From: an uncultured Gammaproteobacteria bacterium
GTDB lineage: Bacteria; Pseudomonadota; Gammaproteobacteria; JACCXJ01
Length of the DNA: 64,000 nt
Reading direction: 5' to 3'
NCBI GenBank assembly: GCA_963764725.1
Contig: CAVXTM010000001.1
Span: forward strand, 384,001-448,000
The notes under the pieces were generated by a model. It saw nothing but the letters and a program-made list of their open reading frames with translations, was not told the origin of the DNA and did no database searches. Shown one piece after another: positions 1-64,000 of this stretch. Each line of letters starts with the position of its first letter. Positions within the stretch are counted from its first letter, which is position 1. Both the position numbers and the translations under genes were made by a program.

Positions 1-530
1 ACATCACGCTCGGCATCGGCCTGGCAACGGCGGACGGCCTCACGGCCGCCGTGGCGCACTTGTTCAATCACGGCATCACCAAGGGAGCGCTGTTCCTCCT
101 CGTCGGCGGCATTGCGCTGCGTGCTGGGGGCGCGGGCTTCGAACGCCTGCGCGGCCTCGCGCGCGCCATGCCGCTCACCACGCTCGGCATCACGCTCGCG
201 GGGCTGTCGCTCATCGGCGTGCCCGGCACCGCGGGCTTCGTCAGCAAGTGGTACCTCGTGCTGGGCGCAGTCCGGGCCGAGGCCTGGTGGCTGGCCGCGC
301 TCGTGGTCCTGACCTCGCTCATCGCGGTGGCCTACGTCTGGCGTTTCGTGGAAGCGGCCTACCTGAGCGAGCCCGCACCGGGCGCGACACCGGCGGCCGA
401 AGCTCCGGCGTCGATGCTCGCCCTGTCCTGGGTGCTGGTCGGCGCCTGCCTGTGGTTCGGGTTCGATACTTCCTTCACCGTGGAGGGCGCGCGGCGCGCG
501 GCGCTCCTCATGCTCGGGGGCGCGCCGTGA
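1..530 (+). CDS. Mrp/Mnh-type cation/H+ antiporter subunit D family protein (5' end outside window)
   Basis: HLFNHGITKGALF and SLIGVPGTAGFVSKW motifs of NuoL/M/N-MrpD family; hydrophobic. Confidence 0.85.
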   Translation, partial: ITLGIGLATADGLTAAVAHLFNHGITKGALFLLVGGIALRAGGAGFERLRGLARAMPLTTLGITLAGLSLIGVPGTAGFVSKWYLVLGAVRAEAWWLAALVVLTSLIAVAYVWRFVEAAYLSEPAPGATPAAEAPASMLALSWVLVGACLWFGFDTSFTVEGARRAALLMLGGAP

Positions 531-1981
531 CCGCCGCGCAGTTGATCCTCGGTTGCCTGGCGCTTCCCGCGGCGGGCGCAGCGGGGATCGCGCTCGCCGG
601 GCGCTGGCCCAACCTGCGCGAGACGGTGACGCTCGCCACCGCCGTGCTGCTCTTCGCCTCCGTGCTGGGTCTTCTGCCCAAGGTGCTCGACGGCGGCGTG
701 CCGCAACTCTTCCTGATCGAGATGCTGCCCGACATCGCCCTCGGTTTCCGCGTCGAGCCGCTCGGCATGCTGTTCGCGCTGGTCGCCTCCGGCCTGTGGA
801 TCGTGAACTCGGTGTATTCCATCGGCTACATGCGCGGCAACGACGAGCCGCACCAGACGCGCTTCTACGTGTGCTTCGCGCTCGCGCTCGCCGCCACCAT
901 GGGCATCGCGTTCTCGGCGAACCTGCTGACGTTGTTCCTGTTCTACGAGATGCTGACGCTCGTGACCTGGCCGCTGGTCACGCACCACGGCGACGACGAG
1001 GCGCGCAGGGGCGGCCGCATCTATCTCGGGTTCCTGATCGGCACCTCGATCGCGCTGCTGCTGCCGGCGATCATCGCCACCTGGGCGCTTGCGGGCACGG
1101 TGGAGTTCACCCCGGGCGGCATCCTGCGCGACAATGCCTCGGGGTCCGAGATCGGCGGGCTGCTCGTGCTCTTCGTGTTCGGCATCGGCAAGGCGGCGCT
1201 GATGCCTTTTCACCGCTGGCTGCCGGCGGCGATGGTGGCGCCGACGCCGGTTTCGGCGCTGCTGCACGCGGTGGCGGTGGTGAAGGCGGGCGTGTTCGCG
1301 GTGGTGAAGGTGCTGGTGTACGTGTTCGGCGTCGATCTGCTGACTGGGGCGCGCGCCGCTGACTGGCTGCCGGCGGCCGCCGGCTTCACCATTGTGGCCG
1401 CGTCCATCGTCGCGCTTCGCTCGGACAACCTGAAGCGCCGCTTGGCGTATTCCACCGTGAGCCAGCTGTCCTACGTGGTGCTGGCGGCAGCGCTACTCAC
1501 GCCGCTGTCGGTGGCGGCCGCAGTCCTGCACATCGCGACACACGCAGTGGGCAAGATTACGCTGTTCTTCGCCGCCGGTGCGATCTACACCGCCTCGGGC
1601 AAGACCGAGGTGAGCGAGCTCGACGGCATCGGCCGGTGCATGCCCTGGACCATGGGCGCGTTCACGATAGGCGCGCTGTCGCTCGTCGGCATCCCGCCGC
1701 TGGCGGGATTCATGAGCAAATGGATGATGTTCCAGGGCGCGGCGCAGGCTGGCAACGGCATGGCGCTTGCCGTGCTGGCGCTCTCCACGCTGCTCAACGC
1801 GGCTTACTTCCTGCCGATCGTGCATGCAGCGTTCTGGCGCGCCCCACGCGAAGGCGATCCCGCGCACGGCGAGGCGCCGTGGCCGAGCGTCGTCGCGCTG
1901 GTCGCGACCGCCGCAGCGACCATCGTATTGCCCTTTGCCGCCGCGGTGCCCCTGACGCTAGCGCGCGCCGTGGCCGGATGA
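527..1981 (+). CDS. Monovalent cation/H+ antiporter subunit D family protein
   Basis: GTG at 527 overlaps the upstream TGA; motifs FLFYE, KAALMPFHRWLPAAMVAPTPVSALLH, LKRRLAYSTVSQ. Confidence 0.88.
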   Translation: MTAAQLILGCLALPAAGAAGIALAGRWPNLRETVTLATAVLLFASVLGLLPKVLDGGVPQLFLIEMLPDIALGFRVEPLGMLFALVASGLWIVNSVYSIGYMRGNDEPHQTRFYVCFALALAATMGIAFSANLLTLFLFYEMLTLVTWPLVTHHGDDEARRGGRIYLGFLIGTSIALLLPAIIATWALAGTVEFTPGGILRDNASGSEIGGLLVLFVFGIGKAALMPFHRWLPAAMVAPTPVSALLHAVAVVKAGVFAVVKVLVYVFGVDLLTGARAADWLPAAAGFTIVAASIVALRSDNLKRRLAYSTVSQLSYVVLAAALLTPLSVAAAVLHIATHAVGKITLFFAAGAIYTASGKTEVSELDGIGRCMPWTMGAFTIGALSLVGIPPLAGFMSKWMMFQGAAQAGNGMALAVLALSTLLNAAYFLPIVHAAFWRAPREGDPAHGEAPWPSVVALVATAAATIVLPFAAAVPLTLARAVAG

Positions 1982-1994
1982 GAAGACGAACAGG

Positions 1995-2246
1995 ATGAAT
2001 CCCGACAGGAAGCGCTACTGGCTCGACGATCCGAGCAACGTCACCAAGCTCTACCGCGGCTTGTGGGGCGTCGGCATCCTGCTGGTGCTGCTCGACTTGG
2101 CGGTGCACCGGCACGCCGAGGCCGGGTTCGACGGCTTGTTCGGGTTCTACGGCCTGTACGGCTTCGTCGCCTGCGTGGCGCTGGTGCTGGCGGCGAAGTT
2201 GCTGCGCCGGGCAGTGATGCGGCCCGAGGACTACTATGATCGCTGA
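1995..2246 (+). CDS. Small two-TM membrane protein of the Mrp-like cluster
   Basis: 83 aa, two hydrophobic segments, packed between the antiporter genes; ends RPEDYYD. Confidence 0.7.
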   Translation: MNPDRKRYWLDDPSNVTKLYRGLWGVGILLVLLDLAVHRHAEAGFDGLFGFYGLYGFVACVALVLAAKLLRRAVMRPEDYYDR

Positions 2247-3927
2247 CATTCCCGCCGGGCTGATCCTCATCGCCGCCGGCCTCGCGGCGCCGCTCGTGCC
2301 GCGGCCCTTGCGCGGCTGGCTGCTGTTGGCGGCACCGTTCGTCGCGGCGGCACAGCTCCTGGCCCTGCCGGTAGGCGCGCGCGTCGACGTCGAGGCTTTC
2401 GGCTTTGCGCTGCAGATGGTGCGCGCGGATCGGCTGAGCCTAGCGTTCGGCTATATCTTCGTCATCGCCGCCTTCCTAAACGTGCTATTCGCCTGGCACG
2501 TGCGCGACGGCGTCGAGCAGGCGGCCGCAATGGTCTACGCGGGCGCCGCGGTGGCGGCAGTGTTCGCCGGCGACCTGCTGACATTGTTCGTGTTCTGGGA
2601 GCTGACGGCCGTGGCCTCGCTGGTCGTGGTGTGGGCGCAAGGGTCGAAGCGCGCCTATGCCGCCGGCATGCGCTACCTCGTGATCCAGCTCGGCTCGGGC
2701 ATGCTGCTCGCCGCCGGCGCTGCGCTACGCTACGCCGAGACCGGCTCGCTCGCCTTCGACCTCATCGGGCTGGACAGCCCGGCTGGCGCACTGCTGCTGC
2801 TGGCCTTCGGCATTAAGTGCGCGTTTCCGCTGTTGCACAACTGGCTGCAGGACGTGTACCCGGAAGCGAGCGCCACCGGCACCGTGGTGCTCTCGGCCTT
2901 CACCACCAAGCTCGGCATCTACGCGTTGGCGCGCGCCTTTCCCGGCACCGAGATGCTGGTGTGGGTGGGCGCGGCCATGGCCGCGTTCCCGATCTTCTAC
3001 GCGGTGATCGAGAACGACCTGCGCCGCGTGCTCGCATACAGCGTCAACAACCAGCTTGGCTTCATGGTGGTGGGCATCGGCCTGGGCACCGACCTCGGCG
3101 TGAACGGCGCTGTGGCGCACGCCTTCGCCGACATCCTGTTCAAGGCGCTGCTGTTCATGTCCATGGGCGCGGTGCTGCTGCGCACCGGCACCGTGAACGG
3201 CACGGATCTCGGGGGGCTGTACAAGTCGATGCCGTGGACCGCGGGCTTCTGCATGGTAGGCGCGGCCTCCATCTCGGCCTTCCCGCTGTTCAGCGGCTTC
3301 GTCACCAAGTCTATGATCATGGTCTCCGCTGCCCAGGAAGGCTACCTGCTGGAATGGCTAGTCCTGCTGTTCGCGTCGGCGGGCGTGTTCCATCACGCCG
3401 GAATAAAGATTCCGTTCTTCGCGTTCTTCGCCCATGACTCCGGCATCCGTTGCAAGGAAGCGCCGCAGCACATGCTCGCCGCCATGGCGCTTGCCGCGCT
3501 GCTTTGCATCGGCATCGGCTGCTTCCCGGCCGTGCTCTATGCCATCCTGCCGCGCGCCGTGGACTACGCGCCCTATACCGCCTCGCACGTGCTCTCGCAG
3601 TTGCAACTCCTCGTGTTTTCCGCGCTCGCCTTCTCGGTTCTCATGCGCACCGGGATCTACCCCCCCGAGATGCGCTCGGTGAACCTGGACTTCGACTGGA
3701 CCTACCGGCGCATGGGCGCGCGCCTCGCGGCGGCGGGCGCGGGGGCGATCGGGGCACTCAATGCGGCCTGCGCCCGGGGCCTGAATGGCACCGCGCAACG
3801 CGTCGGCGGGTGGCTGCAGGGCGTGCATGGCGCCGAGGGCATCCTGGCTCGAACGTGGACCACCGGAAGCATGGTGCTGTGGGTGGCGCTGATGCTCGCC
3901 GCCTACCTCCTGGCGTATTATCTGTAA
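2236..3927 (+). CDS. Na+/H+ antiporter subunit D (Mrp family)
   Basis: FVFWE, KCAFPLLHNWL, SAFTTK, ENDLRRVLAYS motifs; many TM helices. Confidence 0.88.
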   Translation: MIADIPAGLILIAAGLAAPLVPRPLRGWLLLAAPFVAAAQLLALPVGARVDVEAFGFALQMVRADRLSLAFGYIFVIAAFLNVLFAWHVRDGVEQAAAMVYAGAAVAAVFAGDLLTLFVFWELTAVASLVVVWAQGSKRAYAAGMRYLVIQLGSGMLLAAGAALRYAETGSLAFDLIGLDSPAGALLLLAFGIKCAFPLLHNWLQDVYPEASATGTVVLSAFTTKLGIYALARAFPGTEMLVWVGAAMAAFPIFYAVIENDLRRVLAYSVNNQLGFMVVGIGLGTDLGVNGAVAHAFADILFKALLFMSMGAVLLRTGTVNGTDLGGLYKSMPWTAGFCMVGAASISAFPLFSGFVTKSMIMVSAAQEGYLLEWLVLLFASAGVFHHAGIKIPFFAFFAHDSGIRCKEAPQHMLAAMALAALLCIGIGCFPAVLYAILPRAVDYAPYTASHVLSQLQLLVFSALAFSVLMRTGIYPPEMRSVNLDFDWTYRRMGARLAAAGAGAIGALNAACARGLNGTAQRVGGWLQGVHGAEGILARTWTTGSMVLWVALMLAAYLLAYYL

Positions 3928-4016
3928 GGCGGACGGTTGCTTGAATGTAGGCGAAGGCTTGAACGCGCTTAAGGTGAGTTGCGTAAAATCTTCAGGCGGT
4001 AATAAAGCGCTGTACC

Positions 4017-4052
4017 GCGACCCAGCCGCGCATCGCAAAGCGGCTGGGTCGC
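4017..4052. terminator. Hairpin between convergent genes, probable terminator
   Basis: 13-bp inverted repeat GCGACCCAGCCGC...GCGGCTGGGTCGC; no strong U-tract. Confidence 0.5.
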
Positions 4053-4068
4053 ACTCTGTACAAACACA

Positions 4069-4665
4069 CTATTGGTAGTAACTCTCTAGCTGTCTATTCC
4101 AGTCTCGGTCCGCCACTTCGGGCCAGTCGTTGTCTTTGAAGCTTGGCGCGTTCTTCCACGCGGTCTGGTCCAGGTTGAGGGTAAAGCCATCTGCTTGGCT
4201 ATTCAGGCTCAGCGCCTTCCACGGAACCGCACGCAGCGTATCCCCCACTCCTAGCAAACCGCCAGAGGAGATCACGACATAAGCAATATTCCCATTGTCG
4301 AAGTTAAGAACGAGATCGTGGATTTCGCCGAGAGCTTCGCCCTGGGAATTCTTTACCTTCATCCCAATAACAGTCTTCGCGCGGTGCGTCTGCGCGAGAT
4401 CGCGCCGGAGATCCGCGCGTGCCTCGGTAACATCTTGCCTTTCTTCCATCACATCCTTGCGCGCTTCGGTCACATCCTGTTGCTCGTCACGTTGCCCTTC
4501 GAGCACATCTTGCTGCTCTTCTCGCACGTCCTGCTGCTCGTCCCGCACATCCTCTTGCTGTTGTAGCACTTCTTCGCGTTTATCTTCGACATCCACCGCC
4601 ACTACCGGCGCCGCCATGCCCACGGTCAGCGCCGAGACGGCCAAAAACTTGTATACATCTCTCAT
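4069..4665 (-). CDS. Secreted PRC-barrel domain protein
   Basis: GGAGG RBS before ATG 4665; signal peptide; EEQQDV-like repeats; PRC motif VIGMKVKNSQGEALGEIHDLV...GGLLGVG...VPW. Confidence 0.85.
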   Translation of the reverse strand: MRDVYKFLAVSALTVGMAAPVVAVDVEDKREEVLQQQEDVRDEQQDVREEQQDVLEGQRDEQQDVTEARKDVMEERQDVTEARADLRRDLAQTHRAKTVIGMKVKNSQGEALGEIHDLVLNFDNGNIAYVVISSGGLLGVGDTLRAVPWKALSLNSQADGFTLNLDQTAWKNAPSFKDNDWPEVADRDWNRQLESYYQ

Positions 4666-4742
4666 GATAACCTCCACATTAATACGACTCTCGATTGACC
4701 CCGGCGCCGCGGATGCGACACCGCCGTTCGCTACGGCGACGT

Positions 4743-5177
4743 TCAGACCCTAGACATCAAGCCATCGATTGTTCTAACGTGCATCCGCTGGGTTGCGAGT
4801 AGATCGCTGATGAGCGTTTTCTGATCTTGGGGTACGCCCGCATCGCCCAGAACATCCGCATACTCTTTCAAGCCGCTTTCCTCGCCTTCCTTCAAGGCCC
4901 TCAGCGCCGCCTTGTCACCAAAGAGCTGGGCTGTTCCCATGACAATCTTCGACCAGGCGCCCCATGCGCCAGAACTATGCACTGGCTCCCCACCCTTTTG
5001 ACGAATTGCCGCCTCGATCCGGGAGGCTGCTCTTTGATGGTCGTTGAGGATTGCACTCAGTTCATCGAACGCCGGTAAGTGCTCGGGATCGGTGTCTTTC
5101 TTCTCTAGGGCCTGCTGATAGGTTTCTATCGCCGACAATTCGCTCTTCAGCACCTTATTCAGTTCATCGTGCATCAT
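4743..5177 (-). CDS. Ferritin-like four-helix-bundle protein (DUF2383/PA2169-like)
   Basis: ELSAIETYQQAL, GGEP..SSGAWG, LKEGEESGL motifs; RBS GGAGG. Confidence 0.75.
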   Translation of the reverse strand: MMHDELNKVLKSELSAIETYQQALEKKDTDPEHLPAFDELSAILNDHQRAASRIEAAIRQKGGEPVHSSGAWGAWSKIVMGTAQLFGDKAALRALKEGEESGLKEYADVLGDAGVPQDQKTLISDLLATQRMHVRTIDGLMSRV

Positions 5178-5252
5178 ATTAACCTCCGGTTCGTTGAGAC
5201 GTGAATTCCACCGCGAGCGGAGACACTGGCCCGCGGTTCGTTTATACCTTCC

Positions 5253-5267
5253 ACAAGCTTCGTGCCA
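5253..5267 (-). promoter_or_regulatory. Sigma54-type -24/-12 promoter, with IHF-like site at 5285-5297
   Basis: TGGCAC-GAAGC-TTGT on minus strand; AATCAATTTGTTA matches WATCAANNNNTTR. Confidence 0.6.
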
Positions 5268-5401
5268 TTGGATATGTCTATATCAATCAATTTGTTAAGC
5301 GAAGGAGCGACAATAGGTATCGGTAACAATTACCTACGAGTAGCGTAACTTCTACAGAATCGCGTGGCTCGGCAGAGTGACGCGTTTGGGCCCGCTACTA
5401 A

Positions 5402-5641
5402 CTAAGGAGAGGCAGAAGCCGCCCCGCCTTCCCGGCCTCCCTTCCTGGCCGGAGCCTTGTTCACGGTTCTTCCGCGGCCGGAACCGGTTTTCTTACCGCC
5501 GCCGGTGATCTTATTGACGGTTGCCCAGGCGCGAGCTTCGGCCTGATCTTCGGGCACGCCGCGCTCGAGGTAGCCTTCCTCAATGTGTGCAGCCTGACGT
5601 TTCTGCTTGTTTGTGTACCTCGACTTGTCTCTTCTTGCCAT
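5402..5641 (-). CDS. Small basic stress-associated protein ('plasmid stabilization protein'-like)
   Basis: DKSRYTNKQKRQAAHIEEGY...AEARAWATVNK..GGG pattern. Confidence 0.7.
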   Translation of the reverse strand: MARRDKSRYTNKQKRQAAHIEEGYLERGVPEDQAEARAWATVNKITGGGKKTGSGRGRTVNKAPARKGGREGGAASASP

Positions 5642-5831
5642 GGCGATCTTCTCTTAGTTTCCTAGGCTGCCTATTGCGCGTTACTCTCTCCGGAACGTCT
5701 TCGCAGCGGCATCCCGCTCTCCAGCGCATTCAGAAGATGGTCCTCGGGGATCCTCCGGAATCATTGAAAACCCGTTGCCGGAAACCCAGCCATTCCTGGA
5801 CTGGGTCCCGGCAGGCGAACGAACTACGCAT

Positions 5832-6008
5832 CTACCACCATCGCCATGAGCTTCGACCCCATCCCATAATGAGACTAACGGCGAATACGATCAGGAAGAG
5901 CCAAAATAGGGTTTGAGCGATCCCCGCGGCGCCGGCGGCGATCCCTCCAAAACCGAAAAGTGCGGCAATTAATGCAATGATTAAAAACAATGCGGCGTAA
6001 CTTAGCAT
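5832..6008 (-). CDS. DUF1328 (YtjA/UPF0391) small membrane protein
   Basis: [31 protein letters not shown], typical of the family; RBS GGAGG. Confidence 0.9.
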
Positions 6009-6110
6009 CTCGAAACCTCCTGCCCCCTTGGGGATAAATTGACTGATGTTCGGCTTTACCACAGCCTGGTCACATTACCAGCTCGGAAAAAACAAGCCTA
6101 ACGCGACACG

Positions 6111-6125
6111 GCAATGACTGTGCCA
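6111..6125 (-). promoter_or_regulatory. Sigma54 -24/-12 promoter
   Basis: TGGCAC-AGTCA-TTGC, full consensus, upstream of the DUF1328 gene. Confidence 0.7.
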
Positions 6126-6522
6126 CGGCGGCTGCCGCAGTCTAAGTCACGGTTTGTGTTACTAAAGCTTATGCTTAAACCACCCCGTGAGGACGACACT
6201 GTCAGTAAGTATTACCGCAGGAGGCGTAAAGCTTACCGGCGTCGCGGGTTGCCCTATCTCTACCCTACCCTACCCTACCCTCAGCGAGGCATGCTATCCG
6301 GTAATCTTTACGTCCTCTCTGCAATATTTACATACCGGTATCAATGAATGCGCTTTGGTATCTATTTGATCCTGCAGTCTATTGGGTCACCGGTTAGCTG
6401 GGCACCCTTCGTGCGATGCGGTAAGTAGGAAGGTTCTGACCGAATCGTAAGTCGTGTGGGGATCAACGGACCGGACCTGAGCTAACGGGATCGTTTCAGG
6501 GCCTTCCTCTTATAGACAGAGT

Positions 6523-7551
6523 ATGCCTGCAAAGCAGGCTCATCAGAACGATTTTCCGTTCAGGAGTATGAATATGATGGCTAATCCTTCAAAGTATGGG
6601 CGTGACCCCAACGTCCCAGACCGCGATCTACCCCCGGTGACGGTGACCAGTGTAGAGAGCGTGGAATATGTGGCACCGAAACGCATCGCGTGGGGTGCGG
6701 TTTTTGCTGGCGTCGTGCTCGCGATTGGTATCCAAGTCTTGTTGAACATGTTGGGCACGGGGATTGGTGCAAGCACGATTGACCCACTGAGGGGCGACAC
6801 GCCCAATGCCGAAGTCTTGGGTATGTCGGCAGCCGCGTGGTGGATCCTGTCGGGTCTTATTGCGCTCTTTGTCGGTGGGTGGACCGCCGCCCGGCTCGCG
6901 GGCATACCGCGCCAGGTAGACGGGATGCTCCATGGCTTACTGGCCTGGGCTCTCTCGACCTTGGTAGTCTTTTACTTTGTCGGGACCGTCGTGGGAAGCT
7001 TGATCGGTGGTACGTTCAATTTGATCAGCGGTGGCGTTGCAGCGGTGGCCCCCCAGGTAGCCGACGCCGTCGCATCGGAAGCGGATCTCTCCTGGGAGAA
7101 CATTAGGCAGGAAGCGCGGCAGTTATTGCGTCAAACCGGCACCCCCGACCTACAGCCCGAGGCGCTGGAGCGGCGCGCGGAGCAAGCGTCCGGCGCGGCA
7201 ATGAGCGATCAGGAAATCGACTCATTATTAGGCGGCTTGATCCGTCAAGGCGAAGCGGTAGCCTCCGAAGTAGATCGTGAGGAAGTCGTGAATGTCCTGA
7301 TGGCGCGGACCGATATGAACCGCGCGGAGGCTACGCGCACCGTCGACAATTGGATTAGCACCTACGAGCGCGCCACGATCGAGGCAAATCAGCAAGCGCG
7401 CCAGGTGGCGGATACGACAGCCGATGCCGTATCGAAGGCGTCTATCTGGGGATTCCTGGCGCTACTCATCGGTGCCGCCGCAGCGGGTTGCGGCGGAATC
7501 ATCGGCACCCCGCGAACGCCGGTCGTCGCACGGACGCCGATTGCTTCGTAA
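6523..7551 (+). CDS. Conserved hypothetical membrane protein (stress-cluster type); start uncertain
   Basis: RIAWGAVFAG, GGWTAARLAG, GMLHGLLAW; about 4 TM helices plus a soluble loop. Confidence 0.7.
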   Translation: MPAKQAHQNDFPFRSMNMMANPSKYGRDPNVPDRDLPPVTVTSVESVEYVAPKRIAWGAVFAGVVLAIGIQVLLNMLGTGIGASTIDPLRGDTPNAEVLGMSAAAWWILSGLIALFVGGWTAARLAGIPRQVDGMLHGLLAWALSTLVVFYFVGTVVGSLIGGTFNLISGGVAAVAPQVADAVASEADLSWENIRQEARQLLRQTGTPDLQPEALERRAEQASGAAMSDQEIDSLLGGLIRQGEAVASEVDREEVVNVLMARTDMNRAEATRTVDNWISTYERATIEANQQARQVADTTADAVSKASIWGFLALLIGAAAAGCGGIIGTPRTPVVARTPIAS

Positions 7552-7599
7552 GGGTTTTACGTTCCCCCCAGAGTCGGGGGAACCCTCGGCTGCGGCGGG

Positions 7600-7783
7600 C
7601 GTCGTCGCGCATCGGTGAGGGATAAAACGGTATCAGCCATCGCGGTAACCGAGCTAGTGGAGGTATTGGAGCTTCTCCGTCAATCCGCCTAAATCTCCGA
7701 CGCCGTCTTAGCAGCCGTCGTAGAACGCCTTGACATGGAGCTGATAGATGATTGCATCTTTGTGCCAGAGCGGATCGTCTCCA
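7600..7783 (-). pseudogene. treS: Trehalose synthase N-terminal remnant
   Basis: Manual translation DDPLWHKDAIIYQLHVKAFYDGC*DGVGDLGGLTEKLQYLH*LG, then after a frameshift WLIPFYPSPMRDD; truncated. Confidence 0.85.
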
Positions 7784-7817
7784 AAGGCCTCGGAGAGTTT
7801 GACGGGATTGCGAGCTT

Positions 7818-7920
7818 TTATGTAACTTCCATGAAGTAATCGAAGTCCTGCTCGCTCTGGAAAATGTGCGCCTTCACGCTGCTGAGATTGAGCTCAATGC
7901 AATTGCGCTCGATGCCCTCT
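7818..7920 (-). pseudogene. Probable C-terminal remnant of maltosyltransferase GlgE
   Basis: Translation GIERNCIELNLSSVKAHIFQSEQDFDYFMEVT* resembles the GlgE C-terminus; lies directly upstream of the treS remnant. Confidence 0.55.
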
Positions 7921-7933
7921 CGCTGCTCCCGCA

Positions 7934-9367
7934 TTAGCCGGTTAACGCCTTTCGGCTTCGCCGCAGCGGTTCGCGTCGCACCGAGCCGTTCGCGTGCGGG
8001 CTATTGCGCAAGGAGCTTATGAAGCTCTCGCACCAGGTGCGGATCGTTTGAGTACGGATGGGAGCGATCATCGATTCCCACCGTGCCCGACGTTCGGCCA
8101 GCGCCATCAACAGGCCTTGGTGCAAGGCTTCCGTGATCTGGTCGATGTCAAATGGATTCACGATGAGCGCGCCGTCTAGCTCCCGCGCGGCACCGGCGAA
8201 GCGGGAGAGAATCAGTACGCCTGGATCCTCGGGGTCTTGTGCCGCAACGTATTCCTTGGCGACGAGGTTCATGCCGTCGCGCAAGGGCGTCACGAGCCCG
8301 ACTTGGCTCAAACGATAGAACCCCGCGAGCATCTTTTGCGACAAGGTCTTGTTGAGATAGCGAATGGGTGCCCAATCGAATTCCGCGTAGGTGCCATTGA
8401 TGCGTCCTGCGGTCTGCTCGATCTGCTGACCCAGTTGGCGGTATTGCGCGACGTCGGTCCGCGAGCGCGGAGCGATTTGCAGCAGCGTGACGTGGGTGCG
8501 ATGCTCCGGCCAGTTGGCGAGCAGCTTTTCGTAGGCCGTAAACCGGTTCGGTAGACCCTTGCTGGGGTCGAGGCGGTCGACACCAATGATCAAGTGTCGA
8601 CCCGCTAGGCTCTGCTGCAAACGCCGTGTCTCGCGGGAGCTGGCTGCGCTGGCGGCCATGCGAGCGAATCGATTCGTATCGATGCCAATCGGGAAAACCG
8701 CGGCGCGTGAGTTGCGCCCAAAGGCCGTGAAGCGACCATCGGCTAAGAGTTTCCCCTCAGCCTTGTTGACGATGTAATACTGGAAGGCGCGTAGGTCTTG
8801 GTCCGTCTGAAAACCGACTAGGTCATACGTGCAGAGTGCCTCGACCAGCGTTTCGTGGCAGGGCAGGAGCTCTAGCACGGAGGCCGCGGAGAACGGCGTG
8901 TGAAAGAAGAAACCAATGCGGTTCCTGAGTCGCAACTGACGTAGCTCATTGCCGAAGGGGATGAGATGATAGTCATGCACCCAGACCAGATCATCGGCTT
9001 GCACGAGCGGTGCGAGCGCCTTTGCGAACGTGTTGTTGACCCGCAGATAGCCCTCAAAGTCCTTGCGGCGGAACTCCAATATCCCAAGGCGGTAATGGAA
9101 CAGGGGCCACAGCGTGGTGTTGGAAAATCCGCTGTAGTAATGCGCGTGATCATCGTGGCCCAGATTGATCGTCGCATAGGTAACATGCCCCGAAGACACG
9201 ATCTGCGGCGCTGTTGAGGTCTCCTCCGCTACCTCGCCACTCCATCCAAACCACAAGCCACCATAACGGCGCAAGGCATACCCCACGCCCAGTGCGAGCC
9301 CGCCGGCGCGGGCGCTGCGCTCGCGCGGTAGGATCACCCGGTTTGAGACGATCACCAGTTTCGCCAA
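7934..9367 (-). CDS. otsA: Trehalose-6-phosphate synthase
   Basis: LVIVSNR, GGLA, WFGWSG, LWPLFHY, WVHDYHL, GVDRLD, RDGMNLVAKEY motifs; TTG start with RBS. Confidence 0.95.
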   Translation of the reverse strand: MAKLVIVSNRVILPRERSARAGGLALGVGYALRRYGGLWFGWSGEVAEETSTAPQIVSSGHVTYATINLGHDDHAHYYSGFSNTTLWPLFHYRLGILEFRRKDFEGYLRVNNTFAKALAPLVQADDLVWVHDYHLIPFGNELRQLRLRNRIGFFFHTPFSAASVLELLPCHETLVEALCTYDLVGFQTDQDLRAFQYYIVNKAEGKLLADGRFTAFGRNSRAAVFPIGIDTNRFARMAASAASSRETRRLQQSLAGRHLIIGVDRLDPSKGLPNRFTAYEKLLANWPEHRTHVTLLQIAPRSRTDVAQYRQLGQQIEQTAGRINGTYAEFDWAPIRYLNKTLSQKMLAGFYRLSQVGLVTPLRDGMNLVAKEYVAAQDPEDPGVLILSRFAGAARELDGALIVNPFDIDQITEALHQGLLMALAERRARWESMIAPIRTQTIRTWCESFISSLRNSPHANGSVRREPLRRSRKALTG

Positions 9368-11148
9368 AAGGCTTCCTCCCAAGTCTTGCTGAGCCGCATG
9401 GCCGAGACGATGAGGCCGACCATCGAGTAAGTCTGTGGATAGTTGCCCCAGAGCTCGCCTGTCGCGGGATCGATATCCTCGGAGAGCAGGCCGAGGTAGT
9501 TACGACACGAAAGCACATGCTCGAAGATCTCACGGGCCTCATCACGACGACCGATCGCGGCGAGCGCGTCGATGTACCACAGCGTACAGACGGCGAACGC
9601 GGTCTCCGGTAGACCGAAGTCGTCGGTTGCGGCATAGCGCAACAGATACCTGCCCTTCAACAAATGCCGCTCGACGGCCGCCACGGTTCCGAGGAAGCGG
9701 GGATCGGCGGCGGATACGAATCCGACTTCATGCAACAGCAACAGGCTCGCGTCGAGGTCCTTGCCGTCGAAGCTTTCTACGAAGCTCTGCTCCTCGCTGT
9801 TCCAGGCCCGCTCCAGGATCGTGCGGCGCAGCCGGTCAGCCTGCTCCCACCAATACACGCTACGTTCTGCTAGACCTAGGCGGGTCGCGATGCGCGCGAG
9901 CCGACTGCACGCCGCCCAGCACATGACGCTCGAAAAGGTGTGTACGCGGGTCCGCCCGCGATATTCCCAGAGGCTCGAGTCGGGCTCGAGTCCGAGCAAC
10001 ACCGCCTGATTGCCGAGCTTCTCGAGGATCTGAAACAGAGCGATGTCGCCGGGGCGTGGCAGGCGCTGATCAAAAAACATCTGCGCCGCCGCCATGACGA
10101 CGCTGCCATAGGCGTCATGCTGGGCCTGCGCGGCCGCGGCATTGCCGACCCGAACCGGTCCCATGCCGCGGTAGCCGTCGAGGCCCTCGACGATGCACTC
10201 CTCGAGCGAGGTACCGGGCACGATCGGGTAGAGCGGCTTCAAGCGTCCTTCGGGCTCGAGCGCGGTGATGTTGGCGATGAACCGGATGTAGTTTTCCATC
10301 GTGCGGGTCGCGCCCAGGCGATTGAGCGCGTGCACGACGAAATATGCGTCGCGCGGCCAGCAGTAGCGGTAGTCCCAGTTGCGCTCTGTGTTGGGCGCCT
10401 CGGGAATAGAGGTGGTCAGAGCCGCGACGATTGCGCCGGTCTCGTCGAAGCTGCAGAGCTTGAGCGTGATTGCCGCGCGCAGCACCACGTCCTGCCACTC
10501 AAAGGGCACCGTAAGGTAGCGACACCAGTCATGCCAGTAGTCCACGGTCTGCTCGAGATAGTCCCGCACCATGACGTCGATCGCCTCGCTCGGCGAGTCA
10601 TCCGGGCCGAGGACGAGATGGGCGGGAGTCTGTAAGGCGAACTTGACCTCCTCGGCGATGTAGGTCACCGAGACATCGGTGGTGATGCGCAGGGAAAGAT
10701 CGGGCGAAAAAAAGCTCAGATGATTGCTCTCCAGCCTGCGCTCGGGCTCGACGGCGCCATAACCGAAGCGCGGCCTGGCGCGGATGCGGATCAGGCATGT
10801 CCCGCTCACGGGCTCGATCTTGCGCACGAGCATCGGCGGGCGCGCGATGCGGGCGTAGTGCTTGAACCGGGGCGCAAAATCGGTGATCCGGATCGTCGCG
10901 CCGGACGCGTCGGTGAGCGTGGTGACGAGGACGGCGGAATTGCCCCAATAGGACTGCTGAGTTGAGGCGAGTCCTTCAAGCTCGACGTCAAGGAAACCAT
11001 CGGCCGCATCACCGCGGTCGCGCAGCAGACTGCAAAACACGGGATCTCCGTCAAGACGCGGATAACAACACCAGACATAGCGGCCGCGTTGATTGATCAA
11101 GGCCCCCAGCATGCAGTTGCCGATCACGGCGAGATTCAAGTCTTGCAT
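9352..11148 (-). CDS. Glycoside hydrolase family 15 (trehalase/glucoamylase-like)
   Basis: GAIVAALTTSIPE, RNWDYRYCWPRD, LGLLSED, WGNYPQTYS motifs. Confidence 0.93.
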   Translation of the reverse strand: MQDLNLAVIGNCMLGALINQRGRYVWCCYPRLDGDPVFCSLLRDRGDAADGFLDVELEGLASTQQSYWGNSAVLVTTLTDASGATIRITDFAPRFKHYARIARPPMLVRKIEPVSGTCLIRIRARPRFGYGAVEPERRLESNHLSFFSPDLSLRITTDVSVTYIAEEVKFALQTPAHLVLGPDDSPSEAIDVMVRDYLEQTVDYWHDWCRYLTVPFEWQDVVLRAAITLKLCSFDETGAIVAALTTSIPEAPNTERNWDYRYCWPRDAYFVVHALNRLGATRTMENYIRFIANITALEPEGRLKPLYPIVPGTSLEECIVEGLDGYRGMGPVRVGNAAAAQAQHDAYGSVVMAAAQMFFDQRLPRPGDIALFQILEKLGNQAVLLGLEPDSSLWEYRGRTRVHTFSSVMCWAACSRLARIATRLGLAERSVYWWEQADRLRRTILERAWNSEEQSFVESFDGKDLDASLLLLHEVGFVSAADPRFLGTVAAVERHLLKGRYLLRYAATDDFGLPETAFAVCTLWYIDALAAIGRRDEAREIFEHVLSCRNYLGLLSEDIDPATGELWGNYPQTYSMVGLIVSAMRLSKTWEEAFWRNW

Positions 11149-11211
11149 GGGGCCTCCGCTGCGTGGGCCACCCCAGGCCCCGGTGGTAGGTGGGGGCGCG
11201 CGAGTAGACTT

Positions 11212-11560
11212 TCATCCATCACGGACCTCCTGGACATTGGTTATAAGTGGCATTACCAGCGCTTGTTCGATGAATCTTCGGATCTCCTCGACGCGGCGCT
11301 GCGAATTCACCTCGATGGTGAGGCGGTGTCCGTCGATCTTGATGGCTCCAAGCACCCTGTTTTCCCAGCCGCAGTACTGGGCATTACCACGCTTCAACCA
11401 CGAAAAGTGGACAGTTACGAGATTCCCTTGCGCGTTTCGTACGGCATCGCTCCGCAGATTCTCGTCGGTCTCATCAAGGCAGAGGTGCTTGAGCGCATCG
11501 AAGGCTCCCTGCGGTGAGTGGATGTCGTAGACCAGTTTTTGCAGAGAGAGCGTATCGCTA
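11212..11560 (-). pseudogene. Internal fragment of a hypothetical protein
   Basis: Protein-like stretch VLGAIKIDGHRLTIEVNSQRRVEEIRRFIE with no credible start. Confidence 0.4.
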
Positions 11561-11721
11561 TCCGTATTTTGCAGCCCACTGCGCGCCAAGACATTTAGCA
11601 CTCTTGCGTCCGAACGCTCGACGGTTTCGCGGAGAGTAGCACGACGAGCGCGCTCTTGTGAAATAGACCGGTTGTATCGAGCGAGGGACCCGGCACATGA
11701 CACGCGCCGGTTCTGTCACCT

Positions 11722-12024
11722 CTAACGGCTGAGGCGGGCCACCAGAACACTTATCGACAGGTAGTTTACCGTGGAGCCGCCGACGCCACTAACGTAAAGT
11801 GCAAGCACAATAGCTCCAAACACAGGAAGGTTCTCGATGCAGTTCGCGTGAGCCCGCATCGAGCGCCGATACCAGTCCTCACCCTCGACCTGATTAGCCC
11901 GGAAATCGCGGATCGGAACTCGTCCGCTAAGAATTCGACTCCAGGGATACACCCCAACAGTTGAAAGTAGCAAAAGCACTGTCCACGCCGCGAACCCGAG
12001 CAACATCCACATCGGTACCGTCAT
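11722..12024 (-). pseudogene. MAPEG family membrane protein, C-terminally truncated; cassette-like
   Basis: RSMRAHANCIENLPVF motif; RBS GGGAGG; ends abruptly at a GTTAGAG. Confidence 0.75.
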
Positions 12025-12051
12025 AGATGAGCCTCCCATTTCAGATGTGGC

Positions 12052-12153
12052 CATAAACGTTTGACATGAGCGGCACACAACGGCGGCACGGCGCCAGACG
12101 GAGCGCACCATTGTGCCCCGCCGTTGTGTGTCCGTTCGATGGAAGGGTTAGGG
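12052..12153 (-). mobile_element. Integron attC site
   Basis: CCCTAACCCTTCCATCGAACGGAC...long imperfect palindrome...GCCGCTCATGTCAAACGTT; right core GTTTATG is degenerate. Confidence 0.8.
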
Positions 12154-12176
12154 TACATTCTCGCGCACACTTCGAC

Positions 12177-12425
12177 TCAGCTGCTTTCGATGCGAACCAG
12201 CTTCATGCGCCCGGAGGCACCGCTTTTGATGGAAACGGCGGACTTTCGGCAGGCGAAGTGCTTGGCGACCAATGCAATGAGTTCTTCGTTGGCCCTTCCG
12301 TCTATGGGCGGTGACTTGAGTTGAGCAAGCCATACGTCGGGGCTTGTTTCCTCCAGGACGCTGATGCGCGCGCTGGGCTTGACCTTCACCTGAATCACCT
12401 TGACGGTGCTCGTGCCTGTGCTCAA
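12177..12425 (-). CDS. DUF167 (YggU-like) protein, cassette-borne
   Basis: VKVKP, PPIDGRANEEL, GASGRMK motifs; preceded by GTTAGGG and followed by attC. Confidence 0.85.
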   Translation of the reverse strand: MSTGTSTVKVIQVKVKPSARISVLEETSPDVWLAQLKSPPIDGRANEELIALVAKHFACRKSAVSIKSGASGRMKLVRIESS

Positions 12426-12796
12426 CGCGCTCTCCGCTACAAGACAATTGGGGCCGACACTCTGTGTGCCCTAACTGTTATGCGAACAGAACATCATTCC
12501 ATCTATCTCTTCCCGCAATAGTCTGGTCGTAGCCCAAAAAGAGAATAGGCAGTAGCCGACCCTTTCCGGCCAAACGCGAATGGTTAGCGCTTTTCCGCTA
12601 AGCGGACACACGCAAGCAGTTCAATCTTGGCGAGCTTATCCTGGCTCACGCCCTGAAAATCGCGTGATCGGATAGTTTTCGCGCACCACAGACCCCTCCG
12701 CTGTTTCTGTGCGTTCCGCCGCTAAACACCGGTACCCTCATGACGGATTTACAACGCGGTCCTGGAACAGAATGCTTCCGGTGCTTTTATCGCGGA

Positions 12797-13070
12797 TCAG
12801 GTATACGAACGGGTGATCGGCGCGGAACGTGGCCCGCGGCGGGCGCCCTGGACTTCCTTCCTGAGGGTGCCGAACGCAGGGTGCAGCCGCCCCTGATCGA
12901 GTGAGAAGTGCATGGTCTTGGCCATCTGCGTCGCGGTCTCGCCACGAGTGCCAGCGTAGGTCATGGCGAGCACGTTGGAGATACTGTAAGGCGAGAAGAA
13001 CAGGGTGCCGTCCTGTTGGGCCAGCCGACCATACAAGTCGAGGGCGAAGGTGTTGCTGTCATTAGATTGC
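12797..13070 (-). pseudogene. Serpin N-terminal fragment
   Basis: NTFALDLYGRL...FFSPYSISNVLAMTYAGTRGETATQM, the serpin N-terminal signature; truncated at both ends. Confidence 0.8.
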
Positions 13071-13108
13071 CTAGCTGTAGCTTTTGTTGGATGGCCTTGG
13101 AGCCTAGG

Positions 13109-14464
13109 CTATTTCCCGACGCAAAACGTAGAAAAAATTTCACCTAAAAGCTCTTCGCTAGTAAAATCGCCGGTGATTTCACTTAAGGCTTGCTGGGCCA
13201 GGCGCAGGTGTTCCGCCACGAGCTCCGGTCCGCGCGCGGCGAGGAACGCCTCTTGGGCGTCTTGTACGCACGCCTGTACCCGCCGCAGGGCATCCACATG
13301 GCGCTTGCGCGCACTGAAGGCACCGGCGGAAGCTTCATGGTAATCCACGCAGCTCTTTAAATACTGCTCGAGGAGCTCCACGCCGGCGCCCGTCTTCGCC
13401 GAGAGATAGACCGCATCACCGCCGGGCACAGCGAGCGCAGCTGGCTCCACGCCGATGAGGTCGATCTTGTTGTGTACCCACGTCAGGCGCGCACCCGCGG
13501 GAAGCCCCTCGATTGGATCGCCGGGATCGCGGGCTCCGGGATCGCTCGCGTCAAGCACGAAGAGCACGTGATCTGCTTGGGCGACCACCGTGCGGGTGCG
13601 CCGGATCCCCTCACTTTCAACCGGGTCGGACGTGGCGCGCAAGCCCGCAGTATCGGTGAAATGGAACGGCATCCCGCCGAGGCTGATCTCGACGTGGATC
13701 GCATCGCGCGTGGTGCCGGCCACGGCAGTCACGATCGCGCAATCTTCGCGCGCCAAGCGATTCAAGAGACTCGATTTGCCGACATTCGGGGGGCCTGCGA
13801 TCACTACCCGCACACCATCGGTGAGCATTCGCCCGAGTGTCGCCTGCGTGATCAGCCTGGCGGTCGCACTGAGGGCGCCCTCCAGTTGTTCGCCCAAACC
13901 CGCCGAATCCACTGCGTCGATCTCCTCCTCGGGGAAATCGAGTATCCCTTCTAGATGTACCCGTACCGCGACGAGCTGCCCGAGGATCTCGCGCACGCGC
14001 GCCGAGAACTCCCCTTCCAAGGAGCGTAGAGCGGCGCGCGCGGTTTCGGCCGTCGCGCTATCGATGAGATCCGCGATGGCCTCGGCTTGAGTGAGATCAA
14101 GTTTGCCGTTCAGGAAAGCGCGTTCCGAAAATTCTCCGGGGTGCGCCAGCCGGGCACCGAGGCTCGATACCCTTTGCAGCAGCAGGTCCAGCACCACTGG
14201 GCTGCCATGAGCATGCAATTCTAAAACGTCTTCGCCGGTATAAGAATGCGGTGCTTCGTAAAGCAGAGCGATCCCTTGATCCAGCGTTTCGCCGTCAGTC
14301 CCCACAAAGCACGCATAGGTCGCGACGCGCGGCGAGAGTGGCCGGCGAATGATGTTATCGGCAATTACGCGGGCCAATGGCCCCGAGATACGCACAATCC
14401 CGACACCTCCCCGTCCGGGCGGGGAGGCGATGGCGGTTATGGTATCCCGTTCAGGGGCTACCAC
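13109..14464 (-). CDS. mnmE: tRNA modification GTPase
   Basis: DTITAIASPPGRGGVGIVRISG, GPPNVGKSSL, DTAG, NKID, C-terminal FCVGK. Confidence 0.97.
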   Translation of the reverse strand: MVAPERDTITAIASPPGRGGVGIVRISGPLARVIADNIIRRPLSPRVATYACFVGTDGETLDQGIALLYEAPHSYTGEDVLELHAHGSPVVLDLLLQRVSSLGARLAHPGEFSERAFLNGKLDLTQAEAIADLIDSATAETARAALRSLEGEFSARVREILGQLVAVRVHLEGILDFPEEEIDAVDSAGLGEQLEGALSATARLITQATLGRMLTDGVRVVIAGPPNVGKSSLLNRLAREDCAIVTAVAGTTRDAIHVEISLGGMPFHFTDTAGLRATSDPVESEGIRRTRTVVAQADHVLFVLDASDPGARDPGDPIEGLPAGARLTWVHNKIDLIGVEPAALAVPGGDAVYLSAKTGAGVELLEQYLKSCVDYHEASAGAFSARKRHVDALRRVQACVQDAQEAFLAARGPELVAEHLRLAQQALSEITGDFTSEELLGEIFSTFCVGK

Positions 14465-14566
14465 GTGGCAAGGCCAGCACGAACATGACTGGCGGCAGTC
14501 TCAATACCGAAAGCGCACGAAGACTAACGGGAACCGCCCGTCGCACAGGCATGCTCCGGCGCGCTT

Positions 14567-16222
14567 CTAACCTGCCTTAGCCGGGTGTGCCGCTTCGCCA
14601 TATTGCTTGTTGATCAACCATTGCTGGCCGATCGACAGTACGTTGTTTGCAAGCCAATAGAGGACCAACCCCGAAGGGAAAAACGAGAAAAAAACAGTAA
14701 GCACGATGGGCAGAAGCTGCATGACTTTCTGCTGCATGGGGTCGATTGGAGTCGGATTAAGCTTATATTGTATAAGCATAGTGGCACCCATTAGCACCGG
14801 TAGAACAAAAAACGGATCGGGTGCAGACAGGTCTTTTATCCAGAACCCGAACGGCGCTTGGCGTAATTCCACGCTTTCAAGCAACACCCAGTATAAAGCG
14901 ATAAAGACCGGGATCTGCACGAGGATTGGCAGGCAGCCACCAAAGGGATTGACCTTCTCTTCTTTGTAAAGCTCCATGACGGCTTGATTCATTTTCATGC
15001 GGTCGTCTTCGTGACGCTCGCGCAGTGCCTGCAAGCGGGGCTGGAGCTTCTTCATCTTCGCCATCGAGCGATAGCTTGCCGCGGATAATTGAAAGAACAT
15101 CACTTTCAAAATGACCGTCACACCCACGATGGCCCAACCCCAGTTGCCGGTGAAGCGGTGAAGCTGCTCCAACAACCAAAAAATCGGCTTACCTATGAAC
15201 CATAGCACGCCGTAGTCCACCGTGAGCTCAAGCCCGGGAGCAATCTTCTCGAGGCTGTGCTGAAGCTTTGGGCCTAAGAAAATCCTCATGTCGATCGCAT
15301 CATCTGCCCCGGAGGGGACGGTCACTTCCGGCCCATAGAGGCCGATCAGATAGCGTTTCCCGTCGTCCAAAATCTTCGAATAATAGTGGAAAATCTCCTT
15401 AGGATCGGGAACTAGCGCAACGACGAAATAGTGCTGCAGCATCGCTGCCCAACCGTTAGCGACATCGCGTTCTATAGGCTTTTCCTGCATGTCATCGAAA
15501 TCGATCTTCTCGTAAGGCTTTTCCGGGCTCGAGATGGCGGCCCCAGTATAGGTATAAATAAAACCGGCCCTCGACTCTGAATGGCTGCGCTGAAGCTGGC
15601 CATAAACGCGGCCGGCCCAAGGGTTGGGTCCCTCGTTTGCAATTTCATAGCGCAGGTTGACGAGATAGCTACCGCGCTCGAACGTGTAGATCTTCCGTAC
15701 CGTAAGTCCTTGCACCGGACCCCAGGTAAATACGACTTTTAGCGAATTCTTGGCGTTTTCCAAGTCGTAAGCGCTTTGCTCGCTCCGATATTCGCTGTGA
15801 TGATCCGGGGCAACATCCGCGCTTCTTAACCCTCCTTGCACAACGAACGTTAGCGATTCGCTCCGGTCAAGTAAAACAAACGGTTTATCAGAGGCGTCCA
15901 CGGACACGGGAAATTCAAGCAGCTTCGCTTTTTCGATGACCGCGCCGATCTTGTTAATGTTGAGATCCAGGACATCGGTTCTGACCCGGACGTACGAATC
16001 CTCCTTGCCTTCCGGCTCGGCCTCTTCATCGGAAACCGCTGCGCTAGCCTCCTTACCGTGCTCTATGGTGGGAATGTCGGCCTCCTTAGGTGCCGTAGTC
16101 TCACCGGTTGTTGATCGTGGCCATGGGGATTCGAGGCTACCGTAATCACGCTGCCAGGCCTGCCAAATAAGCAGGGAAATAATACATAGCCCTGCGATCA
16201 TCAGTAATCTAACGTTATCCAT
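14567..16222 (-). CDS. yidC: Membrane protein insertase
   Basis: VDYG, GNWGWAI, GGCLPILVQIPVF, GLVLYW motifs; conserved synteny. Confidence 0.97.
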   Translation of the reverse strand: MDNVRLLMIAGLCIISLLIWQAWQRDYGSLESPWPRSTTGETTAPKEADIPTIEHGKEASAAVSDEEAEPEGKEDSYVRVRTDVLDLNINKIGAVIEKAKLLEFPVSVDASDKPFVLLDRSESLTFVVQGGLRSADVAPDHHSEYRSEQSAYDLENAKNSLKVVFTWGPVQGLTVRKIYTFERGSYLVNLRYEIANEGPNPWAGRVYGQLQRSHSESRAGFIYTYTGAAISSPEKPYEKIDFDDMQEKPIERDVANGWAAMLQHYFVVALVPDPKEIFHYYSKILDDGKRYLIGLYGPEVTVPSGADDAIDMRIFLGPKLQHSLEKIAPGLELTVDYGVLWFIGKPIFWLLEQLHRFTGNWGWAIVGVTVILKVMFFQLSAASYRSMAKMKKLQPRLQALRERHEDDRMKMNQAVMELYKEEKVNPFGGCLPILVQIPVFIALYWVLLESVELRQAPFGFWIKDLSAPDPFFVLPVLMGATMLIQYKLNPTPIDPMQQKVMQLLPIVLTVFFSFFPSGLVLYWLANNVLSIGQQWLINKQYGEAAHPAKAG

Positions 16223-16227
16223 CTATC

Positions 16228-16449
16228 CTAACCCTTAGCACGTGGTACCGGATCAACCCCTCCGGGGTGAAACGGATGACAATTGCATATACGTTTTATA
16301 GTCAAGCGAAGTCCCCGCGCTATACCATGTAATGCGATTGCCTCGGCGGCATATTGCGAACAACTCGGGTGGAAGCGGCAGTGCCGCCCCATGAACGGGC
16401 TCACGACCCTCGTGTAGAGGCTAATGACGGAAATCAAAACTCTCTGCAT
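16228..16449 (-). CDS. yidD: Membrane protein insertion efficiency factor
   Basis: CRFHPSCSQY...CHPFHPGGVDPVP. Confidence 0.93.
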   Translation of the reverse strand: MQRVLISVISLYTRVVSPFMGRHCRFHPSCSQYAAEAIALHGIARGLRLTIKRICNCHPFHPGGVDPVPRAKG

Positions 16450-16787
16450 CGCGCGACACGAGCCCAATGGAAGTCAAGTAGATCACGGAACTGCATCCCG
16501 GTGAGCTCGCACGCGGGTTTACGAACTATGACTAGCGTATCGAAGCCGGCAGCAAGCTTTGGCTTGTGGTGGCGGAAGAACTCACGCACACGTCGTTTTA
16601 ATCGATTCCTCTTTACCGCAAGGCGAACCTGTTTTTTCGGAACTGCTATACCCAACCTGGCTCGGGTCAATCCATTGCGGCACCTAAGCACCATTACGTA
16701 GCGGTCGCTAGATTTGCATCGAGCCGAAACAAGGCGTTGGAAATCCCGACGCTCTTTGACTCTATCGTCCGCAGAAAAGGATACTAG
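16434..16787 (-). CDS. rnpA: Ribonuclease P protein component (start codon uncertain)
   Basis: RLGIAVPKK..AVKRNRLKRRVRE (RNR motif); frame stays open upstream through FSADDRVKERRDFQRL. Confidence 0.9.
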   Translation of the reverse strand, partial: LVSFSADDRVKERRDFQRLVSARCKSSDRYVMVLRCRNGLTRARLGIAVPKKQVRLAVKRNRLKRRVREFFRHHKPKLAAGFDTLVIVRKPACELTGMQFRDLLDFHWARVARCREF

Positions 16788-16807
16788 GGCCCTCGCTTGC
16801 TTATTAG

Positions 16808-16942
16808 TTAGGCCGTCAATCGCTTGCGGCCTTTTGCACGCCTGGCCTTGATCACTGACCGCCCGGCCTTGGTTCTTATCCGAGCACGGAAACCATGCGT
16901 CCTCTTACGCTTGATTTTGCTCGGTTGGTAAGTACGTTTCAT
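16808..16942 (-). CDS. rpmH: 50S ribosomal protein L34
   Basis: Manual translation [44 protein letters not shown]. Confidence 0.98.
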
Positions 16943-17134
16943 GACAAAGTACCAGGGATAACTGGCATGCAAAATAAGCGTGAGATGTTGTACGAATAAG
17001 CTTGGTCTGTCAAATCATGATGGTTTCTCCTCATAAAGATAAAGCCACCGCGGGCTGGCTAGGTACCATGAATCGGGTATAAACTTTTCAGCATCCTACT
17101 CGTTTCTATAACACATCATATAGAGGAAGGTTCT

Positions 17135-18466
17135 ATGGGGGGATCTCTGTGGCAACACTGCCTCGCCAAACTAGAGTGCGAATTACCACCACAACAATTC
17201 AGCACCTGGATTAGACCTCTCCATGCGGTGGAAGAGGGCCAAAATCTCAAGTTGCTAGCCCCCAACCGGTTCGTACTTGAGTGGATCAAGGACAGGTACC
17301 TTGAGCGGATAATAGACCTCGTCACTCATCTTCCAGAAGCCCAGGGCGTGAAGGTCTACCTCTCGGTCGGGAGCCATTCGGGGCGGACCTTGGCAGGTAA
17401 AATGCCGCATTATTTGCCCAAGAGTAGCAACCCGGATGCCCCGATTAACCGTGGACTAAAACCAGGCTTTACCTTCGAGACCTTCGTCGAGGGCAAATCC
17501 AACCAGCTTGCGCGAGCCGCGTCCCTGCAGGTCGCCGAGAATCCAGGAGCCGCATATAATCCACTTTTTATCTGCGGTGGGGTTGGGCTCGGCAAGACGC
17601 ACTGCATGCATGCAGTCGGAAACATGATTTGCCGGATCCGCCCAAATGCGAATGTTGTATACCTGCACTCCGAACGCTTCGTCGCAGATATGGTAAAGGC
17701 ACTGCAACACAACACGATCAACGACTTCAAGCGTTTCTATCGATCCGTCGATGCCTTGCTAATCGATGATATTCAGTTTTTTGCGGGCAAGGAGCGCTCT
17801 CAGGAGGAGTTCTTCCATACCTTCAATGCTCTGCTCGAAGGTCAACAACAAATTGTTCTAACGTGTGATCGTTACCCGAAAGAGGTCCAAGGCGTCGAGG
17901 AACGACTAAAATCGCGCTTTGGATGGGGTCTTATGGTTGCCATTGAACCCCCGGAACTAGAAACCCGCGTTGCAATTCTAATGATCAAGGCTGAATTGGC
18001 TCGAATCGTGCTTTCTTACGAGGTTGCTTTTTTTATCGGGAAGCGCTTTCGCTCCAATGTGAGGGAGTTGGAAGGCGCGCTGCATCGTGTCATTGCAAAC
18101 TCTCAATTCACCGGACGACCCATAACTCTCGAATTCGCAAAGGATGCCTTAAAAGACCTACTTGCGTTAAACGACAAACTGGTAACGATCGATAGCATCC
18201 AAAAAACCGTAGCGGACTTTTACAAAACACGCGTGTCCGACCTAGTATCGCACCGCCGCAATCGCTCTATCGCGCGTCCTCGGCAAATCGCGATCGCATT
18301 ATCCAAAGACTTGACTAATCATAGCCTTCCGGAGATCGGCGATGCTTTTGGAGGTAGAGATCACACCACCGTTCTGCATGCGTGCCGAAAAGTATCCGAA
18401 TTACGCAAGCTCGAACAACGCTTTGACGACGATTACTTAACACTTTATAGGATCCTGACCACATGA
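17135..18466 (+). CDS. dnaA: Chromosomal replication initiator
   Basis: [43 protein letters not shown]. Confidence 0.98.
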
Positions 18467-18661
18467 TGTGAATTCCCTGTGAACAATCCCATACGCATGA
18501 TCCCCATTTCATCTTGTTCATCTTTTATCCACAGAAAGTACGCTCTGTTACTACCTAAATATCCACCAAAAGCTACGCATTTAAGCTCCTGTTTATTAGA
18601 CCAAGCTTTAGATCGATGCAGTTAAACTGCTTTGCACTAATAGCGAAATTAATACAAGCCT
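18467..18661. promoter_or_regulatory. Probable oriC segment
   Basis: Perfect DnaA box TTATCCACA at 18525-18533, near-matches (TGTGAACAA, ATATCCACC), AT-rich dnaA-dnaN spacer. Confidence 0.7.
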
Positions 18662-19762
18662 ATGAAATTATCTATTGAGCGTGAGAGGCTCCTTTCGCCG
18701 TTGCAAAAGTTAAGTGGGATCCTGGATCGAAATCAATCCACCCCCATTCTGGGCCATGTGTTGGTGTCGGCACGCGAAGATTCTGTGTCATGCTCCGCGA
18801 CCGACATGGAAGTGGAGCTTGTCGTTGTTGTCGAGCAAGGTGCGGCGGAGGCCGGTGAGATAACCCTTCCGGGAAGGAAGCTATTAGACATCTGTCGGGC
18901 GCTGCCGTCCGCGTCACGAATCGATATTTCTTGCCAAAGTGGTCAGGCCGTCATTCGTTCCGGTAGAAGCCGTTTTACGCTGCAAACACTGCCGGCAGCC
19001 GAGTTCCCAAGCTTTACCGCGTTTTCTCCGCGAGTGACCTTCGATATTACAAGCCGACAATTACGGGCACTTCTTGAAGAAACTCATTTTGCTATGGCCC
19101 AGCAGGATGTCAGATATTATTTAAACGGCCTCTTAATCGAGATTGGCCCGGGCAGGATCCGGGCGGTAGCCACGGATGGGCATCGGCTAGCCCTCAAAGA
19201 CATACCAGCAAGTCCTGCTGTAGTGGAACCGATGCAAATTATTGTACCTAGAAAAGCGGTTATTGAATTGCTCAAGATGCTGGATGGGGACGACGGCGAA
19301 GCCAGCCTATCGATTAGCGATAACCACTTTCAGGTACAAGGAGTGAATGGCACGTTTACTTCCAAACTTATTGATGGGCGATATCCAGACTACGAGAGGG
19401 TGTTACCGCATAACACAAACAAGATCGTGATCGCCGATCGGGAGTTGCTGCGACAGGGTCTGGCGCGAAGCGCTATCTTATGTACCGACCGTTTCAAGGG
19501 CGTACGTATTTCGCTCGATCGAGATACATTACGCTCATGCGGTCAAAATGCGGAGCGGGAGGAATCGGAAGAACAGATCGAGGTTAGCTACAACGATGAC
19601 TTTCTGGAAGTAGGTTTTAACATTATCTATTTGATCGATGCGCTTGCGGCGATTAAAACGTCCCAGGTACGGCTTGAATTTAAGGATACGGGTAGCAGTT
19701 GTGTGATTAGGCCGGACGGGGATTCGACGAACCTCTATGTTGTTATGCCTATGCGAATTTGA
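18662..19762 (+). CDS. dnaN: DNA polymerase III beta clamp
   Basis: ATDMEVE, QDVRYYLNG, ATDGHRLA, C-terminal VVMPMRI. Confidence 0.97.
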   Translation: MKLSIERERLLSPLQKLSGILDRNQSTPILGHVLVSAREDSVSCSATDMEVELVVVVEQGAAEAGEITLPGRKLLDICRALPSASRIDISCQSGQAVIRSGRSRFTLQTLPAAEFPSFTAFSPRVTFDITSRQLRALLEETHFAMAQQDVRYYLNGLLIEIGPGRIRAVATDGHRLALKDIPASPAVVEPMQIIVPRKAVIELLKMLDGDDGEASLSISDNHFQVQGVNGTFTSKLIDGRYPDYERVLPHNTNKIVIADRELLRQGLARSAILCTDRFKGVRISLDRDTLRSCGQNAEREESEEQIEVSYNDDFLEVGFNIIYLIDALAAIKTSQVRLEFKDTGSSCVIRPDGDSTNLYVVMPMRI

Positions 19763-19805
19763 AAGGTGTGTTTTCTTAAGGCTTGCTGTGTGAATATGGT
19801 TTAGA

Positions 19806-19821
19806 CGTTTCACGTGGAACA
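19806..19821. promoter_or_regulatory. parS centromere-like site
   Basis: CGTTTCACGTGGAACA, close to the palindromic parS consensus; origin-proximal. Confidence 0.8.
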
Positions 19822-19837
19822 TAGGCGGCTGTGGTAA

Positions 19838-22273
<2,436 letters not shown>

Positions 22274-22298
22274 GCGCGAGATAGCAAGAACACCGGTG

Positions 22299-22979
22299 CT
22301 AAGCGTTGCCATCGATAAGCACCGCTTTTATCGGTACGCGCGCGGCAACCCACACATCGACTCGCCTCACCCCCTCGGTACGTAATAAAACCGCGAGCTC
22401 GCGGGCTGTGTGGCCTGTCGTCATTACGTCGTCGACCAGGGCGACGTGGTGATATCGCACAGGTTGGTTTAACCGAAACGCGCGACGCACGTTGCGGCGT
22501 CGCGCTTTAGCCGCTAGGCTAGCCTGTGGAATCGTCTTTCGAGTCCGGACGGCCGCGTCGTGCAGCAACGGGATCCCGAGGCATTCGGCGAGGGGCTTAG
22601 CGAGTTCAACTGCTTGGTTATAGCCGCGGTTGAAGAGGCGTTTCCAGTGCAGGGGAATGGGAATCAAGCACTCGGGCAAGTCGGTCTGTAAGCGCGCAAT
22701 CTGTTGATACATTAGACGCGCAACGAGTTCCGCGTAAGCGAGGCGTTGCGAGAACTTGATCGCTTTGATCAGCATATCGACAGGGAAGGCATAGTGATAC
22801 GGAGCGAAGCACAGTCCAAAGGGCGGCGGGTGTTGTAGGCAGGTACCGCAGATCGTATTCACCGGTAACGGGAGAGCACAGGTGCGGCATGCGTTTGTAT
22901 TCGCCGGCAGGGCCTCGGAACAAGCTTGGCAGAGGAAGCCTATTGAGCGGATCCGAGCATCGCAAAGGACACAGTGCAT
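22299..22979 (-). CDS. comF: ComF family double zinc-ribbon phosphoribosyltransferase-like protein
   Basis: Four CxxC pairs, [15 protein letters not shown]; divergent from bioB. Confidence 0.9.
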
Positions 22980-23051
22980 GGGCTATCCGTTAATCGGCAA
23001 GGGCGCGCGTACCGGTTTAATAACGTGGCTAATGAAGACACACTTAACACC

Positions 23052-24047
23052 ATGATGAACGCGCGTACAAGGGGCTCTTTGTTTTCCGATCCGGCTCTGA
23101 AACTCCGAGAGCTTAGGCATGATTGGAAAACAACAGAGGCTATATATTTATATAGTCTTCCATTTTCGGATCTTCTGTTTCGAGCGCAAAGCGTTCATCG
23201 GCGACATTTTAAGTCCAATACTGTTCAGCTCAGCACATTGCTTAATATCAAGGCCGGGGGTTGTCCGGAAGACTGCGCGTATTGCCCGCAGAGCGCGCGC
23301 TACGTCACTTCGGTAAAAGCCGCACGCATGCTTGATGTTGCCATGGTCACGGAGGCGGCCGAAAAGGCTAAACGCGAAGGGGCGACAAGGTTTTGCATGG
23401 GGGCCGCTTGGCGTAGCCCGCGTCGGGATGATCTGGAGCGCGTGCTTGAAATGGTGAGTGCGGTCAAGTGCCTCGGCTTGGAAACATGCGCGACGCTGGG
23501 CATGTTAACGGCGGAACAAGCCGAGGCGCTAAAAGACGCAGGGCTCGATTATTACAACCACAACCTCGATACCTCCTCCGCGTACTACCCTCGAATTATC
23601 ACTACACGAACGTATGAGGACAGGTTGCGCACCCTCCGGCATGTGAGAGCCGCAGGGATGCGGGTATGTTGCGGTGGGATCATCGGTCTGGGCGAGAGCC
23701 GTCGCGATCGCTGTTCTTTATTGATGACCCTCGCCAACCTTCCTGAACATCCCGAAAGCGTGCCGATCAATCTTTTGGTGCGGGTTGAGGGAACGCCGCT
23801 GGGCGCTACCGAGATCCCGGATCCCTTCGAGATGGTGCGCACCATTGCGCTCGCGCGCATCTTAATGCCCGCATCCTACGTAAGGTTATCGGCCGGCAGG
23901 AGCAGCATGTCGGATGAGCTGCAAGCCCTTTGTTTTCTTGCCGGAGCTAACTCTGTGTTTTATGGAGAGCAGCTCTTGACGACGGAGAATCCCGCGGCAG
24001 CTCATGATCGGCGGCTATTTCACCGCCTCGGGATAACGCCAGCTTGA
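23052..24047 (+). CDS. bioB: Biotin synthase
   Basis: [11 protein letters not shown] radical SAM motif, YNHNLDT, PESVPIN, VRLSAGR. Confidence 0.97.
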
Positions 24048-24175
24048 ACTCTTCGGTCTTATACGTACGAAATGTTGGTCGTAACAATGTTTGGCTTCGG
24101 TCCTCTTGCAGCCGGTTCCGGATAAAGCAAGGATATCGAGGGCGAAGAAAGTAAGCATGAAGAAGAAATGCAAGG

Positions 24176-25375
24176 ATGGCAGCACTGAATAGCGATGCTA
24201 ACGCGCCAGCGTTCGACACAGTCCTGCTTGCTGGACTGCAACACCTCAAAGAGCACTATCAATATCGCACACGCTGGGTTAAAGAAGCCGCAGAAGGTCC
24301 GGAGATCGAAGTCGAAGGTCGTCGCTATGTCGATTTCTCCAGCAACGATTATCTCGGTTTAAGCGGCGACCCGCGCGTTGTTACCGCGTTTCGGCGTGGT
24401 TTGGGGCGCTATGGCGCCGGGGCCGGGGCGTCGCATCTGGTCTCGGGTCATTGTCAGCCTCATCACGCGCTGGAAGTGGAATTGGCAGCGTTTACCGGCC
24501 GGCCCAGGGCGCTGCTATTCTCGACAGGCTATCTGGCGAACCTCGGGATCGCCAGCGCGTTGTTTCGGCGAAACGATACCGTGATCCAGGATCGGGCCAA
24601 CCATGCCTCGCTGGTCGATGCGGCGATCCTCGCGCACGCACGCCTGGTGCGTTATCCCCATCGCGATATCGGGGCGCTTGAACGCCTGCTTTCAAAGGGC
24701 CGGGGCGGGAGCACCTATGTCGTGACCGATGCTGTTTTTAGCATGGACGGGGGCCTCGCACCTTTGGTCGAAATCGCCGCCTTGTGCGCGCGGCACGAAG
24801 CGGTGTTGGTGGTTGATGATGCGCATGGGTTCGGCGTGTTGGGAGCGGATGGGGCGGGCGCCTTGAATCAGCTCGGGCTTGGGCTTCAGGAGGCGCCGAT
24901 CCTCATGGCCACCTGCGGTAAGGCATTGGGCGTATTCGGGGCGTTTGTGGCGGGTTCGGAGCCCCTCATCGAAACACTCATTCAGCGTGCCCGGAGTTAT
25001 ATTTACACCACGGCGATGCCGCCAGCGATGGCCGAAGCAGTGCGCGAAAGCCTCGCGTTGCTGCGTCTCGAGGGGTGGCGTAGGACGCATTTGCAGACGC
25101 TCATCGAACACTTCAGGGCTGGGGCGCGACGCCTTGGGGTAAAGCTTGGCGACTCCCGTACACCGATCCAGCCGGTCATTATAGGTCACAGCCGCACGAC
25201 CTTGGAGGTGGCGGCATTTCTGCGGCGCAACGGATACTACGTCGTCGCTTTCCGGCCACCAACGGTGCCGAAGGGTACGGCCCGATTGCGGATCACCCTC
25301 ACGGCAAATCACACGCCAGCGCATGTCAATGGGTTACTGGCGACGCTCACCGAGATCCCATGCGCTGTTTCATAG
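24176..25375 (+). CDS. bioF: 8-amino-7-oxononanoate synthase
   Basis: FSSNDYLG, NHAS, FSMDG, DDAHG, TCGKA, RPPTVP. Confidence 0.95.
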   Translation: MAALNSDANAPAFDTVLLAGLQHLKEHYQYRTRWVKEAAEGPEIEVEGRRYVDFSSNDYLGLSGDPRVVTAFRRGLGRYGAGAGASHLVSGHCQPHHALEVELAAFTGRPRALLFSTGYLANLGIASALFRRNDTVIQDRANHASLVDAAILAHARLVRYPHRDIGALERLLSKGRGGSTYVVTDAVFSMDGGLAPLVEIAALCARHEAVLVVDDAHGFGVLGADGAGALNQLGLGLQEAPILMATCGKALGVFGAFVAGSEPLIETLIQRARSYIYTTAMPPAMAEAVRESLALLRLEGWRRTHLQTLIEHFRAGARRLGVKLGDSRTPIQPVIIGHSRTTLEVAAFLRRNGYYVVAFRPPTVPKGTARLRITLTANHTPAHVNGLLATLTEIPCAVS

Positions 25376-25658
25376 AACGGCGAGGGCAGGGTATCCCGCT
25401 GCTCTTCATTCACGGGCGGGGATTCACCGGCTCGATCTGGGACGAATTCATCGGGGGCTAACACAGGCTCTGAGCAGGATGGAGACCACCGCGTCAGCTA
25501 TACTACGAGACCGCGATCCCTTAACTCCGGTTCGTGTTGCCGATCCTCTGATGCGCTTGTCTCCGCGTTTATGCACCTACGTCATCGCTGGCGCGGGGCA
25601 TGTGCCTTTTGTCTCGCATCAATACGAGACCCGGCGGGTGTTGCGAGAGTTGTTTTGA
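25360..25658 (+). pseudogene. bioH: Pimeloyl-ACP methyl ester esterase, internally deleted
   Basis: N-terminus MRCFIERRGQGIPLLFIHGRG..W then stop; C-terminus AGHVPFVSH in another frame; GxSxG region absent; sits between bioF and bioC. Confidence 0.8.
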
Positions 25659-26563
25659 TGCCAACAACCTTTCCGGACGCCTATCGGCTTGATAAAAAGC
25701 GCTTGGCGGCCGCGTTTAATCGCGCGGCGCCGAGCTATGACCGGCACGCCGTGTTACAGCAAACCGTGGCCATGCGCATGCTGGAGCGTCTAGCGCTAGT
25801 AAAGATTACTCCCAGGAGGGTGCTGGATGCGGGCGCTGGCACGGGTTACGCCGCGGGCTTTTTGCGCCGCACCTATCGGCCCGAGGCGCTTGTGGCCTTC
25901 GATATTGCCCACGGAATGCTGCGGCAGGCACGGAGGCATGCACCGAGTTTCTTATCGCGCCAGGTTTATCTTTGCGGCGATGTGGAACGCCTGCCCTTAG
26001 CCGCGGAAAGTATCGACCTCGCGTTCTCCAATCTCTCGCTGCAATGGTGCAACGATCTCGACCGGGTGCTCGAAGAATTCCGCCGGGTTCTGACTACCCA
26101 AGGGCTCTTGATGTTTTCGACCTTCGGGCCGGATACGCTCGGCGAGCTACGGGCAAGTTGGGCGAAGGTGGATAAGCGAATTCACGTTCATGGATTCGCC
26201 GATATGCACGACATCGGTGATGCGCTCATTCGCGCCGGCTTCAGTGGCCCGGTGCTGGACGTCGAGCGTTTCACGATGACCTACCCTGATGCCTATGCGC
26301 TGATGCGGGATCTGAAAACGATCGGGGCGGTTAACGCGGCGCAAGGCCGCCATCGCGGTCTCACCGGCAAAGGTCAATTGACAGCGCTTGTGAACGAATA
26401 CGAACGCTTTCGCTGTCACGGCTTGCTACCGGCGACCTTCGAAGTCGTTTATGGGCATGCGTGGGTACCGGAAGCCGGGGTGCGGGCGCAGGACGGAAGC
26501 ACGGTCGCGGCGTTTCCCATCGAACAGCTTAGAAGCGCTATCAAGGTGCGCTTACCGCACTGA
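25658..26563 (+). CDS. bioC: Malonyl-ACP O-methyltransferase
   Basis: FNRAAPSYD, VLDAGAGTG, SNLSLQW, FSTFGPDTL, DMHDIGD. Confidence 0.95.
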   Translation: MPTTFPDAYRLDKKRLAAAFNRAAPSYDRHAVLQQTVAMRMLERLALVKITPRRVLDAGAGTGYAAGFLRRTYRPEALVAFDIAHGMLRQARRHAPSFLSRQVYLCGDVERLPLAAESIDLAFSNLSLQWCNDLDRVLEEFRRVLTTQGLLMFSTFGPDTLGELRASWAKVDKRIHVHGFADMHDIGDALIRAGFSGPVLDVERFTMTYPDAYALMRDLKTIGAVNAAQGRHRGLTGKGQLTALVNEYERFRCHGLLPATFEVVYGHAWVPEAGVRAQDGSTVAAFPIEQLRSAIKVRLPH

Positions 26564-27301
<738 letters not shown>

Positions 27302-27627
27302 CCCCTTCGATTCATCTCGGGACATGCTGGTTAGACTTCTATCTCCGCAACCATGACTTTCCGAAGGCCTATTCAAAAATCGCCGCATAATGTACTTTGT
27401 TAATTGCAAAGAAGTCACGTTGGAAGACTCTAATAGCCAGCGGCTTTCGACCACGAACGACTTGAAACTCATCTGACGTCGCTCGTCACTGGCAGGGGGA
27501 TCGGAATCTGCCAATGCCTAGGCGTCTTGTACTTTCCGATCCGGATGGGTTCGCTTGGTGACGAGGCCGCGCGGCGGCCATTTACGCGCGCGTTTGGTTG
27601 CTGGCGACACATGAAGAGGAGACGAAC

Positions 27628-29631
27628 ATGCCTCACGTCAACTTTGGCACAAAAGAGGAACCCGGTTTCGAACTCAAGGAGAGTCCCGACTTGATCGCGG
27701 TGCGAACTCGCAGTCGCCGATCGGTGGTGGGGGTGGGGCCGGTGTCTCAGCCGAGCGCCGCCGAAGTGAGCGATGGAACACTGGTGGCGAGCTTCCCCGA
27801 TGCGGGGGTGGAAGTCTATCGTGTCCCCACCACCCGCCGATCCGTGGACAAACGTAAGTTGGCATTGCGCGCGATGCCGGACGTGCGGTTCGCTGGGTCG
27901 GTCCTCGTTCAACCCAAGACTGGAAAGCCGGTGCTCTATAGCGAGAACATCTATATCCGGTTCAAGGAGACCGTCGATCCCGACGACTGCGAGACGATCC
28001 TTCGCGAGGCTGGACTGACAATTAAGGAGCGGCTGGAATTCGCGACCAACGCGTACTTCGTAGCTGCTCCGGAAGGGACCGGACAGAAAGTGTTCGACGT
28101 CGCTTCGGATCTGTTGAAGCGAAAGGATGTCATCTATTGTCACCCGGAACTGCTCGAGACGCGGGCGCTCAAGGGGATCTTTCCGCAGCAGTGGCACCTC
28201 AAACTGACGACCGTCGGCGGAGTGGCGATAAACGCCCATGCAAACGTCGAGGCGGCCCACACGATCGCCAAGGGGGCCGGGGTCACGATCGCGGTCATCG
28301 ACGATGGCGTGGACATCGACCATCCCGAGTTCGGCGGGTCGGGCAAGATCGTCGCGCCGCGTGACGCGACACTCCAGACCGATGATCCGCGGCCGAAGGC
28401 AAACGCTGAAAAACACGGTACCGCGTGCGCCGGCGTCGCCAGTGGCATCGGCCTCGACGGCGCATCCGGCGTGGCACCATCGGCCAGGTTGATGCCGATC
28501 CGACTGGCATCCGCGCTCGGCTCCGTTCGCGAAGCCGAAGCGTTTCGGTGGGCGGCCGATAATGGGGCCGATGTCATTTCGTGCAGTTGGGGCCCAGAGG
28601 ATGGAGCGTGGTGGGATCCCAGCGATCCCGCACACACCGCGCCCGTCCAGCTTCGGGCCAGCACGCGCGACGCCATCGACTATGCCGTCACGAATGGTCG
28701 TGGCGGGAAGGGATGCGTGATCCTGTTCGCAGCGGGGAACGGGAACGAGTCCGTCGAGTTCGACGGGTACGCGAGCTACGAGAAGGTGATCGCCGTGGCG
28801 GCGTGCAATGACCTGGGCAAGCGGAGCGTTTACAGCGACTTCGGCAAGGCCGTCTGGTGTGCCTTCCCCAGCAGCGATATCGGCCACGCCCCGTTCAATC
28901 ATCCTGAACCGCTGACTGACGGGATCTGGACCACCGATCGGCTCGGCCAGCGAGGCTATAACCCGGGCGACCCGCAGTTCGGTGACGCCGCCGGAAAGTA
29001 CACGAACAGCTTTGGCGGCACGTCTAGCTCGTGCCCGGGTGCGGCGGGTGTGGCGGCCCTGGTTCTGTCCGCGAACGCGACCCTGCGTTGGAACGAGGTC
29101 AAGGACATCCTTCGCCGAGCGTGCGACCGGATTGATCCGCAGGGTGGCGCCTACAGCGCCAGCGGGCACAGCAAGTTTTACGGTCACGGACGGCTGAACG
29201 CTGAGACCGCAGTCAAACTCGCGAAGCAAGCGGTCGGGAAGCTGGTCATCGTCAACAAGGTGCTCAATGAATCCATTCCGGATCTCGGCAGTGTGGAAGG
29301 GACTGTGGACGTTACGGAGACGACCCCCGTCGAAAAGCTCGCCATCTCCGTCCGGCTGCAACATACCTACATCGGGGATCTGGTGATCACTTGCCGTACC
29401 GCCCGCCGGCAGCGGACTTCCGAAGGTCGTCCTACACAATCGCTCCGGCGGCAGCCGGAACGATATCGACCGGCAGTACGACCCATCGAACACCCAGAGG
29501 TTGACCGCGTATTCCGGGATGAAGTGCAACGGAACCTGGACGGTGCGGGTCGAGGACAAGGCCGCGCAGGACTCAGGGACGCTGAATGGAAATTGGGTTG
29601 CACATGTTCCTGACAACGGCCCAACCGAGTG
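27628..29631 (+). CDS. S8 subtilisin/kexin-like peptidase with C-terminal P-domain (frameshift near 29390)
   Basis: Triad motifs VIDDG, HGTACAG, GGTSSS; P-domain HTYIGDL continues in another frame as VVLHNRSGG...GTWTVRVED..DSGTL. Confidence 0.88.
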
Positions 29632-29839
29632 ATGGGGGGGCCACCCCAAACGAGGCCCACGTTCCGGGACGAAGCACATCGAGGCGCGAGAAGTCGGCGG
29701 GCTCCAGCGCCCGTAAGAAGACGAAGCATTGACAGGCGGCAACGGCTCGTGGGGGGCGCGATCCGGATTGGGAAGCCCGTGCTTTGCCTTTGCGTCCGAC
29801 GAGGAGCATGACGCCCCTCCATCGAAGATGAGCAACCGC

Positions 29840-30035
29840 CGGGGAATTATTTCAAACCGCGAGATTGAGCGCTGTTGCCGGGAGAAGATTATTTATGGCG
29901 CTAAGTGCGGATACCCAGCCGCATTTCAGCACCCCTGCCAATTTTATTTCTTCGATGAGCGAGGAGATCCCACTATTGTTTCGCGATGTGCTGTTTTACT
30001 GTGATGAGATGGGATTGATCGGCCGGAAGCCCTTT
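29840..30035 (+). mobile_element. IS1182-family transposase remnant
   Basis: GIISNREIERCCRE.. / MALSADTQPHFST / LFRDVLFYCDEMGLIG across frameshifts. Confidence 0.7.
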
Positions 30036-30124
30036 CGCTGAAATGCGATGATAGGCTGAACAGTTACCACGCTTCATCCTATCTACCCATTCCGGCTTCA
30101 TCGGCCGGGAAGTCGATTCACCAC

Positions 30125-30172
30125 TTGACATTGCAAGTCCGCCGGCTAGAATACCATCCATATGGATGGTAT
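30125..30172 (+). promoter_or_regulatory. Sigma70 promoter overlapped by a palindromic operator
   Basis: TTGACA-16 bp-TAGAAT; perfect 22-bp palindrome ATACCATCCATATGGATGGTAT at 30151-30172. Confidence 0.75.
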
Positions 30173-30201
30173 GTGGATGGTAGGAGCGTCGCGGAGGGTT
30201 T

Positions 30202-30619
30202 ATGAGCGTGCAGGATCTGCGGTCGAAAGCAAGCGACAGCGAGAAGATTACGATTAATCTCGGGTTCATCGATCTGGGGCAGATTGACTTGTTGGTGCAC
30301 GAACGAAGGGTTTTATTCCAACCGCACTGACTTCATCCGCACTGCGATACGCAACCAACTGACAACGCATGCCGAGGTAGTGAAACTGACCGTGGCCCGA
30401 AAGACCTTGGTTCTCGGCCTGCAGGATTTCAGCCGCGAGGATCCTGAGACCGTGCAGGCGGCCGGACAGAAGCTCCAGATCCAGGTCCTCGGTCTGGCCC
30501 GCATTGCCCAGGATGTGTCGCCCGAACTGGCCCGCGCCACCATCGATTCAGTCACCGTATTGGGTGCTTTGCACGCGAGTGCGGCAGTCAAGGTTGCCTT
30601 AGCCGATCGGATCCACTAA
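30202..30619 (+). pseudogene. CopG/ribbon-helix-helix regulator, frameshifted near 30300
   Basis: SEKITINLGFIDLGQIDLLV joins EGFYSNRTDFIRTAIRNQL across a CGAA duplication. Confidence 0.85.
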
Positions 30620-30872
30620 TCAGCAGAGCGAGGTATGGGATATGAACGAGGCAATGCGCGCTGGGATGCTAAAGGCCACCCGCCTGATCCGCGCACGCGG
30701 GCTCCTCGAGGCCACCGTCACGATTCAACGCACGCTGCGGAGCATCGTCGCGCCGCACGCTGCGGCCGATTCCCCCGGTCCGACCACGGATGGGTCAATC
30801 GAGGGCACCTTTCGTGTCATTGATGCCGACTCCGTCGCTTCGCCTGGTAGTGCCGATGTACGCCAAAGACCT

Positions 30873-30977
30873 GTTCACGGGCCGTCCACACGCTTCCGCG
30901 CGCCGCGGCGTCCCCATTTCTGGGGTTCACGGGCCGTCCACACGGTTCCGCGCGCCGCGGCGTCCGCATTGCTGGGG
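30873..30977 (+). repeat. Near-perfect tandem duplication, 52-bp period
   Basis: GTTCACGGGCCGTCCACACG.TTCCGCGCGCCGCGGCGTCC.CATT.. occurs twice. Confidence 0.9.
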
Positions 30978-31500
30978 AAACTACGAGCCGGCATCCCAGC
31001 CCGCCCCCGCTCCAGACCGAGCATGCGACGTGGTGCCCGGGGGGCGGTTCCTCACCGGGTCCTACACCAATCAGGCGGGAACTCGCGCCTACAAGCTGTA
31101 CATTCCCAGTGGCTACCATGGGCAGACGCTGCCCTTAGTCGTTATGCTCCATGGCTGTACGCAGACCCCCGACGATTTCGCCGCCGGCACCGGCATGAAT
31201 GTGCTCGCCGAAGAACACCAGTGCTTCGTGGTGTATCCTGCCCAGGCGCCTGCCGCCAATGGGTCGAAATGTTGGAATTGGTTCAATGCGGCTGACCAGC
31301 ACCGCGACCAGGGAGAGCCATCCATCATTGCCGGTATCACCCGTCGAATCGTCGGCACCTACCCCGTCGACGCGCGGCGGGTCTACGTGGCTGGACTATC
31401 AGCCGGCGGGGCGATGGCCGCGATCATGGGGATGACCTACACCGATCTTTATGCGGCCGTCGGCATCCATTCCGGGCTTCCCTACGCTGTCGCCCACGAT

Positions 31501-31568
31501 CTTCCTTCCGCCTAACCGCGATGAAGCAGGGCGCCTTCCTTCCGCCCTAACCGCGATGAAGCAGGGCG
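31501..31568 (+). repeat. Tandem duplication, 34-bp period
   Basis: CTTCCTTCCGCC(C)TAACCGCGATGAAGCAGGGCG occurs twice. Confidence 0.9.
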
Positions 31569-32231
31569 GGCCGGCCCCTGGCCGCCAGCGAGACGTCGGT
31601 GTTCCAGCGGCGGAGCGATGCTCGCTGGTCGTCCCAACAATCGTGTTCCACGGGGATCGGGATACAAAGGTACACCCCCGCAACGGCGACCAAGTGATCG
31701 CACAATGGACGACGATCCATGCCCGTGATGGGGCGCACAACAAGACAAGGGTGGATCCGCAGATAACCGTCCAGCGGGGTCAAGTGCCTGATGGCCATGC
31801 CTACACCCGCGCCATCTACCACGACGCGAGCGGGCAAGCCATCCTAGAGCAGTGGTGGGTCCACGGGGCCGGGCACGCGTGGTCGGGTGGGAGTTCCAGT
31901 GGCTCGTATACCGATCCTAAAGGGCCCGATGCGGCTAAGGAGATGATCCGCTTTTTTTATGAACACCCGCGCCGCGAGGCGCCAGAGCGAGCTTGCGCTG
32001 AACGTGGAGCAGATCCTTCTGGACATACAGCGCCGCAATAGGCCTCGTAGGCTGGACTGACAGGCGCAACAATCGAAGCCGAGCTTCGTCCATGCTTAGG
32101 CGTCACGAAGCTAGCCAGTCAGCCCAGCCACTAATGGAGGACATTCTACCAGCGGGTCCACGCAACGACACTAAGGTGCGTAATCCCCAACACGGGCGAA
32201 GCGGGGGATATCCCAGTCGGCAGTGCGATAG

Positions 32232-32420
32232 TCAGCCCCAGCACTGGCGCACCGCAGGCATCGTCTGCAGAATGCGAAGCGCCGGCGTGGGCTTCATCAT
32301 CTGGAGCACCGTCGCTTCCAACCGCTCAATCGCCTGTTGAGCGGCCCGTTGTACCCCCGCCGCCAACTGCTCACCCGCATCCACTGAGCCCGCAGATCGG
32401 TCTAGGTGAACACCGTCCAT
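32232..32420 (-). mobile_element. Possible IS110-family transposase fragment
   Basis: QAIERLEATVL...LRILQTMPAV resembles the segment preceding the IS110 PGIG motif. Confidence 0.4.
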
Positions 32421-32840
32421 GTTCGCGCACCTGGCAGCAAGAATTTATTTTTTATTGATCATTTCAGGATCCTGTGGTATACATAGCACAAGGTTTTGCA
32501 AATAACTGTTGACTTGTTGAACCAATTTATGAGAAAAAAGCAGGAGATTTTGTGCAGGGGACGGATGGCCCGTCGCAAGGTGGTTTTCACAGTTTCATGA
32601 GCAATATCAAAGATCTTGGGCCTCCATTGATCTTTATTTTTGTACTTCCTTTGTCAAGCGAGCAAGGTTATTCACGAAATTGATTGCTAAAGCGAAACGA
32701 GTCGTGTATTTTTGTCGTTGCGGAATTGCCACAATTTAATGCGCATTGAGTTGTATAGGTGCACGAATGGTGATTGCGTCCGCGCACGGTTACCCCTACG
32801 GTGTGGGCGCTCGTCAGGTCTTGGGGACGGAGTTACGAGA

Positions 32841-33365
32841 ATGATGAAATTATTTTTCGCACTTTCTGGAATTGCGTTAAGCACAGTTGCAATGGCGCAA
32901 TCGACTGGCATGCCGCCCTACACCCCTGATCCCGGCCCAGTGGCCGGGAATTGGGAAGCAGCGATAGCCGGCACGGGCTCATCGGACGAGAGCTTCGATA
33001 ATACAGATTTTGCCGTCGCCGGCTCGATCGGATACTACCTGACCAAGAATATCCCACTCAGTTTCAGGCAAAGAGTCTTTTTTAGCGAGCGGAATGACAG
33101 CACCCAAATCGACGGTAGTTCGATATTTCAGGCTGCTTATCAGTGGGATCTTGCACGCTGGCAGCCATACCTCGGCTTGAACCTCGGCGGGCAATATGGT
33201 GCGGGTGTCACCGACGCCGGCCTCTGGGGTCCTGAAGGGGGCGTCAAATATTTCGTAAACGAGAGCACTTTTCTTTTTGGGAGCGTTGGTTACGAAATGG
33301 AGATCGATTCGTGCTGCAACGACGGGAGAATTCCCTACCAGCTCGGCGTTGGTTTCGACTTCTAG
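32841..33365 (+). CDS. Small outer-membrane beta-barrel protein
   Basis: Signal peptide, amphipathic strands (WQPYLG, GGVKYF), terminal Phe (LGVGFDF). Confidence 0.8.
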   Translation: MMKLFFALSGIALSTVAMAQSTGMPPYTPDPGPVAGNWEAAIAGTGSSDESFDNTDFAVAGSIGYYLTKNIPLSFRQRVFFSERNDSTQIDGSSIFQAAYQWDLARWQPYLGLNLGGQYGAGVTDAGLWGPEGGVKYFVNESTFLFGSVGYEMEIDSCCNDGRIPYQLGVGFDF

Positions 33366-33460
33366 GCTAACGAATAGACACTATAGACGTTCCGGCCCGG
33401 CCGTTTGATCGGTTCTCGCGTTGAGATGCCGGGGCAACCCTACGAGGGAGGACATAGACA

Positions 33461-34312
33461 ATGACTTCTGTAAAGAGATTCGCGATCCTGATGATCGCGG
33501 CGTTTACGCTAACCGGATGTGCATCGCGGCCGATGAATCAGCTCGGTAGCATAAAACCGTACGGCGAAGGCTTTAACGATGCCTTGGCGCAGGATTATAT
33601 CGCGCTGTCCAACGCGGAGGCGTTGCAGGGCGACAACCGGGATGCTGATACCTACGCGCAGCGGGCCATGGCCGCAGCCGCAGGCCAGCCGACGGGGCCG
33701 GATCAGGTCGAGCTAAGGCAGCCATTCCTGAAAGGTAAGTATGTCTCGGAGCTGTCCGATGCGCGCCTGCGGTTGGTCTCGGCGCTCGACAAGACTGGCC
33801 GGACCAAAGCACCTGACGATGCGGCCCACGCCCAAGCGTCTTACGATTGCTGGATAGAGCAGGCTTCCGAGGACCTGCAACCGGCGGACATCGACGCCTG
33901 CAAGCAAGCTTTCATGGATGCAATCGCCAAGGTCGAGGCAGCGCTAGTCGAAGAGCCGCCGCCAGCGGAGGTTGCTGCCCCACCGAGCTATATGGTGTTC
34001 TTCGATTTCGACAAGTATGATGTAACGTCTGACGGTATGAGCGTCGTCGAGAGTGCGGCGGCCGATGCCAGCGGTACGCCGTTCAAGAGGATCGTCGTGC
34101 AGGGTCATACGGATACGGTCGGCTCTGCAGAGTATAATATGCAACTATCACAGCGCCGTGCGGATGCGGTGAGGTCCGCTATGGCCGACTTCGGTACGCA
34201 AGCTGATGCCATTGACACCGAGGCCTTCGGCTTTACGGATCTGTTGGTACCCACCGGTGACGGTGTTCCGGAGGCGCAAAACCGACGGGCTGTGATTGTC
34301 ATCGAGCGCTAA
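33461..34312 (+). CDS. OmpA-family lipoprotein
   Basis: Lipobox LTGC; VFFDFD, GHTDTVG, YNMQLSQRRA, NRRAVI. Confidence 0.92.
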   Translation: MTSVKRFAILMIAAFTLTGCASRPMNQLGSIKPYGEGFNDALAQDYIALSNAEALQGDNRDADTYAQRAMAAAAGQPTGPDQVELRQPFLKGKYVSELSDARLRLVSALDKTGRTKAPDDAAHAQASYDCWIEQASEDLQPADIDACKQAFMDAIAKVEAALVEEPPPAEVAAPPSYMVFFDFDKYDVTSDGMSVVESAAADASGTPFKRIVVQGHTDTVGSAEYNMQLSQRRADAVRSAMADFGTQADAIDTEAFGFTDLLVPTGDGVPEAQNRRAVIVIER

Positions 34313-34340
34313 GGATCTGCTGCGCTTCTGCGCACGTGCG

Positions 34341-34369
34341 GACGCCGCCCCCAGGGCGGCGTCTTTTTT
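34341..34369 (+). terminator. Rho-independent terminator
   Basis: GACGCCGCCC-CCA-GGGCGGCGTC followed by TTTTTT. Confidence 0.85.
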
Positions 34370-34392
34370 ACGTGCCGGCCACGAACTCAGCG

Positions 34393-34956
34393 TTACTTCG
34401 GTCCCTTCTGGTTATCGCTGACTATCGCTTTGCTGCCCGAATAGCCGTCGGCGATGGGCTTTCCGTTCGTATTGATCTTTCCGCCGCAGGGTGCAATGTC
34501 GTGACTTGAGGTGGTAGTAGAGTTCTCGAGTAATTTCTCCAATCTCACGGACCTCGCACTCAATAACCGATTAAGAAGCAATGACGAGTTGGCGCAGAAT
34601 GCCGCGTGCGTAATACTGCTGCGGTGTGAAGCTTCGTTGGCCAGCCGTGTGATAAAGGTGTTTAGGTTTTTCCGTCCCGCGGCACCGTGTTTTCGTTGGA
34701 AGAACGACTGCAGGGTTCGCCCATGTTTGACTAAATCGCCCTGATATTTTCTTACGAAGGCGTTATAGTGGATTCTATTGCCACAGGAAAGCGCAGCTAC
34801 CATAAGCTCGGTTTGTAGGGCGCGGGTATCGAGGGCGGTCTGTTCGCCTGGGCCTGCGCATGGCTCCGCCCAAGCGGAATCCGCCGTAATAAGGCCGGTC
34901 GTGATGACCATTGCTGATGTGAAGATACGAACTGGCCTCCAATTTATAGAGTTCAC
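34393..34956 (-). CDS. Hypothetical exported protein
   Basis: Signal-like N-terminus ending AWA; LQTELMVAALSC; four Cys. Confidence 0.65.
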   Translation of the reverse strand: MNSINWRPVRIFTSAMVITTGLITADSAWAEPCAGPGEQTALDTRALQTELMVAALSCGNRIHYNAFVRKYQGDLVKHGRTLQSFFQRKHGAAGRKNLNTFITRLANEASHRSSITHAAFCANSSLLLNRLLSARSVRLEKLLENSTTTSSHDIAPCGGKINTNGKPIADGYSGSKAIVSDNQKGPK

Positions 34957-35283
34957 GAAATACCTCCCAAATAATTCGTAAGTGATTACTATGCCACATC
35001 TATATGCTCTTGCCTAGCCGTAATTCTTGTCAGGACGATCGGGTATAGTACTTTCTAACGCTGCAAAAATCCCGTTGTTCGGCGAACTCATGCAGCTTTC
35101 AGAGCGGTCAGGTAATGCAACAGTTCTGCCTGAACGCAGGACTGGCTGGCCTACTGAAGGTTAGCTGTCCTTGCGGCCGGATCAAAACGGCCACGCTGGG
35201 TCGATCGGTAGAATTCGTCCCCAAAGGTTTCTTTCGAATCGCCTGCTCCTGCGCGCTCATTGGCGCGGATGTGCGCGAACACA

Positions 35284-36045
35284 CTACCCAGCGCGCTTCA
35301 GCGTCCGCGCGAAATATTCGAGCGCGGTACGGGTCTTCGTTTCCTGAGCCCCGGCCGGGTCGATGCCAAGTTCGCGCAGATGGCTTTCAAACGCCCGCCG
35401 CGCTGTCGCGGCTTGATCCGGTTCCACCTTGATCGAAACTTCAAGTAAATCCTCACCGTCGGGAAGACGCCACTCTTCGGCAGTCAACTCATAGGGGAAT
35501 CCCTTATGCTCCGTTTTCCAGCGGAGCACTCTGATCGGACCAAGCGCTCTGAGCCGCTCGAAGTTGATGGCGTGCGGGGAGAACTCAGTGAGAAAGCGCA
35601 GCTGATCCGCCGAGAAGAGTTTGTGGACCGGACGGTCACCCTTAGCCACTTCATCGATCTCGTCGCGTTTTTGCACTCCAGTAAGGGAGGCAGAGCAAAC
35701 GACGCGGTCCCCCGTGCTATCCGCCTCTAACTTGAAACCCTCTGTTTCGATCCAGCTCTGCGGTACCGCACCGGGTTCGATCGGCCGGACCTTGACCGTG
35801 GAGTCATCATCATCCCCTTTGACCAAGCGTGCGCGAAGCACAACCCCCGCGTTGAACAAATCAAGGTTGACCGTGTCGTAGAAATAAATCACGCGGACCT
35901 CCGCCGAGTCCTCGTTAAGCTCCAGCGCCCTAAGACCCTGGAGTTCCTGATCCGGCCGTATGGTCACTTTGATTTCAACCCGCTCGACCCCTGTGATTGC
36001 ATGGGTGTTGCTGGTGCGCTTGGCTGTTTTGCGAGTTGTTGTCAT
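35284..36045 (-). CDS. CYTH-like (triphosphate tunnel) domain protein
   Basis: VEIK, YFYDT..LDL, LRAR, STVK, LEVSIK, QETKT; RBS AGGAGG. Confidence 0.75.
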   Translation of the reverse strand: MTTTRKTAKRTSNTHAITGVERVEIKVTIRPDQELQGLRALELNEDSAEVRVIYFYDTVNLDLFNAGVVLRARLVKGDDDDSTVKVRPIEPGAVPQSWIETEGFKLEADSTGDRVVCSASLTGVQKRDEIDEVAKGDRPVHKLFSADQLRFLTEFSPHAINFERLRALGPIRVLRWKTEHKGFPYELTAEEWRLPDGEDLLEVSIKVEPDQAATARRAFESHLRELGIDPAGAQETKTRTALEYFARTLKRAG

Positions 36046-36851
36046 GATCAGTCCTCCTGTGGTTGTGTTCAGGTCGCTGCGGTACACCGGACATTGGATC
36101 CTTATAGATGTCTTGGTAAAGCGGCTATGGGGTCTTCGTTGTCGAAGGCGGCGGCGCCGCGACAAGACCGCTCGCCCCTCGTAGCACAACGATTTACGAT
36201 AGATGCGCATTACTCGAAGTTCCGAAAGCGCTATTTTTCTGATGTCTGAGCGGTCATTGGTTCGGCGGCGATGGTGGCCCACGACCTCGGCCTGGGACAC
36301 CAAATCGGGGGTACGGCGGGGTACGGGGTACGCCTAGTGATTAGTTTTCTCTCCATAGCTCCCCTTGCTCTCGTTATCGATGAATCGCTGCCGGCCGTAC
36401 CGGTCATGGGTGAACCGCGGAAGGCACATTGTGATTGCTTAACCACGCGCTTCGGGGATCCACCTGTCACTTCGATGGCGCCATCTTACACGCACACCGG
36501 CCGGCTTTTAGCAATTTCGTTCGGTAAAGGCTCTTAATCCGGGGCGTCGGGAACTAATGTATTACGTTATATTGAATTGATGACGGGAGGACGCTAACAT
36601 TTTGTTCTGCGCTGCGACATTGGGAAGCGAAGCCTCGAACAAGCCATCACAGTCCAGGGAACGGTATGCCCGCACGCTCGAAGATATCAGGGTCTCTCAT
36701 CCGGTCGTACTGCTCCGTCCAAGGAAAGGAATCCGCTCCAACCAAGCGTTTTTCGTCGGCGATCGGCCGGTGGGTTGTCCTGAGCCTGATTTAAGGTTAT
36801 GACTGCGTTAGGTAACACGCGATCCCCTTCGTATCGAGGAGCAAGAGATTA

Positions 36852-37770
36852 ATGCAGATTAGACGACCGGCTCGGCTTATGTTGATGGCATTAATCCCTT
36901 GGTCGGGGATCGCGGGGGCGGATTTCGCGTTCGACATGCCAAAGGGCGTGACACTCATTTCACACAAGGGCTATGACCTGCACATTCTGATCCTCGTCAT
37001 GTGCGGGGTTATAACGGCCTTGCTCTATAGCGTGATGTTCTATTCGATCTTCGCGCACCGCAAATCCAAGGGCGCGGTGGCGGTACAGTTCCACGAAAAC
37101 ACTCTGGTAGAGGTGCTGTGGACCGTAGTTCCATTCCTGATCCTTGTGCTAATGGCGGTGCCCGCAACCAAGGCGATGATCGCGATGTACGACACCTCGG
37201 ACGCGGAGGTTACGATTAGAGTGACCGGTTACCAGTGGAAGTGGCAGTATGAGTACCTCGAGGACGGGATCAAATTCGTCAGTAACTTGAAAACCGCAAC
37301 CGAGCCGATCTACAAGGGCGAGGCGAAGCGAGAGCAGGATCTGCAGGAGGTGGATAACCCGCTCGTGTTGCCGGTGGGCAAGAAGGTACGATTTCTAATC
37401 ACGGCCGCGGATGTGCTGCATGCCTGGTGGGTTCCCGATTTCGGCTGGAAGCGAGACGCGACGCCGGGGTTTATAAATGAAGGCTGGGTGAGGATCGAAA
37501 AACCCGGTACCTATCGCGGGCAATGCGCCGAGCTATGCGGCCGCGGACACGCCTTCATGCCAATCGTTATCGAGGCCAAGATCGATCAAGAGTATACGCA
37601 ATGGATTAGTGATCAAAAAGCGCTCCAGGCCGCAGCGCAAGATGCCGCGGGTAAGACCTTCACCAAGGACTAGCTCATGGCTGAGGGTTCGAGGTATATA
37701 ACGCCAACCGCGCTGCTTGCCACCAAAGCGGCGGCAAAGGGGTGCCGGGCGCATTCCCGCAACCCCGCTA
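36852..37770 (+). pseudogene. coxB: Cytochrome c oxidase subunit II, truncated in its cytochrome c extension; orphan
   Basis: GYQWKW, DVLHAW, CAELCGRGHAFM CuA motif; stop at 37673, then decayed VYNANRAACHQ..GKGVPGAFP. Confidence 0.85.
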
Positions 37771-37781
37771 CACTCTAGTGT

Positions 37782-39203
37782 ATGGATAATGTGCGTTTGG
37801 GCGATTTCGTCGCGACCGTATGGGCTCAATCGGTTGTTCCCGAGATCACCGAATACATCCGCATCCCCAATAAATCCCCGGCCTTTGACACCGATTGGCA
37901 AGCCCACGGGTATATGGACGAGGCCGTGGCCCAGTTTGAACGCTGGGCCCGTCGCCAGCCCCTTCGAGATATCGAAGTCGAGGTCGTACGGCTGCCGGGG
38001 CGCACGCCGCTGTTGTATATGGACATTCCCGGCGTGGGCGCCGGCACGATCCTTCTATACGGTCACTTGGATAAGCAGCCGGAGACGAGCGGCTGGCGCG
38101 CGGGCCTGGGCCCGTGGCAGCCGGTATTCGAGGGGGAGCGTCTCTACGGTCGCGGCGCCGCGGACGACGGCTACGCGCTTTTCTCCGCACTCACCGCGCT
38201 TGCGGGAATACAAGCCCAAGGGCTCAAGCATGCGCGCTCTGTCGTCATCATCGAAGCCTGTGAGGAGAGCGGTAGCCTTGACCTGCCGCACTATATCGAG
38301 TTGCTGTCCGATCGCATCGGCAAACCGGATCTCGTCATCTGTCTCGATTCCGGCTGCGGTGATTACGAGCGCTTGTGGTGCACGACCTCTTTGCGGGGTC
38401 TCATCGGCGGGGTGCTCAAGGTCGAGGTCCTCACCGAAGGGGTGCATTCGGGCGACGCGAGCGGTATTGTCCCCTCGAGCTTTCGCATTTTGCGGCAAAT
38501 CCTCAACCGCTTGGAAGATGCCGAGACCGGCGCGATCCTGCCTCCCGACTTTAGCGTTGAAATTCCCGCAGAGCGCATCGAGCAGGCGCGCCGCGCCGCG
38601 CAGGTCCTCGGCTCGCAAGTCCACGCCAAGTTCCCGTTCAGCGGGACCACCCGCGCCGCGACGGCGGAGCCGCTGGCACTGCTTCTTAACCGTACCTGGC
38701 GGCCGGCGCTTGCGGTCGTCGGCGCCGAGGGCTTGCCTCCTCTCGGGCAGGCCGGCAATGTCCTGCGACCCGCGACCTCGGTCAAGCTCTCCCTGCGGTT
38801 GCCCCCGACGTGCAACGCCGTGGCGGCCGCGCGCTCTCTCAAACAGTTATTGCAATCGGCCCCGCCCTATGACGCGAGCGTGACCTTTACCTCGGATTGG
38901 TCCGCCACGGGTTGGAATGCGCCGCCCCTCGCCGAGTGGCTCGAGAACGCAATCGATGCTGCTTCGCGGACCTTTTTTGAGAAACCCGCGGTGTACCTGG
39001 GTGAAGGCGGCACCATCCCCTTCATGGCCATGCTGGGCGAGCGCTTTCCCCACGCGCAATTTCTCATTACCGGCGTGCTAGGGCCGGGATCGAATGCCCA
39101 TGGACCCAACGAGTTTCTGGATATTCCGACAGCCAAGCGCTTGACCTGCTGCATCGCCCGCGTCATCGTCGATCATTACCGGCATGGACGAGAGGGAGGA
39201 TAA
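37782..39203 (+). CDS. M20 family metallopeptidase
   Basis: YGHLDKQP, GRGAADD, CEESGS, HSG, NAHGPNE. Confidence 0.93.
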   Translation: MDNVRLGDFVATVWAQSVVPEITEYIRIPNKSPAFDTDWQAHGYMDEAVAQFERWARRQPLRDIEVEVVRLPGRTPLLYMDIPGVGAGTILLYGHLDKQPETSGWRAGLGPWQPVFEGERLYGRGAADDGYALFSALTALAGIQAQGLKHARSVVIIEACEESGSLDLPHYIELLSDRIGKPDLVICLDSGCGDYERLWCTTSLRGLIGGVLKVEVLTEGVHSGDASGIVPSSFRILRQILNRLEDAETGAILPPDFSVEIPAERIEQARRAAQVLGSQVHAKFPFSGTTRAATAEPLALLLNRTWRPALAVVGAEGLPPLGQAGNVLRPATSVKLSLRLPPTCNAVAAARSLKQLLQSAPPYDASVTFTSDWSATGWNAPPLAEWLENAIDAASRTFFEKPAVYLGEGGTIPFMAMLGERFPHAQFLITGVLGPGSNAHGPNEFLDIPTAKRLTCCIARVIVDHYRHGREGG

Positions 39204-39207
39204 CACG

Positions 39208-40074
39208 ATGATGAAGGTTGGAGTGATCGGGCTAGGTGCGATGGGCGCGCCGATGGCCATGAATCTGCACCGCGCGGGCTTGCTTCGGGCCGTCTGGAAT
39301 CGAACCCGCTCGCGGGCGCAAGCCCTGTCTCGGGAGACGGGTGTGGCCATCGCCGAGAGTCCGGCGGAGCTCGCGGCGGGGGTGGACCTCGTGCTCACAT
39401 CGGTGTCGCGCGATGCGGATCTGGAAGAGGTGATTAACGCCTTGCTGCCCGGCGTTCGGGCGGGCGGTGCGGTGGCGGACACCTCCACCGTCAGCGCAGA
39501 TACCGCGCGTGCGATGGCGGCGGCGCTTAAACTCAAAGGGGCGGCATTTCTCGATTGCCCGGTCTCCGGAGGCGTGGAGGGCGCGCGAAACGGCCGCCTG
39601 GCCATGATGGTCGGCGGCGAGGAGACGGTGCTGGAACTAATTCGGCCGGCTTTGGCCGCGCTCGCCGCGACCATCGTCTACATGGGCCCCAGCGGTTCCG
39701 GTCAAGCGACCAAGGCGGTCAATCAGATCATGGCCGCGGGGATCAACCAGGCGGTGACCGAGGCCCTCGCCTTCGGTGAGTCCATGGGACTCGATCTCAC
39801 GAAAGTAATCGACGTCGTGAGCCAAGGAGCAGCCGCGAACTGGTTCCTGAGCCACCGCGGCAAGACCATGGTGGCGGGGTGCTTTGATCCCGGCTTTAAA
39901 GTCGCACTCCATCATAAGGACCTTGCGATCTGCCGGGCGATGGGCGGCGGCCGGCCGCTGCCGATCGTGGATTTAACCCTGGAAAATTACCAGCGACTCA
40001 TCGATCAAGGTTACGGGGCGGAGGACATCTCGGCCCTGTACCGGATCAAGCGCGAACAACTCGTAGCGGGATAA
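39208..40074 (+). CDS. NAD(P)-dependent beta-hydroxyacid dehydrogenase (GarR/MmsB family)
   Basis: GVIGLGAMG, DCPVSGG, KAVNQ, F..LHHKDL. Confidence 0.92.
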   Translation: MMKVGVIGLGAMGAPMAMNLHRAGLLRAVWNRTRSRAQALSRETGVAIAESPAELAAGVDLVLTSVSRDADLEEVINALLPGVRAGGAVADTSTVSADTARAMAAALKLKGAAFLDCPVSGGVEGARNGRLAMMVGGEETVLELIRPALAALAATIVYMGPSGSGQATKAVNQIMAAGINQAVTEALAFGESMGLDLTKVIDVVSQGAAANWFLSHRGKTMVAGCFDPGFKVALHHKDLAICRAMGGGRPLPIVDLTLENYQRLIDQGYGAEDISALYRIKREQLVAG

Positions 40075-40118
40075 CGCGCCGCCAGCGGGCGTACAGGCCG
40101 GGCGGGTTCACGGGGACA

Positions 40119-41380
40119 ATGAATACATCTCGCACGCGGCTCTTTAAGGCCGCATTGATTCTAGCCGGCTGTCGCCTCCCTAGCTGTTGTTGTGGCCAGC
40201 TTTCTGAATAAAACACCCACGGACTATGAGATTGAATTAGCCACCATTGAAAATGACATCTTGAGCACCAAGACCAGCGCTCCTAGCGGATCCGCGGAAA
40301 GAGCATTAAGGCTGGTTTATCTGCATTATCTTAAGGCTTCGCTCACCGGCCGCTTTGATGATTTCAACGTGGCGGAAACCGAAACCGCCAACGCCATTCA
40401 CAAACTAGGCTCCTCCGACGATCTCTATCTTGTCAGGGCCAATCTCAATTACACGTTTCACCGGCTGGATGAGGCCACGCACGATCTCGATCGGCTTTCC
40501 TCCCTCGCCGCGAGCCCGCGAGCCCAAGTCCTACGAACCAATATAGACTTGCAACAAGGAAAGTACGCCGAAGCGAAGCGAGGCTATGAAGAGCGTGATA
40601 CAAGCCGAGCGCACCTGGGACAACCTGGCGCGCCTGGCCTATCTGGAATCCAAGATCGGCGATCCTACGGCCGCAGATCGCTTATATCGGGAAGCTCAGG
40701 ACGAGATTACAGCCAAGGACATGCGCTCCTATGCCTGGGTGGAAGTGCAGAGGGGATTGCTGGATTTAAGGCAAGGGCGCCATGAAGAAGCCTGGACGCA
40801 TTACCGGCATGCCGATAAGGCCTATTCCGGCTATTGGCTGATCGAGGATCACATGGCGGAGCTCCTCGGGGCGCAGCGGAAATACGGCGAAGCAATCGCG
40901 CGCTACCAGAGCGTCATCGCGCACGCGCCGCGGCCGGAGTTCCAACAAGCCGTGGGCGATCTCTACGCCTTGATGGGCCAACCCGAGCGAGCGCGGCCGT
41001 GGCACGAGCAAGCGCTCGCCGCTTACCTCGCATCGGCGCTCCGCCGCGAAGTGCATTACTTCCACCACCTTGCTTGGTTTTACGCCGACGTGCGCGAGGA
41101 CGGCGCCGAGGCGGTGAAATGGGCGCGCAGGGATCTCGATCTGCGGCGCAATTACGCGACCCGGGAAGCACTGGCCTGGGCGCTGTATCGCGCCGGCCGG
41201 ATCGCCGAATCGCTCGACGAAATCAAGCAAGCGCTCGCGGCCGGCGTGAAGGATGCACACCTGTTTTTCCATGCGGCGATGATCCACCTCGCCGCCGGCC
41301 GCACCGACGAGGGTAAGCAGTTCTTGAAAAGGGCGGCCGAAGTGAATCCGCGTTACGAAGCCTTCCATGTGCATCGTTGA
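40119..41380 (+). pseudogene. Tetratricopeptide-repeat protein, frameshifted (near 40170 and 40590)
   Basis: TPR-like helices in ORFs 40192-40785 and 40586-41380 that join across a frameshift. Confidence 0.7.
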
Positions 41381-42503
41381 GGCACATCGGCTGGGACGCG
41401 GCGATTGGGCGCGGTATTGCCTGCTCGTGTTGGCGCTCTGCGCCGCGCGGTTCGCCGGGGCGCATCCGGTAGCGCAAGGCGCGCTGGAGATCGAGATTCT
41501 TCCCGGCCGCATCGAGCTGCGCGCGACGGTGTCGCGCGAGGAAGTGCTCGTGGCAGCGGCCTTCGGCGGGCAAGAAGGCATTCCGTATCCGGTAGCGGTG
41601 CGCCACCACGGTGCCTATCTACTCGCGCACCTCCAGGTCTGGGCAGACGGGCGCGCGCTTGAGGGGCGCGCGCTTAAGGTTTCCGATCAAGCGGCGGGGC
41701 GTCCGGCTTACACACTCGAGTATCGGCTTGCAGGAGGCGCGCCCGCGCGGCTCGAGTTGCGTCAGGACGTGCTGCGCGAGTTTGAGTTCGCGCCGGGAAA
41801 TCCGTGGGAAGCGAGCTACCTCGTGCGCATTTCCCAGCGGGGACAGTCACTGGCCGAGGGACTACTCCTGACCGCAAGAGAAGCGCTGAGCTTCGATTGC
41901 CGGCGGGACCCAATGGCGGGGCTCGGCCAAGTGCGGATGGCCGCGGCTTTCGTGCGCCACGGGATCACCCACATCCTCAGCGGCTACGATCACCTGCTCT
42001 TTGTCGGCGCATTGGTCCTGGCGGTCGTGAGCCTTTGGGACTTGATCAAGGTGATCAGCGCTTTCACGCTTGCCCATACCCTCACGCTCGCCTTGGCGGC
42101 CTTCGATCTGTTCCGGCTGCCGGCCGCCGTCGTCGAGCCGATGATCGCCGCGAGCATCGTCGTCGTCGCGGCGCAGAACCTCTTTTGGCCGCGGCAGAGC
42201 CGAGGCTGGAGCCGTGCGCTCGTGGCGTTTGTTTTCGGGCTCTTCCACGGCTTGGGCTTCGCCGGCGGATTACTGGAGGCGATGGCGAGCCTCGGTGGGG
42301 CCGGCGCCGTCTTGGCTATCGCGGCTTTCAGCGTGGGTGTCGAGATCGGGCATCAAACCGTGGTGTTGCCGGCCTTCTGCGGGCTGCGCTTGCTGCGGCG
42401 CACGGCCAGAGGCGCACACCGTAACGAGCGGCTCGTGCAACGCTACGGCTCGGCCGTGATTTCGCTCGCCGGGATGATCTATCTCGTCGCCGCCTTGCGC
42501 TAA
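41367..42503 (+). CDS. HupE/UreJ family protein
   Basis: HILSGYDHLLF, AFTLAHTLT, VEPMIAAS, FGLFHGLGFA, GVEIG. Confidence 0.9.
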   Translation: MCIVEAHRLGRGDWARYCLLVLALCAARFAGAHPVAQGALEIEILPGRIELRATVSREEVLVAAAFGGQEGIPYPVAVRHHGAYLLAHLQVWADGRALEGRALKVSDQAAGRPAYTLEYRLAGGAPARLELRQDVLREFEFAPGNPWEASYLVRISQRGQSLAEGLLLTAREALSFDCRRDPMAGLGQVRMAAAFVRHGITHILSGYDHLLFVGALVLAVVSLWDLIKVISAFTLAHTLTLALAAFDLFRLPAAVVEPMIAASIVVVAAQNLFWPRQSRGWSRALVAFVFGLFHGLGFAGGLLEAMASLGGAGAVLAIAAFSVGVEIGHQTVVLPAFCGLRLLRRTARGAHRNERLVQRYGSAVISLAGMIYLVAALR

Positions 42504-42562
42504 GGCGCGCGATTTTTTCTAAAGACCGGGACCCAACTCATTCGCGAGTGTTTTTGAACGCA

Positions 42563-42660
42563 TACCCCGCGGTCTTGCCGCGGGTAGCTTAGCGATGGGG
42601 TCTCCAAAGGGAGAAGCGCCGCTTTTCCCTTTGGTCAAGGGCGGGGTTTATGCCCTGCCC
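42563..42660. repeat. Cluster of three hairpins (REP/MITE-like)
   Basis: TACCCCGCGG/CCGCGGGTA, CCAAAGGGA/TCCCTTTGG and GGGCGGGG/CCCTGCCC inverted pairs in tandem. Confidence 0.5.
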
Positions 42661-42816
42661 GCGAAGTATATTGATTCATACAGCTATGCGTATTGACCGC
42701 ACATTGTCGCCTGGACATAATGGCGGAGTCGATCGGCGCCCGTTCAGCATTCGCACTAGGGGGCAAGCGCGGCAGGGCGTCTGTGCGGGCAGGCGGCGGC
42801 GCAGTGGAGGGGGCAT

Positions 42817-44572
42817 ATGGCTACAATAGCAGAACCGGGGACGGCGGACGGACGCGTGAAGCTGGGTCTCGCGCTCTCGGGGGGCGGTTTTCGCGCCTCG
42901 TTTTTTCACCTGGGCGTCCTGGCCCAGATGGCGATGCAGGGCTTGCTGCGGCGGGTGGAGGTGATCTCAACGGTCTCGGGCGGCTCGATCATCGGGGCGC
43001 TTTACTACCTGCACCTGAAGCGGCTGTTGGAATCGGAGGCGGACTCCGACCTGACCGATGGCCACTATCAGCGCTTGGTCGAGGACATCGAGCGCGATTT
43101 CTTCGCGGCCGTTCAGACCAATCTTCGCATGAGTACCTTCACCGATCCGGCCGCGAACTTCAAGATCAGACGGCCGGACTATTCGCGCAGCGACCGCATT
43201 GCGGAGCTGTACAACGATCGCCTTTACCAAGGTGTCCTGCCCGGCCTAGAACCCCCTATCAAGATACGCGAGGTCAAGATCCAGCCTAAAGGGAGCCAAT
43301 GCGGGGTTTCACCCCGAGCGCGACAACCACGGCAGAGGCGCTAAGGTCCCTATTCTCCTTGTCAATGCGACTACGCTCAACTCCGGCCGTAACTGGCGCT
43401 TTACCGCATCGCGCATGGGAGAACCGCCGCGCGACAACGCCCTAGCAAGAGAAATAGACAAGAAGGCGATCCGCTTGCGCCGGCCGCCGTCCTACACCGA
43501 CATCCCGCCCTACCAACAAGACTTTACCCTAGGCCACGCCGTAGCCGCGTCCGCGTGTGTGCCGGGGATCTTTCACCCGCTCGCGATCAGTGGCCTGTAC
43601 CGTGATCCCGAGATGGGAGACGAGATCCGCGTGCAGTTGGTCGACGGCGGTGTCCACGACAACCAGGGGATCCAGGGTCTCCTGGACGAAGCCTGTACCC
43701 ACTTCATCGTGAGCGATGCCTCGGCCCAAATGGAAGAGATAGATGAGCCCGCTACCTACTTCGATGCGGTCTTGGGCCGCGCGGCCTCGATCTCCCAGGA
43801 CCGCGTGCGCGAAGAACAGCTTTTCCGTCTGTGGGGCCCCACCGACCGATCGCGCATCGCCTTCATGCATCTCCGGGCGGGACTGGCCACTCGTGCCATC
43901 GCCTGGCTGGGACCCGACGGGCAGCCCGGGACTCCCTCGGAGGAAGTCCTGCGACCTGCGATCTCGACCGCCGATTTTCATGTCGATGACCGGGTCCAGG
44001 ATCTCGTTTCGGGGATCCGAACCGATCTCGACTCCTTCACCGAGGTCGAGGCCTGCACGCTCATGGCGGACGGGTATCTGATGAGCGACTCCGAACTCCA
44101 CAGCTTGGCTGCGGCGGTGGCCGGCCGGCCGGGTGGGACCCCAAGGCCCGCGGATCTGGCGCCACCTGCGTGGGGTTTCCTCAAAATTAAGCCCTGGATG
44201 GAACGGCCCAACGAGGCCTATCTCAAGCAACTCAAAGTGGCGTCCTATCAATTTCTCAAGCTATTCCACTTGGTCCTGCCCGGCTGGGCAAAGGAGGCGT
44301 TAGCGGTGCTCGCCCTCCTAACGCTTCTCGCGCTCGTCTGGATCCTGATCGATGTGAGGTTCTCCCTGGGCCTTATACTGCTGATGGTGATAATGTGGGG
44401 GCTGAATCGCTACAGCCGAAAGCTCGGCCGCGGCGTGTGGGTATTCCGCGTGCTGCGCGCGCCCGTGGAGGCCATCGTGCGCTTGATCACGAGAGCACTC
44501 ATCCCGATGCTCGGGTCCTGGGCCATAAACTTACACTACATCAAGCGCCAGGCGAGCATGGTGCTCGCATAG
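42817..44572 (+). pseudogene. Patatin-like phospholipase with C-terminal TM helices, frameshifted near 43300
   Basis: LSGGGFRA, TVSGGS, NATTLNSG, AASACVP, DGGVHDNQG. Confidence 0.85.
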
Positions 44573-44806
44573 ATAAATCCACATCTCAAGTACATCAATC
44601 GGCCATCTTTTGCAGTGCGCTACGGCCAGATCGAGTGCTTACCGCCGTCCGGGGGGCAGTTTCCGCCGACGAGGGTGAAACGGCATGCCCATCGACTAAC
44701 CGCGATGAAGACTACCGCTCCCGAACAAACCGACATGTGGATTTGAACGCCCTCCAAGAAACCCGCAAGCGGGGGGAAGGCGGTACAGCGCAGTCACCGC
44801 CGGTTC

Positions 44807-46483
44807 CTAAAGCGTTTTCAGATATTCCAGCAGCTCCCATTTCTGGCTGTCACTGAGGGTCACGCCATAGTCATGGCCGGAATTACTGTTACCCGGCAAC
44901 CGTGTATTTAAACTTGAACCGCCCGTCTCCGGCCCGCTCTCGAAGCCGACGTGCAGCGGGTCAAACTCGTAGCTGCCCACATAGAACACCTGGTCTCGCC
45001 GCGCGCTGGGTTGCAAGAGCTGCCACAAGCTCGGCACCGATCCGTTGTGTAGATAAGGAGCCGTCGCCCAGATGCCATTGAGCGGTCGCGCTTTATAAGA
45101 GAGGGGATCGAAGGGAGTGGCGTTTCTTACCTTTAAATATTCGTTAAATCCGGCACCGATCGCTTGCAGGGGCCGCCCAAGAGCGACCCCGGCTGCGATG
45201 ACGGGTCCTAGTTTGGTGCCCGGCGCCACCGGTCCCAAGCGGTCGCCGATCAGGATCATTTCGCGTGTGCCTTGCAAGACACCGGTCTTGGCGGTACGCC
45301 GGAACGCGTTGGTAGCCATCGCCGGGTCTGTACCCACGTCCGCGAGGCGGGTCATGACCGCGTTGACTCTCCGTTTGCGGTCCGTCCGTTCGATGGGCGC
45401 GTGGCAGCTAACGCAGTATTGCTGGTAATGCAGCTTGCCGCGCTTGGCTTTGTCCGCATCGATCGGCGTCAGCAAAGCCACAGGCCATTGCGGCGACCAC
45501 AGATCCTGTAACCAACCTTCGAGCTTTCCTAGATTCTTGACTTTGATCGACGATTTGAACCCCTTGGGCAATGGCGAGCCGGTCACCGTAACGTTGCCGA
45601 AGACCCCCAGTACTTCTCCGATATTGCGCAACAGGGAACCGACGCCGGCGTTGGGAGCGCTGCCGTTCCATTGCACGACATCGTGTTGCGGCGTATCCCA
45701 GATGAATGGGTAAGACACCGGCGCGCCCGGGGATATCTTGTTTTCCGGTATGCCCAAGTCGCGCACGAACGCTTCGTTGAATATATTCCCGATAGCGTCG
45801 ACACGACCGTGTCCAGGGGGGCTGGGCGGCAGGTTGAGGGTGACGCGATCGGCTAACGCCTCGATCCGGGCATTTAGGCTGCGGCGAAGCTCCGCGATCG
45901 CTTGCTGCGACCCTCCGGCGACTGGCGCGGCGAAGCGCTGAAACTTTGCCTGGTCACTGGCGGTGGCGCGGAGCGCGGCCACGAGATCATCCAGGAGCGC
46001 GGTGAAATCGCCGAGGGTCGGCCCCCCATCCACACGTATGATTTTACCGCGGTACTTGACTTGCCCCGTATGACAGGCGGCGCATGTCGGCCCCATCCAA
46101 TCTTCCCCGGTCGCCGGATCGCGCGTTTTAGCGAACCCTATCGGCAAGCCGTCGGGATTATATTTCGACGGCGTTTCGGGAAGGTAGCCTAAGCGCTCGA
46201 TATTTTCATTTGCGCGGAATGCTGACGGACTCCCTGCCTGCTCCAACGCCAAGAACCAGCTATAGGGCAGGATCTGACTCCCTTGATCGGTGAACCAGAA
46301 GCGCTGCTGTGTATCGGCGCTCCAGCCTTGATCGAGGGTGACGATCGAGCCAGCAGCCGGCCCACCGGCGGTGGCCTGCCCTTCGGCGGGGTAGTCATCG
46401 CCCTTGATTCCACTGCTGCATCCTACGGCGAAACCGCCCGCTAAAATTGCAAGAGATTTTAAGACGTGGAGATAACAGCGCAT
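44807..46483 (-). CDS. Di-heme cytochrome c lipoprotein (RoxA/di-heme peroxidase-like)
   Basis: Lipobox AVGC; CAACH and CVSCH; YKARPLNGIWATAPYLHNGSVP. Confidence 0.88.
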   Translation of the reverse strand: MRCYLHVLKSLAILAGGFAVGCSSGIKGDDYPAEGQATAGGPAAGSIVTLDQGWSADTQQRFWFTDQGSQILPYSWFLALEQAGSPSAFRANENIERLGYLPETPSKYNPDGLPIGFAKTRDPATGEDWMGPTCAACHTGQVKYRGKIIRVDGGPTLGDFTALLDDLVAALRATASDQAKFQRFAAPVAGGSQQAIAELRRSLNARIEALADRVTLNLPPSPPGHGRVDAIGNIFNEAFVRDLGIPENKISPGAPVSYPFIWDTPQHDVVQWNGSAPNAGVGSLLRNIGEVLGVFGNVTVTGSPLPKGFKSSIKVKNLGKLEGWLQDLWSPQWPVALLTPIDADKAKRGKLHYQQYCVSCHAPIERTDRKRRVNAVMTRLADVGTDPAMATNAFRRTAKTGVLQGTREMILIGDRLGPVAPGTKLGPVIAAGVALGRPLQAIGAGFNEYLKVRNATPFDPLSYKARPLNGIWATAPYLHNGSVPSLWQLLQPSARRDQVFYVGSYEFDPLHVGFESGPETGGSSLNTRLPGNSNSGHDYGVTLSDSQKWELLEYLKTL

Positions 46484-46922
46484 CGATTAGCCCTCCCCTG
46501 CGAAAATTTCCAACGCTTGTTCTTTCGGCTCTGGCCATAGCTCGAACAAGGATCTAACTTATCCCTCTTCCGAGAGGGGCCTTTCAATACAGGCTTCGCA
46601 CTCTCTCCGCGCTGTACAGGCGGAAAAGGCGAAGCCGGTGACGGGTACAATTGTAAGAGCGCTTTATCGGCGAGTAAACGCAGAGCCAATACGCGCTGCT
46701 TCGATTGCTGATCCGGTCTCAGCACGCGAGATACGTCGCGAACTTCTCGGCCGTCGCCCGCGTACTCATCTCGGCGCCTAGCTCTAAATAGCTCGGCGTT
46801 CGGCCATTGCTTGAGCACCGTCCCAGGTTCTCAACGGACGTTAAAGGTTCTCGGCTACCGCCGATACTAACCCGGCCGAATGGAAGTAGGGCTACATTGG
46901 ACGTAGCCAGGAGCTTTATACC

Positions 46923-47195
46923 ATGTCATCACGATCAGGATGGTGCGCGTTACTGTTGTTGGTCATCAGCGCGGCAAGCGCGGAGACACACCCGGAGCCA
47001 GAAATAAGCGTGCCTCGACTGCCGGTGCAGACCGAGGTTCCGCTTGTGGCCAGTCTTACGCCGGTACCAGAGCATGCCCAGAACGCACTTCCGGGCGCTG
47101 GGAAAGCACCGCAAAAGGCAGCCAAAGCCAGGCGTAAGCCTCGCAAGGGGAGGATTGAACCCCCGGCCCCACTATCCAAGCGGCCGCGCCGCTAG
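46923..47195 (+). CDS. Small hypothetical exported protein
   Basis: RBS AGGAG; signal peptide ending ASA; Pro/Lys-rich; upstream of the Rhs gene. Confidence 0.45.
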   Translation: MSSRSGWCALLLLVISAASAETHPEPEISVPRLPVQTEVPLVASLTPVPEHAQNALPGAGKAPQKAAKARRKPRKGRIEPPAPLSKRPRR

Positions 47196-47269
47196 GTTCG
47201 GGCGAGCGAGGCCAGGGCGCCTAGCTCGTCAATTCGTTCACGCTGGTTCTCACCCAAGGAAGGGTCCAC

Positions 47270-50200
47270 ATGCGCAATACTTACCACGTATTTTTAGCAG
47301 TCGTCCTCTCGTTTAGCTCGTATGCCGCAGCGTACGGAGAGGAGATCCGCGATTACTACGCCGAACCGGGTCTCAATCCCTTCAAGGAGACCCTCAATCA
47401 AGATCTCAACGAACACATTGATCCCTTCTCGGGCACCTTGCAGCACAAATACGTCGATATATACATCCCCGGCAACGGCGGTCTGGATCTCAAGGTGAGC
47501 CGCGTGTATACGAGCCCGCAAGAAGCTCTCGGGGTGCGCACCGTCACCGGCGCAGGGTGGACCATGCATTTCGGCCGCGTCGTGATTCCTACGGACTACA
47601 CGGACACGCTCTGCCTGCAAGACCTCTATGCGGTCAGCACCCGCGATAACCCATCGATCGAATTCCCCGACGGCGGCCGCGAGCTCTTGGTCCTCGATGC
47701 AGTGCACGGCACCTATCTCCTCACTAAGGGCGGCTGGCGGGCCATGTGTAACGGCAGCGGTCAGGGGCTCATCGTGACCTCCCCCACGGGCACGGTGTAC
47801 ACCATGGACGCGCTCAACACCCTGAACAACCATTGGAGCTGGTACACGACCAATATTCGTGATCGGCATGGCAACACCATCGACGTCACCTACAAGACCA
47901 ACTCGTCGAACTTTATTTACATCGACACGGTGACTGCAAGTGACGGCCGTCAGGTCAAATTCGAGTACCTCAATGAGGAAAGCGCGACTATCCGGCTCGA
48001 TAAGATTACTGCCAATGAGCAAACGTGGATTTACCGTTACGAACGGATCGAGGCGATCGGTCCCGGGTACGGCAACAATTACCATAACCTCATCGAGGTG
48101 ATCCGTCCCGATGGTTTGCGGTGGCGATATAGTTACTATCCTTATACCTCCCTTGAGACGGCCGGCAACTACGCTCTCAAAACCGTCACCTATCCGTACG
48201 GGGCCAATATTACCTACACGTATCAGCATATCGATTTTACCCCCACCGATCTGTCGATCGATAGGACCACCGCTATCGCCACCAAGGAAGTTTCCAGTAA
48301 TCCACCCGGGATCTCGATGGGCCCCGGCTCGTCCTTACCCAGTGGCACCTGGAGATTCGAGTTCGCGCCCCATTCACCGGAGTTATTCTTTACCGACAAT
48401 GGCACGTGGACTTCCGGACTCGACAAGACCACCGTGAGAATGCCGGGCGGCAAGCAGGTTTACTACCACTATGGGTACTCCTATACCGGGGGGCTGTCGA
48501 GCGGCATCCTGTGGGCGACCGGTCTCCTCTACAAGCAAGAAAGCTGGGACGGCTGCTCGGCCGACAGTTGCGTGGGCGTGGCATCGACATTAGTGGATGA
48601 AGTTACCAACGGCTGGGAACCGCGATTGATCTCCCGCGAGAACTTTTGGCATGGCCGTGAGGGGGTCGAAGAGGACACCTACGCCCCCCAGCTCGCGAGG
48701 AAGGTTCATAGCCGCGATGATTCCGGAAATGAGATCCGCTATGAGCAATACGATGCCTTCGGTAATGCAGGGAGAATCATTGAGAGCTCCAACCTCACTG
48801 GGGATCCCGACAAGGTGACCGAGCTCGGCTACTACATCGATCGCGAGAAATGGATCCTCCATCAAGTCGACGACGAGACCATCCTCGGGGTGAATGGCGA
48901 GGTCGTGAGCCATACCGATCGTAGCTTCAACGAGGACGGCGATCTCATCGCCGCGGATCAGAACGGCGTCCTGACGAGCTATACCTACACTGCCGAGGGG
49001 GATCTCGCCACCGCAACCGACGCGCGCGGGAGTACTACGCGCTATGCGCGCTACCGCCGCGGCAGCGCGCAGATCGAAGAGCATCCCGAGTCAGTCACGC
49101 TTTCGCGCGTCGTCAACGACACCGGCACCGTCGCTTCAGCGATCAACGGCCGGGGATTTACCCGCCACTTCACCTATGACGGCACGAACAGGCTGACTGG
49201 AATCACCTATCCGAACCATGCCCCGGTCAGCATCGTCTGGGACGCGAGCGGCAAGACTCTCACCCGCGGGAGCTACGAGGAGCGCATCGCATTCGATGGC
49301 TTCGGACGGGTGGTCAGCACCACGCGCGCCGACATGGCGCGCGATATTAGCATCACACAAACGATGAAGTACGACGTCCACGGCAACAAGATCTTCGAGT
49401 CCTATCCAAACTCCGAAGCCGGGGTGAGTTATGCCTATGACCTTCTCAAGCGCCTCACCACCCTGCGGCACCCCGACGGAGCCCTACGGAGCTACGTCTA
49501 CGGGGGCGGTGAGGTAGCGGAAACCGACGAGCGGGGCAATACGACGAATTACCTCTACCGCAGCTTTGGCGATCCGGACAAGGACAAAGTCCTTGTCATG
49601 ATTACCGAGCCGAATGGGATCTACACGATCCTCGACTTCAACCTACTCAACCTCCTGACGAGCGTGTTCCAGGGCGACCTTACCCCCACGGGATCGCTCT
49701 CCGGCTTTACGCGTCGGCTGAGCTATGACAGCCGCTATTTCCTCACCTCGGTCTCAGATCCCGAGACCGGAGTGACGAGTTACGGACGCGACGAGGTGGG
49801 CAACATGATCGCGCGGCAGGTGGGAAGCTCGGGGGTGACGGCCTACACTTACGATGCTCTCAACCGCCAGGTGTTCAGCGACTATCCGGGCACCACCCCC
49901 GATGTGACCAAGAGCTACGATGCCGATGGACATCTCACCAAGCTCACCAACAGCCAAGCCGTGATTGACCACCGTTATGACGAAAACGACAACCTCATCG
50001 AAAAGGTACTGACGCTCGACGGCGTCCCCTATGCGCTCAACTTCACCTATAACGCGCTCGACGGTCTCGCAACGCTTACCTACCCCTCGGGGCGGGTGGT
50101 CAACTACCTCCCGGATGCCTTCGGTCGGCCGACTCAGGCCGCGCCTTACGTGAGCGGGGTGAGTTATCATCCTTCCGGCCAACTCGCCCGGATTAACCAC

Positions 50201-52310
50201 GCCAACGGCGAGCGCACTGAGATCACGCTCAACGAGCGGCAGTGGATTTCCGAGTTTCTGCACCACGGACTTGCGGAGCTCCATTATGGTTACGATGCGC
50301 TCGGCAACGTGCTCGGCCTGACCGATCCCTTGAACCCCGCCGAAGACCGCGCCTTCGGTTACGATGCGCTCAATCGGCTGACGAGCGCCCAGGGCCGGTG
50401 GGGTCAAGGAACCTTGAGCTATGACGCCTTGGGCAATCTGCGCTCGCTGAACCTGGGTGCGAACACCGAGCGCTACGACTACAACGGCCTGCGGCTCAGG
50501 ACGCGCATCCATAACGAGACCACTAGCTCCTGGTACACCCATGATGTCTATGGCAACGTCCGGCTGGACGTGGATGTGCTCGGTTTAAGCTCAAATGCTC
50601 CGCAGTACCGAGGGCGGCAGTATACCTACGATGATGCGGGAAACTTGCGCAATGTGCTCCGAACGGAGAACATCGGGAGCAATCCGGTGTCCTCGCAGTA
50701 CTACTTCGACTACGATGCTTTGGGGCAGCAGATCCGGCGCACCGCTCCCAACGGGGAGATCATCCACTTCGTCTATGGGCGCACCGGGCAGTTGCTCGGT
50801 GAGTACAGCGGCTCGCTCGGTTACGGCAAAGAATATGTCTACCTCGGCAGCCAGTTGGTCGGGAGCGCCCAAACCAACCAACCTCCCGAGGCCCAGGCCG
50901 GAGCGGACCGGAGCGTCAACGGCGGGGCGTCCGTGCAACTCGATGGCCGGGGCTCGACGGATCCCGATGGCGCCATCGCGCGTTACGCCTGGGTGCAGAC
51001 CGAGGGCAGTCCCGTTACCTTGAGCGGGGCAGCTGCAACGGTGAGCTTCAGCGCCCCGGTGCTGGAGAACACCTCGGTGCTCGGCTTCACCCTCACCGTC
51101 ACCGATGACAGCGGCGAGGAGGCACAGGACAGCGTGCGGATCACCGTGCTCGGGAACCCTGCACCCACCGCTGATGCAGGCCCCGATCAGAGCGTGCGGG
51201 GTGCTGCCATTGTCGCTCTCGACGGGACGGCCTCGAACGACGCCGACGGCCACATCGCCCGCTACGCCTGGCGGCAGATCGGCGGCATGCCTGTGACCCT
51301 GAGTGGGGCCGACACCGCGATCCCGAGCTTCACCGCACCGACGCTAGCCGAGGCCCAGGTGCTGAGCTTCGAGTTGACCGTAAGCGACAATCTCGGCGCG
51401 CAGGCCACCGCCGCGGTGCACATCACCGTCCTCGGCAACGAACCCCCGAGCGCCCATGCGGGTGCCGATCAAACGGTGCCGGGTGGCAGTCCGGTAGGGC
51501 TCGATGCCACGGGCTCGACGGATCCCGAGGGGAGCATCATCGCTTACACTTGGTCGCAGACGGGCGGTCCGGCCGTGAGCCTGATTGGCGCAGATACCTC
51601 GACCCCGACCTTTATGGCCCCCCTCTCTGGCAACGACGAGGTGCTCAGCTTCACCCTCACGGTGAGCGACGACATCGGTGCGAGTGGAAGCGATTCGGTG
51701 ACCATCACCGTGCAACGCGTAGCGCTCGGCAATCAACCCCCGAGCGCCGAGGCGGGAGTCGATCAAGAGCTACGCGCCGGGGGTGTTGTAGAGTTGAATG
51801 GCGGGGCCTCCACCGATCCCGAGGGCCAGCCCCTTCGCTATCAGTGGGCCCAACTCGAAGGCCCGCGCGTCCAGCTCGCGGGCGCGAGCACCTCCCGGGC
51901 GCGCTTCACCGCCCCTTATGTCGCGATCGACACGCTCCTCCGCTTTGAGCTGACGGTGACCGACAGCGCAGGGCTCTCGGCCGAGGACACGGTGGACATC
52001 GTGGTGCAACCGAATGTACAGGGCACAGACACGCAAGCACCCATCACCCGGCTCTTCACCACCCCCCTGCGCTTCGGAGGCAGGGTATACTACCCCGTGG
52101 CTTCTCAGCGCCAACGAGCCTGCCACCACCTACCTGCGGGTGAGCGATCCCAACGCGCTCAGCCTGGGGGCGCTCAAGACCACCGAGTGGCAGGTGTATC
52201 GAGGACCCTTCCTCGTCACGCTCACCGCCGCTCGGACCCTTACCGTGGAGTACTACTCCATCGACAGCGCCGGGAATCAGGAATCCATCAAAACAAGGGT
52301 ATTGCAGTGA
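47270..52310 (+). CDS. Secreted Rhs/YD-repeat shell protein with four PKD/Ig repeats and a C-terminal beta-sandwich (frameshift near 52100)
   Basis: Signal peptide; IDPFSG..IPGNGGLDL..GW Rhs N-terminus; many YD repeats to EYVYLGSQLVG; natural C-terminus (TVEYYSIDSAGNQE) lies in ORF 52014-52310. Confidence 0.85.
50876..52015 (+). repeat. Four PKD/K319L-like Ig domain repeats of about 95 aa
   Basis: NxPPxAxAGxDQ...LD..S.DP.G..Y.W.Q..G starting at 50876, 51155, 51437 and 51731. Confidence 0.9.
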
Positions 52311-53259
52311 TGACAACCAAAGGACGGTGTATGCGTTTCCTTATTGCGTGTCTCCTCACACTCCTCGCCCTGCCGGCAGGAGCGATCGAGCGGGTCATCC
52401 ACTACCACAACGACGCCTTGGGCTCCCCCATCGCCGCGACCGATCAAGATGGCCGCGTGGTGTGGCGCAAGTCGTATGGGCCCTATGGCCAGCCTATCGG
52501 CCCGGGGGCCCCGAACGAGCCCGGTTACACCGGCAAGTTCGACGTGCCCGGCCTCGGCATCCAAAACTTCGGGGCCCGCTGGTACGACCCGCGGATCGGC
52601 CGCTTCCTCGCCATCGATCCCGCGGCTTCGATCCCTAGAACCCCCAGAGCTTCAACCGGTACGCGTATGCCAATAACAACCCGTATCGCTTTGTAGACCC
52701 CGACGGCAATAGTCCCCTCGATGTAGGCTTCTTCATCGCCGACACCGTCAGCTTCGGGCTCGCGGTGGCCTCGGGAAACCCGGCCGCCATCCAGTCTGCG
52801 GCCTTCGACTTCGCTGCTAGCGCCGTGGGCCTTGCGAGCCCGATACCGGGAACCGGGCTCGCTATCAAGGCGGCACGGGCGGGGGATAAGATCAGCGACG
52901 CGGCGAAGATAACTAAGGGTGCAGCGAACCCAGTTCCAGAAACGCTTGCTCGTGTTATTCCGGGTCGAGGGCCGTTTCCGACACTTGGCTCGCCAGGGAA
53001 AAGCGATGTGTTCGTTACGGCTGCCGACGATATTGCGGGCTTGAACGCTAAACAAATCGCCGATCGACTGACTATCGCTCCAGCTGACTCCTTCACTGTC
53101 ATCAAGTTTCCAACTCCAGAGAGTGGGTTAGCCAGCCCGGTCAACCGGGTTGGTCCCGGCTTCGTTGGCGGAGGGCGAACAGCTGGCGGCGCTCGCGAGT
53201 TCGTCGTCCCCAACGGACCGATTCCGTCGGGCGCAAGCACTGAGATTATCGGCCCATGA
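52310..53259 (+). pseudogene. Signal-peptide Rhs-core protein with C-terminal toxin (Ntox10-like); frameshift and TAG near 52620-52638
   Basis: MRFLIACLLTLLALPAGA; YHNDALGSP, GYTGK, GARWYDPRIGRF, NRYAYANNNP..DPDG; tip ASPVNR..GFVGGGRTAGGAREF. Confidence 0.8.
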
Positions 53260-53540
53260 AGCTGCAGCCGCAAGAAACCGATCTTGTAGGGACATGGATT
53301 AGCAGCGGACGTGCGGTGCGCGCAGACGAAACTTGTAGGCGTATCGAATGGCTTGTCAAGGAAGTCTTGGAAGAAGTGGCCGTGAGTCCTCAATGGGGCG
53401 CATGGGAGACGCTATTCCGCGATCTCGAAGATGGTCGCTTTTGGGAGCGTACTTACCCTGAAGGGCATATGCACGGCGGTGGCCCCCCGCGACTGACATG
53501 CATCTCGCCGGAAGAGGCTAGAACCAAGTATGCGATATAG
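53256..53540 (+). CDS. Imm27-like immunity protein
   Basis: ATGA overlap with the toxin stop; RIEWL, WETLFRD..DGRFWE, HGGGPPRL. Confidence 0.8.
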   Translation: MKLQPQETDLVGTWISSGRAVRADETCRRIEWLVKEVLEEVAVSPQWGAWETLFRDLEDGRFWERTYPEGHMHGGGPPRLTCISPEEARTKYAI

Positions 53541-53579
53541 TGCGGGAATATATGACCACAGATCCCGTAGCGATCGAGA

Positions 53580-53969
53580 TTGTCAATGTCCAGCCATGCC
53601 GTTGATGACCTTGTTGGCAGGACCTTCTACGCCTCCATTGCGGAGCCTTGGGATTTTGAGTCAGATGCAGGGCAAAACAAGTTGGAGGGCACGATTCAGC
53701 GCGCTCTTTTTGATCGGTATGGGAATGTGCTGTTGCTTTGTCAGGTGGTACCCTTTTTTTTCGCGACAAAGAGAATCGACGAAGTTGTAGCAGTAAACAG
53801 GTATCAGGGTAGCCAAGATGTGCTTGATGCTCTGAGAGCTAAAGGTACCGCAACTTTGAATTTCATGTTCCAGAGATCTGGGGGCGCGTTCCAGGATGGT
53901 AGTATTGAGATTTCATTGAGCGATAGGCGTAGTTGCGGTTTTGTGGTCGGGACGATGCACTTGCCGTAA
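53580..53969 (+). CDS. Hypothetical protein, possible orphan immunity gene
   Basis: Short, lower-GC ORF directly after the immunity gene; no family recognised. Confidence 0.5.
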   Translation: MSMSSHAVDDLVGRTFYASIAEPWDFESDAGQNKLEGTIQRALFDRYGNVLLLCQVVPFFFATKRIDEVVAVNRYQGSQDVLDALRAKGTATLNFMFQRSGGAFQDGSIEISLSDRRSCGFVVGTMHLP

Positions 53970-54097
53970 AGCTGCCAAACGCTTCCTTTGTAAGCTAGCC
54001 TGCGAGGCACGCGAGAACAAATAGGCGTTCAGCGTATGTAGATGTAGGCTTTCTCAGGCACGATACTGAAGGGGTAAGTCAGCCCTCGCCAGCACCG

Positions 54098-54631
54098 GTG
54101 AAACGACAAGAAGAGGAGCGGCCGCGCTTCCCTTCCGCTTATTTCTGGGCGATGGCACGGATTTATGAAGTCTTCCCGCTGCTCTGTCCGCGTTGCGCCG
54201 AAGACGATCATCGCCTTCGTCACCGAGGCGGGCTCGATCAAGCGTATTCTCGAATACCTCGGGCAGCCGACAACTCCGCCCCCCCATTACCCCCGCTCGC
54301 GGCCCGCCGCACTGGGGTCGATGACATCGATCAAACGCCGAAGTACGACGCGGCGCTCGCTCAGCGAGCGCCGGACTATGAGTTTGATCAGACCATCAGC
54401 TCATTTCGTCTCCCGGTCGAGATCCTCGGCCGGCAGAGCTGCCCTCGCCCTAATACACCCGTTTCCGGTCCCTGAGTCACCCCGACGCACCAGGCAATGT
54501 CCTTTCCTGCCGCTAGACGGCCCACACATGGCCTCAATCGCCAGGGTGCGACCTGTCGCGCGACAGTATGTCGCCTTCCCATCCCCATGGGCGTAAGCTA
54601 GAATCTGGGTATGTGGTTGGATTTCCTATCC
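54098..54631 (+). mobile_element. IS91/ISCR-family remnant: transposase C-terminus plus oriIS-like end
   Basis: WA..ARIYEVFPLLCPRC / IIAFVTE..IKRILEYLG..PP..ARGPP across frames; GGTTGGATTTCCTATCC at 54615-54631. Confidence 0.75.
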
Positions 54632-54739
54632 ATTATCCATCGACCTGGAGATGCCCCCACCTCCACGATCAGAGCCGTGGCATCGCCCGAGCCGTCCGCC
54701 ATCGTGGAACACCATCGCTCCACGAATAGCCCAGCTGCC

Positions 54740-56790
54740 ATGAGAACTGCGGCCACCGAAGCTCTCTACGTCCGAAATACCCCGGAGGCCCGCGACCACG
54801 TGCAACGCTGGATGCCGATGGAGGTTGACCAGCTCAAGTCCGAGCCACTGCGGCGCGTCGCCCCGTTTGAGGCGACGCTTCTCGAACGCGGCTTCCCGTT
54901 CCACGAACTTTCGCTGGTCATCAGTGCCGACCGGCGAGCACACGACCCGGTCTACGGCGCCCACCGGTGGTGGGCGCGGCGCCCGCCAGCGCTCCTCAGG
55001 TCCATTTTGCTCACTGCGGCGCTGCCGGCTGACGTGTCGTCCAATGAATTCTGGGCGCTGTATGGGTCGAACGGGGCGCTTGCTCGATGGATGGCGTGTC
55101 CATGATCCCTTCGTCGGGGGTGGCTCGACACTTGTCGAGGCAGCTCGTCTGGGAAGCAGGATATCGGGCGGCGACATCGATCCGTTGGCGGTCGAACATC
55201 GTGCGGTATGAGCTGAACCCTGCGTCGGCAGAACAAATCCGTGCCGCAGGGGAGCAGCTGCTGACCTACGTTCGCTTGCAATGTGGGCACCTCTATCCGT
55301 CATCGGCACGCAGGCAGCCGCTCCATTACTTCTGGCTCCACGAAGTCACTTGCCCCTCCTGTGGCGGGATCGGCCTGTTGTATCGCGATCTCCTGCTCAC
55401 ACGAGATCGGCAGAAGCCAGGCGCCGTGGTTCGCGATCACCCTCTCACCGTCTTCTGCCCGAGTGACCTAAGCATCCATCATCTCAACAGCCCGGATCGT
55501 CGGGAGCTTCGACATCGCGGTCGTCGATGGCCGATTGCCCGCGGCACGTTCAGCCGCAACAGATACACCTGCCCTCACTGCGGCAAAACTTCGACTCACA
55601 AGGAACTACTCACGGGTAGCGCACCACGCCGCTTGATTGCTGTGGAGGACACTGCACCAGGGCAACGCCGAACCCTGCGCAAGCCATCACGCGAGGACAT
55701 AGCGGCGATGGCCCGCGCAGCCGTGTGGCTGAGCGAACACCGCAACACATTGGCGCTCCCGACCGCAGTACTGTCGAAGGAGCGTCACGACGAGCGGCCT
55801 CGGAGCTTCGGGATGCTCCACTCGACGGACCTGTTCACCGACCGGCAGCTGACGGTCTTTGGCTCTGCGTTTCGATGGCTTGGTACGGCAGACCTTGAAC
55901 CGAACGTGCGGGATGGTCTCCGTCTCGCCGTCTCGAACGCGCTCGCGACGAATAACAAGCTATGCAGCTATGCCTACGATTATGGTCGGCTGTCGGCGCT
56001 CTTCAGCGTGCGCGGCTATTCGCTGCCTGCGCTACCGGTCGAACTGAACCCTCTCCATCCAGACAGCGGTCGTGGCACGCTCCACCACTGCATAGAACGC
56101 GTCGCGCGAAGTGGTCGTGAGAAGGTTCGCCGTCACGTCTGGTCACCGGCCCGTGACTGTGTCTATGCTCGAACCCTTGATTTGCCTACCGGTGTTGCCA
56201 CCGACGATGTCCGCTGTACCTCGGCAACCTCCCCGCCGGCGGCTGGTGCGCCGAGCGCAGACCTTTGCGTCTTCGACCCGCCGTACTTCGACTACATCGC
56301 ATACGAAGAACTATCGGAGTTCTTCCGGGCATGGCTCGAGCCGAAGGCAGTGTCGGGAACGCCTCTCCTGCCCGTCGGGCGCGACCCCGGCGAGTCATTC
56401 GGCCTCGAGCTCGGCGTAGCGCTGCGCGCAGCATTAGCACGCCTCGCACTAGGCCGCCCCCTCGCCTTCACGTATCACTCGACCAACCCCAAGGCCTGGC
56501 GAGCCGTGGGCATCGCAATAGACGAAGCAAAGCTTCGGGTTATGGGCCTGTGGCCCGTGTACAGCGACGGCCACATGGGTCACCACAGCCACCCCGGAAA
56601 CTGCGAGTGGGATTTAGTGGTCGTGTGCCGTCGCGTCAGTGAGACGGTACCAGCAACCGCCACATTCGATACCGACGTCTGGGCCCGGACAGCACAACCG
56701 CTCGCTATCGGTGATGCCGATCGCACCAGCATGAAACTTGCGATTTCCATCGTCAGCTCCCGTTTCGGGACCGCGGCCAAGGAGTTATGA
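54740..56790 (+). CDS. DUF1156/COG1743-type adenine DNA methyltransferase with Zn ribbons (frameshifts near 55085 and 55195; start uncertain)
   Basis: HRWWARRP, motif I DPFVGGGST..GDIDP, CxxC pairs, LFTDRQL, motif IV DPPYFD, FTYH. Confidence 0.85.
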
Positions 56791-56791
56791 C

Positions 56792-58125
56792 TTGAACGCC
56801 GACGAGCGCAGTCAGCTCATCCGGGCTCGCCAGCAGCCAGCTACACGCCCGCCTGAACGACTTTGGGTGCGGGACCAGTGGCAGGAGTTCCCGGTAGTAC
56901 AGGTCCCGGTGGAAGCGCTCGCGCTCAACGTCGACAACCGACGATTTGCGGCTGAGCGCACATGGGCGGAAGAGAAGCTCGGGCGAGCACTCGATCCCGA
57001 GAACCGGCCCGAAGACGAGCGCGTCGTCGAACAGATTTTGCTCGACACCGCGCTCGACTTCGATGGTGATCGTCTCGTGGGTAAGCCGAGTAAGGATTAC
57101 GACGCCCTGAAGAAGGACTGGCAGCGACGGCATCAAGAATCGCCCCTGTGGATCCGCCCAGACGGAACTGTCCGGAACGGAAACCGACGGCTCGCGATGC
57201 TGAAGCGGCTGCAGCGCGAAGAAGGTATAGAGGGCTTCGAGTACGTGGACGTCGTGATTCTAAAGCCCGATGACATCGATGAGGTCGCGCTGTTCGACAT
57301 GGAGCAGCGCGAGCAGCTGACCGAGAACCTCAAGGTCCGATACACCGACATAAATCTGCTTCTTGCCATACGAGCGGCTGCAGAGTCACGGGGCATCGAC
57401 TGGTTCAACCCGGACGACATCGACCGCGTCGCGGGCGAACTCCAGCATGTCGTCGGGAACAACAAGGCCTACGCCGCTATCCAGCTCAGCGCCATCCGTT
57501 ACATGGATGCGTACCTGGATAGCTCCGATCAGGCTGGCCAATACCACAAACTCATCGGTCAGATTGAGCGCTTCCGTGACGTCGGTAAAGCAATGACCAA
57601 GCTTGAGGTCGACTACGAAGATGATGTCCCAGCCATGCTGCGAGTTCTGTTCGCGGCCATCCGTGCGGGTGCCCCGCACGGCGACATTCGCGTTCTGAAG
57701 AACTTATTCCTCCACGACCGCGCGAGATATAAACAGCTGCTCGCGCAAGTGGACGGAATCGAGGCGAGCTGGGAGCAGGCCGCCGGGCCGGACAGCCTCG
57801 CGGAGCCTGAAGTGGTCGACATCGCCCCTGCTGCAGACGAAGAAGAGGACGAAGACGAGCTAGCCGAGCCGCCGGGTCCGAACGTGCCCAACTACCCGCG
57901 TGACGATATCCGGGACGCCATCGACAACACGATCGATGGCTTCCAAGCGTCCATGACCGATGACGTCGCCAAGACGCTCCGCCAGATCCTCAACCGGTTA
58001 GAGGCCTCAGCGATGACGGCGGTAAGCTCGATCAAGCTCTCGGGGGTGAGCACGCTGTACGGGTCCGGGACGCTCTCGCTGCGATCGTCGCCTGGGCGGA
58101 TCGTCATCGCGACCTGCTCGGTTAG
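56792..58125 (+). CDS. ParB/Srx-like N-terminal domain protein (frameshift near 58005)
   Basis: LNVDNRRF, QESPLWIRPDGTVRNGNRRLAML ParB-fold motif; helical acidic C-terminus; RBS AAGGAG. Confidence 0.75.
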
Positions 58126-58127
58126 CG

Positions 58128-60095
58128 ATGGCCGGCGAACCTGCCGACGCGACTATCCGCATTAACGGCGAGTCGGTCCTAGTAACCGGTTCCGAGGCTC
58201 TACAGAGTCGCAACGCGCGTCTCTTCTTCCGCTCCGTTCTCGGCGCGGATGGCGAGGCCGGCGGCTGGCGTTGTCCGCGTCGCAACCGCTCCCTCGCTGC
58301 GCTGGTCGTTCGGGTCAACAATTTCCTGGAGAACCAAGGGTGGCGAGTCGAACGAGAAGGACTAGCCGACCGGGAAGTTGAGCGAGAGCTCGAACGTCGC
58401 CGCAGCTTCGAACGGACCCGCCGAACTGCCTCCGAGTGGAAAGAGGGAAGCCCGGTCATCGACCGCGAGGCGGTTCTCGCCGGGATCAATGATCTTGGGT
58501 GGTCACAATCGCGAACTCTGCGGCCACACCAGGTAGATGGCCTCTTGCACGCCCTCGTCGCGGGAAACGCAGCAAACTTTTCAGTACCGGGCTCGGGCAA
58601 GACCGCTACGGCACTCGCCGTCGCGGCCGCGCATCTAGTGGCCGGCACGATCGACACAGTTGTAGTCGTGGGACCCTTGGCCTGCTTCAGGCCGTGGGAA
58701 GACGAAGTGGCAGCGACGCTCGGTAGCGTGCTCCATACGAGGCGCATCCGTGGTCCGGCTCGCACGAGACGCCTGCAGTACGACTCAACTCAGCCTCGCG
58801 ATCTGCTACTCCTCAGCTACGCGACTGCAGCCGCAGACCTACTTGTACTAGTCGAACTCTGCAGGGGCCGCGATGTGATGCTCGTCGTCGACGAGTCGCA
58901 CCGCATCAAGAGATTCCGTGGTGGCCTGTGGGCACCAGCACTCATGCAGATCGCAGAACACGCACGGGTCCGGCTACTTCTTTCCGGAACACCGATGCCC
59001 CAGAGCGGCCGTGATCTGTATAGCCAGCTCAACGTCATCTGGCCCAACCGGCAGCTCACCGGTCCACCGGACACATTCGCCTCGCGGGTCGATTCTCAAT
59101 TCGAAGGCGTGCTGTGCGACATCCATCCGTTCGTTGTGCGGACGCCGAAAGAGAGCCTCGGACTACCGCCGTATGAGATCCATCGGCACGACATCGCCAT
59201 GAACGCGACACAGGCCGAGATCTACGAACTGATCGTCAACCACTTCCGACGCAGGCTTGAAGACGCCGACGCATGGGTCGACAAGTTGGACGCCCTGCGC
59301 CGTGCGCGGCCGATTCGGCTCCTGCAGGCTGCCACTAATCCGAACCTGTTCAACCGGTCCGACAGCTACTACCGCGTCCCCCGCATCGACCGCGCGAATC
59401 CGACCCTCATGGATCGGCTCGCCACGTACATGGAGCACGAAGTCCCGGCCAAGCATGAACTAGCTCTGGTGCTCGTCGCCGAAGCAACGGGGCGCGGCGA
59501 AAAGGTTGTCTGTTGGAGCAACTTCCTCATCAACCTCGATCAATTCGGCGATCTCGTCCGGAGACGCCTCGACATCCCGTGCCATCAGGTCGACGGGCGC
59601 GTGCCGACGGACGACGAGCCCGTTGATGACCAACCAGCCGCGTCGCGCAAGAACTCGGAGGAGATTGATACGCGCGAGAGAATCATTGCTCGCTTCCTCC
59701 GAACGCCCGGCCCAGGGGTGCTAATCGCCAATCCCGCATCGTGCTCGGAATCCATCTCGCTTCATACCACCTGTCATAACGCGGTTTACCTTGACCGAAC
59801 TTACGACTGCGCCCAGTTCCTGCAGTCGATCGACCGGATTCACCGCCTCGGCTTGCCAGCTGATGTCACTGTCCAGGTCCATATTCTCCGCGCCAGTCTC
59901 AATGGCGAGCCCGCAGTCGACCACCTCGTCGACGCCTCACTCCTGGCGAAGGAGGCGGTGATGCTTGAACTACTCGAGGGTGCCGTCCTGCAGCCCATTA
60001 GGCAGAGCGACGACCCTGTCGACGATGCTGAGGGCAATCGGCAGGATCTCGAAGCGCTGCTCCGGTATCTCCTCGGAGAGGAGGTGGGCAGCTGA
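58128..60095 (+). CDS. SNF2-family SF2 helicase/ATPase
   Basis: LRPHQ, NFSVPGSGKT, VVDESHRIK, SGTPMP, SESISLH, QSIDRIHRLG. Confidence 0.92.
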   Translation: MAGEPADATIRINGESVLVTGSEALQSRNARLFFRSVLGADGEAGGWRCPRRNRSLAALVVRVNNFLENQGWRVEREGLADREVERELERRRSFERTRRTASEWKEGSPVIDREAVLAGINDLGWSQSRTLRPHQVDGLLHALVAGNAANFSVPGSGKTATALAVAAAHLVAGTIDTVVVVGPLACFRPWEDEVAATLGSVLHTRRIRGPARTRRLQYDSTQPRDLLLLSYATAAADLLVLVELCRGRDVMLVVDESHRIKRFRGGLWAPALMQIAEHARVRLLLSGTPMPQSGRDLYSQLNVIWPNRQLTGPPDTFASRVDSQFEGVLCDIHPFVVRTPKESLGLPPYEIHRHDIAMNATQAEIYELIVNHFRRRLEDADAWVDKLDALRRARPIRLLQAATNPNLFNRSDSYYRVPRIDRANPTLMDRLATYMEHEVPAKHELALVLVAEATGRGEKVVCWSNFLINLDQFGDLVRRRLDIPCHQVDGRVPTDDEPVDDQPAASRKNSEEIDTRERIIARFLRTPGPGVLIANPASCSESISLHTTCHNAVYLDRTYDCAQFLQSIDRIHRLGLPADVTVQVHILRASLNGEPAVDHLVDASLLAKEAVMLELLEGAVLQPIRQSDDPVDDAEGNRQDLEALLRYLLGEEVGS

Positions 60096-60096
60096 C

Positions 60097-61066
60097 GTGC
60101 CTGTGCTCTCTTCCTGGTTCACGGCACCTCGAGTGCGTCGTCTGCACGAGGTGCTCGCGGCGATACCGGAACGGTCGCTAGCGCTCGCCGAGGGCGATGC
60201 GAAGCTGTGTATCTGGCGGCGTTGTGGTGGGCCGATCGATGAAGTCGGCGTGTTGGTCGAGGTTCTCGTCCATGCCGAACTTGTGCGCCGCGAGAAGGCA
60301 TCACTCCGGTTGACTGCCGCTGGGCGCCGGACACTCACGCGTAACCGCGTCGAGCAGAATCGGCCGCTCGCGCTCGCCCTCGTCCGAGCGGGACTGCTCC
60401 ATGACCAAGCGCGAGCATTGCTCGACTCCTTCCCTGTCGACCCTGACGGCAGCTTGACTTGTCGAACCAACGATGCGCGTCGTGTTGCTCCCCAGCTCGT
60501 TGGGCTTGTTCAGCTCTGGACCGAGGTCCGCACTGGCTCCACGTTGACCATCCCGCGTCCACTCGTTGACGAGCTCGCCGCCGTGTGGGCGCTCATTGCA
60601 CCGCCGTCAGAGGCACGGGCAGAGCAAGAGAAAAGACGCAAGTCGATCGGGAACCGCGCAGAGGCCTACAGCTACCAACTGGAGCGGCTCACAGCGGCAG
60701 CCGCGTCCGGGATCGTCTGGGTCGCGCAGGACGACGACACGCTTGGCTATGACCTGGAGGATCGCAGTACGTTGCCCCGTAGACGGATCGAAGTGAAGGG
60801 AAGTGGAGGAGAAGCTAGAGGCTCAGTTCTTCATGTCGGACAACGAATGGCGAAAGGCCCACGAGAACCCCGGAAGCTACGAGATCCACTTCTGGGGCGG
60901 GATAGACCTCAATCGACCCACCGCCGACGAATACTCCGTGCTGCGGTCGATGGGATATCCGATTGTGCTGCGAGACGTGCCAGCGCTCCTCGCCGCGGGA
61001 GAGCTCTTGGCGAAGCCAGATCGATGGCGCGTCGCGGCGGCTCGCAGCGCGGAGACGCCGCTATAG
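60097..61066 (+). CDS. DUF3883 (NOV-C)-like PD-(D/E)xK nuclease domain protein (frameshift near 60815)
   Basis: IGNRAE...WV..DDTLGYDL...IEVKGS then FFMSDNEW..A..Y.IHF. Confidence 0.8.
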
Positions 61067-61164
61067 CAGAGAGGGAAAGGCGCCAGGAGCGAGTATTTCG
61101 ATCGATGCCCAACAAAAAAATAAGCGACCCTGGCCCCTTCCGCGCACACCCCTCGCGCTCACCC

Positions 61165-61266
61165 GGCGCGACTCCTGTGCGCCGGGACTTGAATATGCCT
61201 GGAGGTGGTCAGGAAGTCACCTTCGATACCTTAATCCCGCCGGAAGCAATCAGGAGGGTCAGATGA
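61165..61266 (+). pseudogene. Possible orphan toxin C-terminal tip
   Basis: TPVRRDLNMPGGGQEVTFDTLIPPEAIRRVR*, coupled by ATGA to a small downstream ORF. Confidence 0.4.
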
Positions 61267-61589
61267 TGATGAACGACCTCCTCCAACTCCTTAATGGTGA
61301 AGTGGCTGAGTTCCCGAGTCGGGCTTCAGGCGAAGAGGGTTACGAATACATCAACAAAATTGCGGGACGTTATGTCACCTCGGAACGGCAGAAATTGGTT
61401 GCTGCACTCACGAGTTGGCTTCAACTGAGGTCGGAGCCCAAAACAATGATTGCGGTTGATGTCGCGAGTAAACTGCATTTGAACGAGTTACGTCCAGAGA
61501 TCGAGAAGCTTTTGGTCGATGTCGAGCAGGGAAAAGCATTCTTGCCGTTTTATGCTCGACCAATAAAAGCTGCGCTCGCGATGATTTAA
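61263..61589 (+). CDS. Small helical hypothetical protein, possible immunity protein
   Basis: RBS AGGAGGG, ATG overlapping the upstream stop, lower GC. Confidence 0.6.
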   Translation: MMMNDLLQLLNGEVAEFPSRASGEEGYEYINKIAGRYVTSERQKLVAALTSWLQLRSEPKTMIAVDVASKLHLNELRPEIEKLLVDVEQGKAFLPFYARPIKAALAMI

Positions 61590-61737
61590 TGTTGCAAGGG
61601 CTTAGAGACCGAAGGCAAAACGGTTCTCGGTCATTACCCTGAGCGAGCAACAAAGGGTCAAGGCTCGACATATAAACTGATATTCGTCTTGACCCGGTTC
61701 TGTGGACACTTCATGTTTACGGGGCGAGGTGTTCGCT

Positions 61738-61950
61738 ATGGCAAAGATGCAACCGAAGTACACGCTGGAGTTTCGGCGTCAGATGGTGGAATTGGTTCGT
61801 GTCGGTCGTAAATCAGCGAGCTGTCACAAGAGTTCGGCTGCTCGTCGTGGGCTATCCGGTACTGGGTCAAACAGGCCGATCGAGATGCGGGTGGGCAATG
61901 GCGATTTGACAACGGCGGAGCGCCAGGAGCTGACGCGTCGTCGAGAGCCG
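61738..61950 (+). mobile_element. IS3-family orfA remnant
   Basis: KYTLEFRRQMVELVR / ELSQEFG..AIRYWVKQAD / LTTAERQELTR across frameshifts. Confidence 0.8.
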
Positions 61951-62323
61951 GCCGCTTCAAATCGAACGGGGGAGGTTCACGTTAAAAAGCCCCTCGATTC
62001 GGTTTTGGACCCCGAGGCGCGGTTGAGCTGCAAAAGGCGCGGTAAAGACCAACGCGAGGATTAAGGCTCCAAAAAAATATTTTACACGATTGCGCATTAT
62101 TCCCTATCTTTGCGGTCTAACCCGATCGATACTTTATACAGTTGAGTATCACCGTATCGAGTAGCGAGCCCACAGCCCAACCCCATCGCGTAGCCCAGGC
62201 ATGTCCCGGAAAACGTAAAGCCCATTAGACCGGCGGTCGAGTCCCTTCCTTCCAACACCCGAGATCAAAGCCAACGCCAATGCTGTCGATAATGGGCAGC
62301 GCAACCATTTAAGTGGATCAAAC

Positions 62324-63010
62324 ATGAGGGGAACAGCCTTACCGCCGGGTTTATCCAGGAGCGATCGTAGCTCGATCCGCTCGCTAGGCGTTTCGACGCG
62401 CGGCCGGGAACGCAGGCTGCTGCTGGCAACCGCCGTCTGCCTCGGAATGATGCTGCCGGTCCAGGCTGACTACGAGGCCGGGGTGACGGCCTATTACCGC
62501 CAAGACTACGAAACGGCGTTCCGAGAGTTCAAAACGGTTGCGGCGGCCGGCGACGAAAACGCGCAATACAATGTCGGCCTCATGTATTTGAAGGGACAAG
62601 GCGTGCCCGAAAATCCCGAAGAAGCTTCGCGCTGGTTCCATCACGCCGCCATGCAAGGGCAGGTGGACGCGCAAAGCTTTCTCGGCGCTCTCTACGCTGA
62701 CGGTCAGGGCGTGCACCAAGATTACTCACTCGCCGCCTACTGGTTGACGCGGGCCGCCGATGCCGGCCATCCGGCTGCCCAAAGTTTTCTCGGACAACTC
62801 TACTTCGACGGTCTCGGTGTCGCGCGGGATTATGTTCAAGCTTACGTCTGGTTCAGCCTGGCGGAGGCGAGCGGCTACCCGGAGTCACAGGCCTGGCGCG
62901 AGAAAACCGAGACGCGCATGAGCGGCGCGCAACATGAGGAGGCAGCCCGGCGAGTCGAAGAGCGATTGCCGCATTGGGCGCAGCGGACTCAAGGGCTAGA
63001 GCAGCCGTAG
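62324..63010 (+). CDS. Sel1-repeat protein
   Basis: AQYNVGLMY..GQGV, AQSFLG..Y..G.GV..DY..A..W repeats; signal-like segment. Confidence 0.92.
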   Translation: MRGTALPPGLSRSDRSSIRSLGVSTRGRERRLLLATAVCLGMMLPVQADYEAGVTAYYRQDYETAFREFKTVAAAGDENAQYNVGLMYLKGQGVPENPEEASRWFHHAAMQGQVDAQSFLGALYADGQGVHQDYSLAAYWLTRAADAGHPAAQSFLGQLYFDGLGVARDYVQAYVWFSLAEASGYPESQAWREKTETRMSGAQHEEAARRVEERLPHWAQRTQGLEQP

Positions 63011-63029
63011 ATCCCGCGGCGGCGGGCGG

Positions 63030-64000
63030 TTAGCCGAGTTTGAAGCCGCTGCCACGTGCTCGACCGGATACCCAAAGCTGCATGAAGTCACTGACCGAAA
63101 GGCGCTGCAAGCCTTCGTCGTCTTCGAAGAGCGCGACGATTTCGTTGCTCTTAGCCGGTGTAAATACCTCGTGTAGATTACGCTTGAATTTGTCCTTTAG
63201 CAGCGGCAGCGCCTCAAGCCGGCGGCGCGGATGGCCGAGCGGAAACGCAACGGCGCTTTCGGCTTGGGCGCCGTCTTGGAAGTAAACTGTGACGCGGTTG
63301 CCCACGGCGCGTTGCTCCGGATCATAATAATCACGCGTATAACAGGGGTCTTCGATGACTTCCATCCGGGCGCGCAGCGGGTCGATGCGCGGATCGGCGG
63401 CAATCTGGTCCTCGAAGTGATGATAGTGCAACTCCCCAAATAAGAGACCGATCGCCGCCACATACTGCAGGCAGTGGTCGCGATCGGCGGGATTCGTGAG
63501 CCGCCCCCGCTTGTCGATGATGCGCAAGGCGGGGTTTTGGGTGGCGAGCACAATCTTGCCGATGTCCGCGAGCCGGTCTTTGACATCGGGATGCAGTCTA
63601 ATCGCGGCCTCGGCCGCGGTCTGCGCGTGGAACTCACAAGGATAGGCCACCTTGAACAGGATGTGCTCGACCACATAGGAGCTCAGCGCACGCGAGAGAT
63701 CCAAAGACTTTCCCCGCAACAACGCTGAGTGAAAGCCGTAGCGGGCAGCGCTCAAGGCATGCGGATAGCCCGGTTCGCCCGCGAGCGTCAGCAAGGCCAG
63801 GCGCACCCCGCGCGCCGTGGCATCGCCTGCGGCCCAGGATTTACGCGGGCCGGCATCCGGCGCATGACGGTAGGCGCGCAAGTTTCCCCCATCCAATAGC
63901 GCCTGCGACACGGCGTTTATCACCTCTGCCTTGCCTCCTCCGAGCAACGCGGTGGCGAGCGCCGCCGAGGCGATCCTAACCAGGATCACGTGATCGATGC
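63030..64000 (-). CDS. prpD: 2-methylcitrate dehydratase (5' end outside window)
   Basis: YRHAP..RKSWAAGDA, LFK..PCEFHAQTA, ADRDHCLQY, GHPRRR. Confidence 0.93.
   Translation of the reverse strand, partial: IDHVILVRIASAALATALLGGGKAEVINAVSQALLDGGNLRAYRHAPDAGPRKSWAAGDATARGVRLALLTLAGEPGYPHALSAARYGFHSALLRGKSLDLSRALSSYVVEHILFKVAYPCEFHAQTAAEAAIRLHPDVKDRLADIGKIVLATQNPALRIIDKRGRLTNPADRDHCLQYVAAIGLLFGELHYHHFEDQIAADPRIDPLRARMEVIEDPCYTRDYYDPEQRAVGNRVTVYFQDGAQAESAVAFPLGHPRRRLEALPLLKDKFKRNLHEVFTPAKSNEIVALFEDDEGLQRLSVSDFMQLWVSGRARGSGFKLG

Follow-up and report, generated by a model that had tools for sequence, protein, structure and literature searches.

A probable two-chain Rhs toxin family with separately exported shell and core-toxin subunits

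Results

Organisation of the locus

As outlined in Table 1, genes for a YD-repeat shell, for an Rhs core with its toxin and for an immunity protein follow one another in the window, i.e. the whole 64,000-nucleotide stretch that was analysed. Both junctions were read directly in the sequence: the TGA of gene 1 (52308-52310) overlaps the ATG of gene 2 (52310-52312) as TGATG, and the TGA of gene 2 (53257-53259) overlaps the ATG of the immunity gene at 53256. Both signal peptides were called by inspection together with a hydrophobicity rule.

Table 1. Features of the locus and the basis of their assignment.
Feature	Position	Strand	Description	Basis
Gene 1	47270..52310	+	Sec-type signal peptide, YD-repeat shell without Rhs core, four PKD domains, small all-beta end domain	ORF list, three-frame translation, Pfam, NCBIfam
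Gene 1 signal peptide, predicted	47270..47332	+	MRNTYHVFLAVVLSFSSYAAA, then conserved motif EEIRDYYAEPGLNPF	inspection
YD shell of gene 1	47333..50863	+	mature residues to aa 1198, C-terminal end ...GKEYVYLGSQLVG	RHS_repeat, YD_repeat_2x
Four PKD/Ig-like domains of gene 1	50876..52021	+	aa 1203-1584	K319L-like_PKD, PKD_4
Terminal beta-rich domain of gene 1	52022..52307	+	cut by frame defect	sub-cut-off OmpL47-type match
Lesion 1	52099..52099	+	one extra G in gene 1 vs relatives	
Gene 2	52310..53259	+	signal peptide, Rhs core, DPDG motif, Ntox10 toxin; interrupted by lesions 2 and 3	
Gene 2 signal peptide, predicted	52310..52384	+	MTTKGRCMRFLIACLLTLLALPAGA, predicted cleavage before IERVIHYHNDALGSP	inspection and alignment A1 (28 homologues)
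Rhs core (plug) of gene 2	52385..52707	+	ends in VDPDG, DPDG at 52696-52707	PF03527, TIGR03696
Lesion 2	52623..52624	+	one base missing between these positions vs relatives	
Lesion 3	52636..52638	+	TAG stop in reading frame of core	
Ntox10-family toxin domain	52708..53256	+		PF15520
Imm27-family immunity gene	53256..53540	+	ATG overlaps TGA of gene 2	PF15590

The E-values of the families at the locus lie far beyond chance. For gene 1, whose shell ends at EYVYLGSQLVG, RHS_repeat (Pfam, E 1.2e-37) and YD_repeat_2x (NCBIfam, E 5e-21) were matched, and the nearest solved chain to the shell was 7q97_A, a 'Rhs family protein' (E 6.9e-14). K319L-like PKD (E 1e-70) and PKD_4 (E 7.6e-29) each covered four stretches in Pfam, and the same region resembles, far under the NCBIfam cut-off, M36 peptidase models over their C-terminal portion (profile 1184-1567 of 1604). 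Signal peptide, shell, four PKD domains and the TGA at 52310 were thus found where the initial annotation of this DNA had placed them. Support for its 'terminal beta-sandwich' was weak: the single-sequence fold of the intact orthologue from G006 gave strands only at pLDDT 44.7, Pfam had no match, and an OmpL47-type NCBIfam match of 29.4 bits fell under the 40-bit cut-off.

In gene 2, PF03527 matched the Rhs core at residues 30-61 with 40.1 bits (cut-off 27.9) and TIGR03696 (Rhs_assc_core) with 38.6 bits (cut-off 32.5) plus a tail of 22.4 bits, followed by Ntox10 at 147.3 bits (cut-off 26.8, E 6.4e-43, profile 1-192 of 193); the next gene matched Imm27 at 69 bits (cut-off 27.3, E 3.3e-19). All elements claimed for this gene, from the overlapping ATG and its own signal peptide (by inspection) through YHNDALGSP, core, DPDG and Ntox10 to the Imm27 gene behind it, were therefore present in translation, Pfam and NCBIfam. 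Across the alignment of 28 homologues of gene 2, D130, P131 and G133 are invariant, and the core profile built from it aligns with the C-terminal core in solved chains of the Rhs, TcC and teneurin types. Canonical Rhs proteins typically carry a leucine directly after DPxG; here the next residue is variable (N, R, E or K), which counts against a two-chain Rhs reading. Passages of PMC3482391 list Ntox10 as a T2SS-class toxin and Imm27 as its primary immunity protein.

Frame lesions in the window copy

According to the ORF list, the deposited DNA holds a single uninterrupted frame of 1808 aa (47270-52696), because the extra G at 52099 shifts gene 1 into the frame of gene 2 and the wrong frame stays open until it enters that gene. 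The initial annotation had reported frame defects in both genes; for gene 1 one defect was confirmed, and for gene 2 the single defect gave way to two lesions, an indel at 52623/52624 and a TAG at 52636-52638. In the alignment the extra base at 52099 is absent from all five loci of the relatives, each of which has an extra base at the site of lesion 2 and reads CAA, CAG, TCG or GCG in place of the TAG. Contigs from four of four runs, which differ from the source-sample reads (0.30 of the words at most occur in any one run), have one base fewer at 52099 or 52102 and a base inserted behind 52622, and T>C at 52636 accounts for almost the entire contig depth, with 3698.4/3698.4 in X1, 495.6/495.6 in X2, 763.4/816.5 in X5 and 1033.3/1039.5 in X8.

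Other genes of the assembly are split as well, so an assembly error is the somewhat likelier origin of the three lesions, ahead of decay. Within the window the patatin gene, the DUF1156 methylase gene and probably an esterase gene are affected, and outside it a dnaE2-like gene and gspD. Furthermore, both indels alter the length of a G run, and the two lesions of gene 2 sit where conservation is highest; the depth table shows contigs from many organisms stacked there, and such a stretch is presumably prone to polishing errors. A real pseudogene, meaning that at this locus the system decayed in the source organism, is nevertheless a serious, if lesser, possibility: the three lesions fall inside ~540 bp, one of them is a C-to-T nonsense change and no indel, rpoC and dnaE, which were probed as essential genes, are both intact, and the core in the window is the only Rhs core of the genome.

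Same-genus relatives

Both genes are intact at five loci in four same-genus genomes (G006, G001, G005 twice, G003), all with the two-gene layout, so the split is no accident of the source genome. Intact orthologues of gene 1 from G006, G001 and G005 share 84-87% identity, and those of gene 2, from all five loci, measure 229-314 aa. The TGATG junction is retained at four of the loci. The copies of gene 2 combine a common core with several different toxin tips, that of G006 being Ntox10-like as in the window.

Wider distribution of core-toxin genes and core-less shells

Among candidate proteins 172-550 aa in length (n = 2306), 2105 matched the first 130 residues of gene 2, and the short form occurs in at least 13 of 401 genomes drawn evenly from the class, the window's own counted. 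At 78 loci of named records, taken from the 80 out of 564 that most resemble a split-type query and therefore biased toward split forms, 114 core matches comprised 98 short genes, 13 long ones and three at contig edges. A signal-peptide-like N-terminus lies directly ahead of the core in 29 of 30 short proteins inspected, and at the 78 loci the feature (Met, K/R and a hydrophobic stretch N-terminal to the core) was called in 84 of 92 assessable short genes, with no call for the other eight. In the homologue alignment the feature is kept while its sequence drifts, which bears out the conservation of the signal peptide of gene 2.

In other genomes, cultured isolates included, such short genes lie right behind core-less shells, with stop and start codons overlapping or -16 to +109 nt apart, and, going by record titles, several classes and phyla share the layout. 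Upstream ORFs with at least 300 aa numbered 40; of these, 23 align right up to the end of the shell in gene 1, three match that end in part and 14 do not match it. Seven of the 23 stop after 5-13 aa and 16 run on for 112-2497 aa; 19 have their N-terminus inside the locus, 15 of these with a signal-peptide-like start by the hydrophobicity rule and 13 of the 15 also with the motif that follows the signal peptide. Families of the Ig-like, PKD, fn3, cadherin-like, CBM, TSP3, propeller, FG-GAP or dockerin kind occur in 13 of the 14 extensions that were scanned. The 'adhesin-capped' shell of the initial annotation does bear four PKD domains, a putative adhesive cap, but such a cap is no hallmark of the system, because extensions vary from 5 to about 2,500 residues.

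Close homologues proved to be two-gene forms in the search for fused chains: PF03527 was found in none of the 120 best shell relatives, and the best protein of 551-2000 aa reached only 57% identity to the first 130 residues of gene 2, compared with 73-97% for the first 76 short proteins among the matches listed. True fused forms show an ancestral junction ...EYAYLGDKLVAATENPATPAPERVHYYHTDVLGSP, and the split lies within that linker. Comparing copies within genomes (13 pairs in six sets), we found cores 84-96% identical and toxin parts 8-25%.

Predicted shell-core complex

For the complex of core and truncated shell (aa 380-1200), predicted from our own alignments, ipSAE values of 0.83, 0.84 and 0.86 were obtained, the best of three controls giving 0.00; the threshold applied passes 58 of 80 solved complexes along with two of 110 mismatched pairs. 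Partner pLDDT was at least 84 and the runs agreed in at least 98% of contacts. In the model the first strand of the core docks on the last strand of the shell, residues 1194-1200 of the shell contacting residues 27-36 of the core. The interaction anticipated by the initial annotation is thus predicted (0.84 against 0.00), though the model may owe this pass to solved single-chain structures of Rhs, TcC and teneurin proteins that it had learned.

Secretion context

Neither TssC/VipB nor PAAR was detected in the source genome (96.9% complete), which extends the reported absence of PAAR to the assembled genome. A gene for a GspD-type secretin is present, split over two frames. The search for a TcA-like gene gave no match, and its control matched nowhere either. 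According to passages of PMC7259588, the RHS-family bacteriocin Bcn-A of Xanthomonas perforans requires type II secretion, its activity being found in the supernatant and dependent on xpsD; it also requires a separate 290-aa ORF bearing a signal peptide, and the barrel cap is modelled from residues 1309-1398 of ORFA itself.

Discussion

Proposed mechanism and alternatives

We consider it probable that the family is a two-chain Rhs polymorphic toxin made of an exported shell and a separately exported plug-and-toxin subunit, a proposal of the initial annotation that came through the fused-homologue, signal-peptide and interaction checks. Chain 1 would be a Sec-exported YD shell that stops a few residues past its last strand (...EY[IV]YLGxxx[IV][AG]) and whose free C-terminus can bear variable Ig-like, PKD, fn3, cadherin-like, CBM or propeller domains. 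Chain 2 would carry a signal peptide for its own Sec export, within about five residues the Rhs core (YHNDALGSP ... DPDG) as plug and a polymorphic toxin as cargo, the following gene encoding the putative cognate immunity protein, here Imm27. After export, the mature core chain may add its first strand to the last strand of the shell; the core would close the cage with the toxin inside and cleave the toxin at DPxG. The particle could then leave the cell, perhaps via type II secretion, and the shell extension could bind the target. Cargo subunits appear interchangeable, tandem and remote copies keeping the core and changing the toxin. How an exported, unfolded toxin enters the cage and how a particle of >170 kDa crosses the outer membrane must be accounted for, and both points count against the two-chain reading. 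So do the upstream ORFs that lack the shell end, the short genes with no signal-peptide call, and the broken state of the locus and of gspD in the source genome.

The genes might instead encode two independent secreted proteins that are neighbours without assembling, a YD-scaffold surface adhesin or carbohydrate binder and a stand-alone toxin whose core is a self-cleaving pro-domain. Short genes remote from any shell, which speak against two chains, fit this alternative: the second copy in G269 lies by housekeeping genes, the short gene of G394 by a sigma factor and the one of G274 by a transposase, and the shell query had no match at E 1e-5 in G274 (94% complete) or G285 (58% complete). Variants in which the core chain has Ig-like N-terminal domains of its own and no shell repeats fit as well. 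We nonetheless hold independence to be unlikely, given the exact complementarity of shells that stop where the core starts in fused relatives, the lack of a core in the best shell relatives, the tight coupling of stop and start codons and a strand-to-strand docking that passes its controls; moreover, G394 does have a core-less shell, on another contig.

Far less probable is a single-chain rhs gene broken by a PKD insert, with gene 2 a silent orphan cassette that serves as recombination substrate and has a fortuitous signal-peptide-like start. Orphan rhs C-terminal cassettes starting inside the core are well known, and within-genome cores as similar as those observed are expected of recombination substrates; rhs cassettes are discussed in PMC3482391. 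Against this stand the signal-peptide feature, kept in the short genes despite free sequence divergence, a gene 2 start codon that is tied to the stop preceding it, an identical break point in shells without insertion (those with just 5-13 extra residues) and the spread over classes and phyla. Least credible of all is recoding, in which shell and core would become one chain through a programmed frameshift at TGATG or read-through of the stop there. The open 1808-aa frame of the window would suit it, as would a gene 2 frame that is open far upstream in same-genus relatives, but the window fusion is due to an extra base that all five loci of the relatives lack, the roughly 70 codons so fused look like sequence read out of frame, other loci have gene gaps of up to 109 nt in various frames, and an internal signal peptide would make little sense.

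Comparison with known systems

Canonical single-chain Rhs/YD toxins, e.g. T6SS-associated ones, share with the window the YD shell, the core with DPxG, the C-terminal polymorphic toxin and the downstream immunity gene, and the homologue-based core profile finds its counterpart at the C-terminal core of 7q97, Tse5, Tse15 and others. They are, however, one chain folded in the cytoplasm and carried on PAAR/VgrG, whereas in the window the break falls after the last shell strand and ahead of the core, both parts have a predicted signal peptide and the genome shows neither TssC nor PAAR.

The TcB-TcC cocoon of Tc (ABC) toxins likewise forms an RHS cage from two polypeptides with an exchangeable cargo subunit, and the core of gene 2 matches those of TccC3 and YenC2. 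The shell is divided about evenly between TcC and TcB, the latter also bearing a propeller, and TcB-TcC docks on TcA. Solved TcC-type chains (YenC2, TccC2) have 664-970 residues with the core at about 565-780, whereas chain 2 of the window holds just the ~105-residue core. To our knowledge Tc subunits have no Sec signal peptides, whereas both window chains have predicted ones. According to PMC11067744, Tc toxin C subunits can also be encoded at separate loci.

Orphan rhs C-terminal cassettes resemble the two-gene type in being short, in starting at the core, in their variable toxin end with an immunity gene and in their frequent tandem arrangement. Export signals are not known from classical orphans, which presumably act once recombined onto the main gene; modules of the two-gene type, in contrast, each have their own start codon and predicted signal peptide. 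Teneurins, whose chains (teneurin-4 and teneurin-like) match the core profile, also follow a YD shell with domains shown outside it, but are single-chain eukaryotic membrane receptors with contiguous plug and outer domains and no toxin-immunity pair.

Sec/T2SS-class RHS toxins (Zhang et al. 2012, PMC3482391) and Bcn-A (PMC7259588) are described in passages of these papers with an N-terminal signal peptide followed by RHS repeats and without T6SS, as in the window; a core-less shell paired with a signal-peptide-bearing core gene is not described in those passages. A toxin cage is usually one long protein; here it would be divided between two separately exported genes, in a layout conserved in many bacteria.

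Organization of the split Rhs locus

In the deposited DNA, positions 47270-52696 are contained in the ORF list as a single open frame of 1808 aa, which three-frame reading with separate scanning of the pieces resolved into two genes joined by a frame defect. As outlined in the table, the initial annotation, which had proposed split genes for the shell (the YD-repeat cage) and for the core (the Rhs-associated plug) plus toxin at 47270-53540 with an Ntox10-like tip and an Imm27-like gene, is corroborated by the Pfam and NCBIfam matches and by the three-frame reading.

Features of the split Rhs locus and its neighbourhood (window positions, strand in brackets where given)
Feature	Position	Sequence or match
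Patatin-like phospholipase gene	42817-44572 (+)	split in two ORFs
Patatin, first ORF	42817-43341 (+)	profile 1-50 of 191
Patatin, second ORF	43415-44569 (+)	profile 148-187 of 191
558-aa protein, upstream of gene 1, divergent	44807-46483 (-)	RoxA-like cytochrome c domain, c-type haem motifs
Gene 1	47270-52310 (+)	
Gene 1, N-terminus		MRNTYHVFLAVVLSFSSYAAA; signal-peptide-like by inspection
Gene 1, YD repeats	to aa 1198	end ...GKEYVYLGSQLVG; RHS_repeat PF05593, E 1.2e-37; TIGR01643, E 5e-21
Gene 1, four PKD domains	after YD repeats	K319L-like_PKD, E 1e-70, 4 stretches
Gene 1, C-terminal end	past frame change near 52099; TGA 52308-52310	short beta-rich domain, ...EYYSIDSAGNQESIKTRVLQ
Gene 2	52310-53259 (+)	
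Gene 2, start	ATG 52310, overlapping gene 1 stop	MTTKGRCMRFLIACLLTLLALPAGA; signal-peptide-like
Gene 2, core	directly after signal-peptide-like segment	IERVIHYHNDALGSP and Rhs core; PF03527, 40.1 bits vs 27.9; TIGR03696, 38.6 bits vs 32.5
Gene 2, VDPDG motif	52696-52707	DPxG-type end of core, on second gene
Gene 2, Ntox10 domain	after VDPDG; gene end 53259	147.3 bits
Imm27 gene	53256-53540, overlapping gene 2 stop	69 bits
129-aa ORF, directly 3' of Imm27 gene	53580-53969 (+)	no match in Pfam, NCBIfam or PADLOC
Short ORFs between immunity gene and defence-island-like block	54098-54596	
Defence-island-like block	54611-61589 (+)	methyltransferase, 475-aa ORF, helicase, further ORFs without assignment
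DUF1156/type II methyltransferase, opening the block	54611-55102 and 55087-56787 (+)	split
SNF2-type helicase	58128-60092	ZorD/DrmD-like matches, weak

The closest structural match of the gene 1 shell is 7q97_A (E 6.9e-14), and the N-terminus of gene 1 gave a weak DUF6531 match in Pfam (19 bits against a cut-off of 24.1). For its terminal domain no Pfam match and one sub-threshold OmpL47-type match were obtained; the single-sequence fold consists of strands throughout, at low confidence (pLDDT 44.7). On inspection, the N-terminus of each chain combines basic residues with a hydrophobic stretch and an end of the A-x-A type. Gene 2 was not read as a lipoprotein, since its hydrophobic segment lacks a Cys close to the end. 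Alignment of 28 short homologues shows numerous invariant positions along the core as far as D130-P131-x-G133; the N-terminal segments differ widely in sequence, and the toxins bear no relation to one another. Also invariant are D93 and D103, which together with D130 are putative catalytic residues of autoproteolytic toxin release. At the window locus the variable C-terminal toxin is followed by its cognate immunity gene: Ntox10 and Imm27 both score above the Pfam gathering scores and adjoin each other, toxin first, a pairing given in Zhang et al. 2012 (PMC3482391). The 129-aa ORF behind the Imm27 gene might be a second, orphan immunity gene.

Both genes are intact at five loci of four same-genus genomes (G006, G001, G003 and, with two loci, G005). 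G001 and G005 are unpublished, as are G010 and G014, whose gene-1 homologues were also read; even without these four, the claim stands on G006, G003 and public records. At all five loci shell, core and toxin are distributed over more than one polypeptide, and in the window, too, the stop of gene 1 is followed by a new start with a signal-peptide-like segment. Gene 1 terminates in ...KTRVLQ at these loci except in G003, where its end is ...KLLRRSR; gene 2 starts signal-peptide-like and continues with ERVIHYHNDALGSP, the segment of G003 (MNHGMRRFISLLLTLLSLNAQA) being of other sequence and the same character. The toxin tips vary among these loci, the one of G006 being Ntox10-like as in the window.

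Frame defects: assembly error or decay

The frame defects that had been suspected in both genes were found again by comparison with the relatives. In gene 1, an extra G at 52099 is absent from the loci of 5/5 relatives (junction alignment); in gene 2, a base present in 5/5 is missing after 52623, and a TAG occupies 52636-52638, where the relatives have CAA, CAG, TCG or GCG. Contigs of all four public runs have one base fewer at 52099 or 52102 and a base inserted behind 52622, and T>C at 52636 occurs in nearly all of their contig depth; these contigs stem from relatives, not from the source sample (no public run contains more than 0.30 of the sampled words), and show the relatives' state only. 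An alternative with only one shift in gene 2, placed in the C run behind the TAG (IPRTP-QSFNRY), was rejected because the sequence in 5/5 relatives is GFDxxNPQSFNRY.

The window's own copy is defective or mis-assembled, and for the three lesions together we consider an assembly error somewhat more probable than decay. Real decay of the locus, which we regard as a possible but somewhat doubtful explanation, would be in line with the fact that one of the three lesions is a substitution and that rpoC and dnaE are whole in the window's own genome. Against decay, split genes are common in this assembly, namely, in the window, the patatin gene that lies some 3 kb before the Rhs locus, the DUF1156-type methylase and probably an esterase, and, outside it, a dnaE2-like gene and gspD. 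The latter two are each split, with rpoC and dnaE whole, and bear on assembly quality: the GspD-type secretin (G000:C15:292909-294743) consists of two adjacent open frames covering profile 1-373 and 407-600, the second DnaE-family gene (G000:C8:2688-5335) of two covering profile 2-536 and 536-887. Furthermore, both indels alter the length of a G run, and both gene-2 lesions fall in the stretch of highest conservation, over which the depth table shows sequences from many organisms stacked together.

Short signal-peptide-core-toxin proteins

With the first 130 residues of gene 2 (query from G006), 2105 of 2306 candidates of 172-550 aa were matched. Among 30 short proteins read, 29 have a basic and hydrophobic N-terminus ending a few residues before (V/I)xYYHNDALGSP, and one begins at the core itself. 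The hydrophobicity rule, which asks for Met, K/R and a hydrophobic run ahead of the core, was satisfied by 84 of 92 assessable short genes. As a feature, the predicted second signal peptide of the initial annotation appears conserved, although its sequence drifts. The toxin families among the short proteins comprise Ntox10, TNT and several others (precomputed assignments). Longer relatives (551-2000 aa) reach 57% identity at most, compared with 73-97% in the 76 top-listed short ones; the closest of the longer relatives are either canonical fused Rhs chains 1400-1700 aa in length or carry Ig-like domains before the core without shell repeats.

In an even sample of the class, 89 of 401 genomes contain an Rhs core at E 1e-10, and at least 13, the window's own included, possess the short form. 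The small gene lies directly 3' of a large YD protein in 6/13 (G269, G153, G145, G367, G039, G247); in 4/13 (G011, G264, G176, G285) the upstream gene was not assigned because of a contig end or for want of a recognisable shell in the stretch examined. Small genes stand alone in G394, G274 and, as a second copy, in G269. The short match of G189, whose start is not signal-peptide-like, was not counted.

A scan of species-representative genomes with the core alignment yielded 564 loci, of which the best 80 gave 78 loci of named records; being best by likeness to the query, they are biased towards its type. Their 114 core matches comprise 98 short and 13 long ones, and a further 3 lie at contig edges. 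Three of the long ones are same-genus split loci with a frame open by chance, two more belong to the signal-peptide type, two are not clearly classed, two are truly fused (e.g. ...EYAYLGDKLVAATENPATPAPERVHYYHTDVLGSP) and four have Ig-like N-terminal parts. A third architecture places Ig-like domains (Big_7, Big_3_5 and others) before the Rhs core and toxin in one chain without YD shell repeats; it is carried by L097, L100, L112 and L126 (records of Duganella and Pseudoduganella) and by proteins P0241-P0249. In a Rhodocyclaceae MAG, the hydrophobic leader of the core follows in-frame after a PEP-CTERM-like sorting tail (...PLPGTATLLLAAILAWLITFAQR), twice in tandem (L092:9001 and L092:11137).

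In several loci small genes also form tandem arrays, for instance of four in L113 and L119 and of five in L123. Within genomes the cores are 84-96% identical, against 8-25% for the toxin parts (13 pairs from 6 sets; three further sets failed the motif rule and were left unscored). Over window positions 51500-53300, contigs 85-99% alike span the entire stretch in the cave metagenomes X1, X2 and X5 and 27/30 bins in the soil metagenome X8. Contig depth rises roughly tenfold across the conserved core (52415-52720), which indicates that many related cartridges, i.e. short signal-peptide-core-toxin genes, co-occur in these samples. Among the genomes with a lone small gene, G394 carries an fn3-extended YD protein lacking the core on a different contig. 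The shell query found no match in G274 (94% complete) and G285 (58% complete), which either speaks against an obligatory partnership or reflects divergence.

Core-less shells and their extensions

Of 40 upstream ORFs of at least 300 aa, 23 can be aligned right up to the last residues of the window's shell (...EY[IV]YLGxxx[IV]A), 3 match the shell end partly and 14 gave no match. Seven of the 23 terminate 5-13 residues past the shell end, including those of Methylovorus menthalis VKM B-2663, two Undibacterium species, among them U. jejuense KACC 12607, and Arhodomonas sp. AD133 (record names), and 16 continue for 112-2497 residues. Ig-like, PKD, fn3, cadherin-like, CBM, TSP3, propeller, FG-GAP or dockerin families were identified in 13/14 scanned extensions (2/16 were left out of the scan: that of a close relative and another with N in its sequence). 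As the shells end at the same point and the extensions vary, it is the break point that defines the system, and the PKD cap is just one optional extension among many. Consequently, of the adhesin-capped shell initially proposed, the four PKD domains after the shell were retrieved, but the cap is not a defining feature.

Where the N-terminus falls inside the locus, 15/19 shells start signal-peptide-like by the hydrophobicity rule, and in 13/15 the motif (E)IRDYYxEPGINPF follows, as in the window. PF03527 was detected in 0/120 best relatives of the window's shell; together with the same-genus loci, this shows that close homologues are not single fused chains. In a complete genome (L055, G039:C1:2076000-2088000) the shell ends with ...EYIYLGGKRIAQRVSN directly before its stop, without extension, and the small gene follows. 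This shell is a 662-aa open frame with a separate 417-aa frame upstream, and it may be broken there too.

Predicted docking and secretion context

For docking, residues 380-1200 of the G006 shell (53 aligned rows) were combined with residues 26-135 of G006 gene 2 (28 rows). The ipSAE scores of the predicted complex were 0.83, 0.84 and 0.86, those of three controls 0.00 each; the partners have pLDDT of at least 84 and the contacts agree to at least 98% between runs. An interaction of the two chains, as the initial annotation had supposed, is thus also predicted. The docking mark is reached by 58/80 solved complexes and 2/110 mismatched pairs, counts which are only rough with self-made alignments. 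The predicted contact, shell residues 1194-1200 with core residues 27-36, is the strand pairing expected of a continuous chain. Since the core of gene 2 matches that at the C-terminus of solved Rhs, TcC and teneurin chains, the docking pass may indicate resemblance to known single-chain cages instead of binding between these two chains.

The only Rhs core of the window's own genome (96.9% complete) is that of gene 2, and neither PAAR nor VipB/TssC was found there. A T6SS-delivered effector would be linked to PAAR or VgrG in a genome with a T6SS; here this setting is lacking and both chains start signal-peptide-like. The GspD-type secretin adjoins a weak GspL-like match, the one sub-threshold match obtained with T2SSL (19.4 bits); T2SSM gave none in this genome. 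An RHS-family bacteriocin from Xanthomonas perforans shows xpsD-dependent activity in supernatants and, in addition, requires a separate ORF of 290 aa that carries a signal peptide (PMC7259588).

Proposed mechanism and comparison with known systems

The analysis establishes two complementary genes, conserved export-signal features and break point, exchangeable toxins and a predicted interface. On this basis we tentatively propose, with slightly less than even confidence, an Rhs cage assembled outside the cytoplasm from two Sec-exported chains. The cut before the core would free the shell C-terminus for interchangeable targeting domains, plug and toxin would form a self-exporting cartridge, and arrayed or remote cartridges would load the same shell without recombination, giving a modular, T6SS-independent secreted bacteriocin particle across Gammaproteobacteria, Betaproteobacteria and, per record names, a few other phyla. 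Most probably, both chains would cross the inner membrane via Sec, the first strand of the mature core chain would extend the last strand of the shell, the cage would be plugged and the toxin processed by the core, the particle would be released, and the C-terminal domains of the shell would bind the target. One chain could hardly both turn inward with the toxin and run outward to display binding domains; a cut chain would resolve this conflict and make the cargo swappable with no need of recombination.

Rhs proteins rank with the most common carriers of bacterial toxins, and in the current structural view the cage is one chain that wraps its own toxin during cytoplasmic folding. A conserved and widespread form with separate cage and plug-toxin raises the questions whether an Rhs cage can be loaded after export, whether several cargo subunits serve one shell in trans and whether the variable C-terminal domains set the target range. 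As the two-gene form is present in cultured non-pathogenic isolates (by record names Undibacterium jejuense, Methylovorus menthalis and Peristeroidobacter soli), bench tests are possible. For annotation, thousands of short 'RHS repeat domain-containing' proteins, easily taken for fragments or orphans, may be complete functional subunits.

The individual parts, i.e. YD shell, Rhs core and Ntox10/Imm27, are all known. In the literature searched outside subscription journals and supplementary files, no account was found of shell and core on separate genes with a signal peptide on the latter, nor does the phrase 'split Rhs' occur there. A search for VRP1 (TcA) gave no match, but its control was likewise without match in any genome. 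To our knowledge, the TcB-TcC cocoon has no signal peptides. It splits the shell at another point than the system described here and uses TcA. A two-chain cage with the cargo on the second chain, as in Tc toxins, may be formed here too, the evidence for it being the predicted docking (0.84 against 0.00 for the controls). The TcB-TcC cocoon, whose C subunits come from separate loci (PMC11067744), is the closest two-chain precedent.

Follow-up and report, generated by a model that had tools for sequence, protein, structure and literature searches.

The nearest named system to the locus described here is Hma (HmaA/B/C), which corresponds to the type-1 DUF499-centred BREX-related (BR) systems. Hma and the other BR systems are described as combining a DUF1156 methylase, an SNF2 protein and a NOV_C nuclease, often in islands with integrases (PMC11232893; PMC12839542). 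A DUF499 AAA+ ATPase defines all three BR types, and in type 1 the nuclease is fused to the C-terminus of the helicase. PbeABCD (the CxC ABC-ATPase-centred systems) also has four genes, in which an SF2 helicase linked to a nuclease is joined by an NTPase that scans DNA and by a partner for modification; as presented in the available accounts, the scanner is a CxC ABC ATPase, the partner is DndE-like, the modification is often phosphorothioation and the nuclease is of the HKD type and fused to the helicase (PMC6459918, PMC10853773). DISARM and BREX, too, are defence systems of several genes that include a methylase and a helicase of the SNF2 or SF2 type. ParB/Srx folds have been reported in DNA-modification-linked defence, such as GmrSD, SspE, DndB and DpdB, where the ParB-fold NTPase domain works with a nuclease or a DNA-modifying enzyme (PMC5512222, PMC12839542, PMC10853773). 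These proteins have DUF262- or DGQHR-type domains and are usually fused to HNH nucleases or paired with Dnd/Dpd enzymes. Adenine methylase, SWI2/SNF2 and ParB domains are also described as co-occurring in mobile-element conflict systems of the DarB/DdrB polyvalent type (PMC5512222), where phages and conjugative elements carry the domains fused in very large proteins that are injected and that lack a restriction nuclease.

Here, we analysed a window of 64,000 nucleotides from an uncultured gammaproteobacterium (contig CAVXTM010000001.1), in which four co-oriented genes occupy positions 54740-61066 of the + strand in the order DUF1156-like N6-methyltransferase, ParB/Srx-like protein, SNF2 ATPase and winged-helix plus NOV_C (DUF3883) nuclease. 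We read the region as the decayed remains of a four-gene cassette that moves horizontally and most likely works as a restriction-modification-like immune system. No matching named system was found in PADLOC-DB 2023 or in the literature searched, in line with the first-pass annotation, which had recognised neither BREX nor DISARM nor a standard R-M type. With Hma the cassette has in common an SNF2 ATPase, a PD-(D/E)XK nuclease of the NOV_C (DUF3883) family, an apparent restriction-modification-like logic, a frequent setting in islands with integrases and, as a distant relative, a predicted DUF1156-type N6 methylase whose insert between motifs I and IV bears zinc-ribbon cysteines. However, in place of the DUF499 ATPase there is a ParB-like protein in all 45 homologous loci, and the nuclease is encoded by a separate gene (316 aa) with winged-helix modules. 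None of the CxC ABC ATPase, the DndE-like partner and the HKD fusion of PbeABCD is present in the cassette. Unlike the ParB-fold proteins of GmrSD, SspE, DndB and DpdB, the ParB-like protein represents a distinct 443-aa family without a Pfam match and always has its own SNF2 gene beside it.

Spacing within the cassette is very tight. The methylase gene (54740-56790) ends with TGA at 56788-56790, one base before the TTG start (56792) of the ParB-like gene (56792-58125), whose stop codon (TAG, 58123-58125) is separated by two bases from the ATG start (58128) of the SNF2 gene (58128-60095); the latter ends with TGA at 60093-60095, and the nuclease gene (60097-61066) starts with GTG at 60097 after one further base. 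Judging from alignment with homologues, 54812 or 54818 may be the start of the methylase in place of 54740. This arrangement of genes 1-2 nt apart had already been described, as had the mobile-element remnants at both flanks, for which we obtained tblastn support. At the upstream edge, positions 54002-54472 (+ strand) encode a C-terminal fragment of an IS91-family transposase, which matched 29 plasmid records, the best under annotated "IS91 family transposase" genes (35-38% identity, residues 24-133, E 4e-5), although Pfam gave no match in this segment. At the downstream edge, an OrfA-like remnant of an IS3-family transposase (61693-62061, + strand) matched five plasmid records, the best overlapping a gene annotated as "IS3 family transposase" (45% identity, residues 1-84, E 4e-7).

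The first gene had been annotated as a DUF1156 methylase, a label that we qualify, its product being a distant, shorter relative. The Pfam DUF1156 profile gave 22.8 bits for the window protein, just below the cutoff of 24, and 23.4 bits for its intact homologue at locus L038. Partial matches to the PADLOC profiles MTase_II, HmaB and DUF1156_MTase were found for the window methylase, and HmaB matched the L038 protein in three partial stretches (E 1.6e-19). With NCBIfam NF042963 the score was 62 bits (cutoff 1000), and the protein has ~660 aa compared with ~950-970 aa for the profile. RWWARRPP, DPFVGGGS, DPPY and two CxxC pairs all occur in the protein and are conserved among 42 homologues, the family patterns DPPY, D.F.GGG and RWWARRP being invariant or nearly so. 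DPPY and the three other motifs named in the first-pass annotation (GNRR, DESH and EVK) were all found in the window genes.

The second protein (~443 aa when intact) was reconstructed by alignment with intact homologues. It contains an N-terminal ParB-N-like domain with the sequence RNGNRRL, a body of helices, an acidic linker and, at the C-terminus, a further helical domain; it also has a conserved PGPxVPNYP motif. In a Foldseek search of its AlphaFold model (pLDDT 79) against PDB, the top 10 matches were all ParB, Noc, KorB or pNOB8 ParB-N structures, the best with E 0.019, probability 1.00 and a TM score of 0.52 normalised by target, although the E-values were only 0.02-0.1. The nearest Atlas cluster was "ParB/Sulfiredoxin domain-containing protein" (score 0.98), and among named families ParB_N came first for the N-terminal part (score 0.86, a lead only). 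RNGNRRL is invariant among the homologues and may be the counterpart of the conserved arginine-containing Box II (GxRR) of ParB, in our reading rather than by structural superposition. On the other hand, Pfam (including ParB_N), PADLOC and NCBIfam gave no match, a PDB sequence search returned nothing at E <= 1, and the hhalign probability against a single canonical ParB was 0.1%. Thus, the earlier label "ParB-like" agrees with the predicted fold but not with sequence profiles, and the ParB/Srx assignment, weak at the sequence level, is a tentative one by modelled fold.

The third gene encodes a predicted SNF2 family ATPase with Walker A and DExH motifs in the N-lobe and the motif VI arginines in the C-lobe. 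Pfam SNF2-rel_dom matched the window protein with 47.5 bits (cutoff 24.9, E 1.7e-12), and a PDB profile search returned 61 sequences at E <= 0.001, SsoRad54 being the first (4e-17) and many others being remodellers. The protein contains Walker A PGSGKT, DESH and QSIDRIHRLG, and PGxGKT, DESH and DRIHRLG are invariant across homologues. The product of the fourth gene (~316 aa when intact) consists of two winged-helix-like modules followed by a C-terminal NOV_C (DUF3883) domain, and is predicted to be a PD-(D/E)XK nuclease. NOV_C was detected at residues 188-261 of the intact L038 nuclease (41.7 bits, cutoff 22.1, E 1.2e-10) and was missed in the split pieces of the window copy. The residues D219, E232, V233 and K234 (D...EVK) are invariant in 38 sequences, and the structure model has a pLDDT of 90.7 and a pTM of 0.82.

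Three of the four window genes are broken, as the first-pass annotation had noted, and tblastn with the intact proteins of loci L001 and L038 placed four small indels. The methylase gene is a pseudogene in three frames, with frameshifts at ~55062-55069 and ~55193-55198; the ParB-like gene has one frameshift at ~58003-58006, and the nuclease gene has one at ~60810-60818, inside the catalytic domain and just after EVK. Only the SNF2 gene is intact, as a single 655-aa frame covered by one tblastn segment (58146-60083). The window covers residues 11-652 of 654 of the L001 methylase, 1-444 of 445 of the ParB-like protein, 3-648 of 651 of SNF2 and 3-314 of 319 of the nuclease. The frameshifts could be assembly errors, but they are probably genuine decay because housekeeping genes of the same window (dnaA, dnaN, gyrB, yidC and mnmE) are full length. 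With four frameshifts and SNF2 alone intact, this copy of the cassette is therefore probably dead and non-functional. For the source genome itself, such a pseudogene cluster in an island bounded by IS remnants has small practical meaning.

To examine the cassette elsewhere, genomes were scanned with the ParB-like protein, which yielded 45 homologous loci in six phyla. The methylase, ParB-like and SNF2 genes have the same order and strand in all of them, and the genes abut or overlap; the combination is therefore not a chance one. The nuclease gene comes next in 40 loci (39, plus L011, where the contig ends within the gene) and is separate in each; the five loci lacking it all belong to one Solirubrobacteraceae lineage. 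No gene is split in 41 loci, and pseudogenes occur in up to four. The four proteins co-vary in their pairwise identities (Spearman 0.54-0.83, 33 loci), and the SNF2 tree (FastTree) mixes phyla, with a Gammaproteobacterium and a Thermoanaerobaculia bin as sisters (branch lengths 0.09 and 0.075). There is no fifth conserved gene, since flanking families are common to at most 10 of the 45 loci and at varying positions; thus, the earlier suggestion that a gene may have been lost at the IS91 end was not borne out. Phyla that are thinly covered by defence-system screens hold many members of the family: Actinomycetota, Chloroflexota, Acidobacteriota, Myxococcota and Gemmatimonadota.

We also surveyed 333 flanking ORFs within 5 kb at 43 of the loci. 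Integrase, recombinase, transposase, relaxase or actinomycete-ICE genes were found near 21 loci, and defence, restriction-modification or toxin-type domains near 12, the set of defence-type Pfam domains being our own judgement; the latter comprised Shedu, GmrSD, XamI R-M, SIR2, NACHT, DUF4011, RES, RAMP and one true HmaA. Either type of neighbour was present at 27 loci, and 16 had metabolic or unknown neighbours only. Mobile and defence-type surroundings were thus observed at about half and about a quarter of the loci, respectively. These surroundings are also compatible with a module for establishment or counter-restriction of mobile elements, in which the methylase and SNF2, aided by the ParB-like protein as nickase or NTPase, would protect incoming DNA; such a role has been proposed for DarB-type methylase-helicase dyads and for DdrB-like ParB domains. 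Dyads of adenine methylase and SWI2/SNF2, together with ParB domains, have been described in phages and conjugative elements (Iyer et al., 2017; PMC5512222). One cassette (L038) has a TrwC relaxase on one side and a TraG coupling protein on the other, another (L002) adjoins ArdC-N, and five Streptomyces loci are within pSAM2-like elements with RepSA or FtsK_SpoIIIE. Moreover, distant ParB-like plus SNF2 pairs are present on 69 plasmid records, 62 of them conjugative or mobilizable. However, such elements commonly carry defence systems, so that context does not tell the two readings apart. Retention of a nuclease with invariant catalytic residues in 40 of the 45 loci is unexpected for a purely protective module, the methylase is one of the DUF1156/HmaB type, and tblastn with the core ParB-like family matched nothing in 72,556 plasmids and 50,697 phages. 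A fused polyvalent form was not observed either: the genes are separate at all 45 loci, with the nuclease among them in 40, and the longest ParB-like representative has 510 aa, which led us to reject membership in the polyvalent proteins; no longer, fused relative of the nuclease was found, in a search that is weak evidence. We therefore consider a protective module of this kind rather unlikely.

We favour a restriction-modification-like immune system; that it serves in defence, how its proteins divide the work and which of them touch is inferred, as follows. The DUF1156-type methyltransferase would mark the DNA of the host, its zinc-ribbon insert reading the target sequence, and the modification is probably m6A because the methylase has the DPPY motif. 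The ParB-fold protein would act as a nucleotide-gated DNA-binding or clamp subunit, in the slot of the DUF499/BrxC AAA+ ATPase of Hma and BREX-related systems. Its dedicated SNF2 partner would translocate on DNA, and the winged-helix plus PD-(D/E)XK nuclease would cut unmarked DNA. The first-pass annotation had likewise supposed that methylation labels self, that ParB and SNF2 sense or translocate and that DUF3883 cuts. The same defence cassette might instead be wired with the ParB-like protein as NTPase partner or regulator of the methylase, leaving SNF2 and the nuclease as the restriction effector. The ParB-like gene is located 1 nt downstream of the methylase gene; DpdB is described as a ParB-like ATPase driving base insertion (serving DpdA) and DndB as a ParB-superfamily regulator (PMC12839542, PMC10853773), and ATP binding is reported for ParB-fold/methyltransferase fusions (PMC12704722). 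Nevertheless, the identities of the ParB-like protein follow those of SNF2 (0.81) and of the nuclease (0.77) more closely than those of the methylase (0.54), and the distant ParB-like gene of Bacillota plasmids overlaps the SNF2 gene with no methylase homologue alongside. There is only a small chance, in our opinion, that this wiring is the correct one.

The cassette might also be an ordinary Hma system whose DUF499 ATPase gene was lost at the IS91 end, given the overlapping domains and the HmaB match mentioned above. The first-pass annotation had seen no DUF499 ATPase, and we found no DUF499 match in the window ORFs or in the 333 flanking ORFs. PADLOC HmaA gave nothing at E <= 0.01 for the window and L038 SNF2 proteins, whereas the true HmaA adjoining locus L043 (L043:1404-4841(-)), a positive control, scored 1280 bits and aligned with the cassette SNF2 at a generic level only (E 1.2e-10). 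With the helicase thus outside the HmaA family, the nuclease separate, the methylase far under its NCBIfam cutoff and a ParB-like gene at every locus, the cassette was rejected as a member of Hma, and loss of DUF499 is already contradicted and very improbable. BREX and DISARM were also rejected: PglZ, BrxA, BrxB, BrxC and BrxL had no PADLOC or Pfam match and no gene for DrmB (DUF1998) or DrmC (PLD) was found in the window or L038, while partial matches were weak for PglX (~1e-5) and BrxH (~1e-3) in PADLOC and for DrmA and DrmD on the SNF2 protein (E 1e-4 to 8e-3). The chance is just as slim that the cassette serves housekeeping or the maintenance of an element, for instance in partition or DNA repair, and takes no part in conflict: partition is the classical role of ParB-fold proteins and the distant pair on an Exiguobacterium plasmid adjoins ParA-family genes, but no ParA gene is conserved at the cassette, its distribution is patchy with phyla mixed, it decays into pseudogenes in the window and elsewhere, and a methylase that goes with a nuclease typically points to restriction-modification logic.

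Should the cassette prove to be a functioning immune system, the ParB/Srx fold would be a fourth kind of scanning NTPase in the methylase-helicase-nuclease plan. The distant pairs on Bacillota plasmids, whose SNF2 matches that of the cassette by hhalign (E 9.3e-39), suggest that ParB-like plus SNF2 is an older two-gene core, and the lack of a methylase homologue beside them means that this pair may have a role needing no self-marking. It is conceivable, although we regard this as tentative, that a ParB-fold NTPase and an SNF2 translocase form the core of an unnamed group of immune systems that combines with different nucleases, the ParB-like protein being a nucleotide-gated clamp that licenses the motor and nuclease on unmarked DNA. 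The six-phylum form would then be the core with a stand-alone winged-helix/NOV_C nuclease and a DUF1156-type methylase, and the Bacillota plasmid form would be the core with a PLD domain fused to the helicase. In that case a ParB-type switch would, for the first time, do the sensing or loading in a restriction-like system, a role held elsewhere by AAA+ (BrxC, DUF499) or ABC (PbeC) ATPases. The SNF2 relative on the Exiguobacterium plasmid has a PbeA-like PLD N-terminus (E 1.5e-67). With four proteins of ~660, 443, 655 and 316 aa, the cassette would offer a compact system for studying the coupling of a ParB-type nucleotide switch to a translocase, and intact copies are present in culturable Streptomyces and in Paraliomyxa.

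The four co-oriented and tightly packed genes that the first-pass annotation had placed at 54740-61066 (plus strand) were confirmed, with intergenic gaps of 1, 2 and 1 nucleotides (genes 1-2, 2-3 and 3-4, respectively). These genes encode a methyltransferase that is read in three frames (gene 1, from 54740), a protein of the 443-aa type that carries RNGNRRL (gene 2, 56792-58125), an intact SNF2 ATPase of 655 aa (gene 3, 58128-60095) and a nuclease (gene 4, 60097-61066). Their earlier reading as an anti-phage operon was largely borne out at the level of a candidate, apart from the idea that a further gene had been lost. We consider it fairly probable that the putative function of this unit is that of a restriction-modification-like defence cassette, present in the window as a dead copy. 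Fragments resembling an IS91 transposase and IS3 OrfA lie just upstream and just downstream of it, respectively. A single promoter-like site (54576-54604, with an expected number of 1.1) and the lack of plus-strand terminators inside the cassette were both uninformative. A frame of ~108 aa directly 3' of the nuclease gene (61263-61589, plus strand) had no family match and is not conserved beside the cassette in other loci.

With intact proteins from the two closest loci as tblastn queries, we placed the frame changes at ~55062-55069 and ~55193-55198 in the methylase gene, ~58003-58006 in gene 2 and ~60810-60818 in the nuclease gene. Since the rest of all four genes aligns end to end with the intact proteins, the damage consists of four small indels and no deletion. 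There was no long repeat tract at any of the four frameshift sites, and thus no sign of phase variation. The genes dnaA, dnaN, gyrB, yidC and mnmE, which are housekeeping genes of the same window, are full length, so that a general assembly error is not likely to have caused the frameshifts. Judging from the sequence, the window cassette is probably a dead copy.

A genome scan with the ParB-like protein encoded by gene 2 identified 45 loci in six phyla: Actinomycetota (21 loci), Chloroflexota (11), Acidobacteriota (6), Myxococcota (3), Pseudomonadota (2) and Gemmatimonadota (2). The order of the methylase, ParB-like and SNF2 genes on a single strand is kept in all 45 loci, and the genes are uninterrupted in 41 of them. 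Examples of intact loci are L024 (Streptomyces prunicolor NBRC 13075), L022 (S. gamaensis) and L016 (Paraliomyxa miuraensis). The nuclease gene follows SNF2 in 39/45 loci, as well as in L011, whose contig ends inside the nuclease, and is absent from five loci, all from Solirubrobacteraceae. The four proteins also co-vary in pairwise identity (Spearman 0.54-0.83, 33 loci). No flanking family was common to more than 10 of the 45 loci, and the shared ones vary in position; therefore, the unit is one of four genes, with none missing from the IS91 end, where a lost gene had been suspected. Phyla are intermixed in the SNF2 tree (FastTree), which fits horizontal spread, and the nearest relative of the window copy is L001 (69% SNF2 identity).

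In the five nuclease-less loci (L039-L043), two convergent genes were found directly after SNF2 (e.g., L039:10343-11970, minus strand), encoding a 186-aa predicted membrane protein and a ~300-aa protein that are 80-96% identical across these loci. No family could be assigned to them, the only match being RexA at E 4.6e-4. Possibly, these genes take the place of the nuclease or constitute a small system of their own.

The prediction of gene 3 as an SNF2 ATPase is secure, with a Pfam SNF2 score of 47.5 bits and SsoRad54 at the top of a PDB profile search (4e-17). In an intact homologue of the nuclease, NOV_C/DUF3883 was detected at residues 188-261 (E 1.2e-10) and the D...EVK motif is invariant. 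Its model is confident (pLDDT 90.7), and the ~185 N-terminal residues form two helix-helix-helix-strand-strand modules. Based on this secondary structure and on Foldseek matches, which were only weak and of winged-helix type (E of at least 0.03), these may be two winged-helix modules. Sequence comparison of the nuclease with PDB gave only chance-level matches, and no longer, fused relatives were found, which is weak evidence. The methylase contains RWWARRPP, a DUF1156 signature, and scores just below the cutoff of Pfam DUF1156; its motif I and DPPY are separated by an insert of ~380 residues that bears two CxxC pairs. The best PADLOC model was HmaB (1.6e-19), matched in partial stretches, and NCBIfam 'DUF1156_antiphage' scored 62 bits (cutoff 1000), which identifies the predicted methylase as a short protein distantly related to the methylases of Hma/BR systems. 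Conservation profiles of twenty residues revealed no clear hypervariable specificity segment in any of the four proteins.

Pfam, PADLOC and NCBIfam returned no match for gene 2. When its model (pLDDT 79) was compared with PDB, the ten best structures were all of ParB type, including CTP-analogue-bound ParB, Noc, KorB and pNOB8 ParB-N, with weak E-values of 0.02-0.1, and a language-model comparison placed the protein nearest to a cluster named ParB/Sulfiredoxin. The PDB profile search returned no match at E <= 1, and hhalign against one canonical ParB (L002) found nothing in the N-domain. A ParB/Srx fold is likely for this protein, but not proven. The protein belongs to a compact family. Among 8000 candidates examined, 666 relatives were found at E <= 0.001; the 120 matches listed have lengths of 327-457 aa, with most at 440-450, and all named members among them are 'hypothetical'. 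A search of 1.84 billion proteins yielded 512 representatives (50% identity) at E <= 0.001, none longer than 510 aa. Around residues ~334-368 of the family member P0003 (window ~57790-57900), an acidic linker with low model confidence precedes an invariant PGPxVPNYP, after which a conserved C-terminal helical domain is found. PGPxVPNYP looks like a putative docking motif for a partner protein.

Among known systems, Hma has been described as consisting of an SNF2-NOV_C fusion (HmaA), a DUF1156 protein (HmaB) and a DUF499 ATPase (HmaC), with protection against T4 by HmaA alone (PMC11232893). A 2026 analysis renamed Hma-type systems DUF499-centred BREX-related systems (types 1-3), all of them built on the DUF499 ATPase (PMC12839542). 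The cassette has its domain plan in common with Hma but lacks the defining DUF499 ATPase; moreover, its helicase is not of HmaA type, its nuclease is a separate gene whereas NOV_C is fused to HmaA, and its methylase is far under the family cutoff. It fails Hma membership. In addition, PADLOC-DB 2023 revealed in the cassette no part that defines BREX, DISARM or PbeABCD. ParB-fold proteins of defence systems include DndB, DpdB and, in GmrSD and SspE, DUF262 domains. Such proteins bind CTP, ATP or GTP (PMC12704722). In the literature searched, we found no description of the four-gene cassette, nor of any operon with methylase and nuclease genes in which a ParB-like protein has an SNF2 partner, although the neighbourhood tables in the supplement of PMC12839542 might list variants.

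We also examined 333 flanking ORFs (at least 110 aa, within 5 kb) at 43 loci against Pfam. By our own judgement in sorting the classes, and as raw counts, mobile-element neighbours (integrase, recombinase, transposase, relaxase, coupling-protein, pSAM2-type RepSA or FtsK) were present at 21 loci, defence, R-M or toxin-type domains at 12, either class at 27 and neither at 16. The defence-type neighbours included Shedu SduA_C, GmrSD_N with AAA_15/21, XamI R-M, C5 methylase, SIR2_2 and CHAT, NACHT, DUF4011 with AAA_11, RES, RAMP, PIN and a bona fide HmaA. Searches of 72,556 plasmids and 50,697 phages gave no match to the core ParB-like family. It is unlikely, in our view, that the cassette is a mobile-element establishment module, which is one of the two main rival readings.

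At L043:2-7019 (minus strand), the HmaA just mentioned (1145 aa, 1280 bits with PADLOC) is located 3 kb upstream of the cassette, which lacks the nuclease at this locus. This HmaA is flanked by a 664-aa protein without family and a methylase-like frame truncated at the contig end; thus, a Hma-type system and the cassette are located side by side. In a Pseudomonadota locus (L020:4400-5068, plus strand), an Nmad2 (nucleotide modification associated domain 2) gene is immediately upstream of the methylase.

Two distant members of the ParB-like family, P0189 and P0179, matched 69 and 68 plasmid records, mostly from Enterococcus. Pairs of a ParB-like and an SNF2 gene occur on Bacillota plasmids of Enterococcus, Lactiplantibacillus and Exiguobacterium. 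In E. faecalis pQZ076-2 (L046, 4336-10011), the gene for a ParB-like protein of 405 aa overlaps that for an SNF2 protein of 620 aa, which aligns with the cassette SNF2 at hhalign E 9.3e-39, compared with 1.2e-10 for true HmaA; by this comparison the plasmid SNF2 is specifically related to that of the cassette. In an Exiguobacterium plasmid (L047, 6920-10691), the SNF2 protein whose gene is overlapped by the ParB-like gene has a PbeA-like PLD N-terminus. These plasmid pairs suggest that the association of ParB-like and SNF2 genes predates the four-gene cassette. The other main rival reading, a different wiring with the ParB-like protein acting for the methylase encoded directly before it, seems improbable to us. 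The 864-aa gene upstream of the pQZ076-2 pair was considered as a methylase relative, but the comparison shows no kinship; its product bears a Sigma70_r4 helix-turn-helix. The Exiguobacterium pair comes after ParA and RHH genes.

The window copy is ~32 kb from dnaA and adjoins an Rhs toxin locus. The region 13109-27301 is a chromosomal replication-origin neighbourhood (mnmE, yidC, dnaA, dnaN and gyrB, followed by a biotin cluster of BATS/radical SAM, aminotransferase, methyltransferase and AAA_26 genes, all full length), and the window is thus chromosomal. Short frames at 12797-13036, 30790-31515 and 42817-43344, which match serpin, PHB-depolymerase esterase and patatin profiles only in part, may represent additional fragmented genes of this genome. 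In the Rhs/YD-repeat polymorphic toxin locus (47270-53540), RHS repeats, PKD domains and an RHS core share a 1808-aa frame. An Ntox10 toxin domain (52765-53259) is read in another frame, and an immunity gene, Imm27, occupies 53256-53540; the toxin tip does not appear to share the frame of the Rhs body. An RHS/SpvB gene also adjoins the cassette at L016, a locus of the genome scan.
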